Below are positions 1 to 49,261 of a stretch of DNA of 49,261 nt, one piece after another. Source of the stretch: Candidatus Nanopelagicales bacterium. GTDB taxonomy: Bacteria > Actinomycetota > Actinomycetes > S36-B12 > UBA10799. How positions within the stretch are numbered: the stretch's first letter is position 1; every line of letters begins with the position of its first letter. The translations under genes and the position numbers were made by a program. The notes under the pieces were generated by a model. The model saw nothing but the letters and a program-made list of their open reading frames with translations. It did not search any database and had not been told where the DNA came from. The stretch covers positions 1 to 49,261 of the forward strand of contig JBAYVO010000002.1 in assembly GCA_041674545.1 (NCBI GenBank), given 5' to 3'.

Positions 1-126
1 TGCCTTCACGAAACCGTTCATTTCGTGATCGCGGAAGATGTCAAAGATGATGTTGAACAGCATCATGAAGTACACGATCATGAAGAAGATGATGATCAAC
101 GAGTAAAGAAATTGGCCGAATTCCAT
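1..126 (-). CDS. Small hydrophobic membrane protein, 5' part only (continues past window start)
   Basis: ATG at 126-124 with GAGG about 6 nt upstream. Open to position 1. Translation MEFGQFLYSLIIIFFMIVYFMMLFNIIFDIFRDHEMNGFVKA gives one TM helix then a charged segment. Too short for the ORF track. Confidence 0.4.
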   Translation of the reverse strand, partial: MEFGQFLYSLIIIFFMIVYFMMLFNIIFDIFRDHEMNGFVKA

Positions 127-232
127 GTGCGCCTCAACGTTTCTAATGTCGACAAGGGCTGAATGCCCACCCGCCATTGTGAGGGTACGGCACCACGATC
201 ATCGGCATTGGGTCGAGAATGAGTGTCGTGGC

Positions 233-1774
233 TTACGGAACCGGCGAAACCACGCGGTAGTCAGCGAGTGATATGTGTCGAGTCCGTCGACGAAATTCAG
301 TGGTTGTCCCAGGCCACAACGCGGTGACTCTGCCACTCGTGTCCTGGTACCAACTCGCGCAGCCGCCGTCGACCCAGACCGATTGACCGAGGCGGTCTTC
401 GAGCTCGGAAGTGAACGACTCCATGACGGCAGGACGAACATCAAGTGCGACCCCGCGGTTGCGCGCAAGGTAGGTCGCCATATCAGCTGCGTACCGGGCC
501 TGCGCCTCAATCATCAGGAGCATCGAATTGTTAGCCAGCCCGGTGTTCGGCCCGGTCATCAGCACGAGATTCGGAAACCCCGGCAGCGTCGACCCGAGGT
601 ACGCCGCTGGTGCGGTCTTGAACATCGCCAGCGCCATCGACTCACCGTTGGCTCCCACGATCACCGACAGGATCGAACGCTTCTGCACCCGGAACCCCGT
701 CGCTAACACCACGACATCGACCTGGACCTCGCTGGTCGACTCCGCCTGCTGCCCCGCTGCTCCATCCGGCGATGGAATGACTCCGGATCGGGTTAATCGG
801 GAGATCGACGCCGAGGTGAGAGTGACATTGGGGCGACTGAGGGTGGGATACCACGTGTCAGACATGAGCAGGCGCTTGCAGCCTGGTCGGTAGGTAGGGG
901 TGACACGTGCGCGCAGGTCGGGGTCGGCAACGTGCTTGGCGATGTGGCGGCGGCCAGTGCGTTCTATCAGATCCAACATTCGCCCGGACCGCACGAACGA
1001 GTTGGTCATCAACTCGCGGCGCAGGAAGTCCACTCCACGCGTCAACGACATCGCAGCCGGAACTCGGTCATTGAGTTGCTGCTGCCATCTCGGCACCGTT
1101 CGGTCTCCGCGCGGCAACACCCACGGCGCCGTGCGCTGGAAAACGGTGACCGACTCCGCCACTGCCGCGATCTTCGGAACAAACTGCACCGCCGAGGCAC
1201 CTGTTCCGATCACGGCAATCCGCTTCCCCGCGGGATCGAAGTCGGCTGGCCAGTTCGCGGAATGGAAGAGTTCGCCCTCAAAGTCGGCGAGTCCGTCGAT
1301 CCTGGGAATGTTCGGCTCGTTGAGGGTTCCGGAACCAACGATGACCATCCTCGCCGAGATCGGCTCACCTGATGTGAACGCCACCGTCCACAGTTGCTCA
1401 GTGACGCTCCACGTCAGCTGTGCGACTTCACGTCCAAACTCAATCTTCGATTCCAAACCGAGGTGACCGACGGCGCTTTGCAGATACTCCTGAATCTCCG
1501 GCTGGGTGGCGAACCGATCCGACCAGTCCGTCTTCGGAAGAAACGAAAACGAGTACAGCGATGATGGGACGTCACACTGGCACCCCGGGTACGTGTTGTC
1601 CCGCCACACTCCACCGACCGCGTCCGCACGTTCCACGATGGTGAAGTTTGTGACTCCACGACGCTGCAGTTCAGCGGCGGCGCCTATACCGGCGAAGCCC
1701 GCGCCCACAATGACGACAGCGCGGTCTGCTGACGGGGCAATTGCCCTCGCCTCAGCAGCTTCAGTTGCAGTCAC
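233..1774 (-). CDS. Type I Baeyer-Villiger / flavin-containing monooxygenase (FAD/NADPH dependent)
   Basis: 513-aa ORF. Has GAGFAG dinucleotide fold near the N-terminus, the BVMO fingerprint FEGELFHSANWP (FxGxxxHxxxWP) and a second GTGASA Rossmann motif. GTG start. Confidence 0.9.
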   Translation of the reverse strand: MTATEAAEARAIAPSADRAVVIVGAGFAGIGAAAELQRRGVTNFTIVERADAVGGVWRDNTYPGCQCDVPSSLYSFSFLPKTDWSDRFATQPEIQEYLQSAVGHLGLESKIEFGREVAQLTWSVTEQLWTVAFTSGEPISARMVIVGSGTLNEPNIPRIDGLADFEGELFHSANWPADFDPAGKRIAVIGTGASAVQFVPKIAAVAESVTVFQRTAPWVLPRGDRTVPRWQQQLNDRVPAAMSLTRGVDFLRRELMTNSFVRSGRMLDLIERTGRRHIAKHVADPDLRARVTPTYRPGCKRLLMSDTWYPTLSRPNVTLTSASISRLTRSGVIPSPDGAAGQQAESTSEVQVDVVVLATGFRVQKRSILSVIVGANGESMALAMFKTAPAAYLGSTLPGFPNLVLMTGPNTGLANNSMLLMIEAQARYAADMATYLARNRGVALDVRPAVMESFTSELEDRLGQSVWVDGGCASWYQDTSGRVTALWPGTTTEFRRRTRHISLADYRVVSPVP

Positions 1775-1928
1775 ACTCCGGAATTATCCGCAACTCGGGG
1801 CTGCCCCTTAAGCAGGGGATGGGTTTCCCCACCTCAGCGGTCATTGATCGCGCGATGATCCTTGCTTCTGCTGCATGCTTGTCACGCGCCGGAACCCGCT
1901 GGCCGACACTGCGCGTGCCGGAGAAACG

Positions 1929-3593
1929 ATGGTCACTCTGTTCCCCTCTCTCAAGGGGTATGAGCGGTCATGGCTGGCACGCGATGTCGTTGCCGGGTTG
2001 ACGATTGCCGCAATCGCGGTGCCAGGACAGATTGCCGTGGCCAAGGTCGCCGGGATGCCGCCGACCACCGGGCTTTGGGTCGCGATCGCGGCGGGATTTG
2101 CCGCACTGGTCTTCGTCGCGAGCCGCCAACTATGGATCGGTTCTGACTCGACTACCGCGCCGCTGATTTTGGCCGGTCTGTCTGTGATGGCGGCGCCGGG
2201 ATCGGACCAGTACGTTCGTCTAGCCGTCACCTTGACGATCATCATCGGCGTCCTGGTGTGCATCGTCGCGTTCGCCAAGATGTTGTGGATAGCCGAATTG
2301 CTTTCGCGAACCGTTGTCGTGGGGTTCATGGCGGGCGTTGCCGTCATCATCATCGTCGGACAACTGCCCTCGTTACTCGGGATTCCTCCCGGTGGCACCC
2401 ACACGTTGCAGAAGCTCTGGCACGTGCTGACCAACCTCAACGAAATCAATCCTGCGGCGGCGGCGATCGGCTTCGCCTCTTTGATCGCGTTGCCACTATT
2501 CGCCAGGATCAACAAGAAGCTGCCCGGCGCCCTGCTCGTTGTCGCGCTCGCAACCTTGGCCGTGGCATTGCTGTCACTTAAGCGATTCGATGTCGATGTG
2601 CTGGGCCCACTCGATGGTGGTCTTCCTCACCCCGTTTGGCCTGACGTCTCACTCGACGCGCTGCGTGGCGTGCTTCCGACCGCGTTGGCAATCTCGTTGC
2701 TGGTCATCGCCCAGACCGCTGCCACCTCGCGCAGCAACGCCGATGCCAACGGCGCCCAAACTGATCTACGAGCCGACTTCACCGGTATCGGCGCGGCGAA
2801 CCTCGCATCGGCGGCGACCGGCTCCTACTCGGTCAACGGCAGCCCCGGGGCGACCGCAGTCATGGCGGCATCCGGATCACGCAGCCAACTCGCTTCAGCG
2901 ATTGGCGCGTTCGTGCTGCTCCTCGTTGTGTTGTTCGCGACTGGTTTGGTGGCCGACCTTCCAATGGCGACGCTGGCCGCCATCATGATCATGATCTCGG
3001 CGCGCATCATCAACGTCAAGGAACTCAAACGGATCCGTCGCTACAGCGTGAGTGCCTTCGTACTCTCGCTCGGCACCTTCGCAGCGGTTGTTGTCCTCGG
3101 CGTCGAGTCCGGAGTGTTGATCGCTGTCACGGTGTCGCTCATCGCCCGCGCGGTGCAGTCCTCTCGGCCCGAACTCATCGAGGTCGGGCGCCGTTCCGAT
3201 GGCCACTGGCTACCGATCGATGAACCGCACGCACACCACAACAACGGCATCGTCGCGATCCGGCTGAACGGACCAGTTTGGTTCACGAACGCCAACTGGT
3301 TCCACGACGAGATCATGGCCAAACTCGAAGCCGACCCAGGCATTCGAGGACTCATCATCGACACCGTCGCGATCGACGACCTCGACTACACGGGCGCAAG
3401 TGTGCTCAAAGACCTCGTGATCCTCGTGCAGAGTCGGGGGATCGAAGTCGCCGTCGTCCATGTGGTCGGGCGCACTGACGAATCACTGCAGCGAATCCGG
3501 TTGACCGCAAAACTGCCGGAACATCGGCTCTACGAATCGCTCGAAGACGCCTACCAAGATCTTGCATCCACGCTCCCCGCGAGCGCACAATGA
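1929..3593 (+). CDS. SulP-family anion (sulfate/bicarbonate) permease with C-terminal STAS domain
   Basis: Polytopic hydrophobic core followed by a STAS-like tail (IVAIRLNGPVWFTNA...DYTGASVL). Start moved to ATG 1929 (MVTLFPSLKGY, the usual SulP N-terminus) with GGAGAA upstream. The track ORF begins at 1875. Confidence 0.88.
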   Translation: MVTLFPSLKGYERSWLARDVVAGLTIAAIAVPGQIAVAKVAGMPPTTGLWVAIAAGFAALVFVASRQLWIGSDSTTAPLILAGLSVMAAPGSDQYVRLAVTLTIIIGVLVCIVAFAKMLWIAELLSRTVVVGFMAGVAVIIIVGQLPSLLGIPPGGTHTLQKLWHVLTNLNEINPAAAAIGFASLIALPLFARINKKLPGALLVVALATLAVALLSLKRFDVDVLGPLDGGLPHPVWPDVSLDALRGVLPTALAISLLVIAQTAATSRSNADANGAQTDLRADFTGIGAANLASAATGSYSVNGSPGATAVMAASGSRSQLASAIGAFVLLLVVLFATGLVADLPMATLAAIMIMISARIINVKELKRIRRYSVSAFVLSLGTFAAVVVLGVESGVLIAVTVSLIARAVQSSRPELIEVGRRSDGHWLPIDEPHAHHNNGIVAIRLNGPVWFTNANWFHDEIMAKLEADPGIRGLIIDTVAIDDLDYTGASVLKDLVILVQSRGIEVAVVHVVGRTDESLQRIRLTAKLPEHRLYESLEDAYQDLASTLPASAQ

Positions 3594-3629
3594 CCGCGAC
3601 ACCACAACTGCACCGATGGAGGACCACCC

Positions 3630-5147
3630 ATGTCGATTGAGAAGATCAAAAACTGGGTTGTGGTCATGTTCGAGAATCGCTCGTTCGACAACCTGTTGGG
3701 CCACCTCGAACACATCGATGCCGAAGACGGCATCCGCGGTAAGAAGATTGAATTGCCGTACCCCGGCGGCATCGTGACAGTGCACCCTGGCGCGCTTTAC
3801 AACGACCCGATCCCCGATCCAGGTGAGGGCTACGCAAACGTCAACGTGCAGGTGTTCGGCCGCTATCTCCCCGAATCGAACCAGGCCAAGGCCCCCTACC
3901 TCGCGCTACCGGACCGAATGCAAGCGCCGTACAACGCACCCCTGCCAGGTGACGTCGCGACGATGGACGGCTTCGCGCTGGACTTCTATTGGAACTCGCT
4001 CTGGCAAACGGGGCGCAAACTCACCCACGACGAAATGGCCTCGATTGGCGGGGTGTTCACGCCCAAGACTGCTCCGGTCATCAACGAATTGGCAAAGGAG
4101 TACGCGGTCTTCACGAATTGGCACTGCGACGTCCCGACCTGCACGTTCCCCAACCGAGCGTTCTTCCACTCCGGCACCAGCCGGGGCAAGGTCGACAACG
4201 ACATCGTCTACAACTGGACCGTCACCCAGGACCAACCGAACCTGTTTGACCGCCTGACCGAACACAACGTGGATTGGAAGTGCTACTTCGACGAATCGCA
4301 AGTTGTCCCGCTGACCGCGATCAACCTTGCTGGCGCCAAGCACCACAGTATGTGGAAAGACCATTCCCACTACATGCCGAGCTTCTGGACGGACTGCGCG
4401 CAAGGAACATTGCCGCGCTACTCGTGGGTCGAACCGCGCATGATGTCGGGCGAGGTCAACGACTACCACCCGCCGACAGACATCCGGGCAGCCGAGCAAT
4501 TCCTTGCCTCGGTGTACAACGCGGTGCGCACATCGCCGCAATGGGAAGAGACGGCGCTGGTCATCATGTTTGACGAACATGGCGGAACGTATGACCACGT
4601 TGTGCCACCTGCCGCGATTGCGCCAGACGATTCGAAGTCAGAGATGGACTTCGCGTTCGATCGCTACGGAATCCGCGTGCCCACGATCGTCATCTCGGCA
4701 CACACAAAGAAGGGCACCGTGATTCGTGATCTCCACGCGAACACGTCGATGACGCGCACCCTGCGCGAGTCTCTCGGTCTCGGCGATGCGTTCACCAAAC
4801 GTGATGCCAACGCATCGCTGATCGATGCAGCCTTCAACCGTTCTGCGCCACGAAAGGATATGCACCAACTCGAGGTCCTCCCCTTCACACCAGGCATTAC
4901 GAACCCCGGTGCGCAGGAGGTCAAGTACGGCGACTCTCCCGACAACCCGTTGGTCCTCGCGAAGTGGAAGAAGTCAGGCAAGGACTACGTGTCCGAACTC
5001 GGCCAGGCGACGCTGACGAATGCTGCCGCGATGCTCGGGATCCATCCAGACGATGCCCCTACCGAAGCCCCCGCAGCTGACTCACGCGCCTGGTTGAAGA
5101 AGCACTTCACCAAGGACGGCGCGTTGCACTTTCCGACGAAGGGGTAG
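3630..5147 (+). CDS. Phosphoesterase-family protein (non-haemolytic phospholipase C / AcpA-like acid phosphatase)
   Basis: N-terminal NWVVVMFENRSFDNLLG motif typical of the PLC/AcpA phosphoesterase family; later FDEHGGTYDHV. GGAGGA RBS 8 nt upstream. No signal peptide seen. Confidence 0.85.
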   Translation: MSIEKIKNWVVVMFENRSFDNLLGHLEHIDAEDGIRGKKIELPYPGGIVTVHPGALYNDPIPDPGEGYANVNVQVFGRYLPESNQAKAPYLALPDRMQAPYNAPLPGDVATMDGFALDFYWNSLWQTGRKLTHDEMASIGGVFTPKTAPVINELAKEYAVFTNWHCDVPTCTFPNRAFFHSGTSRGKVDNDIVYNWTVTQDQPNLFDRLTEHNVDWKCYFDESQVVPLTAINLAGAKHHSMWKDHSHYMPSFWTDCAQGTLPRYSWVEPRMMSGEVNDYHPPTDIRAAEQFLASVYNAVRTSPQWEETALVIMFDEHGGTYDHVVPPAAIAPDDSKSEMDFAFDRYGIRVPTIVISAHTKKGTVIRDLHANTSMTRTLRESLGLGDAFTKRDANASLIDAAFNRSAPRKDMHQLEVLPFTPGITNPGAQEVKYGDSPDNPLVLAKWKKSGKDYVSELGQATLTNAAAMLGIHPDDAPTEAPAADSRAWLKKHFTKDGALHFPTKG

Positions 5148-5153
5148 GTGGCG

Positions 5154-5942
5154 TTAGGGCTTGGTCGGCCCGCAGCCGCGGTAGCAACGCATGGGGTCAC
5201 CGCGCCATTGATCGAAGTACGGAGGCAGTTGGCCGTACTGCCCAGGCTTCCACTTCAAGCCGCTCCACTCCAAGTGCAGATGCTGTTCCGAGCGTTTGCA
5301 CTTGTTGGATTCACCGCTCGTTCCCGAGCAGCCGACCGTTCCAATGAGCTGGCCTGCTACCACCGGTCCGGGTGCGATTGACACTTCATCGAGATGCGCA
5401 TAGATCGCCTTGGTGCCATCGCGGAACGTGATCTTCACGTAGTTGCCGTAGCTGTTCGCCGCGTACTTGGGCACCTTTACGACGCCATCTGCCATCGCAT
5501 AAACCGGTTCACCGATTGCGGCAAAGAGGTCCATGCACTTGCCCACGTAGGTACACGAGTGCAGGCCCTTGCCATGCAAGTAGTAGGCATGGCCGCCGTC
5601 GCGGAAGCGCGTGACTGGAGCAGCAATCGCGCCGAGCTTCGCGTCGGTCCCGAGGATGGGTGACGTGGTGCCGACCAGGCTCGCGGTGGTCTCGGTTGTG
5701 AGGTCACCTGCGCCTCGGCTGGCGAGTTCGCCAGCGTTGTCGATGTCGGCCAGCGTGCGCAGCCACGAGGTCGACGGAGCTGCAGCGATCGCTTCTTGAC
5801 CGACCGTGGACAGGCCCGCTTGCAATCCTTCGCCGTCGGCGTACGCCTCGTTGGAAATGGAACTTCCAAAGCCGGTCATCGTGATCGCGGCGACAAGCAG
5901 TCCCACGGCAGGGATGTATAGACGTGCAGTTGTGAACTTCAT
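5154..5942 (-). CDS. Secreted M23-family metallopeptidase (peptidoglycan endopeptidase)
   Basis: Signal peptide MKFTTARLYIPAVGLLVAAITMTG at the internal ATG 5942. C-terminal M23 block YAHLDEV...GQLIGTVGCSGTSGE...HLHLEW. The track ORF extends to 6098, but that extension is non-hydrophobic and overlaps the structured leader. Confidence 0.85.
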   Translation of the reverse strand: MKFTTARLYIPAVGLLVAAITMTGFGSSISNEAYADGEGLQAGLSTVGQEAIAAAPSTSWLRTLADIDNAGELASRGAGDLTTETTASLVGTTSPILGTDAKLGAIAAPVTRFRDGGHAYYLHGKGLHSCTYVGKCMDLFAAIGEPVYAMADGVVKVPKYAANSYGNYVKITFRDGTKAIYAHLDEVSIAPGPVVAGQLIGTVGCSGTSGESNKCKRSEQHLHLEWSGLKWKPGQYGQLPPYFDQWRGDPMRCYRGCGPTKP

Positions 5943-5949
5943 GATGAGT

Positions 5950-6115
5950 GCCTTCTGGTGCGCCGAAAGGCCCTTGACAGATCCCGTCAAGGAGACTTGG
6001 TCTCTTATCGAGGTTAGGCGGGCAAATCGGACACTCCGAGGCCTGGCAACGATCTGTGAGCCAGGTAACTGACACCAAATGGAGTCATATTTGGACATTC
6101 TTCGCAGTTCGCAAC
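5950..6115 (-). promoter_or_regulatory. Structured 5' leader of the M23 peptidase gene; candidate ydaO-type (c-di-AMP) riboswitch
   Basis: Four consecutive hairpins on the minus-strand RNA: GCAGUU/AACUGC, CCAAAU/AUUUGG, CCUGGC/GCCAGG, CCUUGAC/GUCAAGG. The block CCGAUUUGCCCGCCUAACCUCGAUAAG resembles the conserved ydaO 3' core as I recall it (CCGA.GCCCG.CAGCUAACCUCG.AAG). An upstream half-copy GUGUCAGUUACCUGG gives pseudo-twofold symmetry. Recognition is from memory only. Confidence 0.4.
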
Positions 6116-6124
6116 TGCTGCACG

Positions 6125-6147
6125 GTGACGCAGCACACGTGCGTCAC
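6125..6147 (-). terminator. Possible terminator hairpin after the CoADR-rhodanese gene
   Basis: 8-bp stem GTGACGCA / TGCGTCAC with a 7-nt loop, 17 nt downstream of the stop at 6164. No clear U-tract. Confidence 0.3.
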
Positions 6148-6163
6148 TCGAACGAGTGAACGC

Positions 6164-7855
6164 CTACGTACGAGTCAGTTGACCCAATTCCATCGCCGTG
6201 ATGGACGCTGAGTGATCGGGCTCAAACGCAGCGTGTGCATCGCGCCACGTTAGCCATCCGCCATCCAGGTTGCGAACGTCAATTCCGTTCTCGGCGAGTA
6301 ACCGGGCTGCAACGTGTGCGCGCTGGCCAACGCGGCAGTAGGCCACCACCCGCTGGCCATGCAGGCGGTGCAACTCGGACCGCAGATCATCGAGTGGAAT
6401 GTTGATTGCACCGGGGATCGAGCCGTCTGCGAACTCGTCGTTGCCACGAACATCCAACACGGTCCAACCGTCCGCCGACAACGCGTCAACCTCGGCCCAG
6501 TCGACAGCTGCGGACAGGCCCGACAATCTGTTCTCAGCGATGTAGCCGAGTTGATTGATCGGATCCTTTGCCGAGCCGAACGGTGGTGCATACGCAAGTT
6601 CGAGGTCGATCAGATCAGTCGCGCGCAGCCCGGCACGCATCGCCGTGGCGATCACATCGATGCGCTTGTCGACGCCATCGGCACCCACAGCCTGGGCACC
6701 GAGAATGCTGGCATCGGCCGGGTCAATAAGGAGCTTGATAGCCATCGTCGACGCACCGGGGTAGTACGCGGCATGGTCGTTCGGATGCGTGTGGATGGCC
6801 AGGTAGGCCCGGTTCGCGGCGCGAAGCCGTTTCTCGTTCCACCCGGTCGTTGCCGCCGTCGTATCAAAGAGTTTGACGATCGCTGTTCCTTGGGACGCCC
6901 GGACACGGCTCGGCAATCCGGCGATGTCGTCGGCCGCCCGGCGGCCCTGCCGGTTCGCAATGTTTGCCAGTGGGGTCAACGTGGCGGATCCATCGAGCAG
7001 GTCGATCTTCTCGACGGCGTCGCCCACAGCCCAAATATGCGGGTCCATCGTCTGTTGGTTTGCGTCAACAACGATCCCGCCGCGGGTCCCAATCGGCAGT
7101 CCGGCAGCTTCAGCGAGCTTCCCGTCGGGGCGCACACCTATCGCGAAGACCACGAGGTCTGCCGGGATAGTCCGGCCGTCCGCAAGGTGGGCGACGTCAT
7201 CGTCAATCCCCACCACGCTGTTCGACAACTCGACCGCGACGCCGTTGCGCGCCAATTCCTGTTCGAGTGGCCTGGCCATTTCAATGTCCAACGGGGCAAG
7301 CAGTTGATTCGCCATCTCAACGACGGTGACGTTCTTGCCTGCCTCGCTTAGGTTCTCGGCAGCCTCAAGCCCGATGAAGCCACCGCCGACGACCACTACG
7401 TTGCGGGCATCGGTGAGCCGTTCAAGCATGCGATCGAGATCTTCGATGTCGCGAAGCACAAGGCCGCGATGTGCGCCGGGAATGTCGGGCACGATCGGTG
7501 CGGCGCCAGGTGAGAGCACGAGCGCGTCATAGGCCTGGACGTACTCATTGCCGGTGTCGAGGTCGGTGACAGCCAGGGTCCTATGTGCACGGTCGATCGC
7601 GGTGACTTCGCTACGTACCCGCACGTCGAGCCGGAACCGTTCACGCAAGCTCTCCGGTGTCTGCAGGAGCAGATCGTTGCGATCAACAATCGTCGACGAC
7701 AGGTGGTAGGGCAGTCCGCAATTCGCGAACGAGACGTACCCACTGCGTTCTAGCACGATGATGTTCATGTCTTCGCGTAGTCGACGCAGGCGGGCCGCAG
7801 TTGATGCCCCACCCGCGACTCCGCCAACAATCACAACTGTTTGTGTTTCCCCCAT
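6164..7855 (-). CDS. CoA-disulfide reductase fused to a rhodanese domain (CoADR-RHD; candidate CoA-persulfide/polysulfide reductase)
   Basis: 563 aa. GGVAGGAS FAD fold, redox Cys in SFANCGLPYH, second GGGFIGLE NAD(P)H fold. C-terminal rhodanese with active-site loop YCRVGQRAH. AGGAG RBS. Confidence 0.9.
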   Translation of the reverse strand: MGETQTVVIVGGVAGGASTAARLRRLREDMNIIVLERSGYVSFANCGLPYHLSSTIVDRNDLLLQTPESLRERFRLDVRVRSEVTAIDRAHRTLAVTDLDTGNEYVQAYDALVLSPGAAPIVPDIPGAHRGLVLRDIEDLDRMLERLTDARNVVVVGGGFIGLEAAENLSEAGKNVTVVEMANQLLAPLDIEMARPLEQELARNGVAVELSNSVVGIDDDVAHLADGRTIPADLVVFAIGVRPDGKLAEAAGLPIGTRGGIVVDANQQTMDPHIWAVGDAVEKIDLLDGSATLTPLANIANRQGRRAADDIAGLPSRVRASQGTAIVKLFDTTAATTGWNEKRLRAANRAYLAIHTHPNDHAAYYPGASTMAIKLLIDPADASILGAQAVGADGVDKRIDVIATAMRAGLRATDLIDLELAYAPPFGSAKDPINQLGYIAENRLSGLSAAVDWAEVDALSADGWTVLDVRGNDEFADGSIPGAINIPLDDLRSELHRLHGQRVVAYCRVGQRAHVAARLLAENGIDVRNLDGGWLTWRDAHAAFEPDHSASITAMELGQLTRT

Positions 7856-7986
7856 GAGTGCACGCTCCTATGTGTTGCCGCGGCCAACACGCTGACCACG
7901 TTGGCATTTGTGCCGCGTTTGACCGGGCCCTTGTCGGGCCGTCTGTGAATGGTTCGAGATGGAAGTTGGCTCGTTGATGAGCCGGG

Positions 7987-8469
<483 letters not shown>

Positions 8470-8483
8470 TTACCCATTCACCA

Positions 8484-8501
8484 TATACCCCCGGGGGTAT
8501 A
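8484..8501. promoter_or_regulatory. CsoR-family operator (perfect 18-bp palindrome TATACCCCCGGGGGTATA)
   Basis: Perfect inverted repeat of the TACCC-N-GGGTA type used by CsoR/CstR repressors. Lies 47-64 nt upstream of the Cys-rich ORF start. Confidence 0.7.
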
Positions 8502-8522
8502 AAGTCCAGCCCGATTTCGCCC

Positions 8523-9392
8523 CTAGATTCGGGCGTCGATCCAGGTGATGACGTTGCCGATGACCTCGTCGCGCTGCGGTTCGTTGTACACCTCGTGGTA
8601 CAGACCGTCGTAGATCTTGAGGGTCTTATCTTTCGATCCGACCTTTTCGTAGATCATTTCGCTGCCATGAGGTGGAGTGATGACGTCGTCACCGCCGTGG
8701 GTCACGAGGACGGGCATCGTCAACGTCGGCAGATCCTTCTCGACGGTGTCCATGCCGCTAAGCAGCTCCGAGCCCATGCGGGCCCGAACCTTTCCGGTCG
8801 TGACGAGCGGATCGTTGATGTACGCCTCGATCACTGCCGGATCGTGACTGATCTTGTCGAGCTGCAATCCAGCGACCCCGACATCTGGCAGTACTCGTGC
8901 CAAGACTTGTCCGATCGCAATGGTGATGTCGGAGATATCGTCCGGCTTCGCTGCTGCGGCCCCAGACAGAATCAATCCCGTCGCATCCGGCTGATCGCGA
9001 GTGACGTATCGCAAGCCAATGAGTCCACCCATGCTGTGCGCGACGATGAAGAACGGCAACGGTGCGGGGTAGCGCTCCCGAAGGATCTCCTTGTACGTGC
9101 CGAGGTCGTCGCTGAAGTCATCGAACTTGTCCACCTGGGCCCGCTTGCCTTCGGACAGGCCATGGCCGCGGTGATCAGGTACACCCACAGCGAATCCCGC
9201 GTTGACGAAGTCTTGTGCCAGTGCTGCATAGCGGCCGCCGTGTTCGCCAATGCCATGAACGATCATGATCACTGCGCGAGGCTTGCTCTTCTTCGGCGCC
9301 CATTCCTGCCACCGAATGACGGTGTCGCGGACACCCTTAAATTCGCCAGTGGTGTGAACGATGTCTGCGTTAGCCGCGGTGCTCTTGGTCAT
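8523..9392 (-). CDS. Alpha/beta hydrolase, monoacylglycerol lipase / lysophospholipase type
   Basis: HGIGEHGGRY oxyanion region, nucleophile elbow AHSMGG, C-terminal HGGDD...YHEV. Start set at ATG 9392 (MTKSTAAN); the track ORF extends to 9521. Confidence 0.85.
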   Translation of the reverse strand: MTKSTAANADIVHTTGEFKGVRDTVIRWQEWAPKKSKPRAVIMIVHGIGEHGGRYAALAQDFVNAGFAVGVPDHRGHGLSEGKRAQVDKFDDFSDDLGTYKEILRERYPAPLPFFIVAHSMGGLIGLRYVTRDQPDATGLILSGAAAAKPDDISDITIAIGQVLARVLPDVGVAGLQLDKISHDPAVIEAYINDPLVTTGKVRARMGSELLSGMDTVEKDLPTLTMPVLVTHGGDDVITPPHGSEMIYEKVGSKDKTLKIYDGLYHEVYNEPQRDEVIGNVITWIDARI

Positions 9393-9639
9393 GGGTCGGG
9401 AGCCTACGGCTTTGAGCCCCACCGCGCTTGACGGCTCACCCGTTGGGCACGGTGCAACGTTGCGACGCTTGTGCGCTGAAGGCCGCAGATTTGACCCCAC
9501 CTCGACACGAGGCCCTCTCATCCTTAAGTCGGAGACCAGGAGGGTGGGATTCCAAGAGTTTACATTTGGAGCGGTGTTGTAAAGGTGTTTAGCGTGTTAG
9601 CTTCGCATGTCAATCCGTCTCAGATCGATAGGACACCAC

Positions 9640-12381
<2,742 letters not shown>

Positions 12382-12387
12382 CGATCC

Positions 12388-12443
12388 GACGTCAGGATGG
12401 TGGGAAGTGGTCGCTAGGCGACACCTTCCCACCATCCTGACGT
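12388..12443. terminator. Bidirectional terminator hairpin between the convergent cellulase and TetR genes
   Basis: About 19-bp arms GACGTCAGGATGGTGGGAAG / CTTCCCACCATCCTGACGT. The loop is itself self-complementary (GTCGC-TAG-GCGAC). Confidence 0.7.
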
Positions 12444-13108
12444 TAACGAACGAGTTCGGGGAGGAGTTTGGCGGCGATACGGCCGGACTGGGCCGCGATT
12501 TGGCGGGGCTTCCCGTCGGCGCCGAGCATGTGGCTGATGACCACACGGATGAGCGTGTCAACGGCGTCGGCGACGTCGCGCTTTGAACTACCGGGCGCGT
12601 TTGCGGAGAACCACGCGCGCAGGGCCTCGTTCGAGGTCGCCATCAACGCTTCCGATCGGGTGGTAACAAAAGGGAGTAGCGAATCAGCGCCACTGGGATC
12701 ACCATTCACGCCCGACGTCAGGATCGCTCGAATAACCGGACTCTTCTGGCCCTCGGTGATCGTGTACGACACAGCCCGCTCGACCGCCTTGATCGGAGTA
12801 TCGCTACTCGCCTCCAAGGCGGCGCCAATCCCCGCCAGGAACCGCTGCACCTCGAACATCACGAGCGCTTCGCCGAAGCCGTCCTTGCTTCCGAACTCCG
12901 CGTACATCGTTGGCCGGCTCACGCCAACCGCTTGCGCAATCTGTCCGATGCGAATCTGATCCCACCGCAATTCGACTAACTGCGCGGCTGCCAACTCCAG
13001 CGCTTGCTCGCGGACCTGTCGCCGGAAGGCAGTATGGGGAGAGTCGGCAACCACGTGGTCATCTTCCACCACCACAGGCCGACGTGCGAATTGACTGCCA
13101 CGATCCAC
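12443..13108 (-). CDS. TetR-family transcriptional regulator
   Basis: N-terminal HTH IGQIAQAVGVSRPTMYAEFGSKDG followed by a helical ligand domain. Start uncertain: GTG 13108, or in-frame GTGs near 13054-13075. Any of these overlaps the 3' end of the upstream gene out of frame. Confidence 0.85.
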   Translation of the reverse strand: MDRGSQFARRPVVVEDDHVVADSPHTAFRRQVREQALELAAAQLVELRWDQIRIGQIAQAVGVSRPTMYAEFGSKDGFGEALVMFEVQRFLAGIGAALEASSDTPIKAVERAVSYTITEGQKSPVIRAILTSGVNGDPSGADSLLPFVTTRSEALMATSNEALRAWFSANAPGSSKRDVADAVDTLIRVVISHMLGADGKPRQIAAQSGRIAAKLLPELVR

Positions 13109-15705
13109 CTACCTGCGTTGGAGACCAGCAGCCACATTCCAATGCCAAAGGCAAGCGAGGCCAGGAACGCAGCGATCTTTGCTTCACCGAACAATGGATA
13201 GATCTGCCAGTGGGTGAGGTAGATAAACAACGAAGCGCCCGCGACGAGTGCCACTACCTTGCCCAGGACAACTGGCACCCGAATTGTCGGCACCAATAAC
13301 AGGAGCGCAAGGCCGACCATCACGACCACTACCCGAGTTGCGTTCTCGGAGTAGCCAGGCAAAGTCGCCAAGACGAGCACGAATACGAGGACGCGATGCT
13401 GCCACGTCTGTGCTTTAGCGATCGCCCAGCCGAGGGCGAAGACAAACAACACCAGCCATGGGGTGTAAATCGCCTTCGGGCCGGTCGCCGTTTCGATCAC
13501 GCCGTAGCGCAGCAGCAACCCGAGTCCCAAGACCACAAGCACGAAGCCAAACGGCCAGCGCTGCTCGGCGCGATGCAGCGCAGGCACCGCCAGGATCATC
13601 ACGCTGAAGATCAACACATAGACCAGCGCTTCAACGAACCAATACCGCCACGCAGCGTTCTCCGAATCAGGCGGCATCACATTGTGCACGAAGAAGACAT
13701 TGGCGAAGCTGTACTCGCTATCAATCAGGACAGCGAGTGCCATCCACAACATGCTCGGAATCACTATCCGGCGGATGCTGACGAGCATCCCTCGAACTCG
13801 TTCCATCCTCGGCGCAGACGTCAGGTGGAAACGGGCGAAGTTGAATCCAGCTATCGCGATCAACAGGTGCGCACCGCCGCGAACATCAAACAACAGGATG
13901 TGCGAGCCGATCACCAGGAACACCGCTATCGCCCGCAAGAGCACATTGGTTTCGACCTGCTGAGTCCACCGTCGCCCTGCTCCGCCCGCGGATCGCGGAG
14001 AAGAGACTATCGGAAGTGCCGTGCCTGCGGCGGACTGCGCGAGCTCGCGGATCGACAACACGTGCCAATTCGGCGGGAGGGTGCGCAACAGTGATTCGAC
14101 GCGAGCGGACAGCTCCACGTAGGACATCGAATCGCCTCGAAGTGACACGAAAGAGGAGTCCTCGGTCGCATCAGCGCGACGCAACACGGTCGCGTATTCC
14201 TTCAGCAGCGCGGAGGTCAGTTGATCCGGACCAACGGCCAATCTCCCTTCGACGGCATCCGCGGCTTCCTCGCACGCGCACGCTTCGATGGCGAGCCTTC
14301 GCAATTCAGCCATGTCGACCTTGCCCGCGGACCCTCGCGGAAGTTCGTCGACCTCCACCACACCGATCGCGCTGGGAGCAATACCCGCAGCATCGGCTGT
14401 CAGACGCCGGACGAGCTCGCTGTCGATCGTCGAGCACTGGCCGTCGATTGCTACTACTAGGCGCTCATTAGCGTCATCGGACAAATCACCAGCAGCAAGC
14501 GAGAAGCAGGTCACAACAAGGTCGTGCTCGGCCAGACGCACCTCGACCTGCTGGAGGTCAATGCGCTTGCCAAATACCTTCGCGAAGCGCGCACGCCGAC
14601 CCACGACCTCGTAGAGTCCATCGGCAGTCACGCGCGCTAGGTCGCCGGTGCGCAGTTCGGTGATACTGCAGCCAAGCGCGAGATCGCTCGCGGTGATTGC
14701 GTAGCCCAGCATTACGTTGTCGCCGGTGTACACCAGTTCACCCACGTCTGGGGTTGTCGCCTCCTCGACGGGCTCCAGCCGTAATTCGCCCCCCGGCACC
14801 GGGATTCCGATGGCTTCGGGGAAGTCGACAGCAAGGTCCGGCGGCAGGTAGGCCATGCGAGCAGTAGCCTCCGTCTGGCCATACATGACGAAGAAGTCCC
14901 AGCCGCTGCGTTGCCCCAGTTGAGCCAACGATCGCACTCGCTCGGGCGCCAACCGCCCGCCCGCTTGCGTGACGTAGCGCAGGCGAGGCAGGTCCATGTC
15001 CGCAAAGCCGATTCGGTCGAGCAGATCGAACGAATACGGAACGCCAGCAAACGTTGTGGCACCGGATCGGCGAAACAGCGTCCAAAAGCACTCGTCAACC
15101 ACCGACAGCTCCGTCAGCACAATGCCTGCGCCACGACTGAGGTGGCTGTTGATGACCGACAGGCCGTAGCAGTAGCCCATCGGTAGCGAGGTCGCCGCAC
15201 GATCGGTATCGCGGATCTGCAGATACTCGGCGATCGAGTGAGCGTTTGCGTCAAGGTTGCGGTGCGATAGACGAACCAACTTGGGCGATCCCGTTGAGCC
15301 AGACGTACTCAGTAGCAGCGCAAGTTCCGGGTTGAGTTCGTGACTCGACACGTTGCGGTGGTTGTGGAGTTGCCCAGTTGAGTCGATCACGACATCGGGG
15401 TCGTACCCGTCGACAATTCCGGCAAGGCTGCGCTCCGAGTCGCCCGGAAGCAGAATGACGGGGTTGCCTGACTGCAGCGCAGCGAGGTACCAAACGAGCG
15501 AGTCAATAGTGTTCGTTGCCGCCAGGGCAACGAGCCGACGTTCCCCACCAAGGTGACGAGCAGCACTGTCAACCCGCGTTGCCAGTTCCGCATAGCTGAG
15601 GACTTCATCGTCCGTCATCACCGCAACCCGGTCGCCGAAAGCGGCGAGGTGGTCCACAAATTGGACCGACTTGCGGTCGAGTGGTGTGGAGATCGGTGGA
15701 GTCAC
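12976..15705 (-). CDS. Tri-domain fusion: adenylation (AMP-binding) domain - carrier (PCP/ACP) domain - acyltransferase-3 (AT3) polytopic membrane domain
   Basis: 909 aa. A-domain core motifs LLSTSGSTGSPKLV, YGQTE, TGDLA, GKVD. Carrier motif FVSLRGDSMSYVEL (Ser attachment site). About 340 aa of C-terminal multi-TM sequence with AT3-like start VETNVLLRAIAVFLVIGSH...FNFARF. GTG start. Confidence 0.85.
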   Translation of the reverse strand: MTPPISTPLDRKSVQFVDHLAAFGDRVAVMTDDEVLSYAELATRVDSAARHLGGERRLVALAATNTIDSLVWYLAALQSGNPVILLPGDSERSLAGIVDGYDPDVVIDSTGQLHNHRNVSSHELNPELALLLSTSGSTGSPKLVRLSHRNLDANAHSIAEYLQIRDTDRAATSLPMGYCYGLSVINSHLSRGAGIVLTELSVVDECFWTLFRRSGATTFAGVPYSFDLLDRIGFADMDLPRLRYVTQAGGRLAPERVRSLAQLGQRSGWDFFVMYGQTEATARMAYLPPDLAVDFPEAIGIPVPGGELRLEPVEEATTPDVGELVYTGDNVMLGYAITASDLALGCSITELRTGDLARVTADGLYEVVGRRARFAKVFGKRIDLQQVEVRLAEHDLVVTCFSLAAGDLSDDANERLVVAIDGQCSTIDSELVRRLTADAAGIAPSAIGVVEVDELPRGSAGKVDMAELRRLAIEACACEEAADAVEGRLAVGPDQLTSALLKEYATVLRRADATEDSSFVSLRGDSMSYVELSARVESLLRTLPPNWHVLSIRELAQSAAGTALPIVSSPRSAGGAGRRWTQQVETNVLLRAIAVFLVIGSHILLFDVRGGAHLLIAIAGFNFARFHLTSAPRMERVRGMLVSIRRIVIPSMLWMALAVLIDSEYSFANVFFVHNVMPPDSENAAWRYWFVEALVYVLIFSVMILAVPALHRAEQRWPFGFVLVVLGLGLLLRYGVIETATGPKAIYTPWLVLFVFALGWAIAKAQTWQHRVLVFVLVLATLPGYSENATRVVVVMVGLALLLLVPTIRVPVVLGKVVALVAGASLFIYLTHWQIYPLFGEAKIAAFLASLAFGIGMWLLVSNAGRWIVAVNSHVGLWWWKMTTWLPTLPILPSGDRSASKRWSWQPRS

Positions 15706-15759
15706 GATCTACCAGTCTACGTATTAGGTAAGGCTTGCCGTATTTAGGGTTTCCTGTCC

Positions 15760-16494
15760 TTACTGCGCAGCCGGGTCGTCCGCTTCCCGGCGAACCAGCT
15801 TCGCGGGCCAATGAGGCGTCACGGTGTAGATATCGTCGGCCATCGCAACAGCTTCATCCTCGTCGTGAGTCACCAAGATCACTCCTGCCCCGAGGTTCAC
15901 AAGCAGTTCTCGCACCTGCAAACGAAGCTCGCTGCGTAGCTGACTGTCTAACGCAGAGAATGGTTCGTCGAGTAGCACTGTCTGCGGTCGGCGGGCCAGT
16001 GCGCGAGCAAGCGCGACCCGCTGCTGCATTCCACCGCTGAGTTGATGGGGCGAGAGCTTCTGGGTGCCGGGCAAGCTCACGAGGTCGAGGAGTTCCTCGA
16101 TGCGTTCGTCAGCGAGGAGCCGTTGCGCCCTACTTCGCCGCGGCAACCCAAACCCGACATTGCCCGCGACGTTGAGGTGGGGGAACAAGGCGCCTTCCTG
16201 AGGCACAAGTCCCACGTTGCGCTTCTCTGGCGGGAGGTAGGTGCTGTCACCGCTGACCACTGTTCCGCTGAGCGTGATGCTGCCCGCCGACGGACGTATG
16301 AATCCGGCAACTGCCCTGAGCAGGGTCGTCTTTCCTGATCCACTCGGGCCTAGTACCGCCGCGACTCTGGCATTCTCGACCGTCAAATCTGTCTGCGCTA
16401 GCACCGGAGTTAACCCATAGCCGAGTGTTACTCCAACGACGGCAACTGCGGGCGACGCCAGCGTCGACGCAGTGTCACTTTCAACTGCCATCAT
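15760..16494 (-). CDS. ABC transporter ATP-binding protein (Fe(III)/FbpC-like importer ATPase)
   Basis: Walker A GPSGSGKTT, signature LSGGMQQR, Walker B VLLDEP. ATG 16494 overlaps the permease stop as ATGA. Confidence 0.9.
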   Translation of the reverse strand: MMAVESDTASTLASPAVAVVGVTLGYGLTPVLAQTDLTVENARVAAVLGPSGSGKTTLLRAVAGFIRPSAGSITLSGTVVSGDSTYLPPEKRNVGLVPQEGALFPHLNVAGNVGFGLPRRSRAQRLLADERIEELLDLVSLPGTQKLSPHQLSGGMQQRVALARALARRPQTVLLDEPFSALDSQLRSELRLQVRELLVNLGAGVILVTHDEDEAVAMADDIYTVTPHWPAKLVRREADDPAAQ

Positions 16495-18080
16495 CGTGCC
16501 ACCACCTCCCACCGCGTCGCGTCGCTATGCGCGGCCGGGCCTGACGGCCCATCTACGCGTTCCTTCGACGCTCTCACGAGGGGTACAGCCAAGACAAATG
16601 CGGGGATCGCGCCGATTGCAATGAGTGAGAGCGAATAGGGCGCGGCCGCCGCGTAGGCACCGACCTCCGACAGCGACCACAGCCGAGTAGCCAGCGTGTT
16701 CTCCCCTGTTGGGCGAAGCATCAAAGTGGCCGGGAGTTCCTTCATGACGGTGAGGAGGACGAGCAGCGCACCCGCGGCGATCCCCGGTGATGCGAGCCGC
16801 ATCGTCACGCGGATGAACGTCTGTGCGGGTGAGTAACCCAAAGTGCGCGCGACGTCTTCCAGTACCGGCGGCACCGTGGCGACTGATCCTCGGACAGCTG
16901 CCGCGGCTTTGGGAAGGAAGAGCACCCCGTAGGCAAACCCGAGCAGCGCAACAGTCTGGTAGAGACCGGGAACCAATCGGGTGCCCACAAAGACGATGCT
17001 CAGCCCCACAACCACCCCCGGCAACGCGTGGCCGACAAACGAGAACCGTTCGAGGCCTCGCGAGAGCCGAGATGGGTAGCGACCAGCAAGCAGTCCGACA
17101 GGCAGTGCCAAAGCCAACGCGACGACCATCCCGATGGTTCCGTACCAAGCAGATGTCAGCGCGGCGGTCACCAGATCTGCCGTATCGAGCGCGGCGCTGG
17201 TGCCCTCTACAAGTTGTCGAAGAGTGGACGAGATCGGCACGATAAGTCCAACAACCACCACTGCGGTGAGCAACGCGTAGGCGGGAATCCGCCAGGCGCC
17301 GAGGCTACTCGGCGGAGGCTGCCGCGGCGCGGACGTCGCCAGGCGCGAGCGCTGTGCGCGGCCGCGAGCACGTTGCTCGACTGCAACGACCAGCATCGCC
17401 AACAGCGCGAGCAGGAGCGCCAGCATTGCCGCAGACGACCGGTCGAAGGAACTCCGATAGGACGCAAAGATCGCCCGCGAGAGGGTGTCGACGCGCAGGA
17501 TCGATACCGCCCCAAAGTCGCTGAGGACGTACAACGCAACGAGGAGTGCGCCACCTCCAACCGCAGGCCAAATCTGTGGCAGTGCCGCGCGTAGAAACGC
17601 TGGGACTGCCCGCAATCCCAGCGTTCTCGCCACTTCTTCGTGGGCCGGATCGATGCTGCGCAGCGCAGCGGCCGTCGGCAGGATGACGTAGGGAAGCGTT
17701 ACGGCGGTGAAGACCAACCACGCCGCCCAGAATCCGGAGAATCCGGGGAACATGGACACCCAGGCGAACGCCCCCACAAAACTCGGAACGGCGAGTGGCA
17801 GCACGACGAGAACGATCCACAGACGCCGCAAGCGGAGCGCCGACCGAACAACGAGCCAGGCAACGGGAACACCAATCCCGACAGTGGTGAGTGCCACCAA
17901 GAAAGACAGCGACAGTGACGTTGCGGCCGCGTGCCAGACGGACGGCTGCGAGAACACCGTCTGTGCCGTTGTCGTTCCACCCTCGATTGCCCGAATCGCG
18001 AGGTAGACCACCGGCACACACACCACCACGGCCACTACCCCTGCGAGCAGGAGGAGCAGCCGTGGGGCGCGTGCGATCAA
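16491..18080 (-). CDS. ABC transporter permease, duplicated (two-module) FbpB-type
   Basis: 529 aa and about 12 TM. Two internal permease repeats, each with an EAA-like loop (EEVARTLG..., EDVARTLG...). The TTG start overlaps the upstream stop (TTGA), so the start is uncertain. Confidence 0.88.
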   Translation of the reverse strand: MIARAPRLLLLLAGVVAVVVCVPVVYLAIRAIEGGTTTAQTVFSQPSVWHAAATSLSLSFLVALTTVGIGVPVAWLVVRSALRLRRLWIVLVVLPLAVPSFVGAFAWVSMFPGFSGFWAAWLVFTAVTLPYVILPTAAALRSIDPAHEEVARTLGLRAVPAFLRAALPQIWPAVGGGALLVALYVLSDFGAVSILRVDTLSRAIFASYRSSFDRSSAAMLALLLALLAMLVVAVEQRARGRAQRSRLATSAPRQPPPSSLGAWRIPAYALLTAVVVVGLIVPISSTLRQLVEGTSAALDTADLVTAALTSAWYGTIGMVVALALALPVGLLAGRYPSRLSRGLERFSFVGHALPGVVVGLSIVFVGTRLVPGLYQTVALLGFAYGVLFLPKAAAAVRGSVATVPPVLEDVARTLGYSPAQTFIRVTMRLASPGIAAGALLVLLTVMKELPATLMLRPTGENTLATRLWSLSEVGAYAAAAPYSLSLIAIGAIPAFVLAVPLVRASKERVDGPSGPAAHSDATRWEVVAR

Positions 18081-19093
18081 ATCAGTCCGACGGAACGCAG
18101 CATCGCTTGCGTGCCGGGCAAGTCGCTGAGGTCATTGAGCTTGACCGGTGGGCTTTGCAAGCTCGACAGCGGCGGCGATCCGTTGGGTCCTGGGACACCT
18201 GGAAGCAGTGGGTATTCGAACGTTTCGGTCGCAAAGTAGGTTTGCGAGTCGGTGTTCAACAAGAAGGCGAGCAGCTTCTCCGCATTGGCGTTCGTTGCGT
18301 TCGAGGCAGTCAACCCGGCGGCAGCAACGTTGACCAATGACCCCGGATCACCAGGAGAGGTGAAGGCTTGGGTGGCCTTCATGTTCTGCGCGCCGCCCTT
18401 TTCTTTGGCGATCTGGAACCAGTAGTAGTGGTTTACCAGGCCAATTCCAAGGGCACCGTCGTTGATCGCGTTCACGATGGCGACGTTGTTCTCAAACTTC
18501 TGGGCGCCATTGGCGACGATGCCCTCGAGCCATGCCTCCGTCTTGGCGTCACCCTCGGTCATGCGCATCGCGGTGACGAACGATTGGAAGCTCGCATTGG
18601 TTGGCGCGATTCCAAGCTGGCCCTTGTATTCGGGCTTCACGAGGTCGTAGACAGTTTTTGGTGGCTTCGCGACGATTGTCGAGTTGTAGACAATCGAGCG
18701 AGCCCGTGCGGAAATCCCAGTCCACTGGGTCGTGCGGTAGACCTCGGGGACGGTGGTGGCAACGCTGGCGGGCAGCGGCGCAAGGAGGTTCGCCTTCTCA
18801 AGCGCTCCGATCGCACCGGCATCCTGGGAGAAGAAGACCTGCGCTGGGGTGTTCGACCCTTCTTCAGCAATCTGAGCGGAGAGCTCTGCCGAGTCCCCGT
18901 AGCGCACGTTGAGTTGCACACCGGTTTGTTCAGTGAACTTGTCGTACAGCGGCTTTACGAGCTTCTCGGACCGCCCGGAATAGACCGTCAGGCTGTTCTC
19001 ATCTGATGAAGACGACGACGAACAGGCGGCAAGTCCGACCATGGCAATAGCGGTAACACTGCTCGCAACGAGCAGCTTCTTTAGTGACTTCAC
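18077..19093 (-). CDS. Fe(III)-type ABC substrate-binding lipoprotein (FbpA/AfuA-like)
   Basis: Lipoprotein signal VKSLKKLLVASSVTAIAMVGLAAC from GTG 19093, with GGGGGAG 6 nt upstream. Body is a periplasmic-binding-protein fold sequence (LTVYSGRSEKLV...). The track ORF extends to 19207. Confidence 0.85.
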   Translation of the reverse strand: MKSLKKLLVASSVTAIAMVGLAACSSSSSSDENSLTVYSGRSEKLVKPLYDKFTEQTGVQLNVRYGDSAELSAQIAEEGSNTPAQVFFSQDAGAIGALEKANLLAPLPASVATTVPEVYRTTQWTGISARARSIVYNSTIVAKPPKTVYDLVKPEYKGQLGIAPTNASFQSFVTAMRMTEGDAKTEAWLEGIVANGAQKFENNVAIVNAINDGALGIGLVNHYYWFQIAKEKGGAQNMKATQAFTSPGDPGSLVNVAAAGLTASNATNANAEKLLAFLLNTDSQTYFATETFEYPLLPGVPGPNGSPPLSSLQSPPVKLNDLSDLPGTQAMLRSVGLI

Positions 19094-19112
19094 AAATACT
19101 CCCCCAGAGACA

Positions 19113-19131
19113 TTAGGCATGCCTAAGCTAA
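19113..19131. promoter_or_regulatory. IdeR/DtxR-type iron box upstream of the Fe ABC operon
   Basis: TTAGGCATGCCTAAGCTAA matches 15 of 19 positions of the consensus TTAGGTTAGCCTAACCTAA as I recall it. Contains the perfect 14-bp palindrome TTAGGCATGCCTAA. Lies 20-38 nt upstream of the GTG start. Confidence 0.5.
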
Positions 19132-19213
19132 CCGATTGCCTCTGGCGGGCATAGATCCGGGGTGAAACTGCCCGTGCAGACTTCCTGTCACGCGGGCGGC
19201 AACCCACCCAGGG

Positions 19214-20386
19214 TTAGTAAGGGGCGCCGACCGCTTTCGCCCAATCCGAATCAACGTGGAACGCACCGTCGGACACGCTCGTGACGACCACCGTCGCGGG
19301 TTCGCGGTTTCCGGTGTCAGCATCGAGACTGACCGATCCCGTCCATCCCTGCCACTCCGAAACGCTTCCCAGATAGCTCGTTAGTTGAGCAGCATCCCAA
19401 CCGTTGTTCTCCTTAACCCCAGCGAGCAGGAGGTTCAATGAGTCATAGGTGTAGGGGCTCCAGGTCCCTGGCGGGGCGCTGAACATGTCTTGGAAAGCAG
19501 TGACCTTTGCGGCAGAGTCAGGGAAGTCAGCCGGAGCGGGGACTCCGACTACGTCACAGCGCGGAGCCACCGAGGCACCCGCATCTTGGATGTAGCCGTT
19601 GTCGTAGGAGGCATAGTCCAGCAGGCATCGGTAGTTGGTCGAGCCCGCCTTGCGCGGTGTGATCTCGGTGGCGATGGTGGCGCCCTCGGGGTAGTAGACG
19701 GCCGAGTAGATCATGTCCGGCTTCTGTGCCTGCGCGGCCTGCAGTTGCGTCGCGTAGCTCGACTGACCTGGGGTGATGGCCTGGTAGCTCGTCACTTTGA
19801 CGCCGACCTTCTCCAAGTCCTTCTTCACCGCTGCCGACGTCGACACGGTGTAGTTCTGCGTCGAGTCGTACAGAATCGCCACCGACTTGGCGCCGTAGAA
19901 GCCGTACAACGCGGTCGCGGTGACTGGTGCAATCTGGCTCGTCATGGGCTGCAATGTGAAGCCCATTCCTTCGGTCGAGTTGTCCGAGGTTAAGCGCATC
20001 GGAACGAGTCCCGCCTTCTCGTACAACGGCAGCGTTTGCGAGCCGACACTGGAGTTGTACGGACCTATCACGCCGTTGAGGTCATTAGCGATCGCGGTAT
20101 TGGCGGCGGCAACTCCGGTTGCTGCGTCAGCGGCATCGTCGATTTGGACGATCTCGACGTTCTTGCCGGCCACCCCGCCTGCCTTGTTCACTTCGTCGGC
20201 GGCGAGCAGCGCACCCTGCAACATGCCTTGACCAAGCGTCGCTTGATCACCGGTCAGGGGCGCTTCAAGGCCAACCTTCCAGGTGTCGGCGGGGCTGCTC
20301 GTGCTCGCCGAACTGCAGGCACCTAGCCCGACAGCAATGACGAATGCACCCGCAAGGGCGCCCATCGTTTTGGTCCCGCGATTCAT
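19214..20386 (-). CDS. LivJ-like (branched-chain amino acid / amide type) substrate-binding lipoprotein, orphan
   Basis: Lipobox VGLGAC. LEAPLTGDQATLGQGMLQGALLAADEVNKAGGV is typical of type-I PBP LivJ family. No cognate permease or ATPase adjacent. Confidence 0.8.
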   Translation of the reverse strand: MNRGTKTMGALAGAFVIAVGLGACSSASTSSPADTWKVGLEAPLTGDQATLGQGMLQGALLAADEVNKAGGVAGKNVEIVQIDDAADAATGVAAANTAIANDLNGVIGPYNSSVGSQTLPLYEKAGLVPMRLTSDNSTEGMGFTLQPMTSQIAPVTATALYGFYGAKSVAILYDSTQNYTVSTSAAVKKDLEKVGVKVTSYQAITPGQSSYATQLQAAQAQKPDMIYSAVYYPEGATIATEITPRKAGSTNYRCLLDYASYDNGYIQDAGASVAPRCDVVGVPAPADFPDSAAKVTAFQDMFSAPPGTWSPYTYDSLNLLLAGVKENNGWDAAQLTSYLGSVSEWQGWTGSVSLDADTGNREPATVVVTSVSDGAFHVDSDWAKAVGAPY

Positions 20387-20488
20387 AGCATCACCCGTCA
20401 GTCGAAGATCCTCCCGCCGAGAGTATCCCTGCGTTCAGGGTGGAGTCCTTGTCGAACAACCCGGCCGGTCCATTGACCAGTCCGACGG

Positions 20489-23227
20489 CTAGCGGGTAAT
20501 CAACCCGATTTCGACAGCACGGGAGGCAGCGTTTGCGCGGCCACGAACATTGAGTTTGTTGTAGATGCTGATGGTGTCTCGTCGCACTGTCGCGAGACTG
20601 AAGTTCAGCACGTCTGCGATTTCCGCGTTCGTTCGTCCCCGAGCGATTTCTTGCAAGATCGCGATCTCGCGGTCGGTCAGCAAGCGCGGTGTTCCGGCAG
20701 TGGCCATGCCACGCGGAACGCTACCGATCGTGCCGTGCAGTTGCCGGTGAATATGTTCACCGACTGCGCGCGCGGACGCCTCTAGTTGAGCATCACCAAC
20801 TACTTCGGCGAGATTCGCGATGATCAAACCCAACGAGCCTGAGCTCATCAGTGCCTCAGCGTCAACAGCGGCTCGGTCTACCCACGGTGCGAGCATCGGT
20901 AGCAGCACTCCCGCATGGTCGACGTCGCGGGTGATCACGGTCGCCTTGCCTAGGAATGCCAAGGATTGCAGCAGGCTTGATTCGTCATCGAGGAGTGGAA
21001 ATGTGCGCTCGATTCGATCAAGTGCGTCGTCCGTGCGCCCGAGATCTGCCAGCGCACACGAGACGGCCGCGCTCGTCAATGGGTGCATCGGAACGAGGTC
21101 GATCAACTTCTCGTTCGAGTTGAGGTATTCAACGTCGCGAACGATGATCGAACGATGGGTGCGTAGCGCGTGGTCCATCACGAACGCACCAGGAATCCCA
21201 GCGGCCGTACCCGCGTCGCTCGCGAGCTGGCGGTAGCGCTCGAACGCTTCCCAGTCACCGTCGATCCCCGCCACGCCAGCACGCAAGCCGAAGGTTCGCC
21301 ATTCGACTCGTGAGTCGCGCGCGCGTTCATTCATCCATTCGGCAATTGCGACAACCTCATCCGCGCTTTGGCGCTGACCGGCTTCAAGGTGATCAACAAC
21401 AAGGCGGACACAGGCTTCCAGGGTTTCGAGTGGCGAGTTGAGTTCCAGGGCGAGATCTAGTGCCTCTCGACTCACCCTCAGCCGACGCTCAAGGTGCATG
21501 GGGCCGCGATGCGTCCATCGCCAGCCAAGGAGCGCGATCAGTCGTGTCTGTGGATCGCCGGAGGTATCGGCAAGGTCGAGTGCTTCGTCGGCACGAGGCT
21601 GGGAGATCTCCGAGCGAACGACCCAGGCCCATTGTTGGCCGTCATCGGAGGGTTGTGGGATCCGCATCTCAAGCATCGAGCGCAACGCTTTGAGTTGGAT
21701 GGCCGCGGAGATTGTTGATTGGTCCGCGGTGTCATCGACGCGGTCCGCCATCTCCGCAGTGAGCGCCTCTTCAGCGAGCATCAACAATTCGAGGGCATCG
21801 GCGTTGCCCGCCCGCCAGTCGGGAGGAAACGCAAAACCGATTGCTGCCCTGGCAAGGGTGTACGCGTCACCGGTCACCGTTGCGAGGTTGGCCGCTTGAC
21901 GGTATAGGTCGTAGGCGATGTCCATTCGACCGATTCGAACGTTGGCTTCTGCGCGCCGCATTAGTCGGCGTGTGCGATGAGCCAGGTCAGGATTCTCGCC
22001 CTGGTCACGTTCTTGGGCGATACCAAAAAACTGATCGGCATCCTCGAAAGCAAGACCATCAAAGGCCTGCACTGCTGCAGAGTCTGCGAACCCACAGATC
22101 TGTTCATCAGGTACCCGGCCATTGCTTCTCAACGCATATGCCAGAACAAGCCCCCAGTCCGGTTTGGTTGCGTTGGCTAGCAGTTCTGCGTATCGCGCAC
22201 TGATTTCGCCCGCCATAGCTTCCGGAAGATCATCGATCAGGCGTGATCCCAGCAACGGATGCGCGACCTCAAGACTCACACCTCGCCTCATCAAAATCCC
22301 CGCCGCGATACCCCGTTCGCAGGCATCGGCCACTGCCGTTTCATCGATCGCCAGAACTTCTGCGAGCACCGCGGTCGCGTGGTCGCCGGTCAACACGATC
22401 GCGGCCAGTACTCGCTTGTCGGATTCCGAGACTGCGCCGAGGATCTGGCTGATCGCCTCGCCAACCACTGCGGGTGTCTCGATTTCGCGATGAGTGGCGA
22501 CAGCAAGTTGCTCGACAACGTTTGCGGCAGTGCGGCCTCGTTCCAAACCGACAATCGTTCCGAAGCACGCGAGGGGATTCCCACCCGTCAACGTCACGAG
22601 CTGAGCAGCGGCCGGTTCGAGCTCATTGGTTTGCAGTGCCGGATACCGGTCAGCGAGGGTCCTAAGAACCTCCGGCGCGCTTAGCCCGGTGAGGCCAATG
22701 ACGCGAGCATCGCTGGGGCCTTCGATCAAGGGCGAGGCCGAAAAGTCCAGCCTTTGCGTTGCGACGATGAGGACCGGCTCAGACATCACCATCGGGGCGA
22801 GGTGCATAAGCAAGCGCCGGGATGCCGCATCTGCCCATTGAAGATCTTCGATGACGAGTACGACCGGGGCCGGCAGGTCCAGGAGCAGCGTGAGCATCCT
22901 GTCAGCGATGTCAGCCATATCAGGCGACTGTTCATCACTGAGCCCGAACACAAACCTGCTGCCTTCGTCAGGCACACCCAATTTGCGGTCGGCCGAGGTG
23001 GCGACCGACCGCCAGAGCCGTAGCGGGGATTCGGTGACTTCATGCGCGGCGACGGTGAGCACCGACCCAAGTTGTACCGACGAGGTGAACTCTCGGATCA
23101 GCCGCGACTTGCCAACGCCCGGCTCTCCAACAACGATCGCGACGGCCCCACGTTCGTCACTGGCGTTGCGGTAGCACGACCCCAGCAGGCCAAGTTCGCG
23201 CTCGCGGCCGACGAAGGAGAGCTCCAC
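20489..23227 (-). CDS. LAL-type regulator (large ATP-binding LuxR family)
   Basis: 912 aa. N-terminal Walker A GEPGVGKSRL and Walker B VLVIEDLQWAD. Long helical (TPR-like) middle. C-terminal LuxR HTH LTDREIAILQEIARGRTNAEIADVLNFSLATVRRDTISIYNKLNV. Confidence 0.9.
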   Translation of the reverse strand: MELSFVGRERELGLLGSCYRNASDERGAVAIVVGEPGVGKSRLIREFTSSVQLGSVLTVAAHEVTESPLRLWRSVATSADRKLGVPDEGSRFVFGLSDEQSPDMADIADRMLTLLLDLPAPVVLVIEDLQWADAASRRLLMHLAPMVMSEPVLIVATQRLDFSASPLIEGPSDARVIGLTGLSAPEVLRTLADRYPALQTNELEPAAAQLVTLTGGNPLACFGTIVGLERGRTAANVVEQLAVATHREIETPAVVGEAISQILGAVSESDKRVLAAIVLTGDHATAVLAEVLAIDETAVADACERGIAAGILMRRGVSLEVAHPLLGSRLIDDLPEAMAGEISARYAELLANATKPDWGLVLAYALRSNGRVPDEQICGFADSAAVQAFDGLAFEDADQFFGIAQERDQGENPDLAHRTRRLMRRAEANVRIGRMDIAYDLYRQAANLATVTGDAYTLARAAIGFAFPPDWRAGNADALELLMLAEEALTAEMADRVDDTADQSTISAAIQLKALRSMLEMRIPQPSDDGQQWAWVVRSEISQPRADEALDLADTSGDPQTRLIALLGWRWTHRGPMHLERRLRVSREALDLALELNSPLETLEACVRLVVDHLEAGQRQSADEVVAIAEWMNERARDSRVEWRTFGLRAGVAGIDGDWEAFERYRQLASDAGTAAGIPGAFVMDHALRTHRSIIVRDVEYLNSNEKLIDLVPMHPLTSAAVSCALADLGRTDDALDRIERTFPLLDDESSLLQSLAFLGKATVITRDVDHAGVLLPMLAPWVDRAAVDAEALMSSGSLGLIIANLAEVVGDAQLEASARAVGEHIHRQLHGTIGSVPRGMATAGTPRLLTDREIAILQEIARGRTNAEIADVLNFSLATVRRDTISIYNKLNVRGRANAASRAVEIGLITR

Positions 23228-23265
23228 CTTGCGACCCTACTGGGCTGGGGACCTGCTGCTGGCCC

Positions 23266-23293
23266 CAAAAATGAACCAGTTGGTTCATTTTTG
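23266..23293. promoter_or_regulatory. Perfect 13+2+13 palindrome CAAAAATGAACCA-GT-TGGTTCATTTTTG in a divergent intergenic region (candidate operator)
   Basis: Every one of 13 arm positions pairs. It is a locally AT-rich island between the LAL regulator start (23227) and the plus-strand copper-module genes (23459). Confidence 0.5.
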
Positions 23294-23458
23294 CAACATC
23301 GCAGGCGATTGCGCCCGGAGTGGCAGTCACACCTGACGGACTTCTCTCGGACGTCGACACGGACCAAGTCTCCCCAGTAGGTAGGAGATCGCGGGATCAG
23401 CCGCCAACCTGCGCAGTCACGCTCATGGCTCGACTATCTCGCGGGATAGGGTCGCAGG

Positions 23459-24094
23459 GTGCTGAATCCCACGACCGGTGTGCACCGCGCGGTACGCGCT
23501 GGTGCGTTGGGTGGGACATGCCTGCTCATCACCGTGCTGGGGCATGGAATCGCTAACGGACATTCGTCGGCGTTCGGCATCGCCCTACTCGCAGTCGTGA
23601 TGACGGCAATGGCAGTCTTCGCGACCTCGCGGGAACTGAGCTTCGTGAGCCTGCTCGCGTTCGCTGGGTTCACCCAGATCGGCGCGCACCTCCTGCTGTC
23701 GCTCCTTTCACCGGCGACCAACTCCCATCTGTCCGCGACGCCAACCTTCGGCTCGCGCGGCCATGACCATGCCGCTTCCGCGCACACCGCACTCACGAGT
23801 ACCAGCGTCGCAGCTGAGTTTCCAACCTCGATGCTTGCAATGCACCTCGGTGCCTGTCTGGTGATGGCAGCAATCCTGCGTCACGGCGAACGGGTGTACT
23901 TCCAGCTGCACCGGGCCCTGCCCGAGATCTTGCGGGTTCTCGTTGGCCGAGCGGTAATCGCGGTACCCAGACTCGCGCCAGTCGCGCGGCAAGCACGCGG
24001 ACTCCGTGATGCCCGCGAGGCTCTTCCTCTCGTCCGATTTATTGCAGAGCCGATACAACGCCGCGGACCACCCGTCGCGTTCGCATCTAGATAG
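23459..24094 (+). CDS. Hypothetical His-rich integral membrane protein preceding the copper module
   Basis: 211-aa GTG-start ORF with 4-5 hydrophobic segments and loops rich in His (GHGIANGHSS, GSRGHDHAASAH). No family recognised; the coding call rests on hydrophobicity pattern and context. Confidence 0.45.
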   Translation: MLNPTTGVHRAVRAGALGGTCLLITVLGHGIANGHSSAFGIALLAVVMTAMAVFATSRELSFVSLLAFAGFTQIGAHLLLSLLSPATNSHLSATPTFGSRGHDHAASAHTALTSTSVAAEFPTSMLAMHLGACLVMAAILRHGERVYFQLHRALPEILRVLVGRAVIAVPRLAPVARQARGLRDAREALPLVRFIAEPIQRRGPPVAFASR

Positions 24095-24269
24095 CTGCCA
24101 TTCACGACCTATTGCGATTCGCAGTCGTCCACGTTTCGCCCACGCTGTTCGATCGATCGCGATCTCTACTCCCACCACATCAGAAGCCTGACGCTCGCCG
24201 CCAACAAGCGCGGCCATCGCCAGGTACCCGAAACACACCCTCCTTCTCACGTTTTCGAAAGGTCTCCTC

Positions 24270-24986
24270 ATGTCAAAGAACCAATTCAAGGTCCGCGCGG
24301 TCTCGGCAACTAGTGCCCTCGTCATCGGCGGCGCACTCGTGGTCGCGGCAGCGACGCCCGCTTCGGCTCACGTCACCGTTTCATCGCCGAGTGCAACTCA
24401 AGGTGGCTACGGAACGATCACCTTCAAGGTCCCAACCGAGTCAGATACCGCAAGCACGACAAAGCTCGTGGTGACAGTTCCGGAGAACGCTCCGCTCGCC
24501 TCCGTGACCTACGAACCCGTACCGGGGTGGACGACGACCGTGACCAAGGTCAAACTTGCCAATCCGGTCACGGTTGGCGAAGCCACGCTCACCGAGCGCG
24601 TCGGGTCGATCACCTGGACCGCAAACAAGGATTCGGGAATCAAGCCCGGACAGTTCCAGACCTTCCCGATCTCGGCCGGACCACTGCCCAAGGTCGAATC
24701 CGTGACGTTCGACGCCGCTCAGACATATAGCGATGGCGAGGTTGTGAACTGGAACGAAGTTGAGGTCGCGGGCGGCGAAGAGCCAGCGAAACCGGCGCCT
24801 GTGCTCAAGTTGGCGGCTGCGGGCGCCGCTGCCGATGCTCACGGCGCATCGCACTCGACGAGCGAAAGCACCGAATCAACGTCAAGCACAAGCCCTTGGT
24901 CTATCGCGGCTTTGATCGCCTCAATCGTTGCCATCATCATTTCGGTGATCGCGATCGTCGGTTCGCGTGCCAAGCGTGAGCAGTAA
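24270..24986 (+). CDS. YcnI-family (DUF1775) copper-binding protein with C-terminal TM anchor
   Basis: Signal peptide ends ASA|HVTVSSPSATQGGYGTITFKVPTESDTASTTKLVV, the hallmark mature N-terminal His. C-terminal hydrophobic anchor WSIAALIASIVAIIISVIAIVG. Confidence 0.8.
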   Translation: MSKNQFKVRAVSATSALVIGGALVVAAATPASAHVTVSSPSATQGGYGTITFKVPTESDTASTTKLVVTVPENAPLASVTYEPVPGWTTTVTKVKLANPVTVGEATLTERVGSITWTANKDSGIKPGQFQTFPISAGPLPKVESVTFDAAQTYSDGEVVNWNEVEVAGGEEPAKPAPVLKLAAAGAAADAHGASHSTSESTESTSSTSPWSIAALIASIVAIIISVIAIVGSRAKREQ

Positions 24987-25548
24987 CCAGGCGTCGCAGG
25001 TGGGGTGGGCTTATGGCTCACCCCACCTGCGAGTTCGCGCAGCTCTGTTCGCTGTGGCGGTCGCCCTCGTCGCCTTCATATTCGGGGCCGCATCGCCGTC
25101 AACTGCTCACGATCAACTACTGATGGCCTATCCCGCCGACGGATCCATCAGCCCAAGGGCTCCGGCAGAACTCCAACTGACGTTCTCGCAATCACCAATG
25201 CCCGGAACAGCGACCGTGGTTGCGCAAACCAACACCGGTGCATCGGTCCCGCTCCCGACACCAGCCACGAACCGCGGCGTCGTGACGGTCGCGTGGCCAA
25301 GCAACCAACCTGCCGGAACCTACCGTGCATCGTGGCGCGTCACGTCTTCCGACGGGCATCCGATCAACGGGACGTGGACGTTCACCTACGGCCTGACATC
25401 CGCGCAACCGATGATCGAGCCGACAGTCTCGGAGTCGAACAACAGCGACGGATCTGGGTTGTGGATTGCGTTGAGCGCAGCCGTCATCGTCGCGGTACTC
25501 GGTGGAGCCGCGGTGCTCATGATGCGACGGCGCGGCCGAAGCGAGTAG
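24967..25548 (+). CDS. copC: CopC-domain copper-binding protein with C-terminal TM anchor
   Basis: Signal peptide ends STA|HDQLLMAYPADGS (mature N-terminal His); later SSDGHPINGTWTF. C-terminal TM WIALSAAVIVAVLGGAAVLMM. Start is GTG 24967 or GTG 25000; it overlaps the YcnI 3' end. Confidence 0.8.
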   Translation: MPSVSSNQASQVGWAYGSPHLRVRAALFAVAVALVAFIFGAASPSTAHDQLLMAYPADGSISPRAPAELQLTFSQSPMPGTATVVAQTNTGASVPLPTPATNRGVVTVAWPSNQPAGTYRASWRVTSSDGHPINGTWTFTYGLTSAQPMIEPTVSESNNSDGSGLWIALSAAVIVAVLGGAAVLMMRRRGRSE

Positions 25549-25580
25549 CGCGGCGCGGCCGCATCTACGCTTGTCCCGCT

Positions 25581-27074
25581 CTAGGAACCGGTGATGCAGG
25601 TTCCTTGCGAGTTCTTCTCACACGTTTGACCGTCGGTCCAGGTGGCGCCTGTGAGGTTCGCGTTGTTGAAGACCGTGCCAATAATGCTTGCACGATCAAG
25701 ATTGGCGTCTTTCAACATGGCTTTCGAGAAGTTCGCGCCATCTAGCTTCGCCGCTTGGAATCCCATCGACCGCAATTCAAGGCCGGTTAGGTTTGCCAGA
25801 CTCAAATCGGCGCCCGCAAGGGTGCCCTTGATCTGATTAAGATCCACTTTGCGCAAGTCGGTGCTAGCAAGGCGAGCGTTGGCCAGGGTGGCGCCCGTCA
25901 GGTTTGCTTCGGCAAGTCGCGCGCCCGAGAGATCCGCGTACGACAGGTTGGCCTTGGTCAGATTCGCGGATCGTACGTCCGCCATCGTGATCAAAGCGCG
26001 GCTTGCGTCAGTACGCGAGAGGTTCGCCTCCTGAAGGTTAGATCCCGAGAAGTTGGCGGTCGACAAGACTGCTTCGCTGAGGTCCGCACCGGTGAGGTTG
26101 AGGCGGCTCAAATTGGAACCAGTGAGATCGGTGCCAGACAGATCAACTGTCGCAAAGTCAGGCAGCGCCACTGAAACGTTCGTTCCAGTCATAGTCGCTT
26201 CAGCGAGGTTGGCACCCTTGAAGACTGATCCCGTCAACTCGGCGCCAGAAAGCACGGCTTCACTCAGATTGGCTTGCGCCAAGCTTGCAGATGTCAGAAT
26301 GCTCCGGTTGAGGTTGGCGCCCTGGAGGTTTGCCCGGTTCAAGATCGCCCGGCTGAGGTTGGCGCCAACGAGGTTCGCGCGTGGCATCTGTGTGGCACGG
26401 AGATCAACACCGGTGAGATCTGACCCAGTCAAGTTCATACCCGCCATGCGAGTTCCTGCCAGGATCGTGCCCGTCAAGCCTTGCCGCCGCATATCGATCA
26501 CAGCACCGGTCAGATCGGTACCGCTGAGGTTGACGCCAGTGAGATTCGGTCGGCCGAACTCGGTCGCACTGAGACTGGCACCCGTGAAGCTGGCACCGGT
26601 CATCAAGGCGGTCGAGAGGTTCGCGCGTGCGAGCCTCGCCTCAGTGAAGTTGGCACTAGTCAACACTGCACCTTGGAAGCGTGCACGATCGAGCTTGGCA
26701 CCGCGGAAGTTCGCACCAGCAAGGTTTGCTTGGCGAAAATCTGCCCCAATGAGGTTCGCTCCCGCGAAGTCACGGCCAGCCAGGTTCGCACCCCTGAACG
26801 ATTTTCCGATCAGGGCTTGATCGATGGCGGCTGGATTCTCTCCGGTTGCCACGCTCGCGTCCGCCGCAGATCTCGCCGTAGATTCGTTGGAATCAGACGC
26901 CTGTGTTGCGACCCATATTCCTGCAACTACCGCACCCGCGACGACCAGTGCGCCCACAACGGCGGCGACCACACCTCGGCGAGCACCTGGCTTGTCGGCG
27001 GGCGAGTCCAAGACCGAAGGTTCGGTCGGTACCGGCAAGACACTCGGCGCCTCTTCAAGCGCGTTGTCAGTCAT
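25581..27074 (-). CDS. Membrane-anchored pentapeptide-repeat protein (~80 consecutive A(D/N)LXX pentads, predicted extracytoplasmic)
   Basis: 497 aa. N-terminal cytoplasmic tail, single TM VVAAVVGALVVAGAVVAGIWVA, then an uninterrupted ANLxGADFxxANLxGA pattern up to a short Cys-containing tail (TCEKNSQGTC). Confidence 0.9.
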   Translation of the reverse strand: MTDNALEEAPSVLPVPTEPSVLDSPADKPGARRGVVAAVVGALVVAGAVVAGIWVATQASDSNESTARSAADASVATGENPAAIDQALIGKSFRGANLAGRDFAGANLIGADFRQANLAGANFRGAKLDRARFQGAVLTSANFTEARLARANLSTALMTGASFTGASLSATEFGRPNLTGVNLSGTDLTGAVIDMRRQGLTGTILAGTRMAGMNLTGSDLTGVDLRATQMPRANLVGANLSRAILNRANLQGANLNRSILTSASLAQANLSEAVLSGAELTGSVFKGANLAEATMTGTNVSVALPDFATVDLSGTDLTGSNLSRLNLTGADLSEAVLSTANFSGSNLQEANLSRTDASRALITMADVRSANLTKANLSYADLSGARLAEANLTGATLANARLASTDLRKVDLNQIKGTLAGADLSLANLTGLELRSMGFQAAKLDGANFSKAMLKDANLDRASIIGTVFNNANLTGATWTDGQTCEKNSQGTCITGS

Positions 27075-27287
27075 CGTGGGGCTTGCCTTCTCTCGTGCTC
27101 ATATTTGACCATCGACTCCGAACGGGCCACTGGAACCGCGGAGGCGGAGCGATTGCCCATTGGAGTCGCCGCAACTTTTGTCTCCGATGAATGACAGTAA
27201 GTCAGGGACGACGAGCAACGTCCAACAATGCGGATTTTCCGAAAGAATCACTCTTTGGGTGACGATGTGTAAGCAGTCGCCCGAACG

Positions 27288-27923
27288 TCAGCGAACGGTG
27301 ACACCAGACTGGTGGTACATCAGCGTGGCCGCGACTCGCGAATTGATTGCCCGATCCCGGTCTACGCCCAGGACCGTGTACAGCCGCGCAATCGTAAGTT
27401 CCACGGCCCGAACCGACCTGCCCCGCGCGATAGCGATCTGCGCATTGCTCAGGCCAGAGGCCACCAGTCGCAGTGTCGCAGCCTGATTGCGAGTAAGCGC
27501 CGGAATGCCCTGCTCGTTGTTGTGATGAATGCCCGGCAAGCCTCGCGCTGCCCGGTCGATGGCGTTTCTCACCACTTCAAGAGAAGTGATGTCCGCCTTC
27601 ACGAGGTACGAACAGTCTCGCAACGACGGCGGGTCATCTTGGACCAGGTAAGGCGATCGGTGATCACTGATCAGCACTGCGGGGATTCGACGCGCCTGCG
27701 CAGCCCTGATTTGTGTGAGGAAGTCGAGCGCAGATGGCCCGAACGTTGGGACCAATTCGATCACAGCAAGATCAGCGTGAAACTGTTCGTCGTTCAAATC
27801 GGCCGTGGTGTTGCCCTCAACGTGCGCGACGGAGAGGCCGAGCTGAGTTGAAATTTCCGTCACGTACGAACTCACGATGACGTTCTTCACTGAAACGAGG
27901 GCGCGCTGCGACGGCCACTGCAT
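27288..27923 (-). CDS. NarL/LuxR-type response-regulator-like protein with degenerate (pseudo-)receiver domain
   Basis: C-terminal LuxR HTH LTRNQAATLRLVASGLSNAQIAIARGRSVRAVELTIARLY. Receiver-like N-terminus has SS instead of the acidic pair and Glu (VIELV) at the phospho-acceptor position. ATG 27923 has AAGGTGG upstream. Confidence 0.75.
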   Translation of the reverse strand: MQWPSQRALVSVKNVIVSSYVTEISTQLGLSVAHVEGNTTADLNDEQFHADLAVIELVPTFGPSALDFLTQIRAAQARRIPAVLISDHRSPYLVQDDPPSLRDCSYLVKADITSLEVVRNAIDRAARGLPGIHHNNEQGIPALTRNQAATLRLVASGLSNAQIAIARGRSVRAVELTIARLYTVLGVDRDRAINSRVAATLMYHQSGVTVR

Positions 27924-28148
27924 TGCCACCTTAACCGGACCCCTCGCCCGCCGCTTCGAACGGCTGAGGCGACCGAGCAGAATGTCTATGTGACATTGCA
28001 ACGTGCCACATAGGCATATCCCGGAGACTCACTGGCGACACGTTAGCTGGAAGACCCGTTCGCGCGTCATCGCGACCCGAAACATACGGCCAATGCTTGC
28101 ATCTTTCGTCTCTCTTGTCATTGCCTGTGCACTCGGCTCAAAACAAGC

Positions 28149-28205
28149 GGCACAGGCCGTCAACTCTGGGATCGCGATGACCCCACATGGTTGACGGCCT
28201 GTGCC
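28149..28205. promoter_or_regulatory. 16-17 bp perfect inverted repeat GGCACAGGCCGTCAAC ... GTTGACGGCCTGTGCC (25-nt loop)
   Basis: Read directly from the sequence. Sits between the hydrolase-like gene terminator and the LuxR-type gene. Function (second terminator or operator) unknown. Confidence 0.4.
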
Positions 28206-28219
28206 GTGTTCAACGTGAA

Positions 28220-28241
28220 GGCGCCGCAGATTCGCGGCGCC
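28220..28241 (-). terminator. Terminator hairpin after the 422-aa hydrolase-like gene
   Basis: GGCGCCGC-AGATTC-GCGGCGCC, starting 7 nt after the stop at 28248. Confidence 0.55.
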
Positions 28242-28247
28242 CATCTC

Positions 28248-29516
28248 CTACACCAACAGTCCGATCTCGTTCATCGTGAGGATGATCGCTGCCATCGCTG
28301 ATTCACGCGCGAACGGCAGGTGCGTACGCATGTTGCGGATCGAGTCTGACCACGGGAAGCTGTCGTACGACATGTCCCAGTGGTTCGCGTGGAACATCGC
28401 CATGTGGATGGCATCCGGACCCGGCAGTGCTGCCTCATCTTGCGTCAGCTGCATATCGTTGTCTGAGTCGTACTTTGACAGCTCCAGGTAGCCCTGCAAC
28501 TGGAACGGCGGAACATCTAGCTTGCTGGTCGCGCCGCTGAAGTAGAACTGCGGAATGCGCAGCGACGCCAGCGTTTCGGCGTTTTCAGCCAAGAATGCTT
28601 CGCGCTTGGTCGTGGTCAGGGACTCGATGGCGGCGAGCACATCGACCTCGTCTGGGCGACGTTCGAAGGCGCCGAGCGGAACCATGGGATAGAGCGAATT
28701 CATCATGACCGTCGTGCCAGCAGCAGTGTGCTGGAGTTCTTCGAAGTTGGGGATTGCGCGTGCGTTCTTCAGCATGCCGTCTGCAAGCCATGAACCCCCG
28801 ATTGCGCCCGCCCAGCCGAGCACTGCCTTGATCCGCGGAGCGAGGTCTGGGCGCTCGGCCAGGAAGGTGAGGATGTCCGGCCCACCCTTTGAGTATCCGA
28901 TCATGATGACGTTGCCGGGAGGCGTCGGGTTGTCATCCGCAGTGATCAGCGAGGCGTCGGGATCAGCCGCGACGCCGATACCACGTTCCATCGCGTTCAC
29001 GATGTCTTCGACGTTTGCCTCAGATCCACGCATCGGGTGAACATCGGCACACAGGATGTCGACGCCGAAGCGTGCGCGCATGACGGGAAAGACCTTCTGG
29101 AACGCAATGCCGAGCATTCCAGTGAGCAAGCCGGGCACAAACAAGATGCTCGTATCTTCAATCTTGCTAGGGGTTGCGATCGGCATTTCAAGCTCAAGTT
29201 CGGCGGGATCCAGATGCTTGATCATGCGGTGGGCAACTCGTGCGCGGTCGACCTTCGAGTCGATCAAGCGCACGGGGAACGGCGCACGCGACGCCTTCTG
29301 CGCGTCAGGGTTTGCGGCGGCCTCGGTGATGAAAATGTTGCGGTAGCGGATGCCGATCCATTCGGAAATCACCGGGTCGGCCATCGCTGCCGCCGGATCC
29401 TTTTCAAACGCGGCACGCACCAGCTCGATGACGCGCTCGAAGTTGCCTGCTGCTAGGGCGTCTTTGATGGCTGGGTCCGAAGGGGCGGTTTCGTTGGTGC
29501 TGAGTTCTGTGGTCAT
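28248..29516 (-). CDS. Hypothetical protein, probable alpha/beta-fold serine hydrolase
   Basis: 422-aa ORF. GxSxG-type elbow in VIMIGYSKGGPDIL. No signal peptide; family not recognised. Confidence 0.55.
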   Translation of the reverse strand: MTTELSTNETAPSDPAIKDALAAGNFERVIELVRAAFEKDPAAAMADPVISEWIGIRYRNIFITEAAANPDAQKASRAPFPVRLIDSKVDRARVAHRMIKHLDPAELELEMPIATPSKIEDTSILFVPGLLTGMLGIAFQKVFPVMRARFGVDILCADVHPMRGSEANVEDIVNAMERGIGVAADPDASLITADDNPTPPGNVIMIGYSKGGPDILTFLAERPDLAPRIKAVLGWAGAIGGSWLADGMLKNARAIPNFEELQHTAAGTTVMMNSLYPMVPLGAFERRPDEVDVLAAIESLTTTKREAFLAENAETLASLRIPQFYFSGATSKLDVPPFQLQGYLELSKYDSDNDMQLTQDEAALPGPDAIHMAMFHANHWDMSYDSFPWSDSIRNMRTHLPFARESAMAAIILTMNEIGLLV

Positions 29517-29717
29517 AGTTTCGGGACTCTAGGGCGATCGCGCAGGAGACTTCACGTTCAAAGGTCCCGATTTCACCCCTTGGTGCCTTATGTGCGGGCA
29601 GCGCATCATTAAAGGCGGATGTAGAGGCGAGGGCCGTCACCGCACAGCGAAGCTCGTCGCGTTGCTTAGAGCAGGTCAAAGAGCCAGTGACAGAATTCAG
29701 GAATCACCGCACGTCCA

Positions 29718-30245
29718 TTACGCCCCGGCGGCTACCTTCGCAAGTGGCGTCAAGCTTGCGACGCTCGAAGACTGGATGAGGATCAAGGTCGAATCGAACT
29801 CCGCCAAAGCCGTGGCTCCCAACGGGAGTTGAACGACTCGGAATGCACCTCGATCTGTTTGTATTTCTTTGCCCAGCGTTGCCCCATCGCCAGGATCAGC
29901 CGAGATGAGTTTGTCGGCCTTTGCGGCCGGCGCCTCCGGGAACACCGTGATCAGGCCAACACTTTGCGAGTCCTTTGAGACCGCGTAGGTCGTCGACTCT
30001 CCTAGACCTGGGATGCGACTTGGCGCGGTGACTTCAATCGCCAGCCCGCCCTCCGCCGCAGCCGCCGCTAGCCCCGCTGGAACACCGTCGCTCGCTCCCG
30101 CGTCGGTCGGTTCTGGAGCCGCTCCGCGGGTCGGGCCATCCACAGCCGCAGAAGTCTCCGGCGACGGACTTTGACCCGCAGTCGAACATCCAGCCAGGCC
30201 GATGCCAAGCGCCACCAACAGTGCCGCAGATCCTGTTGAGTTCAT
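29718..30245 (-). CDS. Small lipoprotein, last gene of the RHS operon
   Basis: MNSTGSAALLVALGIGLAGC lipobox, then a Pro/Ala-rich linker and a ~110-aa domain. ATG 30245 lies 2 nt after the upstream stop. Confidence 0.6.
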   Translation of the reverse strand: MNSTGSAALLVALGIGLAGCSTAGQSPSPETSAAVDGPTRGAAPEPTDAGASDGVPAGLAAAAAEGGLAIEVTAPSRIPGLGESTTYAVSKDSQSVGLITVFPEAPAAKADKLISADPGDGATLGKEIQTDRGAFRVVQLPLGATALAEFDSTLILIQSSSVASLTPLAKVAAGA

Positions 30246-30247
30246 CG

Positions 30248-33200
30248 TCAATCCTTCAGTTCGGCGATGCGCTTGTCGTAGTCCTTCTGGACTGCGGCGA
30301 TCTTCGCGTTGTAGTCACTGGTGATCTGCGCCCGAGCTTTTGCGGCCGTTTCTTCCGCGTTCATCAAGTCGAAGAGCTTATTGGCGAGCAGACCAAACTG
30401 CGTGGCTGGGAGCAAGGTGTCATTCCCACCGTCGCTGATAAAGGCCAGGGGGTACATCCCAGCGAAGATCGTGTCCCAGATACCGCATTTGGCGTCTCCC
30501 AACTCAGCGGTGTAGAACATCGTCAAAACCTCGCGGGTGGTCTTGGTCTTGAACCCTGGGTACCCGCATCGTTCTACGGTGTCGTACAGCGCATCAAGTT
30601 CTGTTCTGGCATCAGCTGCCGGCGTCCCGTCGTCGATCGCCTGTGCGAGGGAAACACGGTCCGCCTCAGCAAACATTTCACTCGTGAAGTACCGCTCGTT
30701 CGGAGCTTCGGCAAGTACCTCCGCAGTCCGCTTCGGCACATCCGGGATAACGACTGCGGCCAGCTTCTCGTCACGCTCAACCTTGAGTGCCGCGATCTCA
30801 GAGTCACGCGCCTTTGCGAGTTCAGCCGCTGTCATAGAGACGATGGTGAGTTCGGTCTTGCCAACCTCTGGCTGGAACGATTTGCGCTTACCCACCGCGG
30901 TAATCGCGTAACTCGTGGAGGTCCCCTTCGGCGGGGCCATCCCGGTGAGTTTGCAACTCGTCGCAGTACCCGGCACCGTGCAGGCCGCACCTCCCGGTGC
31001 TGCCGTCACGACGTAGGACTCAGGTAACTTGCTCCCGCCGACTGGTGGCGACCACGTCACATCGACAACACCTCCGCCAATGTGCGCAGCCTTGAAGTTC
31101 ACCAGCGGTGCCGGTATCTCGGGATCAACAACGTGCAACTGAGTCTTGCCGACCTCAGGGTGGTAGTCCCCGCGGTTTGCCTGAATGGTGAACGTGTAGG
31201 TGGTATCCGTTCCGGCTGGCGCCAGCTTTGTAATGTCACAACTCGTGGCCGCGCCATCCACGGTGCACGTACGCCCACCAGGTTCGGCCTTGACTACATA
31301 GTTCTCTGGTGGTTTGTGGCCGTCGTTTCGTTGCTGCCACGCGATCCGCACTGTCCCGTTACCCACATTCGTCGCCGTCACGTTGTCTACGGGGGTCGGC
31401 TCGTTGGGATCAAACATGGTGATCGAACTCTTGAGAACCTTCGATGGCTCCTTGACGCTCCAAACCCGCACGTCGAGCTTCTGCCCCTTCGTCATTTGTT
31501 TGAGGCTTCCTCGACGGAAGTCTTGTGGCGCGGAGTTCTTCGTGGCGGGATCAATTACCAGCATCGCCAGGTTCTTCTCTTTCTGATCTGACGTCATGGT
31601 GATCCCAGAAATTCGCTGCGATCCATCGGTTTCAACCTTGACATCGATCACGGACTTACCGAGTCCTCCGCCGTCAAGGCGCCCGGTGACCGTCGTGGCT
31701 CCGAGCAACGGCGTCGACCCCTGTGGAACCGGGAATGCCGTTGAGTCTTGGACGTAGTGTTGCCGGGACTCCGGATCGAATGCCGAGCCTGCGCTGCGTG
31801 TGTCGAAACGTAGTTTCGAACCTGGCCGGACCACAAATGGCGTGCCCTTGTCGTGCATTGACGCGAACAACGGCGTCAAACTCACCTTGCCGTTGGCAAC
31901 CGGGACATCGAAGAGCTTGTGGTTGTCTTCGGTGTGCACAGCAAGGTTAATCGCACCCCAATCAGGAACGTTCGCCATCTGGATTTCACCAGTGCGTAGT
32001 TCCCCTTGGTCGTCTGCAGTGAACTTCCCCAGAATCGTGAGATACGGATTGTTGTGGTTGCGACCCCAATAGTTGCCCCACTGGAGTGCCTGATCGAAGA
32101 CTGCCTCAGCCGAGTACACCTCTTGTTCACACCCTGCGGTTGTACTCGCCTCATCCCACCCAGCGGGGTAACGGGTCTGTTCTGGTGAGGTTCCCCCGGA
32201 CTTCACCGGAACGTTCACTAGACGTGTTCCCACAAACCGAACATCAGGTTTGGTAGGCGCGACGTTGTAGAAGGACACCTTGTCAAGGTCCCCACCGTTG
32301 TACGTCCACTTGCTCGCCGGAGTGGTGTTGCCCAACGACGTATTCGATGCCGTCAGATTGTTGAGCGTTGTTGCTCCGCCGACGACGGTAGAACCAACGA
32401 GCGTTGAGTTATTCAACGACCAGTTATTCAGGTCGTTTTGCAGTTCCGCGTTGCGCATGCATGTGTTCTCAGCGACCATCGCATCCGAAGAGTTCAACGA
32501 CGCGTACGAAAGATCGGAGTTGGTCAATCGTCCGAAGCGCGTGTTTGTCCCAGCAAGCTTGCGCGCTGTCAGATCTGTGACGTCGGGAATCACGGAATTG
32601 CGGGCTACTGCCCAGTCAAGATCCACTCCACGAAACGTTGTGTTCTGATTGAAGAACCCGGTCAGATGTGACCGGATTTCGTTTTGCGGCGAGGTGTATC
32701 GCGGACCAAGGGTGGAGTTCTCGAACGTGACGTCTTTGATGTTGGGACCAACGTCAGACACGATCAAGCGAACCTGTTGCGTCGATGGGTCGGTTGCAAC
32801 AAGAAAGCGATTGGCGGGTTCAGTCGCCAACATGCTGCCCGCGCCGAGTCCGGTAGTGGACGGGATCGGAGCTGCCCAATTCAGTTGTTCCCCGGAAGCG
32901 ATCTGCGCGACAGGGACCCTGCCAAGCTTGCCGCCCTTGAGCGGGCCTACGTAGAGATTCCCGTCGCGGTCATAGTCGACGAGAGACGGACGTGGATCCT
33001 GTGAACCCTCGTCTTCGCTATCACCTTTGTATCCGGTGATCAGAGAACGGATGGTGCCATCAGGGGTCACGACTCGTACTGCACGATCACGAGTGTCTGC
33101 GATAGCGATCTCTCCCGATGGACTGACCGCAACGTCATTCGGCGAATCCAATTTCGATTCGCTGGCTGGCCCGTGGTCACCACACGGTGTTGATTCATTG

Positions 33201-34183
33201 CACGGCTTGCCGGTGGGGCTTCCGGCCAAGCGATCAATGTCGCCTGTCTCGAAATCGATGAATCGGACAGAGTTGTTTGCCAAGTCAGCGAAGTAGAGCT
33301 TCCCATTGGAAAACTCCATGCCTGCGGGCTTCGCTACCCGCGCCTCTTCGGCCGGACCAGCATCGCCGCTGTAACCAAGTCGCCCGTTCCCGGCGACTGT
33401 CGAGATCGTGTTGTCGTTGAGGTCAACTGCCCGGATCAAGGATGCCGCCTGATCGGCAATGAACAGGCGATTGCCGTCGGTGTCCAACGCGAGACCAACT
33501 GGCTCCGACAGGTCAGCGACCGTCGCATCGCTACCGTCACCACAACGATCTATGTCAAAGGTGCACTTTCGCCCGGAGCCGGCGATCGTATTGATAACGC
33601 CCGTCTTGACGTCGATCGCACGCACTCGCCGGTTCCGTGAATCGGCAACGTAGATGGTGCTGGAGTCATCGGTGATCAAAACGCCCGTGGGACCCGAGAA
33701 CTTCGCTGTTGTTACTTGCGCACCATCACCCTCGAACCCTGCAGTACCGGCGACCCCTAACGATTGGGAAACGAACGTCCGAAGAGGTGCGTCAAAGGTT
33801 GCCCAGCCATAGTCCGTTGCGCACTGCGCGTGCGGCCCTGTACCTGTGAACGGCAGCTTGCACGCGCCTTCCGGCGGTTGCCACGACGTACCACGCAGCG
33901 ATGCACCGCGGAAGGTCGCGCCCTGCAGATTTGCGCCATCGAACCTGGCGCCGTTGAGAACGGACGACTCGAAGGTCACACCTCGCAGATCTTTGCCCCG
34001 AAAGTCATAGCCTTCGCATTGCGCCGCGTTCTCCAGACAGCCGGCCGCGCCAAGCAACTGGTCGGTGTCATCAGCGGCGTTTCGCGAAGTATCAGAACTA
34101 CCGCATGCCACCAGGCTTGATGCGGCAATCAGACCCACCAACGCAACAGCAATTCCTCTGGTCCGTGTGGTTACACCTCTCAT
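30248..34183 (-). CDS. Giant lipoprotein (1311 aa): pentapeptide repeats - NHL beta-propeller - beta-helix-like region - Ig-like region - 2 FN3-like modules - helical C-terminal domain
   Basis: Start ATG 34183 overlaps the upstream stop (ATGA). Lipobox AASSLVAC. See sub-features. The track ORF extends to 34372, but that extension is Arg/Cys-rich with no signal peptide. Confidence 0.85.
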   Translation of the reverse strand: MRGVTTRTRGIAVALVGLIAASSLVACGSSDTSRNAADDTDQLLGAAGCLENAAQCEGYDFRGKDLRGVTFESSVLNGARFDGANLQGATFRGASLRGTSWQPPEGACKLPFTGTGPHAQCATDYGWATFDAPLRTFVSQSLGVAGTAGFEGDGAQVTTAKFSGPTGVLITDDSSTIYVADSRNRRVRAIDVKTGVINTIAGSGRKCTFDIDRCGDGSDATVADLSEPVGLALDTDGNRLFIADQAASLIRAVDLNDNTISTVAGNGRLGYSGDAGPAEEARVAKPAGMEFSNGKLYFADLANNSVRFIDFETGDIDRLAGSPTGKPCNESTPCGDHGPASESKLDSPNDVAVSPSGEIAIADTRDRAVRVVTPDGTIRSLITGYKGDSEDEGSQDPRPSLVDYDRDGNLYVGPLKGGKLGRVPVAQIASGEQLNWAAPIPSTTGLGAGSMLATEPANRFLVATDPSTQQVRLIVSDVGPNIKDVTFENSTLGPRYTSPQNEIRSHLTGFFNQNTTFRGVDLDWAVARNSVIPDVTDLTARKLAGTNTRFGRLTNSDLSYASLNSSDAMVAENTCMRNAELQNDLNNWSLNNSTLVGSTVVGGATTLNNLTASNTSLGNTTPASKWTYNGGDLDKVSFYNVAPTKPDVRFVGTRLVNVPVKSGGTSPEQTRYPAGWDEASTTAGCEQEVYSAEAVFDQALQWGNYWGRNHNNPYLTILGKFTADDQGELRTGEIQMANVPDWGAINLAVHTEDNHKLFDVPVANGKVSLTPLFASMHDKGTPFVVRPGSKLRFDTRSAGSAFDPESRQHYVQDSTAFPVPQGSTPLLGATTVTGRLDGGGLGKSVIDVKVETDGSQRISGITMTSDQKEKNLAMLVIDPATKNSAPQDFRRGSLKQMTKGQKLDVRVWSVKEPSKVLKSSITMFDPNEPTPVDNVTATNVGNGTVRIAWQQRNDGHKPPENYVVKAEPGGRTCTVDGAATSCDITKLAPAGTDTTYTFTIQANRGDYHPEVGKTQLHVVDPEIPAPLVNFKAAHIGGGVVDVTWSPPVGGSKLPESYVVTAAPGGAACTVPGTATSCKLTGMAPPKGTSTSYAITAVGKRKSFQPEVGKTELTIVSMTAAELAKARDSEIAALKVERDEKLAAVVIPDVPKRTAEVLAEAPNERYFTSEMFAEADRVSLAQAIDDGTPAADARTELDALYDTVERCGYPGFKTKTTREVLTMFYTAELGDAKCGIWDTIFAGMYPLAFISDGGNDTLLPATQFGLLANKLFDLMNAEETAAKARAQITSDYNAKIAAVQKDYDKRIAELKD
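30830..31408 (-). repeat. Two tandem FN3/Ig-like modules (~95 aa each, clearly paralogous)
   Basis: VTATNVGNGTVRIAWQQ...ENYVVKAEPGGRTCTVDGAATSCDIT...YTFTIQA aligns with FKAAHIGGGVVDVTWSP...ESYVVTAAPGGAACTVPGTATSCKLT...YAITAVG. Confidence 0.7.
32918..33760 (-). other. NHL-repeat beta-propeller region
   Basis: Repeated blades YVADSRNRRVRAIDVKTG, FIADQAASLIRAVDL, YFADLANNSVRFIDFETG, IADTRDRAVRVVTPDG. Confidence 0.8.
33884..34012 (-). other. Pentapeptide-repeat stretch
   Basis: GYDFRGKDLRGVTFESSVLNGARFDGANLQGATFRGASLRGTS. Confidence 0.8.
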
Positions 34184-36933
34184 CGGATGCCCAACTCTCG
34201 TACTCGGTTGTTTCCGGTATCCGCAACAACAATGGTTTCCCAGGGAGTAACGGCTACGCCTTCCGGTGCGTTGAACGTCGCCGTCAGCGAATCGGCGCCG
34301 TCGCCAGAGAATCCGCGCGCTCCCGACTTGTTCGCGACGATCCCAGGATCGGCGATTCCAAAGGTGTTCCAACGTGTGATTCGGTTCTTGCCGGCCTCAG
34401 AAATGACCACGTTGTCCGCTAAGTCGATCATGAGGTCCGTCGGCTCGTCGAGGTTGTAGTCGTCACCGTCGGCATCTCCAATCACGTACTTCGTGACCGT
34501 TCCAGTTGGACCAATGGATCGGATTTGGTTGTTGCCAGTGTCGGCGATCAGAACGTTGCCGTAGTTGTCGAGCGCGATCGCACGAGGACTGTTGAAGCTC
34601 GCCTTAAGCGCGGTCCCGTTGTTGCCCAGGCACACGATCCCTGCAACGTTCTTCGTGTTCGGGCACTTTGCCCCCGCGGCCGAAATCTCCGCCGGTGTTG
34701 ACGTTCGCTTGCCGACTCCGGCGAAGTTGCTGATCACACCGGGTGCACCGTCCTTGCTGGTGATGCGCCTGATCTTCTGATTTCCGGTGTCTGCCACGTA
34801 GACCGAACAACGCTGGGTATCGCAGTCGACGGCAAGTCCCATCGGCCGGTTCAGTTGTGCCTTGATCGCGGCAATGTTGTTGCCGCTTGAACCCGCGGCA
34901 CCAGTGCCGGCCAGGGTCACGATCGTTCCGTCAGTCTCAATACGGCGGATCCGGTTGTTGCCGGTATCTGCGATGTACACCCGTCCGGCAGGATCAACTG
35001 CCAATCCCGTTGGGGCGTTGAGCAGAGCCTTGTTCGCGGGACCGCGGTCACCCTCGAAACCTGATTTGTCTTCGACCCCAGCGACGATCGACGTAGCTCC
35101 ACCTTGGGCCAAGTCAATCTTGCGCACGACGTTGCGTCCAGTGTCGGACACCAAGACAATCTTGGTTCCGGTATCGCCGCGCTGGTAGGCAACGACCCGA
35201 GCCGGTTCGGCCAACGTTGTTGCCGAGGTGCCGCCCGCTTCTGATCCTGTCTGGCCAAGGATGGTCGAGACGTACGTCTGACAGAGATAGTTCCCTGCCC
35301 CTATGCATGGCGGAGGCATCGGCGGCGCGGACTTCGGCAACTCCTTACCCGCACATCCAGTCGTGGAGCTCGGCCGACTTCGGTCTGGGCAGTCAGCGAC
35401 AGTTGTGAACGACTTCGCTCCTAAGCCCTTCGACGCTGCGTAGGTAACGGGGGCTGGTGCCGAACCACTACCAGTGTTGAACTTCCAGGTGCCGCCAGCA
35501 CTTTGCGAGGCGGCATCGGGGAACTCGCTCTTGTCCAGGACTGCGCTTTCGAAGTCACTACCGAACAGGTAGGACCGTGCGAATTCGGCACTCGTCACTG
35601 TCGCGTTCGTGAACTTGCAGTTGATGCACTGCGTGCCTCGGAAGCTCGAACGATCAAGTTTTGCGTAGCTGAAATCGCCGTTGGCAATCAGTGCGTCGTC
35701 AAGGCGAGCATCGCCCATTTCCGCGTTCGCGAACTTTGGGGTCTTACCGGTGGAGAATATGTAGGCGCCTCGAAGACTCGTGCCCCGAAGGTCACTGCCC
35801 GAGAAGTCCGCACCCCGCGCGTCAACGGACGTCAGGTCCGCGCTGCCCTCGTTACCGCTAACGCCGCGGCCGAGTTGGGCTTGGGTTAAGACCGCGTCGC
35901 CCAACCGCGCGCGGGTGAAGTCGGCTCGATGCGCAGTGACACCGGACATCACTGCCTCGTACATGCTGCTGTTGCGGAAGTTGGTCTCTTGCAGGTCCGC
36001 TTGGGACAGATCGACTTGCTCCATGCTCAAACCGGAGAAGTCAGACCCCGCGAGCGAGGTCGTCCCCGTGAACTTGACCTGCATGAAGTCTGGCCTTGCA
36101 CCCAAGAACCGTGACTTTGTGATCGACATATTGGGAGCTTTTGTTTCACGCAGGTAGTCGCGATTCTGTGGTTCGACTAGGAACGAGGTATTGGCGTAGT
36201 TCTGGTTGCCCCAGGTTCCCTTCACATCCGAATCGGCATCTGCGTTCTGCACGAATCCTGGATAGGCAATGACTGAGTCCTCAACGGTCAGCTTGTTCTT
36301 CGCCCACTCGATCTGGTTCTTGACCAAGGTGGGGTCGATGATCACCTTTGAGAAGGTGACCCCAGATAGCTCGGCACCGCTGATATCGGAGTCGTACATC
36401 TGTGTCTGCGTGAACTTCGCGCCCGCCCAGTTCGCCTTTGTCGCGACTACGCCAGCCAACTGCGCTGGCCTATCAGAGGAGACGCCAAACACCGTGTTCG
36501 AGAAATTGGAGCCCTCGGCGAAGGTCGTGTTGTAAATGGTGGCCCCGGAGAAATTGCTACCAGACACATCGACTTTCCCGAACGTGATGCCGGTGATGTC
36601 GAGGTCCTTGAAATCACACGCCGTGCAACTGCCCGTTTGTAGGAGCTTGCGAATACTTGGGTCGGCCGACTCGTCTCGCAACAGTTGCTTCTTGTTGACC
36701 TTTGCTAGCCCTTGGAGTTTTTGGCGTTCCAACTCCCGCGCAGCTAGAGCGTCCTGATAGTCCTGACCCGCCTGAAGCCCCTCATCCACATCAGGTGCAG
36801 TCGCAAGCGTGATCGAGGTGTCATCATCCTGACCACCAGCCGATCGACTCGTCTCTGCTGTGTTCGCGCATGCACTTACCAGCAGCGCGCCGACGACCGC
36901 CAACGTGGCGAACCTGACTTGCGACTTCTTCAT
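34180..36933 (-). CDS. Giant lipoprotein (917 aa): long pentapeptide-repeat region followed by an NHL beta-propeller
   Basis: MKKSQVRFATLAVVGALLVSAC lipobox at ATG 36933. Pentapeptide region roughly 35512-36627 (e.g. ADLQETNFRNSSMYEAVMSGVTAHRADFTRARLGDAVL). NHL blades roughly 34183-35268 (YIADTGNNRIRRIETDG, YVADTGNQKIRRITSKDG, LIADTGNNQIRSIGPTG, VVADTGNNRVRELG). Confidence 0.88.
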   Translation of the reverse strand: MKKSQVRFATLAVVGALLVSACANTAETSRSAGGQDDDTSITLATAPDVDEGLQAGQDYQDALAARELERQKLQGLAKVNKKQLLRDESADPSIRKLLQTGSCTACDFKDLDITGITFGKVDVSGSNFSGATIYNTTFAEGSNFSNTVFGVSSDRPAQLAGVVATKANWAGAKFTQTQMYDSDISGAELSGVTFSKVIIDPTLVKNQIEWAKNKLTVEDSVIAYPGFVQNADADSDVKGTWGNQNYANTSFLVEPQNRDYLRETKAPNMSITKSRFLGARPDFMQVKFTGTTSLAGSDFSGLSMEQVDLSQADLQETNFRNSSMYEAVMSGVTAHRADFTRARLGDAVLTQAQLGRGVSGNEGSADLTSVDARGADFSGSDLRGTSLRGAYIFSTGKTPKFANAEMGDARLDDALIANGDFSYAKLDRSSFRGTQCINCKFTNATVTSAEFARSYLFGSDFESAVLDKSEFPDAASQSAGGTWKFNTGSGSAPAPVTYAASKGLGAKSFTTVADCPDRSRPSSTTGCAGKELPKSAPPMPPPCIGAGNYLCQTYVSTILGQTGSEAGGTSATTLAEPARVVAYQRGDTGTKIVLVSDTGRNVVRKIDLAQGGATSIVAGVEDKSGFEGDRGPANKALLNAPTGLAVDPAGRVYIADTGNNRIRRIETDGTIVTLAGTGAAGSSGNNIAAIKAQLNRPMGLAVDCDTQRCSVYVADTGNQKIRRITSKDGAPGVISNFAGVGKRTSTPAEISAAGAKCPNTKNVAGIVCLGNNGTALKASFNSPRAIALDNYGNVLIADTGNNQIRSIGPTGTVTKYVIGDADGDDYNLDEPTDLMIDLADNVVISEAGKNRITRWNTFGIADPGIVANKSGARGFSGDGADSLTATFNAPEGVAVTPWETIVVADTGNNRVRELGIR

Positions 36934-36950
36934 AGCGGTACCTATCAGCC

Positions 36951-39900
36951 TTAGGCTCGTCTTGGAGTGCGTGGGACCCAGATGGAGACCGAGGGTTGCC
37001 TGGTCGACTGGCCTGACAATGCCTTGATCGATTGGTAGTTCAGCGAGTACACGTCTCTGAACCAATCGACTGCCATTCGGCCGCTGTTGACCTTCTCGAC
37101 TCTGAACAGTCGGGTCTCAGACTTCGGTGCGTAGACATCAAGGACGTAGTCGTTGATCGTCGTACCAGCGTTCCGGTAGCCGAGCACGTAGACGTAGCCG
37201 TCACCGTCGTTGCCGACGTCCAATAACGTCACACCGGGATCAGTTGGGGCGTAGAACTGTTCTTCCTCAGAGTTGCTGTTCTCGCTTGCAAATGCTTTGA
37301 CTGGAACGCCGAGCAGATTGAATGCCGAGAGTCGCTTCGCTCCTTGTTCGAGGATGACCAACACGCCATTTGACGAGACGGCCAAGCCGACCGGCTTGTC
37401 AAACAGTCCTGGGCGAGCACCGTCCTTATTGCCCGGCCCGCCAAAGACAGATGCCACCGGCGCGGTGCCTTCATCGACGGCGTGGGACTTCAAAGCCGGG
37501 CGAAGGATCGACAGTTGCGCCGAGTCAGTATTGATACCGGTGATGAGCCCGCCCGGCGCCAAGGACGCCGCATGCACTCTCGTTGGGATGTGCCCGTACA
37601 CCTTCTTTGGATCGAAGACGATCGAATTGTTGCCGAGAGCCAATTTGCGAATGTGGTAGCCATCTTGCTCGTCAGCCGTGGCTGCTACAGGTTCAAGAAG
37701 CCACGCTTCCGCGACGCCGTTGGTTCGATTTTGCAACGGATCCGTCAGCACGATCGGTGGATTGCCGGTGTACGTGGTGCTCAATTCCGCGGCACTAGCG
37801 CCAGGATCTTCGGAGCTGTTCAGCTGGCGCACGAACCACTTGCCGGCCGATTTGTAGACGTACCCCATCAGGCCCGTTCCGTGCCCATACATGACCGAAC
37901 CAAGCGTGAAGTCGGCGTCATGAATGGTGCCCGGAACTTCTGCTCCCTGCGCCATCACGTAGCGGCCACCAGCAACGTCAGTCGTCCAACGACGCTCAAG
38001 CCGGGACTTGCTCCCGAGTTCAACGGCGTCCTCGAGCACAGTCACTTCGATAGAGTCTTTGACCTCCTTGAGGTTTGAATTGTCGAGCCAATCGGTCGCT
38101 GCGGAACCGACTGTCCAACCATCCTGGCTCAGGATCGTGATGATGTACTGAATCCTGCCGCCAAATGGGACCTGCGGAAGCGGGATCTCTAATGGTTCGG
38201 TACGTGGGTTCTCGAAGGCGGGAATGACGGCGTACGTGGAGTACTTGTCACCGTCGATGACCTCGATGGTTTCTTTGAAGCCCGCCGGGAGGTACTCCTT
38301 GCCCTCGGTCTGATTCTCCAGCAGCACAGTTACCTTCCAGCACGCTGCCGACTTTGAGAAACCACTATCGAATTGCGGCTTTGCCGTCAAGACTGCGTCG
38401 TAGGTTGCAGACAGATCCCAGTAGTTTGTGTCGTTCTGGCAAACCGCCCCGGTCGCCTGACCCACCTGGGACGCGGCGCCAGCCAATGCCGTCACGATGT
38501 AGATCTGCCCGTAAATCGGAATTGCTTTCTGAATGGTTGACTCAGTTAGCGTCTCCAGGTAAAGGCCCATCGCCTTGTAAATAAACCTGTAGGTGAGGAA
38601 GTCCAGGATCATCTTCGAAATCGCGATAATTCCCGCCGAAATCTGATTTGAAGTACTGGCCAGCCTTCCTTTCATCAATCCCTCGATCAGACCGAACACC
38701 GTCTCGATCCAATAGATCGCACCGAATCCAGACTTACGACGCTTCGCGATGTCCTCCGCCGTCAAGTAGGTGATTTCGATTTCACCATCGTCATGCTTGA
38801 TCGTCTTGTAGTCGCTTGTCGTCTGACTACACATGTTTCGGAATCGGTTGGCAGCAATCGCTTGGCTGAGGAACATCAATCCTGGAATTCCGATGTCGAC
38901 GACTGCGGTGGTGAACACAGCATCTTGGTACCAATCGGGACGGACGTAGTGATTGTCCGCAGTGTCGACGTAGGCCGGCAACAACTTTGGCTTACCATCT
39001 GGCCCCAAGACTTCGGTTCCATTGGCATCCAACTCGACAGACTTGAACAGATCCCGCCAGTCGTTGCCAGTGCCAAGTGATCCCGCGATTACCCGTGCTC
39101 GGACCGCTTCCGCCGGCATCGGGATCGAGATATCCAAGTAGTTCGAATCGAGACCAACCGGCAGGCCCATCACAATGGGAATTGATTCAAGCAAACGAGC
39201 CCCAAGGCGCCACGTTGGATCCAGCTTGTTGTTCGACAGCCGATAGTCGTCCGGTGGTGAAATCGGCAGATCTCTAGAGTCAAAGTACTGAACGCCGAAG
39301 GTGACAGTACGGTCGAGGTTGTTCCAGACGCGAAGCTTCAGCTGAGTCCCGCCACCCTGTGCCTGGCTTGTTTCTTTGAGCTGCACGTACATCCCGTTGC
39401 GACTCTTCTTTTCGCCCTGCAGGACTGAGTAGTTCACCTTGGCGTCGTTTGATCCGCGGAACTTCGCCAACACTCCGCCACCCGCGCTATTGCTCCTGGC
39501 TGCGTCGCTAACGGTTATTGGGCTAGGTGGAGTGGCCGGCATGACCGCCCAGGTCTTGCCACCGAGGTCGTTGAGGTCGGTCTCAGCGTTGATCATTGCA
39601 CCAAGGTCAGGCTCGGCCTGGACAACTTCATTGCCTTCTGCAAGCGCTGCCTGCAAGGCGGCTTTGTAGTTGAAGATGAGGTCGCGAGGAATCTCTTTGC
39701 CTTGCCACTTCATGCCCATCTGGACGAAGGGGATCAAGGTCTTTGCCGGGAGTTCACCAATCTCCGGATCGACGGAGATTGTCGGTTCCCCGGGGGGCTT
39801 CTCGTAGCTAGTCCCGAGCCTTGGGTCAAGAGTTTGCGGCACGATCTTGCCGGACTTCACGCCCTTCACCATGTCTTCGAGAATCCCGTACGGGGCCCTC

Positions 39901-45900: not shown

Positions 45901-48560
45901 TTCTTGACCCGAGTTGCTCCAAATGGCGCAGGCTCGTATTCGCTAGTTCCCGCCTCCTGGGTCCATTTGCTCGCACCTTGGCCGGACAGGGAACTACCCT
46001 CCATCCTGGTCGCTTGACCAGCTGCAGGATTTTCGTAGTAGAACGAAGCGCTCCCGGAATTCGCGTCCTTGCCGTTCGGGTATGGATCTCTCGTTGTCCT
46101 CTTTGCTGCGGTGTACGCCCGTTGGAGGAAGTGCTGATTGGTAACAGGTTCCCGTTTGCCATCCTCAGGCGCGAGCGTTATTTGGATGTTCTTCCCCGCT
46201 GCCGATGCGTCGGACTTACGCGACAAGTCGATATTGAATCCGATCGGCGAACCAGTCGCCGACTTGTTGTCACTGGAATTGTCGTAGGTGCAGCTGCCCG
46301 CAGTCTGACCATCTACAACCGCACAGAAACTACTCCCCAGCCACACCGACCCCTTGATATCTGGATCGGAAGTAGCAATCTTGATGGAGTACTCTTCGCG
46401 TTTCAGTGCCAGACCGCCCGTGATGCGCGCCGACCAATCTCCGCCGTTGACGCCGGACGGCACTTGGGTCGAGAACCCGCCGTCGTAGTTCAGCACACTC
46501 GTCGCTACCGGAGTTCCAGCAAACGAGGAACTGCCGAACCACGAGGCGATCATTCCGTTGCCTACGCTTGCGGGATCGCCATAGGTAGTCTTCGTCGATA
46601 GCACGGCGTTCGCGTCCGTGGGTAGGCACGGATTGTCTTTGAGGACATCCGCCGACGACTTGGGCGAACACTTTGTCATATTGAACGCAGAATCTGGCCC
46701 ACTGTACTGACCGATCTCCATGCCAATCTTGTCGTACTCATTGGCTTGAACTGTTGTTCCAGTAATGCTCGCGTATACGATCTTGTATGACGGGTGCCAA
46801 ACTGCCTGAGTCAGCGCGCCGTTCGGCTCCAACTTGTACAGCGGGCGGATTCGGTCATCGAAGGCTTGATGAGCGAGCTGCGCCGACTGTGAACCATCCG
46901 ACATCGTTGCTGTAGTCGTGGTTTGGTGCGTCGCTGGCAAGAATTTCGCGTCTACTTCACCAAACTCCTTGTAGGTTTTGGTGAGAACTTGGTGAACCCC
47001 GTTCGAAGTTAGAGCGGGGAGTTCTTGCATCTTGATTCGGCCAAGGTCGTCGTATTGAGTCCGCTGGATAATTGGATCCTTGGCAGGATCCGAGCCTGCA
47101 ACCAGGCTGCCTGCTGCCAACGATTGGTTCGCGATCTGATCACGCACGAGGAAGGGTCGATTGCGGTCGTCCCAACCAATGTCGTAGAACTGAATGTCAC
47201 GCCAATCGCAATCTCCCAGGGAGAACTCACAGCTCTGAGGTGCCCCCGTGAGGCGGCTCAACCTCGCGTGAGCCGCACCCTGCGGCTGGGTGTAGTCGAA
47301 CTTGGACCACTGATCGAACGGCTGTTCAAGCACGCAGATCATGCCGTCTGGGGTGTCAACGAAGCCTGGAGCTCGGCCAGAATCATTGCACTGCTTGTCG
47401 CCACCGTAGTAGAAGTTCCAGGACAAACCCGCTTTACTGACCGACTTCAGCAGTTCCCCGTCGCCTCGGTACGAGAGCTCGAAGGGCGCGCTCCCCGGGG
47501 TGTTGTACGTAGTCAACCGACCCTTGGAATCGAATGACCAGTTGGAGCCATCACTCTGCTGGGTGACGACGATCGAATCCGATCCTGTGGCGATAGTTGC
47601 TGCGAAGCCGACACCAGCAGCAGCGCCAGTTAGTGACTGACACTGCTTCCCGATTGAGGTGGGCTTACACCCGAGCATGGTCTCAGTTCCGGAAGTGTCC
47701 AGCGTGAGGAATTCTGTGAAGTCTTGGTAACCGTTTGCCGGCCCGAGGACCGCCTTCGACATCCCCTGCGGCAGACCGACCCAACTCCATCCCGCCGGTA
47801 GGCCTCCGCGGAATCCACTTGTGGCGTTGGTCTGTGGATTTACACCCAAATCGGCAGTTGTGAAACCTAGGCTTACGGCTCCTGACGCGGCCGGTGCCGA
47901 AATCTCTCGACTCTTCAAGGCCAGCGTGTTGCTGCCGCTGGCATCCCCTGTGTCAGCAATTGCAAACAGTCTGCGCTCGCTACGAGACGCCCCCGACTTC
48001 ACCGTAGTAGTGGTGACCATATAGCCAGCGCCAGTTGTCAGGGTTCCAGCAGGAACGATGCAATAGACCGACCCAGGTACTGAGTTGAGTGACTTGAGGG
48101 CCTTCTTTGGTGCCTTGTTGGAGCTGGGGATCGAACAATTCGGATTGGTGGCTGCCTCACCTGAGTCCCACTTGACTGCTCCGTCCCCCAACGCCCCTGC
48201 CTCGGCGACAACAAATCGATACGAGGTTGACCCTGGCTGTGCTGTCAGCTTGACCCGCGTACCGCCAACGCCCACCTGCTCGCTGACTCGCAGGTCGAGT
48301 CCCTGATCGGTGGGTCCAAGTGCACCGGGCATACCTGGGATGGTGTAGGCACCTCCTGCCAGACCACCTCCCCCGGATTCAAACCCGGCCGCTGGAGACA
48401 GCGAAGGCAACGCCCCGACAGTGACCGGGTCGGCGTCACCAGCTGATCGAGTGCTTTCGGCGGAGCCGCAGGCACTCGCAAGCAAGCTGAGGCTTACCAG
48501 TCCCGCAACGACCGCGTACACCCGTGAGGTGCGATTGCCGAATGCTGTCTTCTCGATCAT
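42912..48560 (-). CDS. RHS/YD-repeat lipoprotein (1882 aa) with PA14-like insertion and hydrophobic C-terminal payload domain
   Basis: Lipobox SLSLLASAC from ATG 48560. Numerous YD-type repeats (FDSKGRLTTY, YDDLGRIKM, DASGRVSTMISDQYGQV, DPKGNITDE, YGYDQDGRRI, WDKNGNY, RDLSGRVYEQ). RHS-core end motif present. See sub-features. Confidence 0.9.
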   Translation of the reverse strand: MIEKTAFGNRTSRVYAVVAGLVSLSLLASACGSAESTRSAGDADPVTVGALPSLSPAAGFESGGGGLAGGAYTIPGMPGALGPTDQGLDLRVSEQVGVGGTRVKLTAQPGSTSYRFVVAEAGALGDGAVKWDSGEAATNPNCSIPSSNKAPKKALKSLNSVPGSVYCIVPAGTLTTGAGYMVTTTTVKSGASRSERRLFAIADTGDASGSNTLALKSREISAPAASGAVSLGFTTADLGVNPQTNATSGFRGGLPAGWSWVGLPQGMSKAVLGPANGYQDFTEFLTLDTSGTETMLGCKPTSIGKQCQSLTGAAAGVGFAATIATGSDSIVVTQQSDGSNWSFDSKGRLTTYNTPGSAPFELSYRGDGELLKSVSKAGLSWNFYYGGDKQCNDSGRAPGFVDTPDGMICVLEQPFDQWSKFDYTQPQGAAHARLSRLTGAPQSCEFSLGDCDWRDIQFYDIGWDDRNRPFLVRDQIANQSLAAGSLVAGSDPAKDPIIQRTQYDDLGRIKMQELPALTSNGVHQVLTKTYKEFGEVDAKFLPATHQTTTTATMSDGSQSAQLAHQAFDDRIRPLYKLEPNGALTQAVWHPSYKIVYASITGTTVQANEYDKIGMEIGQYSGPDSAFNMTKCSPKSSADVLKDNPCLPTDANAVLSTKTTYGDPASVGNGMIASWFGSSSFAGTPVATSVLNYDGGFSTQVPSGVNGGDWSARITGGLALKREEYSIKIATSDPDIKGSVWLGSSFCAVVDGQTAGSCTYDNSSDNKSATGSPIGFNIDLSRKSDASAAGKNIQITLAPEDGKREPVTNQHFLQRAYTAAKRTTRDPYPNGKDANSGSASFYYENPAAGQATRMEGSSLSGQGASKWTQEAGTSEYEPAPFGATRVKKVTSALGSSSTFEYWGVDETPGDSDLAELGQIPDYLLDAKQLGSLKSITDASGRVSTMISDQYGQVSCTRTSNTSNVNSGNWSCTWRDEMYRQTKAVTAGSDGKPEIETVYTHDLLRTPGDAFTSSTAVTSTEGEPDHTVKQTVNRTQQVETYEDAIGTRSEFVMDPKGNITDEIVTAAPQDGKQAKSITIRNGYNELGYMTSTALGGIVVQRTTWGDAGPGNGMQLKRVEYPDIAMSLQPRYDNNAQLEGQTWTLKSGQKIEESIKTTLGQSLLSTEFAGEKAEYNYQGGTVLKRATIAGVDFNYGYDQDGRRICSAAGIANPGDTPKDCNQLPGHYSYTYANDRVVSTTNPQAAIPDNSWDKNGNYTQIGNMNLQYDATEQLSRATTPDGGILELKRDLSGRVYEQTMNAPTVAPVSLSNAQWKDARALLAKSRKLGTNQNQILDQYVAANVPAIPMPVDEPQRNAGEVEGDSTAPTESGDAQVAVPADPAASATAPTEPEAPVASATEQPDPQAPPTPAIPSGDESVEPAPSESASTDQPAPTEASPAQPAPGADAGPKTQTIKLGYSSPSGSPRVLYSDNDAAIMITLAGGLAIEGGTLTIPSLSGIGKLKIAADGSRGDRAPEFVGPYGEQIGNSDPSTANMPGSRLSTVGVRAFSRDLGTFMQPDPKVAAGAGQYSYGNGDPVNFSDASGTTAMGDWIKNGLTGGHHGMDAVSAGFFAVAWTFVTGALGVAMFKGMMKFNYFAKGGAWASIIVGAMYALEGYGMGFLSEEITTYGHVSMNNSLTWSFNGICATLTGIAGGLGYYFGRASNNLGEALQTVADNAQATLEQGVTALQNVPATITSVGQTVATGLEDASGKVAAVMKQEAIPAIKEAGISIGTSSGKGFAGATVGWGVGGLAGDAFDSYTGLGLKPLFQLAGGAVGGAIGMNFTPTIKAAVSYVRESRLGKGVAAWTRKAMLKGQGVLQQGAVLKTAVMTQISGRGSSVFNYF
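42915..43811 (-). other. C-terminal 299-aa payload domain: three hydrophobic helices plus Gly-zipper-rich segments (putative membrane-inserting toxin)
   Basis: AVSAGFFAVAWTFVTGALGVAMF, GGAWASIIVGAMYALEGYGMGFL, WSFNGICATLTGIAGGLGYYFG, then GFAGATVGWGVGGLAGDAF and LFQLAGGAVGGAIGMNF. Confidence 0.5.
43812..43937 (-). other. RHS repeat-associated core end (putative autoproteolysis motif)
   Basis: VRAFSRDLGTFMQPDPKVAAGAGQYSYGNGDPVNFSDASGT resembles R.Y.P..GRF...DP.G....N.Y.Y..N.P....DP.GL. The last DPxGL is degenerate (DASGT). Confidence 0.7.
44217..44540 (-). other. ~108-aa Pro/Ala/Glu-rich low-complexity insertion between the last YD repeats and the RHS core end
   Basis: PAIPMPVDEPQRNAGEVEGDSTAPTESGDAQVAVPADPAASATAPTEPEAPVASATEQPDPQAPPTPAIPSGDESVEPAPSESASTDQPAPTEASPAQPAPGADAG. 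Confidence 0.8.
44673..47540 (-). other. YD/RHS repeat (shell-forming) region
   Basis: Spaced YD-repeat signatures across about aa 355-1310 of the track ORF. Confidence 0.8.
46278..46556 (-). other. PA14-like (carbohydrate-binding) insertion inside the RHS region
   Basis: GMIASWFGSSSFAGTPVATSVLNYDGGF...DWSARITGGLALKREEYSIKIATSDPDIKGSVWLGSS follows the PA14 pattern (GL.gEYF....F.G.PV ... FS.RWTG.L....G.Y.F...SDD...LW.dG). Confidence 0.55.
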
Positions 48561-48743
48561 TGATTGCCCAGTCCTGTCTGTTCCGCAGCGGGCAAATGAC
48601 ACCCACTTCCGACACTTTCCTCCGGAGATGCAAACACAGATGACAGGCCTAAACGGAGCCGAAGCTGGTGTTCGTCAACGAATCGGAACAAACGTTCGGC
48701 GCACACCTCAGCGGGAACTACTCAGCGTGACATATGCCAGCAT

Positions 48744-49261
48744 TCACTGACCGGACCGCCCGAGGGCCGTCAACATCTTGGCCTGGACGTTCGAGTACAG
48801 CTGGTACGACAGACCTTCACGCCGAACTTGATCCGCGATCAACACGCTCTGAGGTTGGGACGCCAGGAAGCCACCCCACCGATTCCCCCACATTGAGTAG
48901 GAAGGATCGAACTGCGCGCCAGCAATTACCTGAGCTTGCCGCTCGCCAAGCGCCGTCGCGACGTCTACCTGTTGATCAAAAGTCTCCTGCAGGGTGATGG
49001 CGACGTTTGAGGTTGAGACATCTGCGTTGACGGCTTCAGAAACCGCGCCGATCCCCATTACGAGTAGCGAACTCGAGACGAATGCCGATAGTGCGCTTGC
49101 AGTGCGGATCGCCTGCTCACTGGGAGTGCCGCTGGTCCCGCTCACTGCTTGCCACTGTTGCAACGCAACCTCGCTGAGTGCCTGATCCTGAGCCGACACC
49201 GCTTTGCTCTGGCCGGCTTGGACGGCGTACTTGGTGTTTGCCTCGGCCGCTTGGGCTAGCA
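48744..49261 (-). CDS. Hypothetical helical protein, 3' part (ORF stays open to the window end)
   Basis: The frame has no stop from 49259 down to the stop at 48744. The track shows it only from GTG 49199. Ala/Gln-rich helical sequence with one hydrophobic stretch ALSAFVSSSLLVMGIGAV. No family recognised. Confidence 0.45.
   Translation of the reverse strand, partial: LAQAAEANTKYAVQAGQSKAVSAQDQALSEVALQQWQAVSGTSGTPSEQAIRTASALSAFVSSSLLVMGIGAVSEAVNADVSTSNVAITLQETFDQQVDVATALGERQAQVIAGAQFDPSYSMWGNRWGGFLASQPQSVLIADQVRREGLSYQLYSNVQAKMLTALGRSGQ

Follow-up and report, generated by a model that had tools for sequence, protein, structure and literature searches.

The window analyzed here is a stretch of 49,261 nucleotides from a Candidatus Nanopelagicales bacterium (contig JBAYVO010000002.1). 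Its minus strand contains a gene for a protein of 909 residues (nt 12976–15705, GTG start, TAG stop; ORF list and translation), whose N-terminus lines up with the MTP... starts of its homologues in an alignment. An initial annotation had described this gene as one open reading frame that joins an adenylation domain, a carrier domain and an acyltransferase-3 (AT3) domain with about 10 transmembrane (TM) helices. The reading frame, Pfam searches and an AlphaFold model bear out this architecture, and every motif quoted in that annotation is found in the translation: SGSTGSPK (residues 135–142), YGQTE (275–279), TGDLA (353–357), GKVD (461–464) and GDSMS (524–528). We refer to the protein as A-T-AT3. 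Three genes for an FbpABC-type ferric-iron importer lie upstream on the same strand.

Domains and family of the A-T-AT3 protein

Residues 1–480 form an ANL adenylation domain (nt 14266–15705, minus strand; Pfam PF00501, E = 8e-43). The core motifs of the superfamily are complete, namely A3 (SGSTGSPK, nt 15280–15303), A5 (YGQTE), A7 (TGD), A8 (GRRARFAK) and the catalytic lysine of A10 (Lys462, nt 14320–14322, minus strand, kept in 81/82 members), which makes this domain a member of PF00501. The adenylation residues K142, E279, D355, K376 and K462 are each kept in at least 80 of the 82 members. In two alignments with LgrA, the aspartate that binds the alpha-amino group at Stachelhaus position 235 (FDxS) is replaced by Cys179 or Tyr180 (YCYG), and the equivalent position is invariant (C/Y in Actinobacteria, S/Y in Alphaproteobacteria). 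Because the domain has no Asp235 equivalent, we rejected a DltA-like or classical amino-acid specificity. The comparison with the DltA code that the initial annotation had called for speaks against a DltA-like code. DltA is also absent among the best 60 PDB relatives of the domain, which include LgrA and oxalate-CoA ligase, and the Foldseek matches include EntE-EntB, MenE and MatB. A substrate call from structural neighbours was abandoned, as EntE-EntB, MenE, McbA, MatB, oxalyl-CoA synthetase and Thr/Pro A domains score alike. A standard alpha-amino acid is an unlikely substrate. No dedicated biosynthesis genes accompany the A-T-AT3 gene, so that the activated acid is probably a common metabolite.

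The carrier (thiolation) domain spans residues ~490–562 (nt 14020–14238, minus strand) and was located with the PP-binding profile and Foldseek. The Pfam profile scores 19.9 bits on this protein, slightly below its cut-off of 20.8; PF00550 is precomputed as present in most homologues, and the carrier region of the AlphaFold model matches solved PCP/ACP structures with a Foldseek probability of 0.99. GDS occupies positions 524–526, and in the AF2 model a helix (526–540) starts at Ser526, as in a carrier domain. This serine (nt 14128–14130, minus strand), the predicted phosphopantetheine site at the start of carrier helix II, is kept in 82/82 members.

The AT3 membrane domain follows at residues ~583–872 (nt 13090–13959, minus strand). 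It matches Acyl_transf_3 (PF01757) with E = 1e-10 and 41.6 bits against a cut-off of 31, over residues 589–856 and profile positions 6–315 of 326, and AF2 places, with high confidence, about 10 long TM helices between residues 586 and 872. The R-X10-H motif in TMH1 is absolutely conserved in AT3 proteins (PMC9833829). Arg591 (nt 13933–13935) and His602 (nt 13900–13902, both minus strand) are exactly 11 residues apart, as in this motif, and both are kept in 82/82 members. Ordinary AT3 proteins also carry, at the cytoplasmic side of TMH3, a highly conserved RXXR motif that binds the 3'-phosphate of CoA. The corresponding region contains R636/R638 in 60–63 of the 71 actinobacterial members, neither being kept in the alphaproteobacterial ones, and R646 before P650 (42/71 actinobacterial members); by manual comparison only, with RRFARLAP of a canonical AT3, it shows no clear RXXR. 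An hhalign comparison with one canonical AT3 gave an alignment confined to the C-terminal helices. For the AT3 part, a PDB sequence search gave no match, and Foldseek against the PDB gave no significant solved membrane structure (best E = 0.25). In the AF2 model of the T-AT3 portion (pLDDT 86.6, pTM 0.85) carrier and AT3 form one confident body, with the carrier ~25 residues ahead of TM1.

Profile searches found no condensation, TE or R domain, so that the protein lacks the condensation domain of a non-ribosomal peptide synthetase (NRPS). Some databases attach this term to A-T-AT3 homologues as a name-only label. NCBIfam has no curated family name for A-T-AT3: all its matches fall far under their cut-offs, the best being TIGR03098 with 155 bits against 592.

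The survey of this architecture suggested by the initial annotation revealed a widespread family. The number of species with a full-length relative is about 500 or higher. Most of them belong to Actinomycetota and some to Alphaproteobacteria (34–36% identity); among the first 600 pattern matches in species-representative genomes, 497 were confirmed as relatives. The same architecture is present in hundreds of full-length relatives from cultured Streptomyces, Micromonospora, Rhodococcus, Mycobacterium, Arthrobacter and others, Nocardia being a further genus with the family. K462, S526, R591 and H602 are kept in 81–82 of 82 members, including the alphaproteobacterial ones. A search for RNA data found the sequence in one landfill DNA metagenome run only. 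No description of the family was found in the AT3 reviews searched, in NCBIfam or in full-text literature searches; it is uncharacterised in the literature and databases searched.

FbpABC neighbours and predicted iron boxes

The three importer genes encode an fbpC-like ABC ATPase (nt 15760–16512; Pfam ABC_tran, a conserved neighbour cluster), an fbpB-like fused double permease of 529 residues (nt 16491–18080; two BPD_transp_1 matches in Pfam) and an fbpA-like ferric-binding lipoprotein (nt 18077–19120; LAAC lipobox and Tyr-Tyr iron ligands), all on the minus strand. The substrate-binding protein (SBP) finds VmFbpA (7w3w) as its best match (E = 4e-71), together with 28 other FbpA, HitA, SfuA and FutA entries of the PDB. 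Its YY pair corresponds to Tyr195/196, and all of the 41/41 neighbouring SBPs keep it; similarity and tyrosines place the SBP of the window in the FbpA family. SBP, fused permease and ATPase are ordinary members of the FbpABC/HitABC/SfuABC importers, the SBP being of the two-tyrosine VmFbpA class. We know of no described Fbp system that includes an acyl-activating membrane acyltransferase.

An FbpABC-type importer lies within 4 kb of the A-T-AT3 gene in 46/85 loci, the cluster of fbpB-like permeases being found as a neighbour in 46. The arrangements number at least four: the importer lies either upstream or downstream when both share a strand, and is otherwise divergent or convergent. An overlap between the stop of fbpC and the start of A-T-AT3 is seen in 8 loci. 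This adjacency evolved repeatedly. The other 39 loci have no such neighbour, among them all 11 alphaproteobacterial loci, whose neighbours are variable. Conversely, the importer needs no A-T-AT3 next door, because FbpABC operons with closely related SBPs (54–67% identity) lack an adjacent A-T-AT3 gene in 4/4 loci examined. Across the 85 loci no other neighbour is conserved: siderophore-biosynthesis, glycosyltransferase and wall-polymer genes and a DltD-like partner are not, and the glycosyltransferase neighbours envisaged in the initial annotation did not materialize. Genes for MetH, CoA-transferase III, HAD, DUF1206 and two-component proteins were set aside as local synteny only. The giant ORFs at 30–48 kb of the window, considered as a possible siderophore NRPS, encode pentapeptide/NHL/fn3 proteins. 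In Rhodococcus koreensis, an NRPS is encoded 1.7 kb past the FbpABC genes that neighbour A-T-AT3.

The iron box of IdeR/DtxR (DmdR) is a 19-bp palindrome, TTAGGTTAG(G/C)CTAACCTAA (consensus from PMC1382209). Two candidate boxes, listed without strand, occur in the window. Box 1 (TTAGGTAAGGCTTGCCGTA, nt 15724–15742) precedes the GTG start of the A-T-AT3 gene by 19 nt, and after it comes a hexamer, TAGACT, that resembles a −10 element; box 2 (TTAGGCATGCCTAAGCTAA, nt 19113–19131) lies at the start of fbpA. Both surfaced only with 5 mismatches or a degenerate consensus, and a strict search of the window with up to 3 mismatches found no iron box. The same signal recurs across the family: 1.47 Mb of sequence from 71 actinobacterial loci contains 65 matches, against 0–1 across 20 shuffles, and 59 of the 65 are located at the start of the A-T-AT3 gene or the fbpA operon, also in loci without an ABC neighbour. 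The position of box 1 is common to most actinobacterial loci, and operon-type loci have equivalents of box 2 ahead of fbpA. Where such boxes overlap promoters, they serve to repress iron-uptake genes (PMC9132128). Judged by these predicted boxes, the A-T-AT3 gene would belong to the IdeR/DtxR iron-starvation regulon in Actinobacteria, and the physiological setting of the enzyme appears to be iron starvation rather than general wall decoration. The paper on the S. coelicolor DmdR1 regulon lists no such gene. No actinobacterial iron boxes were found in the alphaproteobacterial loci; two Rhizobiales loci contain RirA-box-like TGA-N9-TCA motifs that are too weak to count. The initial annotation had missed this main context, the predicted iron-starvation regulon and the coupling to FbpABC.

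A model for acyl transfer and its alternatives

How may this three-domain protein work? We lean towards the view that A-T-AT3 is a membrane enzyme, induced by iron starvation, which carries an acyl group through the cytoplasmic membrane and needs no CoA to do so. Iron starvation would induce the gene, in the window jointly with the upstream fbpABC importer. The N-terminal ANL domain would adenylate a carboxylic acid at the expense of ATP, and the acid would then be loaded as a thioester onto the phosphopantetheine arm of Ser526 in the protein's own carrier. In the AT3 model, the pantetheine part of acyl-CoA reaches through the pore to the TM1 histidine (PMC9833829). The carrier of A-T-AT3, close ahead of TM1, could sit at the cytoplasmic mouth of this pore, where its arm would replace the acyl-CoA of an ordinary AT3 and offer the thioester to His602 near the outer face. 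From there, the acyl group could be handed to an extracytoplasmic acceptor, for which glycoconjugates of the wall or membrane, proteins and small molecules come into question. The product may help ferric iron to reach the membrane-anchored two-tyrosine FbpA, either because it supplies or creates ligands or binding sites or because it alters how the envelope holds cations. The initial annotation had already proposed an acid that is activated, tethered and then delivered to the AT3 domain of the same polypeptide. Conservation of the catalytic residues, the nearness of carrier and TM1 and the pTM of 0.85 are consistent with this proposal, and adenylation, tethering and transfer without CoA would remain the best mechanism for A-T-AT3.

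A more specific version of this model is tentative. When Actinobacteria take up ferric iron without siderophores, A-T-AT3 may be the partner that has been missing at the outer face. With ATP and the arm of its own carrier, it would place an acyl group that binds iron at the outer face of the membrane, or release a ligand there, and so feed Fe(III) to the ligand-poor two-tyrosine FbpA.

It is more doubtful that A-T-AT3 performs a one-enzyme metallophore step at the membrane. In this case, the A-T part would load a building block, and AT3 would transfer it onto an exiting small molecule (an endogenous siderophore or a simple nucleophile) to form an acylated or tethered chelator that passes its iron to FbpA. 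The A-T didomain is indeed NRPS-like (A1 LSYAEL, PCP-type GGDS), the gene falls in the predicted iron regulon, and the NRPS near the FbpABC genes of R. koreensis would fit. Small molecules, among them macrolides and chromomycin, are substrates of some AT3-only enzymes (PMC9558356), and two-tyrosine FbpA leaves four iron coordination sites to outside ligands (PMC10804667). However, unchelated Fe(III) is the usual cargo of FbpA-type proteins, siderophore biosynthesis genes are not conserved beside the gene, and this route would have to do without a condensation domain and without a known product.

Less probable still is a general Dlt-like decoration of a cell-envelope polymer, for charge or for protection from lysozyme or phage, with no specific role in iron. 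Surface glycans are the targets of most characterised AT3 enzymes (PMC9558356), the alphaproteobacterial members have neither an FbpABC neighbour nor an actinobacterial iron box, and AimS, a stand-alone AT3 of Acinetobacter baumannii that is induced by metal starvation, leaves the metal content unchanged (PMC13345540). Against this reading stand the predicted iron boxes at the promoter in most actinobacterial loci, the repeated evolution of FbpABC adjacency, the lack of conserved glycosyltransferase or wall-polymer genes nearby and an A domain that is not DltA-like.

We consider it very unlikely that the A domain activates a fatty acid for the reacylation, by AT3, of a membrane lipid or lipoprotein in iron-starved cells, as in Aas-like remodelling. 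Models for long-chain fatty-acid ligases and for Aas (acyl-ACP-phospholipid acyltransferase) match the A domain with E = 1e-29 to 1e-35, far below their cut-offs, and the A4 region PMHYCYG is similar to the PxxHxxG of acyl-CoA synthetases; yet amino-acid adenylation and oxalate/malonate ligases score at least as well, PlsC domain and FAAL-type insertion are both missing, and nothing links lipid reacylation to FbpABC. Finally, the joining of two genes by a frameshift or assembly error, which the initial annotation had named as a concern, can be dismissed with near certainty, given a 99%-identical protein on an independent 161-kb contig and the uninterrupted architecture in at least 80 independent genomes, including complete chromosomes. 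For split T-AT3 genes, the single locus checked is an uninformative 2.2-kb fragment.

Relation to known systems and significance

The A-T-AT3 model shares with the DltA/DltC/DltB/DltD system for D-alanylation in Firmicutes an ATP-dependent adenylation step, a thioester on the phosphopantetheine arm of a carrier, a polytopic membrane acyltransferase, an extracytoplasmic acceptor and independence from CoA. In contrast to Dlt, A-T-AT3 puts all steps in one polypeptide, its membrane part is an AT3 (TmAT superfamily) rather than an MBOAT, its adenylation domain is without the alpha-amino-binding Asp and not close to DltA, no DltD or DltX partner is conserved nearby, and the gene is linked to FbpABC and predicted to be iron-regulated. 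The label "Dlt-like" given in the initial annotation consequently holds as an analogy only. Classical AT3 proteins (OafA/OafB, OatA, Oac, IcaC, OpgC) share with A-T-AT3 the PF01757 domain and a core of ~10 helices, together with the R-X10-H motif in TM1 and a further motif, of the YxxH type, in a late helix. They draw acyl-CoA from the cytoplasm and stand alone or are fused to a periplasmic SGNH domain, whereas A-T-AT3 has an N-terminal cytoplasmic A-T loading module, no SGNH domain and no clear RXXR. The A-T-AT3 architecture is not listed in the AT3 reviews searched.

VanT is a related case, in which an AT3 is joined to a cytoplasmic enzyme for making or handling a small acid (PMC9558356, PMC12423673), but there the fusion is C-terminal and to a racemase, with no carrier and no ATP-dependent activation. 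AimS resembles A-T-AT3 as an AT3 that is induced by iron limitation, and fitness in low iron depends on the conserved His and Arg of AimS (PMC13345540). Unlike A-T-AT3, it has no A-T module, belongs to a different phylum and has no reported link to FbpABC, and it acts via pilus regulation (PMC13345540).

Genome-mining tools probably report A-T-AT3 as an "NRPS-like" orphan; a place in iron physiology would therefore clear away a false lead that keeps recurring. The accepted donor of AT3 enzymes is cytoplasmic acyl-CoA. A widespread AT3 subfamily with its own adenylation and carrier domains would show that the pore can also receive its acyl group from a tethered phosphopantetheine arm, convergent with DltC-DltB, and would extend AT3 chemistry to acids without a CoA ester. 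If the outer-face-partner reading is true, A-T-AT3 would be the first AT3 shown to use a protein-tethered donor instead of acyl-CoA and a new kind of iron-acquisition component. A conserved, predicted iron-repressed enzyme beside fbpABC in many genera would be a concrete candidate for the step that supplies "naked" Fe(III) to FbpA-type importers in monoderm Actinobacteria.

One gene for adenylation, carrier and AT3 domains

The 909-residue protein described in the initial annotation is encoded on the minus strand (12976..15705) from a GTG start codon. All of the motifs listed there occur in its translation: SGSTGSPK (residues 135–142), YGQTE (275–279), TGDLA (353–357), GKVD (461–464) and GDSMS (524–528). 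The adenylation, carrier and acyltransferase-3 domains (A-T-AT3) were recovered as well. Pfam detects AMP-binding (E = 8e-43) and Acyl_transf_3 (41.6 bits versus a gathering score of 31), and Foldseek matches the carrier bundle to solved PCP/ACP domains with a probability of 0.99. The linker region scanned alone reaches 19.9 bits for PP-binding, slightly below the cut-off of 20.8; PF00550 is recorded for most homologues. AlphaFold models of the whole protein (mean pLDDT 78.9) and of residues 486–909 (pLDDT 86.6, pTM 0.85) place Ser526 as the first residue of helix II in a small helical bundle, followed by about 10 long helices between residues 586 and 872. For the N-terminal part, the Foldseek hits are A-T didomains and acyl-CoA ligases.

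Two genes joined by a frameshift or an assembly artefact can be ruled out, since a 99%-identical protein with the same neighbors is encoded on an independent 161-kb metagenome contig, and full-length relatives share the architecture. Cultured Streptomyces, Micromonospora and Rhodococcus account for more than 100 of these, at about 50% identity, whose annotation goes no further than "AMP-binding protein". At least 497 relatives were confirmed among 600 pattern matches listed (one genome per species), and the best 80 of them represent many actinobacterial genera, Acidimicrobiia and several Alphaproteobacteria (the latter at 34–36% identity). A search with the AT3 part alone against 1.8 billion cluster representatives returned 291 at E ≤ 1e-30. 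Among the top 150, roughly half are fusions of 800–1000 residues, and the remainder are shorter and mostly fragment-like. The A10 lysine is kept in 81 of 82 members; the carrier serine, as well as the arginine and the histidine of the R-X10-H motif, are each kept in 82 of 82. Given this conservation, all three activities are under selection.

The window itself (G+C about 60%) was found in one landfill metagenome run, and among named relatives Nanopelagicales-like actinobacterial MAGs come closest. A TetR-family reading frame (12443–13108, minus strand; TetR_N and TetR_C_35) shares sequence, read in a different frame, with the 3′ end of the A-T-AT3 gene. A relative of 63% identity (L087) shows the same overlap, about 40 nt long, and the conserved C-terminal tail in this lineage may partly reflect the overlapping gene. 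Elsewhere, the window encodes a single secreted protein of 924 residues with AA10 lytic polysaccharide monooxygenase, GH5 cellulase and CBM2 cellulose-binding domains (9607–12381, plus strand), and a series of very large proteins that carry pentapeptide and NHL/teneurin-like repeats as well as fn3 domains (25581–48602, minus strand). Two of these, of 1255 residues (36951–40718) and 1896 residues (42912–48602), have no Pfam match.

The adenylation domain is NRPS-like at both ends, with an A1 motif (LSYAEL) and a PCP-type carrier following it. Most members read LPMHYCYGLS in the A4 region, which is similar to the PxxHxxG motif of acyl-CoA ligases. In two independent alignments with LgrA, the aspartate that binds the α-amino group aligns with Cys179 or Tyr180, which are invariant in Actinobacteria and Ser/Tyr in Alphaproteobacteria. 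For this reason a standard α-amino acid, including d-alanine, is an unlikely substrate, and a DltA-like assignment of this domain was not borne out. The approximate pocket residues (C/Y, S183, Q247, A282, M284 and K462) are nearly invariant, which points to one substrate throughout the actinobacterial family. The nearest relatives do not indicate which: oxalate-CoA ligase, malonyl-CoA synthetase, MenE, aryl-acid ligases and Thr/Pro adenylation domains have similar scores.

The Pfam score and the R-X10-H motif, which is essential and absolutely conserved in AT3 proteins (PMC9833829), assign the predicted membrane domain to the AT3 family. Its late-helix sequence SLYIYLTHWQ aligns with TYGIYMLHP of one canonical AT3 protein. 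The second classical motif, RXXR on TM3, binds the CoA 3′-phosphate in simulations (PMC9833829). In a manual comparison with a canonical AT3 sequence, we found scattered and partly conserved arginines before Pro650 and no clear RXXR. Should a profile alignment confirm this absence, loss of the CoA-nucleotide site would fit a donor carried on a protein-bound pantetheine arm. Foldseek found no solved membrane structure resembling the AT3 part, which also has no sequence relatives in the PDB. In Rhizorhapis suberifaciens (L071), a canonical stand-alone AT3 gene (12577–13662, plus strand; Pfam E = 6e-26) begins within the final codons of A-T-AT3, which suggests two AT3 enzymes in a single operon.

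The neighboring ferric-iron importer

Open reading frames were called and clustered in 85 loci, namely the window and 84 fetched ones. Antisense shadows aside, only three neighbor families recur, each no more than 4 kb from the A-T-AT3 gene: a solute-binding protein (43 of 85 loci), a fused double permease (46; about 529 residues) and an ABC ATPase (35). In the window, the binding protein (18077–19120, minus strand) matches ferric-binding proteins of solved structure, with VmFbpA first (7w3w, E = 4e-71), followed by Neisseria and Haemophilus FbpA/HitA, SfuA, YfuA and FutA. It carries a LAAC lipobox and keeps the two Fe(III)-coordinating tyrosines of VmFbpA. All 41 neighboring binding proteins retain both tyrosines, and the position of the third tyrosine in Thermus FbpA is occupied by N, G, K or T, never by tyrosine; these proteins are therefore "two-tyrosine" FbpAs. 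Two-tyrosine VmFbpA needs outside anions to complete the coordination sphere of iron (PMC10804667).

The arrangement of this FbpABC transporter and the A-T-AT3 gene takes at least four forms. The transporter lies upstream in the same orientation in the window, Mycobacterium, Lentzea, Saccharothrix and Arthrobacter; it is divergent in Streptomyces, Micromonospora and Phytohabitans; it lies downstream in the same orientation in Rhodococcus, Nocardioides, Janibacter, Citricoccus and Georgenia; and it is convergent in Agromyces and Microbacterium. At eight loci, the stop codon of the ATPase gene overlaps the A-T-AT3 start. Adjacency that persists through rearrangement into different orientations is strong evidence for a shared function. 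The association is not reciprocal; no A-T-AT3 gene adjoins FbpABC in any of four operons whose binding proteins are 54–67% identical to that of the window.

In small-genome actinobacterial MAGs (L089–L092), FbpABC operons with closely related binding proteins lie amid genes of purine biosynthesis (purS/purQ/purL), with no A-T-AT3 gene nearby. The FbpC ATPase of the window (15760–16512, minus strand) is short (244–250 residues) and, unlike its counterparts in Streptomyces and Rhodococcus (346–353 residues), has no C-terminal TOBE_2 regulatory domain. In Rhodococcus koreensis (L085), an NRPS gene (C-A-T-C..., 16176–18625) starts 1.7 kb downstream of the linked FbpABC, and the two may form an iron-acquisition island.

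Predicted iron boxes

The iron box bound by IdeR can be written in a degenerate form, TWAGGTWAGSCTWACCTWA. We searched 71 actinobacterial loci (1.47 Mb) for this pattern with up to three mismatches, using 20 shuffles as control. The search returned 65 predicted boxes versus 0–1 per shuffle. Fifty-nine of them, spread over 51 loci, immediately precede the A-T-AT3 gene or fbpA; the other six are near the start of an A-T-AT3 match or an fbp operon, beyond the scoring window, which they probably missed through over-long or over-short ORF calls. Loci devoid of the transporter also carry a predicted box, 8–15 nt ahead of the start codon (Arthrobacter, Pedococcus, Micromonospora coxensis and several MAGs). 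In one such MAG, the box agrees at 18 of 19 positions with the 19-bp DtxR/IdeR consensus, TTAGGTTAG(G/C)CTAACCTAA (PMC1382209).

Box 1 of the window (15724–15742) lies within the 54 nt that separate the fbpC stop codon from the A-T-AT3 GTG. It is followed by TAGACT eight nucleotides before this GTG, which suggests a leaderless transcript with a promoter covered by the predicted box. Box 2 (19113–19131) spans the fbpA start. Iron boxes that overlap promoters mediate repression of iron-uptake genes at plentiful iron (PMC9132128). Just upstream of fbpA are genes for an orphan Leu/Ile/Val-type binding protein (Peripla_BP_6; 19214–20386, minus strand) and a large LuxR-family AAA regulator (20489–23227, minus strand). 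Both are outside the unit predicted to be controlled by the iron boxes and are conserved in the close lineage of the window (L001, L087), not across the wider family. Copper-handling genes (DUF1775/YcnI-like, CopC) adjoin the LuxR gene (window 23459–25548, plus strand; L001 158–1436).

The same search found no actinobacterial iron box in 11 alphaproteobacterial loci. A RirA-box-like TGA-N9-TCA, a motif too short to carry weight, lies upstream of the gene in two Rhizobiales loci. Across the upstream regions of Rhizobiales homologues (L072, ~9895; L082, ~9913; L069; L079), the motif is exact in Mesorhizobium and Sinorhizobium and differs by one base in Phyllobacterium. These sites are a hint that the connection to iron may reach past Actinobacteria, although the motif is too short for confidence.

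A proposed role in iron starvation

The best-supported reading is an acyl-transfer enzyme of iron starvation partnered with FbpABC. It retains the chemistry of the initial annotation, namely adenylation, tethering and transfer by the protein's own AT3 domain, and replaces the biology proposed there, modification of a cell-envelope polymer, with iron starvation and FbpABC. The enzyme would be made upon iron starvation, adenylate a non-amino carboxylic acid and tether it on its own carrier. The carrier arm would then be fed into the enzyme's own AT3 pore, and the acyl group passed at His602 to an acceptor outside the cytoplasm, with the ferric-iron importer as functional partner. We consider a small-molecule (metallophore) acceptor unlikely, and general decoration of the envelope with no iron connection somewhat more so. 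Lipid re-acylation is improbable.

The suggested "Dlt-like logic" holds for the working scheme, as both systems combine adenylation, a carrier and a membrane acyltransferase. By its components it is not a Dlt system: the membrane domain is AT3 instead of MBOAT, no DltD partner is conserved nearby, and the adenylation domain is not DltA-like. The AT3 reviews consulted and the TmAT superfamily paper contain only AT3-only, AT3-SGNH, AT3-racemase (VanT) and eukaryotic NRF fusions. The A-T-AT3 family has no curated model in NCBIfam, and full-text literature searches found no description of it. A-T-AT3 belongs to the AT3 family and carries an undescribed loading module at its N terminus. In physiology it comes closest to AimS of A. 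baumannii, a stand-alone AT3 protein induced by Fe/Zn starvation. For the iron-starvation enzyme proposed here, altered holding of cations by the wall is one possible purpose. Since the partner FbpAs supply only two protein ligands for iron, an attractive but unproven idea is that the product binds Fe(III) or hands it over at the membrane surface.

Follow-up and report, generated by a model that had tools for sequence, protein, structure and literature searches.

Judged by gene order and identity in related contigs, six adjacent genes of the uncultured actinobacterium Candidatus Nanopelagicales are inherited as one cassette and form a tightly packed, predicted operon; the signals on their products support a location outside the cytoplasmic membrane, tethered to its outer face. 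One of the genes, here G3, founds an unannotated protein family, and together with a pentapeptide-repeat protein it makes up what genome comparisons indicate is an ancient, widespread two-gene module. Our best reading, held tentatively and at somewhat less than an even chance, is that the cassette specifies a membrane-tethered surface complex that presents a cleavable, membrane-inserting RHS C-terminal domain.

The window, that is, the whole stretch of 49,261 nucleotides analysed, contains these six minus-strand open reading frames (ORFs; G1 to G6) at positions 29718–48560, each with an ATG start (6/6) (Table 1). Recounting the ORFs reproduced the gene number, lengths and strand given in a preliminary description of this DNA, and its junctions were recovered with the same values: spacers of 54, 15 and 17 nt for G1/G2, G2/G3 and G3/G4, an ATGA overlap, and a 2-nt spacer for G5/G6 that recurs unchanged in two orthologous contigs, L001 and L002. 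The lower GC content noticed by eye is real and small (58.3% in the block versus 61.1% in the remainder of the window; GC3 about 0.62–0.70 versus mostly 0.71–0.78 elsewhere). A scan for sigma-70 promoters and intrinsic terminators gave fewer matches than shuffled sequence and is uninformative for an actinobacterium. Pfam and NCBIfam scans of the six proteins agree with the original statement that they contain no recognisable enzyme, transporter, regulator, PAAR, VgrG or LXG domain, and the same databases gave no match to PAAR/VgrG (type VI secretion system, T6SS), LXG/WXG (T7SS) or wall-binding modules in G1–G6 and the scanned neighbours. Elsewhere the window holds a further pentapeptide gene (25581–27074), a LuxR-like gene 1.7 kb downstream of the cassette, and genes for an LPMO10-GH5-CBM2 enzyme and solute-binding proteins.

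Table 1 Features of the six-gene block and their coordinates in the window
Feature	Position	Strand	Basis or remark
G1, 1882-aa predicted lipoprotein, divergent RHS/YD, hydrophobic C-terminal domain	42912..48560	(-)	ORF, lipobox, weak RHS/YD/core HMMs, profile
G1 signal peptide with lipobox LLASAC, Cys31	48468..48560	(-)	Lipobox kept in L086 and L090 orthologues
G1 YD-repeat-like region, residues about 1090–1300	44661..45293	(-)	RHS_repeat, TIGR01643, PDB 8qjd/8qjb matches
G1 Pro/Ala/Glu-rich low-complexity insertion, residues about 1310–1440	44241..44633	(-)	Read from sequence
G1 RHS-associated core, R1544/D1557/D1579, motif GDPVNFSDASGT	43812..44213	(-)	TIGR03696 at 1536–1582
G1 C-terminal domain, 299 aa	42915..43811	(-)	17% Gly, 13 GxxxG motifs, 3–5 hydrophobic helices, basic tail
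G2, 707-aa predicted lipoprotein	40734..42857	(-)	Lone short pentapeptide segment at 41388–41549
G3, 1255-aa Tat-signal protein	36951..40718	(-)	No Pfam/NCBIfam match
G3 twin-arginine signal TRRRFLTW and hydrophobic region, without lipobox in this copy	40584..40718	(-)	Motif
G3 N-terminal alpha/beta and beta-sandwich region	38949..40553	(-)	AF2 pLDDT mostly 85–95
G3 four long amphipathic helices, 28–40 residues	38436..38936	(-)	AF2, low confidence
G3 C-terminal beta-sandwich and six-bladed NHL propeller	36954..38429	(-)	AF2 pLDDT >90, Foldseek, profile
G4, 917-aa predicted lipoprotein	34180..36933	(-)	Pentapeptide beta-helix 35284–36645, NHL propeller 34183–35181
ATGA stop/start overlap G4–G5	34180..34183	(-)	Kept in L001 and L002
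G5, 1311-aa predicted lipoprotein	30248..34183	(-)	Pfam domains, coiled-coil-like tail
G5 pentapeptide segment, short	33878–34027	(-)	Pfam Pentapeptide 33.6 bits, cut-off 20.2
G5 NHL propeller	about 32774–33721	(-)	NHL and TEN_NHL above Pfam cut-off
G5 two FN3 domains	about 30854–31393	(-)	Pfam fn3 ×2
G6, 175-aa small predicted lipoprotein	29718..30245	(-)	ORF, lipobox

The preliminary description would have been refuted had homologues of the six genes failed to co-occur in other genomes; they do co-occur in other contigs. All six recur in the same order in L001 and L002 at 43–79% identity, and G1–G4 recur in three more contigs (L086, L090 and L091) at 27–42% identity, with their order rearranged in L091 and with flanks that are unrelated between loci. 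G2 adjoins G1 in 6/6 loci. The end of the block is more variable: G5 is missing from L086 and lies on the opposite strand in L090, and G6 is the fastest-evolving member (43–48% identity in L001 and L002), its slot being filled by a non-homologous 232-aa lipoprotein in L086 and empty in L090. A histidine kinase and a response regulator adjoin the cassette in L001; regulatory neighbours differ from locus to locus.

Lipoprotein signals were judged by a PROSITE-like lipobox rule, which G1, G2, G4, G5 and G6 satisfy with predicted lipidation at Cys31, 24, 22, 27 and 20, respectively; these are the five signals reported earlier, although the n-region of G6 has no K/R. G1 is accordingly predicted from its signal to be exported as a Sec lipoprotein. 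Inspection of the G3 N-terminus confirmed the twin-arginine signal, with TRRRFLT followed by a hydrophobic stretch, as a predicted Tat signal. The motif recurs in the G3 family: RR is found in about half of full-length members, and weak matches to Pfam TAT_signal or UCR_Fe-S_N occur in 12/21 members. The type of anchor differs among orthologues (lipobox, N-terminal transmembrane helix or Tat-lipobox), and some anchor is always kept.

The domain labels first given to these proteins fared unequally, as pentapeptide and NHL lie above Pfam cut-offs and FN3 is confirmed, whereas the RHS nature of G1 is real but weak in sequence. G1 reaches 20.7 bits against Pfam RHS_repeat (cut-off 22) in a single stretch at residues 1255–1279, 20.3 bits against the YD-repeat model TIGR01643 (cut-off 15.8; residues 1264–1297), and 31.8 bits against the RHS core model TIGR03696 (E = 1.5e-7), which is 0.7 bit short of the cut-off of 32.5; all RHS-type HMM matches are confined to residues about 1250–1583. 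The RHS assignment is supported by a 36%-identical orthologue (L090), which scores 54.5 bits for RHS_repeat in 5 repeat stretches, and by a profile of G1 residues 1090–1600, whose hits include the solved Rhs cores 8qjd and 8qjb (E = 5e-6), with repeated YD matches. Whole G1, searched as a single sequence or as a profile, had no matches among PDB sequences, nor did its middle region (601–1095), and profile comparison with PDB sequences gave no RHS or other match for residues about 40–1090. No match to an NHL or FN domain was found in G1. When the G1 family was aligned by hhalign with a Paenibacillus TcB/TcC-like RHS protein, the alignment was limited to the core motif (58 columns, 2.5% probability). 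The low-complexity insertion is missing in the distant homologues P0007 and P0008 (89% gaps). A PA14-like stretch in G1 was seen by eye only and is absent from the Pfam and PDB-profile results.

The core residues R1544, D1557 and D1579 do not vary across 5 homologues, and the second core motif, DASG in G1, reads DPTG, DPSG or DLTG in relatives. The spacing resembles that of R2103/D2116/D2140 of BiTLP (PMC13018210). The autoproteolytic R/D/D triad is retained in G1, and cleavage is predicted. The C-terminal domain beyond it is homologous in 7/7 family members, with no swapping, and at 30–41% identity, compared with 50–76% for the shell, it changes about twice as fast. Its loops alternate between K/R-rich, K/R-free and K/R-rich in 7/7 homologues, as in the positive-inside rule; the shortest versions consist of 3 helices and a 110-aa basic tail, and the first helix matches signal peptides in hydrophobicity. 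By loop pattern and first-helix hydrophobicity, the domain resembles a resident N-out/C-in membrane anchor, and a first helix that hydrophobic would be expected to stop transfer in the producer's SecYEG. No immunity-like small gene directly follows G1, the next gene being the conserved 707-aa G2 at 54 nt, and no small hydrophobic ORF of the kind that encodes hairpin-type immunity proteins was found in the flanks, including downstream of G6. G2 itself was considered as an immunity protein and rejected: its size is too great, and its conservation (75%) exceeds that of the C-terminal domain (35%).

G2, unassigned outside its pentapeptide segment, scores 34.8 bits for Pfam Pentapeptide and G4 108.9 bits (cut-off 20.2 for both), and G4 also matches NHL (78.7 bits) and TEN_NHL (75.8 bits). 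G5 is a paralogue of G4 (28–32% identity). By position and domain content, G4 is the counterpart of the pentapeptide partner that adjoins G3-family genes in other phyla.

G3 has no match in Pfam or NCBIfam. Its Tat signal had been described correctly, and its C-terminal NHL propeller had been missed: Foldseek matches the predicted propeller to the NHL domains of TRIM2, TRIM71, Thin and PknD (E = 1e-8 to 1e-10), and a G3-family profile matches Thin NHL at E = 3e-27. As matches to the full model were dominated by NHL domains, residues 56–765 were re-modelled alone; for the N-terminal ~700 residues no significant fold relative emerged, the best PDB match by Foldseek (E = 1.4e-3) being to small beta-sandwiches only. 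The four long helices (residues 540–578, 599–631, 637–676 and 679–706) were modelled at a pLDDT of about 50, and their hydrophobicity is too low for classical transmembrane helices. Only 2 close relatives of G3 were found among 5.8 billion proteins, and a HMMER search returned 612 cluster representatives at E < 1e-3, with the family comprising about 400–600 clusters at 50% identity. When a 48-sequence alignment of the family was used in a word-indexed homologue search, three close proteins and one NHL protein only were returned, which supplied no annotation for the family, and the three close G3 sequences on their own retrieved no relatives from genomes. The 48-sequence alignment was too diverse for patterns, and a 21-sequence subset was used instead, which identified 168 G3 relatives in species-representative genomes.

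In 48 pairs of adjacent genes on one strand, each including a full-length G3-type gene, every scanned partner (51/51) carries Pfam Pentapeptide, and G3-type/pentapeptide fusions also exist; no prior description of this pairing was found in the literature searched. Export signals on the two partners tend to go together (both in 22 pairs, neither in 12, mixed in 14), and signal-less versions of the pair exist. The module ranges from Myxococcota to Paenibacillus and is common among soil predators and social bacteria. No RHS gene lies within 10 kb of it in more than 70 genomes, and a YD-motif regular expression applied to 80 G3-family loci matched one Paenibacillus Tc gene only, which indicates that RHS genes do not generally accompany the module. 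Across many phyla, homologues of the 1255-aa protein almost always adjoin a pentapeptide gene, and they do so without an RHS gene. Large Humibacillus neighbours, considered as RHS candidates, were rejected because they are NACHT/AAA16-WD40 STAND proteins encoded on the opposite strand, and long antisense ORFs in high-GC loci (for example, L024 and L027) were set aside as artefactual. The pair is one gene away from a TcB/TcC-type fusion (SpvB, TcdB_mid_N/C, FG-GAP and RHS) in Paenibacillus curdlanolyticus and P. kobensis. Paenibacillus copies of the pair lie amid secreted glycanases and lectins.

If G1 is an effector, the parts could act together as follows. The pentapeptide beta-helices of G4 and G5 would form rigid stalks (~450 residues corresponding to a rod some 10 nm long) that hold the NHL propellers, and in G5 also FN3, off the membrane as binding heads. 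G3 would cross the membrane folded, through Tat, and join G4 and G5 through its own propeller. The RHS core of G1 would cut off the C-terminal domain, and the fragment would stay with the shell until contact, after which it may enter the membrane of a neighbouring cell and dissipate the membrane potential; this action is modelled on Tse5-CT and on the C-terminal domain of the Bacillus inaquosorum teneurin-like protein. G6 would be the sole candidate for a protective protein.

This effector reading, which we put a little below even, is favoured by the triad, the hydrophobic Gly-rich domain, its evolution at a faster rate than the shell, the co-inheritance of the genes, the export signals and anchors of their products, the G3/pentapeptide module and the precedents set by Tse5, a TLP C-terminal domain, CdiA and umbrella particles. 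It is weakened by a C-terminal domain that is constant in 7/7 homologues, as real polymorphic toxins swap theirs, by the lack of an immunity-like gene after G1, and by loops that obey the rule for resident membrane proteins. It is weakened further by the loss of G6 in L090 and its replacement in L086; by the size of the 299-aa domain, far larger than the roughly 15 kDa cargo of teneurin-like proteins; by tethering under the wall, which is awkward for reaching another monoderm cell; by the occurrence of the module in more than 70 genomes with no RHS gene within 10 kb, and also in signal-less form; and by the large part of G1 (residues 40–1090) that has no detectable RHS similarity. Of the toxin-delivery proposal made in the preliminary description, the parts on products that belong together and are tethered outside the cytoplasmic membrane are supported, and the putative toxin function has the triad and hydrophobic domain in its favour and the conserved domain, the missing immunity gene, the positive-inside loops and the RHS-free copies of the module against it.

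A close rival, which we consider possible but on the unlikely side, is a non-toxic envelope complex that serves adhesion, wall-zone architecture or sensing. G1 would then be doubly anchored, by its N-terminal lipid and by a C-terminal domain acting as a simple 3–5-helix anchor with a basic cytoplasmic tail, in a teneurin-like logic; G2–G5 would be stalk-and-head binding proteins, and the RHS core a structural plug or maturation site. The positive-inside pattern, the three-helix versions with their long basic tail, the hydrophobicity of the first helix, the conservation of the domain without swapping and the absence of an immunity gene all speak for this arrangement, as do partners whose repeats (NHL, FN3 and pentapeptide) bind proteins or glycans. 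The animal teneurin YD shell can likewise serve adhesion (PMC13018210). The two-component genes beside the L001 cassette and the LuxR-like gene downstream of the cassette here point in the same direction, although such neighbours differ between loci. The envelope reading accounts less well for the invariant triad, as cleavage would free the shell from such an anchor, and for the twofold faster change of the C-terminal domain; moreover, the functionally studied bacterial RHS-core proteins cited here are toxin carriers (PMC13018210, PMC10684867).

Two further explanations are improbable. The first is a nutrient-capture apparatus, in which propeller and FN3 lipoproteins would bind extracellular glycans, polymers or particles. 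The LPMO10-GH5-CBM2 enzyme and solute-binding proteins of the window, the glycanases and lectins around the Paenibacillus pairs and the use of NHL propellers as lectins elsewhere, for example in UmbA (PMC11062931), are in keeping with this, and the PA14-like stretch, unseen by Pfam and the PDB profile, would fit; however, Pfam finds neither catalytic nor carbohydrate-binding domains in the six proteins, none of the six loci, whose neighbours vary, has a transporter linked to the cassette, and the RHS core and hydrophobic C-terminal domain would have no role. Marginally less probable still is a released Tc-like or binary toxin against eukaryotic grazers or hosts, with G3 and its pentapeptide partner as the binding and translocation component and G1 as the cargo cocoon. 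Such a toxin would match the TcB/TcC-type neighbour in the two Paenibacillus species, the signal-less pair versions (usual for Tc components), the four 28–40-residue helices beside the G3 propeller and the frequency of the module in soil predators and social bacteria. Yet Foldseek detected no similarity of G3 to TcA or any pore-forming toxin, the G3 helices are not hydrophobic, a Tc-type neighbour occurs in just 2–3 of 80 loci with the other Paenibacillus neighbours being unrelated glycanases, and every cassette protein here is predicted to be membrane-tethered, with none released. That the block is an accumulation of independent surface proteins without shared function is very improbable, for although G5 and G6 are dispensable in relatives, another pentapeptide gene lies outside the block and repeat-protein genes duplicate easily, G1–G4 stay together in six loci to 27% identity with order and flanks changed, stop/start overlaps are conserved, and the G3/pentapeptide adjacency and fusions span phyla.

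Should the toxin reading be correct, the cassette would join WapA/TLP-type proteins and umbrella particles as a third route by which Gram-positive bacteria equip their surface with a protein toxin without T6SS or T7SS, and it would present the teneurin building blocks (YD shell, NHL and FN) as separate subunits, which bears on the assembly of the animal receptor. A more specific version, which we regard as doubtful, is a 'split teneurin', in which G3 and its pentapeptide partner would form a hitherto unrecognised two-protein machine outside the cytoplasm that has been coupled to an RHS cocoon in one actinobacterial lineage and, using Sec and Tat only, delivers a conserved membrane-inserting domain to neighbours; this would amount to contact-dependent inhibition for monoderms without a dedicated secretion apparatus. 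The envelope reading would instead add a novel kind of RHS-like envelope protein with two anchors, unusual and of narrower interest. Regardless of the reading, the G3 family is sizeable, unannotated and without a Pfam model, its genomic partnership with pentapeptide proteins is strict, and the pairing offers one of the earliest settings in which exported pentapeptide-repeat proteins can be put to the test.

Precedents already exist for toxin complexes exported by Sec/Tat and for RHS toxins that are lipoproteins, and the preliminary claim of a kind of complex not described for monoderm actinobacteria was overstated in view of Streptomyces umbrella particles (PMC11062931) and the teneurin-like RHS proteins of Actinomycetota (PMC13018210). 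Teneurin-like proteins (TLPs) have been reported in Actinomycetota and Bacillota; SPII signals are predicted for those of Gram-negative bacteria only (PMC13018210, Raoelijaona et al. 2026), and Gram-positive TLPs have predicted SPI signals with S-layer or wall-binding domains (PMC13018210). They are large Sec-exported surface proteins that combine YD/RHS repeats with an RHS core bearing an Arg/Asp/Asp site, an architecture that is predicted for G1 from partly weak matches, and the propellers of G4 and G5 exceed the Pfam cut-off for TEN_NHL (teneurin). The C-terminal domain of the B. inaquosorum TLP is hydrophobic and permeabilizes membranes when exported (PMC13018210). In TLPs, however, the FN-plug, NHL and YD shell are in one polypeptide, whereas here the propellers are split over G3, G4 and G5, with FN3 in G5; the small TLP C-terminal domain (~15 kDa) is polymorphic and has an immunity gene after it, whereas the 299-aa domain of G1 is conserved, the next gene encoding a 707-aa lipoprotein; and, unlike this cassette, TLP loci have not been described with pentapeptide or Tat partners.

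Tse5 of Pseudomonas aeruginosa is an Rhs pore-forming toxin (PMC9637101, PMC10684867). Its RHS cocoon, autoproteolytic release and a C-terminal fragment that enters membranes and depolarizes the target parallel what is proposed for G1, and the similarity between the two sequences is negligible (E = 3.8). Tse5 comes from a diderm, where it is a PAAR/VgrG-dependent T6SS cargo and has a membrane immunity protein adjacent to it, whereas G1 is a predicted Sec lipoprotein without a T6SS or T7SS marker. CdiA is Sec-exported and carries glycine-zipper ionophore domains (PMC11630599). Tc (ABC) toxins have an RHS cocoon, an aspartyl autoprotease, an encapsulated ~30 kDa C-terminal cargo and an association of propeller and cocoon, counterparts of which are predicted or proposed for the cassette; by contrast, the window proteins contain no SpvB, TcdB_mid or FG-GAP, there is no TcA, and the G3 fold is unlike TcA. 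Among pentapeptide-repeat proteins, those of the thylakoid lumen also reside outside the cytoplasm. PedD, from the Pseudomonas ped cluster, is another exported pentapeptide protein, encoded beside a beta-propeller protein (PMC12997753). Both resemble G2, G4 and G5 as extracytoplasmic pentapeptide beta-helices, and differ in their partners and in having no link to RHS.

Umbrella particles of Streptomyces are Sec/Tat-exported multi-protein toxin complexes (PMC11062931). As in the cassette, UmbA, UmbB and UmbC are actinobacterial, co-encoded with a mixture of Sec and Tat signals, equipped with propeller heads and independent of a dedicated secretion system, and they include a big scaffold with a C-terminal effector domain, a role that is only proposed for G1. 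G1–G6 have no homology to them, with no ALF repeats or trypsin-like UmbA by Pfam and no UmbB fold. Umbrella particles are released and carry polymorphic toxins with immunity genes, whereas the proteins described here are predicted to be tethered, the one that would carry the effector is not the Tat protein, and the C-terminal domain is conserved.

Six minus-strand open reading frames (G1–G6, numbered in order of transcription) follow one another across 29718-48560, in agreement with the gene calls of the preliminary description. Each opens with ATG downstream of a purine-rich stretch, and the junctions (gaps of 54, 15 and 17 nt, then ATGA shared by G4 and G5 at 34180-34183, and finally 2 nt between G5 and G6) are exactly as first read. 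The lipobox rule picks out G1, G2, G4, G5 and G6, with the Cys at residues 31, 24, 22, 27 and 20, respectively; G3 begins with a predicted Tat signal, TRRRFLTW followed by a hydrophobic stretch. Pfam places pentapeptide repeats in G2, G4 and G5, the last two of which also have NHL/TEN_NHL repeats; G5 further carries a pair of FN3 domains. The Pfam/NCBIfam scan bore out the absence of enzyme, transporter, regulator, PAAR, VgrG and LXG domains from all six products. The block is indeed less GC-rich (58.3% versus 61.1% in the remaining window), and the drop in GC3 is likewise small. A sigma-70 promoter and terminator scan returned fewer matches than shuffled sequence and is thus uninformative. 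The window forms one end of an ENA metagenome contig 161.5 kb long; the contig ends ~700 bp upstream of G1. Housekeeping proteins encoded nearby share 90%-identity clusters with NCBI MAG proteins labelled Candidatus Nanopelagicales, so that the host belongs to Actinomycetota, class Actinomycetes, and the actinobacterial origin assumed in the preliminary description is correct.

Genes of the block and of its surroundings in the window
Feature	Position	Strand	Length (aa)	Description
G1	42912-48560	minus	1882	RHS/YD lipoprotein
G2	40734-42857	minus	707	pentapeptide lipoprotein
G3	36951-40718	minus	1255	Tat-signal protein
G4	34180-36933	minus	917	pentapeptide and NHL lipoprotein
G5	30248-34183	minus	1311	pentapeptide, NHL and FN3 lipoprotein
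G6	29718-30245	minus	175	small lipoprotein
GYSKGG ORF	28248-29516	minus	422	GxSxG-like motif; no Pfam match
GerE-like ORF	27288-28001	minus	237	GerE/sigma-70 region 4 matches below threshold; possibly response-regulator-like LuxR protein
Pentapeptide-repeat protein	25581-27074	minus	497	exported, N-terminal TM anchor; Pfam 269.7 bits, 10 stretches
YcnI-like DUF1775 and CopC genes	24270-25548	plus		adjoining; likely copper-handling pair
Cellulolytic enzyme	9607-12381	plus	924	LPMO10, GH5 cellulase, two CBM2

Counting the 497-aa protein, encoded just beyond the block, the exported repeat proteins number seven; it carries at its C-terminus the same Cys-x-Cys loop motif that the G3 partners described below have. 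The two ORFs between its gene and G6 are not kept beside the cassette at other loci. Nanopelagicales are commonly regarded as streamlined planktonic bacteria, with which the multidomain cellulolytic enzyme of this window contrasts.

Close relatives of G3 number only two among 5.8 billion proteins, and both lie on Logan contigs (L001 and L002) that carry all six genes in unchanged order. Identity to the window is 57% for G1, 75% for G2, 69% for G3, 71–79% for G4, 60–67% for G5 and 43–48% for G6; the 4-nt overlap and 2-nt gap are retained, and the flanks bear no relation to those of the window. At greater distance, G1–G4 recur in unchanged order in L086 (31–36% identity), which has no G5 and a non-homologous small lipoprotein in the place of G6, and in L090 (36–42%), which has a G5-like gene on the opposite strand and no G6. 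A third distant locus, L091 (27–32%), has a reversed G4, then G3-G2-G1. G1–G4 are therefore found together in six loci, the window included. Because this co-occurrence persists through deep divergence, rearrangement and altered neighbourhood, the cassette is real and its core is G1–G4; G5 and G6 are accessory members. The comparison shows a co-inherited cassette of proteins predicted to be Sec- or Tat-targeted and membrane-tethered, and so supports the earlier view that the products form an assembly. Tethering is kept while the type of anchor varies: G4 orthologues carry an N-terminal TM helix, and the G3 orthologues at L090:10001-13798 and L091:3591-7301, in which a lipobox Cys follows the Tat motif (…MAGCSQD and …LSGCTPD), are predicted Tat-dependent lipoproteins, whereas G3 of the window has no Cys there. 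In L001 the cassette is preceded (L001:1-2008) by genes for a response regulator (Response_reg and GerE) and for a multi-TM protein of 627 aa that matches HATPase_c weakly; together they could be a dedicated two-component regulator. No such pair lies upstream in the window, whose contig ends there.

G3 founds a large, unannotated family. Exhaustive HMMER searching from G3 reached 612 cluster representatives at a threshold of E < 1e-3, a number that falls to 407 at E < 1e-10 and to 47 at E < 1e-30. Most are 1000–1300 aa long, and the members scanned have no Pfam domain beyond weak Tat-signal matches. When one genome for each GTDB species was scanned with sequence patterns, 168 relatives emerged, in Myxococcota, Acidobacteriota, Binatia, Pseudomonadota, Planctomycetota, Nitrospira, Paenibacillus and Humibacillus. 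Across the 80 G3-family loci retrieved, an adjacent cluster-mate gene turned up 58 times, in 48 instances next to a full-length G3-type gene of the same orientation. The partner mostly follows the G3-type gene, overlapping it or separated from it by a short gap, and every partner scanned (51/51) has Pfam pentapeptide repeats. At least five fusions join the two (P0092, P0111, L022, L050 and L067; 1579–1834 aa, with the pentapeptide-repeat domain C-terminal), one of which also has a CHRD domain. No other neighbour is conserved around the pair in the 80 loci, and homologues of G1, G6 and the G2-specific part are absent from them. A literature search found no description of a pentapeptide and Tat/NHL pairing, and G3 with its partner appears to be a new, widespread two-gene module. 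The cassette, as the loci compared here show it, is built on this ancient module, to which G1 has been joined in the present actinobacterial lineage.

In its exported form, the pair has a Tat motif on the G3-type protein and a lipobox or Sec signal on the partner. Both members are signal-less in Paenibacillus (L012-L016, L021, L023, L028 and L081), Humibacillus (L063 and L077), a Nitrospira MAG and some others (L065, L029, L035, L040 and L053 are further signal-less pairs); such G3 homologues begin right at the conserved LHFDLS/HYDLRFLG motif. Besides its exported form, the module thus has one that is predicted to be cytoplasmic or released by a non-classical route. By a crude heuristic, signals are on both members in 22 cases, on neither in 12 and mixed in 14, the pattern expected for two proteins that share one compartment. 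One gene downstream of the pair, Paenibacillus curdlanolyticus and P. kobensis encode TcB/TcC-type fusions (L013:15556-21587 and L028:14478-21755; SpvB, TcdB_mid_N/C, FG-GAP and RHS repeats; 2010+ and 2426 aa), with no TcA gene visible in the 10-kb flanks. The remaining Paenibacillus neighbours are unrelated glycanases and lectins, so the link may be incidental. In Humibacillus xanthopallidus, a gene for a ~1840-aa NACHT/AAA_16 and multi-WD40 STAND protein precedes the pair on the opposite strand (L063:2423-7966 and L077:2335-7845, minus).

An AF2 model of G3 from 46 family sequences (pLDDT 82.9, pTM 0.66; model numbering is protein residue minus 55) starts with an alpha/beta and beta-sandwich region predicted with confidence (1-530), continues with four low-confidence helices of 28–40 residues (540-706), whose hydrophobicity is too low for classical TM segments, and finishes with a very confident beta-sandwich and six-bladed NHL propeller (709-1200). 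The propeller resembles the NHL domains of TRIM2, TRIM71, Thin and PknD; the N-terminal 710 residues, modelled separately, had no significant PDB match (top E = 1.4e-3, small beta-sandwich lipoproteins).

The RHS label given to G1 stands, weakly at the sequence level. RHS_repeat (20.7 bits; curated cut-off 22) and the core TIGR03696 (31.8; 32.5) fall short, the YD repeat TIGR01643 passes (20.3; 15.8), and all these matches are confined to residues 1250-1583. PDB searches with whole G1 and its whole family found no match, and hhalign of the family against a canonical TcB/TcC-like protein aligned the core motif alone. The label holds because a profile of residues 1090-1600 matches the solved Rhs cores 8qjd and 8qjb (E = 5e-6, repeated YD matches), the L090 orthologue (36% identical) passes RHS_repeat with 54.5 bits over five stretches, and R1544, D1557 and D1579 are invariant across five homologues; their R-13-D-22-D spacing resembles that of the catalytic R2103/D2116/D2140 of the Bacillus inaquosorum teneurin-like protein (PMC13018210). 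Residues 40-1090, for which these searches gave no assignment, hold many invariant Cys pairs, and a profile of 601-1095 matched nothing in the PDB. By eye, residues ~665-770 (window ~46250-46570) look PA14/GLEYA-like (…GMIASWFGSSSFAGTPVAT…DWSARITGGLALKREEYSIKIAT…), a resemblance that Pfam and PDB profile searches did not detect. A 130-residue Pro/Ala/Glu-rich insertion between repeats and core is missing from distant homologues.

The C-terminal domain of G1, which starts after GDPVNFSDASGT, comprises 299 residues (17% Gly, 13 GxxxG motifs) with three to five hydrophobic helices and then a basic tail. Each of the seven family members found (window, L001, L002, L003, L004, L086 and L090) has a homologous copy, and the domain changes at roughly double the rate of the shell (30–41% versus 50–76% identity). 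Every copy has a K/R-positive loop behind helix 1, a K/R-free one behind helix 2 and a K/R-rich region behind helix 3, which is the positive-inside signature typical of N-out/C-in membrane proteins. Helix 1 has signal-peptide-level hydrophobicity (biological hydrophobicity scale). These comparisons show G1 to be a predicted lipoprotein with a divergent RHS core and a hydrophobic C-terminal domain that is conserved; neither directly after G1 nor in the flanks is there a small immunity-like ORF.

Toxin delivery, as first proposed, is plausible, and we tentatively read the cassette as possibly presenting a membrane-active toxin, the C-terminal domain of G1. Long pentapeptide beta-helices would form rigid stalks bearing NHL/FN3 heads, G3 would be exported folded and then join the stalk proteins, and G1 would be the effector. 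In its favour, the autoproteolytic triad of G1 is intact, its C-terminal domain is glycine-rich and fast-evolving, and there are precedents in the Rhs pore-former Tse5 (PMC9637101, PMC10684867), the hydrophobic C-terminal domain of a bacterial teneurin-like protein (PMC13018210) and the ionophore domains of Sec-exported CdiA (PMC11630599). A non-toxic envelope complex for adhesion or sensing, with the C-terminal domain a plain anchor, is a close rival, a little less likely; for it, and against the toxin reading, speak a domain that is not polymorphic and has no immunity gene, loops that are positive inside with a tail that is basic, a first helix of stop-transfer grade, components close to the membrane beneath the wall, and the distribution of the G3–pentapeptide core without RHS. 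Much less likely are a toxin released in the manner of Tc, an apparatus for glycan capture, and genes that are mere neighbours.

The nearest described systems are bacterial teneurin-like proteins (PMC13018210), Tse5-like Rhs pore-formers, Streptomyces umbrella particles (PMC11062931) and Tc toxins; exported pentapeptide proteins such as PedD are still uncharacterised (PMC12997753). The cassette differs from teneurin-like proteins in having no single-chain FN-plug/NHL/shell, from Rhs pore-formers such as Tse5 in having no T6SS/T7SS marker, from umbrella particles in lacking ALF, UmbA and UmbB, and from Tc toxins in lacking TcA and SpvB; it has neither a polymorphic C-terminal domain nor an immunity gene. 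As the defining features of each are missing, it should not be filed under any of them; the logic is shared. To call such a complex undescribed for monoderm actinobacteria was an overstatement, given the Streptomyces particles. Surface RHS systems are themselves already known; the cassette, judged from its sequence relatives, is a real and conserved addition to them.

Follow-up and report, generated by a model that had tools for sequence, protein, structure and literature searches.

A conserved RHS cocoon locus co-inherited with predicted exported pentapeptide and NHL-type partner proteins

How is an RHS cocoon closed when the modules that accompany it in teneurins lie in separate genes? The window analysed here, a stretch of 49,261 nucleotides, encodes on its minus strand (30248-48560) a divergent RHS/YD shell followed by four predicted exported proteins, two of which contain clear NHL propellers and one a weaker NHL-like C-terminal region; one of the four, g5, also bears two FN3 domains. 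The first-pass annotation took this inventory for a Tc-toxin or teneurin cocoon split across polypeptides, with capping or docking perhaps supplied in trans. We favour a different reading, to which we assign a probability of roughly 0.6: a conserved, wholly exported, multi-protein RHS system with a self-closing cocoon, a C-terminal domain (CTD) that acts on membranes, and partners that serve in docking, scaffolding or targeting. Judging from the flanking genes, the host bacteria are probably Actinomycetota. The operon comprises:

42912-48560, minus strand: RHS/YD cocoon gene (P0001), 1882 aa, predicted lipoprotein (LLASAC lipobox, found by reading and by regular expression)
40734-42857, minus strand: g2, 707 aa, predicted lipoprotein with a short pentapeptide-repeat segment (Pfam Pentapeptide 1.1e-8), core partner
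36951-40718, minus strand: g3, 1255 aa, twin-arginine signal and NHL-like C-terminal third (about 36954-37871), core partner
34180-36933, minus strand: g4, 917 aa, predicted lipoprotein, long pentapeptide beta-helix at about 35374-36636, NHL domain at 34183-35196, core partner
30248-34183, minus strand: g5, 1311 aa, predicted lipoprotein with pentapeptide segments, an NHL domain (32804-33781), an FN3 pair (30932-31393) and a helical tail
29718-30251, minus strand: g6, 177-aa ORF, predicted lipoprotein, overlapping g5 at its start

The earlier claim that the RHS, NHL and FN3 genes share one operon stands: intergenic gaps from the RHS gene onward are 54, 15 and 17 nt, and the later junctions, g4/g5 and g5/g6, read as 4-nt overlaps of start and stop codons. 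A terminator scan of the minus strand gave a single weak terminator-like site, within g5, and the promoter and terminator scan was otherwise uninformative. All operon proteins carry either a lipobox or a twin-arginine signal and are predicted to be exported. The sequencing runs that contain the locus are all DNA metagenomes. At the downstream end, g6 has an orthologue in locus L013 (43% identity) and no family match in Pfam or NCBIfam, and the 422-aa gene at 28248-29516 has no significant family or PDB match. A truncated ORF that lies upstream (48744-49259) was considered as a further member and rejected: it shows no homology to its counterpart upstream of RHS in L003, and the genes upstream of RHS differ from locus to locus.

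Are these genes partners or only neighbours? Relatives had to be sought by exhaustive profile search, since word-indexed homology searches, with only 3, 4 and 5 proteins found, failed to pick up paralogues already known. The exhaustive search, over 1.84 billion representative proteins, showed the RHS family to be very rare, with about 16 clusters, in uncultured soil, landfill and groundwater bacteria; GTDB representative genomes scanned with the RHS and the g3 alignments, and JGI metagenomes scanned with the g3 alignment, yielded no relatives. With so small a family, drawn from uncultured bacteria of landfill and groundwater, any function found for it is likely to be new biology and not a variant of some well-studied model.

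Phylogenetic profiling of the RHS gene against its NHL partners, a check proposed at first pass, found RHS, g2, g3 and g4 together in five lineages, the window and its two orthologous operons being counted as one. The order RHS-g2-g3-g4 is common to the window, L001, L003/L013, L009 and L011/L012, and the same four families occur in rearranged order in two lineages (L004-L006 and L008). Identity to the window proteins across the other lineages is 27-42%, and for all four proteins it declines congruently from L011 through L009 to L004/L006 (RHS 33/30/29%, g2 42/38/32%, g3 38/34/29%, g4 38/36/29% for L011/L009/L004-L006). Full-length g2 orthologues are present in L011, L009 and L004 at 32-42% identity, with a g2 homologue in L008, and all aligned g3 homologues (6/6, found by search or as operon neighbours) lie beside an RHS gene of the same family, as does a partial g3-like match in L008. 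The cassette RHS-g2-g3-g4 is the unit of inheritance. Orthologues of g5, by contrast with this core, are confined to the window's own clade (L001 and L003/L013, with the gene duplicated in the latter), and the stretches read of the distant loci contain no g5 homologue.

NHL and pentapeptide proteins might simply be abundant envelope proteins that came to lie beside an RHS gene by chance and share no function with it; a further pentapeptide gene outside the operon (25581-27074) and the extra NHL genes in paralogous clusters would suit that view. We consider it highly improbable, given the full-length g2, g3 and g4 orthologues that accompany RHS in five lineages, diverge congruently and lie between differing flanks, the constant pairing of g3 homologues with RHS genes and the overlapping start and stop codons, and synteny has largely refuted it already. 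The partnership of RHS with g2, g3 and g4 is well supported by the comparative evidence, and since RHS is always inherited with three large exported partners, the four proteins probably form one machine.

What, then, is the shell at the centre of this machine, and does it need closing? The RHS protein (1882 aa from an ATG at 48560, with a longer GTG-start ORF reaching 48602) is identical to one already on record, and divides into the following parts:

47556-48467, minus strand: conserved N-terminal domain, residues about 32-335, with an invariant GLPxGWxW motif (9-sequence alignment)
44559-47555, minus strand: YD/RHS shell repeats, residues about 336-1334 (RHS_repeat and YD_repeat matches, profile, Foldseek)
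46323-46559, minus strand: PA14-like lectin module inserted in the shell (Pfam PA14 E 0.035, Foldseek, outgroups)
44217-44558, minus strand: Pro/Ala/Glu-rich low-complexity insert preceding the core (alignments)
43812-44216, minus strand: Rhs-associated core with autoprotease motif (R1544; QPD1557P; DPVNFSD1579ASGT), matching TIGR03696 at 31.9 bits
42915-43811, minus strand: CTD, 299 aa, 30.5 kDa, Gly+Ala content 31%, hydrophobic helices, glycine-zipper runs

Taken singly, the window protein falls just short of the thresholds for both Pfam RHS_repeat (E 5.6e-4, 20.7 bits, cut-off 22) and the TIGR03696 Rhs core (cut-off 32.5 bits). RHS_repeat matches occur in 8/9 family members (best E 1.4e-14), however, and the family profile finds RhsA (7q97, 7e-10) and the S. 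bongori Rhs protein in the PDB. This family-level evidence and the single 1882-aa reading frame bear out the first-pass view that YD shell and C-terminal domain share one gene. Foldseek searches with a model of a paralogue matched Rhs, TLP (teneurin-like protein), teneurin and TcB-TcC shells at 1e-13 to 1e-19, in alignments that cover whole cages of about 1020-1080 residues, the model being of low confidence. The AlphaFold2 models were used for such local Foldseek signals and not for overall fold, interfaces or closure. Modelled from a 9-sequence alignment, the paralogue shell reached pLDDT 60.4 and pTM 0.32; its core region scored below 30, and TM-scores to solved cages were only about 0.13. 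The g3 model (6-sequence alignment) reached pLDDT 47.

Other features bear on closure. Without its two inserts the shell roughly matches a complete Rhs cage in size, and ahead of it lies the conserved N-terminal domain of about 300 aa, which has no significant Pfam or PDB match and is a candidate for the protein's own plug. Profile matches to the self-closed cages of type VI secretion system (T6SS) Rhs effectors would fit a shell that closes itself. The PA14 assignment draws on Foldseek matches of the paralogue model (E 1e-5, TMt 0.55) and on outgroup RHS proteins with strong PA14 domains within their shells; the low-complexity insert varies in length across the family and is almost missing in one RHS protein of L006 (RHSc). 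Twelve invariant cysteines in six close pairs in the 9-sequence alignment point to an extracytoplasmic protein.

The Rhs-associated core contains a predicted aspartyl autoprotease motif. R1544, D1557, D1573, P1574, D1579 and G1582, among them the conserved Arg (R1544) and the two predicted catalytic Asp (D1557 and D1579), are invariant among the nine aligned sequences, and all 17 full-length family members (17/17) have the motif DP[VI]NxxDxxG[TLNH]. The CTD beyond it has no significant family or PDB match (Pfam, NCBIfam and PDB searches), and two family members match a C19orf12-like glycine-zipper family at E 0.015. Throughout the family the CTDs are Gly/Ala-rich and hydrophobic, homologous to one another rather than polymorphic, and 19-34 kDa in mass. 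A functional precedent is BiTLP, a TLP of Bacillus inaquosorum (PDB 9IFO/9PT5), whose hydrophobic CTD is cleaved, enclosed in the shell and permeabilises E. coli when exported (PMC13018210); the CTD studied here is hydrophobic too, and would likewise be cleaved and enclosed. TLP shells have a cavity of 44,000 cubic angstrom and an average CTD of about 15 kDa (PMC13018210). The CTD here is two to three times larger than in TLPs, and the family CTDs are large for a cage of about 1050 residues, so an enlarged or partner-completed chamber is possible.

If the CTD attacks membranes, what protects the producer? Neither a hypervariable CTD nor a cognate small downstream immunity gene, the hallmarks of a polymorphic toxin, was found at the loci examined. 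In loci with the window's gene order the gene after RHS is g2, a lipoprotein of 700-890 aa, and three RHS genes stand in tandem with nothing between them. The role as a toxin is uncertain because no immunity gene is evident. The partners themselves might be the protectors, with g2 and possibly g3 or g4 shielding the producer's membrane, in which case this would be a polymorphic-toxin locus with unusually large immunity proteins. The gene directly downstream in TLP operons is almost always an immunity gene (PMC13018210), and g2 takes that place in the window, L001, L003, L009 and L011. It is also predicted to be lipid-anchored on the membrane face where the CTD would act, and as the CTDs are homologous, one protector could serve several paralogues. 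Immunity proteins known to us, however, are small and each specific to its toxin, whereas there are three partners here, all repeat proteins of 700-1300 aa. In L004-L006 and L008, moreover, g2 adjoins g3 and not an RHS gene, and the CTDs lack the polymorphism that toxin-immunity arms races produce. Protection by the partners strikes us as quite unlikely.

The NHL domains gave rise to the idea of a split cocoon, and two of the three noted at first pass are secure: those placed at 32918-33760 in g5 and 34183-35268 in g4 match TEN_NHL (PF25021) above cut-off at 3.8e-21 and 6.1e-21, with g4 also matching Pfam NHL (2.4e-22) and Pentapeptide (1.1e-31). Their closest solved relative, by a wide margin, is the NHL domain of BiTLP (2.5e-51 for g4, 1.3e-38 for g5), and both matches cover only the NHL region of that protein, residues 927-1090. 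The third, at the C-terminus of g3 (36951-40718), is present in weaker form: its Pfam E-value is 0.13, while the family profile matches the TRIM71 NHL domain at 7.6e-6 and NHL propellers top the Foldseek list for the low-confidence model at about 1e-5. Only this end and the Tat signal of g3 were matched, its core containing no known domain by Pfam, NCBIfam or profile search; g3 homologues are 1240-1328 aa long. Most of g2 and the middle and tail of g5 likewise have no significant family or PDB match. The tandem FN3-like modules reported at 30830-31408 are also real, with Pfam fn3 at 31166-31393 (8e-10) and 30932-31108 (4e-5, 24.1 bits, cut-off 25). A plug role for them is not supported: the pair is canonical PF00041 and not a teneurin FN-plug, lies in accessory g5 about 500 residues from its NHL domain, and shows no FN-plug match. 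Pfam detected no FN-plug family member in the RHS protein or any partner, and no TIP domain was detected in the operon.

Could the shell nevertheless be incomplete alone, with an NHL domain of g4, g5 or g3, or the FN3 pair, capping or gating it in trans as a split teneurin or Tc superfold? In Tc toxins a propeller on TcB closes the shell that TcC completes, and the Tc structures 4o9x and 6h6e are among the Foldseek matches of our paralogue model. The TEN_NHL type of the propellers, their kinship to BiTLP, the co-inheritance of NHL partners with RHS and a CTD roughly double what such a length of shell usually encloses would all agree with such an arrangement. The earlier premise that propeller and plug together close the teneurin shell, however, holds for the plug and fails for the propeller: the seal of BiTLP and of teneurins is the FN-plug, with the NHL domain about 60 degrees off to the side (PMC13018210). 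An NHL domain in trans therefore does not imply a cap, and no FN-plug-like sequence was detected in the operon by Pfam search; the FN3 pair belongs to non-core g5. By sequence profile, the solved structures nearest to the shell are self-closing T6SS Rhs cages and its nearest library relatives are PA14-RHS proteins that lack NHL, and the RHS protein retains both its conserved N-terminal domain and a full C-terminal core. We do not favour capping in trans and think it rather unlikely.

A broader version of this idea is a teneurin superfold in pieces, a Gram-positive-type surface machine in which a free YD cocoon is docked, gated or enlarged by TLP-type NHL propellers. The propellers would be held on rigid pentapeptide stalks (g4 and g5) and on g3, the cargo would be a membrane-inserting domain of 20-34 kDa, and the long central helices of g3 might form a membrane-facing part. 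We regard this picture as tentative and unlikely; were it true, the system would either stem from fission or represent a pre-fusion relative of the teneurin ancestor. Derivation of the shell by fission of a fused TLP, considered separately, was not supported, the next relatives in the library being PA14-RHS proteins, none with NHL; fission could still apply to the NHL domains.

In the reading we prefer, that of a self-closing cocoon with exported partners, the RHS lipoprotein would build a YD cocoon comparable in size to a complete Rhs cage, with a PA14 lectin-like module on its surface. By means of its conserved aspartyl autoprotease motif the cocoon most likely cuts off and holds the hydrophobic glycine-zipper CTD, whose most likely target is a membrane, as it is for the hydrophobic CTD in the Bacillus TLP. 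Outside the cytoplasmic membrane g2, g3 and g4 would contact the cocoon and act with it, most likely as a docking, scaffolding or targeting assembly and not as the lid of an open shell, and g5, with its NHL and FN3 domains, and g6 would be clade-specific additions. Should the proteins assemble, they would reveal how YD shells acquire propellers, whether before gene fusion or after it, which bears on the origin of the teneurin superfold, and how bacteria without a T6SS might deliver RHS cargo.

How does this system compare with known RHS proteins? With TLPs it shares a YD shell with a DPxG-type autoprotease motif, the type of NHL domain, predicted lipoprotein display where TLPs use lipoprotein or Sec surface display, and a rare, scattered distribution across bacterial phyla, and with BiTLP in particular a hydrophobic CTD. 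In TLPs, however, a single chain contains FN-plug, NHL and shell in invariant order (PMC13018210), whereas here the modules found lie in different genes, each NHL domain is on a separate protein joined to a pentapeptide beta-helix, and neither FN-plug nor TIP domain was detected. The shell sequence is nearer to classical Rhs than to TEN_YD-shell, and the CTD is larger and conserved, with no small immunity gene.

T6SS Rhs effectors (RhsA 7Q97, Tse5 8CP6, Tse15 8UY4 and S. bongori Rhs 8QJB-D) provide the best profile and Foldseek matches to the shell, with which they share a cage of about 1050 residues and the Rhs core motif; in Tse5 the CTD is membrane-active as well. Those effectors are loaded on VgrG/PAAR and fired by the T6SS of Gram-negative bacteria, whereas the protein studied here has a lipoprotein signal and the window contains no secretion-system genes. 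Its shell further differs in the PA14 and low-complexity inserts, and the system in its obligate large exported partners, its non-polymorphic CTDs and the lack of an immunity gene.

Tc toxins, in which TcB-TcC (4O9X) sits on TcA, are the multi-polypeptide RHS precedent: the shell is completed by one chain and closed by a propeller belonging to another, the cocoon encloses an unfolded CTD of about 30 kDa, and it docks on a large partner. Here the shell is a single polypeptide of about half the TcB-TcC size and the propellers are of NHL type; none of the seven operon proteins matches TcA, an SpvB-type N-terminus or a TcB-type propeller in Pfam or NCBIfam. The nearest outgroup in the 1.84-billion-protein library consists of PA14-RHS polymorphic toxins (P0030, P0042, P0048 and P0051), which also have PA14 inside the RHS region but add N-terminal PA14/GLEYA arrays and, in a single case among the four scanned, P0030, a toxin CTD of classical type (Tox-REase-7). 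Against the RHS family profile, E-values drop from below 1e-100 within the family to about 1e-24 or weaker in this outgroup, and none of 147 library proteins fetched from the representative search contained an NHL domain when queried with the window's own.

To our knowledge, RHS cocoons occur in three settings: as T6SS cargo, as Tc-toxin subunits and in single-chain teneurin-like proteins. The system described here would be a fourth, a lipoprotein cocoon with a conserved, membrane-type cargo that is locked by inheritance to three large exported proteins, two of which carry an NHL or NHL-like propeller (the weaker one in g3) of the kind that teneurins have fused to the shell.

Six ORFs are packed on the minus strand between 29718 and 48560, where the first three intergenic gaps measure 54, 15 and 17 nt and the last two junctions are start/stop overlaps:

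42912-48560 (-), gene 1, the RHS protein, 1882 aa, identical to the recorded protein P0001
40734-42857 (-), g2, predicted pentapeptide lipoprotein, 707 aa
36951-40718 (-), g3, predicted Tat protein, 1255 aa
34180-36933 (-), g4, pentapeptide repeats and NHL, 917 aa from the ATG matching its orthologues
30248-34183 (-), g5, NHL and FN3, 1311 aa
29718-30251 (-), g6, 177 aa

Gene 1, g2, g4, g5 and g6 each encode a hydrophobic N-terminal stretch with a lipobox-like cysteine and are predicted lipoproteins, and g3 carries a twin-arginine motif (TRRRFL) at its N-terminus; export is thus a prediction from motifs read directly in the sequence.

The RHS gene and g2, g3 and g4 recur together. Orthologous operons with the window's gene order lie at L001 and L003/L013 (RHS about 60% and g3 about 70% identical; g5 is duplicated in L003/L013), and the order RHS-g2-g3-g4 is kept at 30-42% identity in L009 (GCA_038906395.1) and L011/L012. 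On the contig carrying L004-L006, three RHS paralogues lie in tandem, accompanied by a Phd/ParE pair, a 498-aa gene, g2 and g3 (P0007, 27-29% identical); a g4 homologue is transcribed divergently, and there is another NHL protein, of 684 aa. In the frameshifted assembly L008 RHS fragments adjoin g4-, NHL-, g2- and g3-like sequences; L007 and L010, where the gene is truncated or the contig short, are uninformative for co-inheritance. Identity to the window ranks L011 > L009 > L004/L006 for all four proteins alike, a pattern consistent with inheritance as a unit. The profiling of RHS against NHL partners proposed in the first-pass annotation is therefore positive, with g2, g3 and g4 co-inherited and their rankings congruent; that the genes are neighbours by chance we find extremely improbable. 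On L006 (4378-20381) the RHS paralogues, of 1820, 1790 and 1659 aa, follow one another with no intervening genes; the Phd/ParE toxin-antitoxin pair comes next, ahead of the inverted partner genes.

The genes preceding RHS change from one locus to the next, and in the window the ORF at this position (48744-49259 (-), truncated, Ala/Gln-rich) is non-homologous to that of L003 and probably not part of the system; the conserved unit therefore starts at the RHS gene. At the other end, g5 and g6 are confined to the window's clade, and a 422-aa ORF 200 nt downstream of g6 (28248-29516 (-)) has no Pfam or NCBIfam match. Farther out, 2.6 kb beyond the operon, a 497-aa protein (25581-27074 (-)) is built of pentapeptide repeats over nearly its whole length (Pfam 3.7e-82 in 10 stretches) and could be an additional component with a loose link to the system; at L010 a 543-aa pentapeptide lipoprotein adjoins the RHS gene. 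LuxR/GerE-family regulators, possibly dedicated ones, lie near the cassette in three independent loci:

27288-28001 (-), window, LuxR/GerE regulator
20489-23227 (-), window, LuxR/GerE regulator
6201-7849, L003, LuxR/GerE regulator
4325-5419, L010, LuxR/GerE regulator

Of the window's two, one matches GerE weakly (3e-4); the second is of the AAA_16+GerE LAL type.

The window's RHS protein is divergent, scoring 20.7 bits with Pfam RHS_repeat (E 5.6e-4) against a cut-off of 22, and 31.9 bits with the Rhs core model TIGR03696 against 32.5. At family level the RHS assignment is secure, and the YD/RHS shell annotated at 42912-48560 stands: RHS_repeat is matched in 8 of 9 members (best E 1.4e-14), the family profile finds the solved T6SS effector RhsA (7q97, 7e-10) and Salmonella bongori Rhs cores (2e-7), and a paralogue model matches Rhs effectors, the Bacillus inaquosorum teneurin-like protein (BiTLP), teneurins and TcB-TcC in Foldseek (E 1e-19 to 1e-13). 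The core end, VRAFSRDLGTFMQPDPKVAAGAGQYSYGNGDPVNFSDASGT, aligns position by position with the canonical Rhs core motif, RYYDPxxGRFxxxDPxGL...NPxxxxDPxGL; R1544, D1557 and D1579 are invariant in all nine aligned sequences, and the motif is found in 17/17 full-length members. The protein also has a conserved N-terminal domain of about 300 aa with no relatives detectable in Pfam or the PDB, a PA14-like module inserted within the shell (Pfam E 0.035 for the window fragment; E 1e-5, TMt 0.55 for the paralogue model against PA14 structures in Foldseek), a Pro/Ala/Glu low-complexity insert of variable length immediately before the core in family alignments, and twelve invariant cysteines arranged as six close pairs.

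The window C-terminal domain (CTD; 42915-43811 (-)) comprises 299 aa (30.5 kDa), of which 31% are Gly or Ala, and contains both hydrophobic helices and runs of glycine-zipper type. Every family member has such a Gly/Ala-rich CTD with hydrophobic segments (190-323 aa, 19-34 kDa), and significant BLAST matches interlink them across the family, so they represent one diverging domain and not a polymorphic toxin collection.

The NHL propellers of g4 and g5 lie where they had been annotated and are strong (TEN_NHL 6e-21 and 4e-21; NHL 2e-22). Their closest solved relative is by far the BiTLP NHL (2.5e-51 for g4, next match 4e-30; 1.3e-38 for g5, next match 1.4e-29), and they are therefore teneurin-like. 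The g3 C-terminus is weaker (Pfam NHL E 0.13), but its family profile matches the TRIM71 NHL in two stretches (7.6e-6) and the top Foldseek matches of its model (pLDDT 47) are NHL propellers, real enough to accept it as NHL-like. The central block of g3 (residues ~590-760; 38600-38950 (-)) is predicted, in a low-confidence model, to form long helices, one of ~56 residues, and includes a hydrophobic segment (599-623); no relative is of known fold.

What closes the shell? The first-pass annotation held that capping or docking might be supplied in trans, on the premise that a propeller together with an FN-type plug seals such cocoons. That premise is half right: TcB-TcC does have its shell closed by a propeller. 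In teneurins and teneurin-like proteins (TLPs), however, the FN-plug closes the shell, not the NHL, which in TLPs stands at ~60 degrees to the shell axis (PMC13018210). The tandem FN3 of g5 is confirmed (31166-31393, 8e-10; 30932-31108, 4e-5), but it is an ordinary fn3 pair, ~500 residues from that protein's own NHL and in an accessory gene. Residues ~270-1583, less the PA14 and low-complexity inserts, come to roughly 1050, and Foldseek alignments of the paralogue model (pLDDT 60.4, pTM 0.32, core region below 30) cover whole cages of 1020-1084 residues, so that the shell is as large as a full self-closed Rhs cage. Together with the role of the FN-plug and the ordinary fn3 pair, this favours, short of proof, a self-contained cocoon. 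Speaking for trans-capping, the CTDs are about twice the usual content of a shell this size: TLP CTDs average ~15 kDa and occupy a cavity of 44,000 cubic angstroms (PMC13018210), whereas here the mass is roughly double in an Rhs-cage-sized shell. Overall we consider trans-capping doubtful. Nearly every TLP gene has an immunity gene after it (PMC13018210), and the partners here could be protectors or immunity proteins, a role we judge quite improbable.

We favour, at a probability of about 0.6, a shell that closes itself, with the partners assembled around it for docking, scaffolding or targeting. The system would be a surface-exposed, multi-protein one, in which a lipoprotein cocoon probably cuts and stores a membrane-active CTD, as its motifs and the BiTLP precedent suggest; BiTLP's own CTD, a hydrophobic one, permeabilises E. 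coli on export (PMC13018210). The PA14 module would bind glycans, and the cocoon would work together with its co-inherited partners g2, g3 and g4 through presumed contacts.

The family is rare. Searched with the family profile, 1.84 billion representative proteins gave only 170 matches, of which ~16 form the family (all E <1e-100; full-length members 1696-1932 aa; lipobox in most, core motif in all), and below it E-values fall sharply to 1e-35. All four next-tier proteins scanned combine RHS with PA14 and GLEYA domains; one, P0030, has PA14 inside the RHS region and Tox-REase-7 at its end. When the 147 library proteins retrieved by the profile search were compared with the window's own NHL domains, none showed an NHL, and no relative appeared in GTDB representative genomes (RHS and g3 alignments) or a JGI metagenome scan (g3 alignment). 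The window's source is a landfill metagenome, and that of one partial match is groundwater.

Bacterial TLPs, described in 2026, fuse FN-plug, NHL and YD-shell in an order that never varies (PMC13018210). The shell described here is an RHS shell, not a specifically teneurin-like one: its family profile finds T6SS Rhs cages by sequence and gives no sequence match to BiTLP, teneurins or TcB/TcC, and PF25023 (TEN_YD-shell) matches only two distant members, weakly or faintly. Pfam and NCBIfam detect no FN-plug, TIP, TcA, SpvB or TcB-type propeller in the operon proteins, and in the literature we found no account in which pentapeptide-NHL proteins and a Tat-exported partner are co-inherited with an RHS gene. 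The component parts are all of known kinds; their combination, and its conservation, is new.
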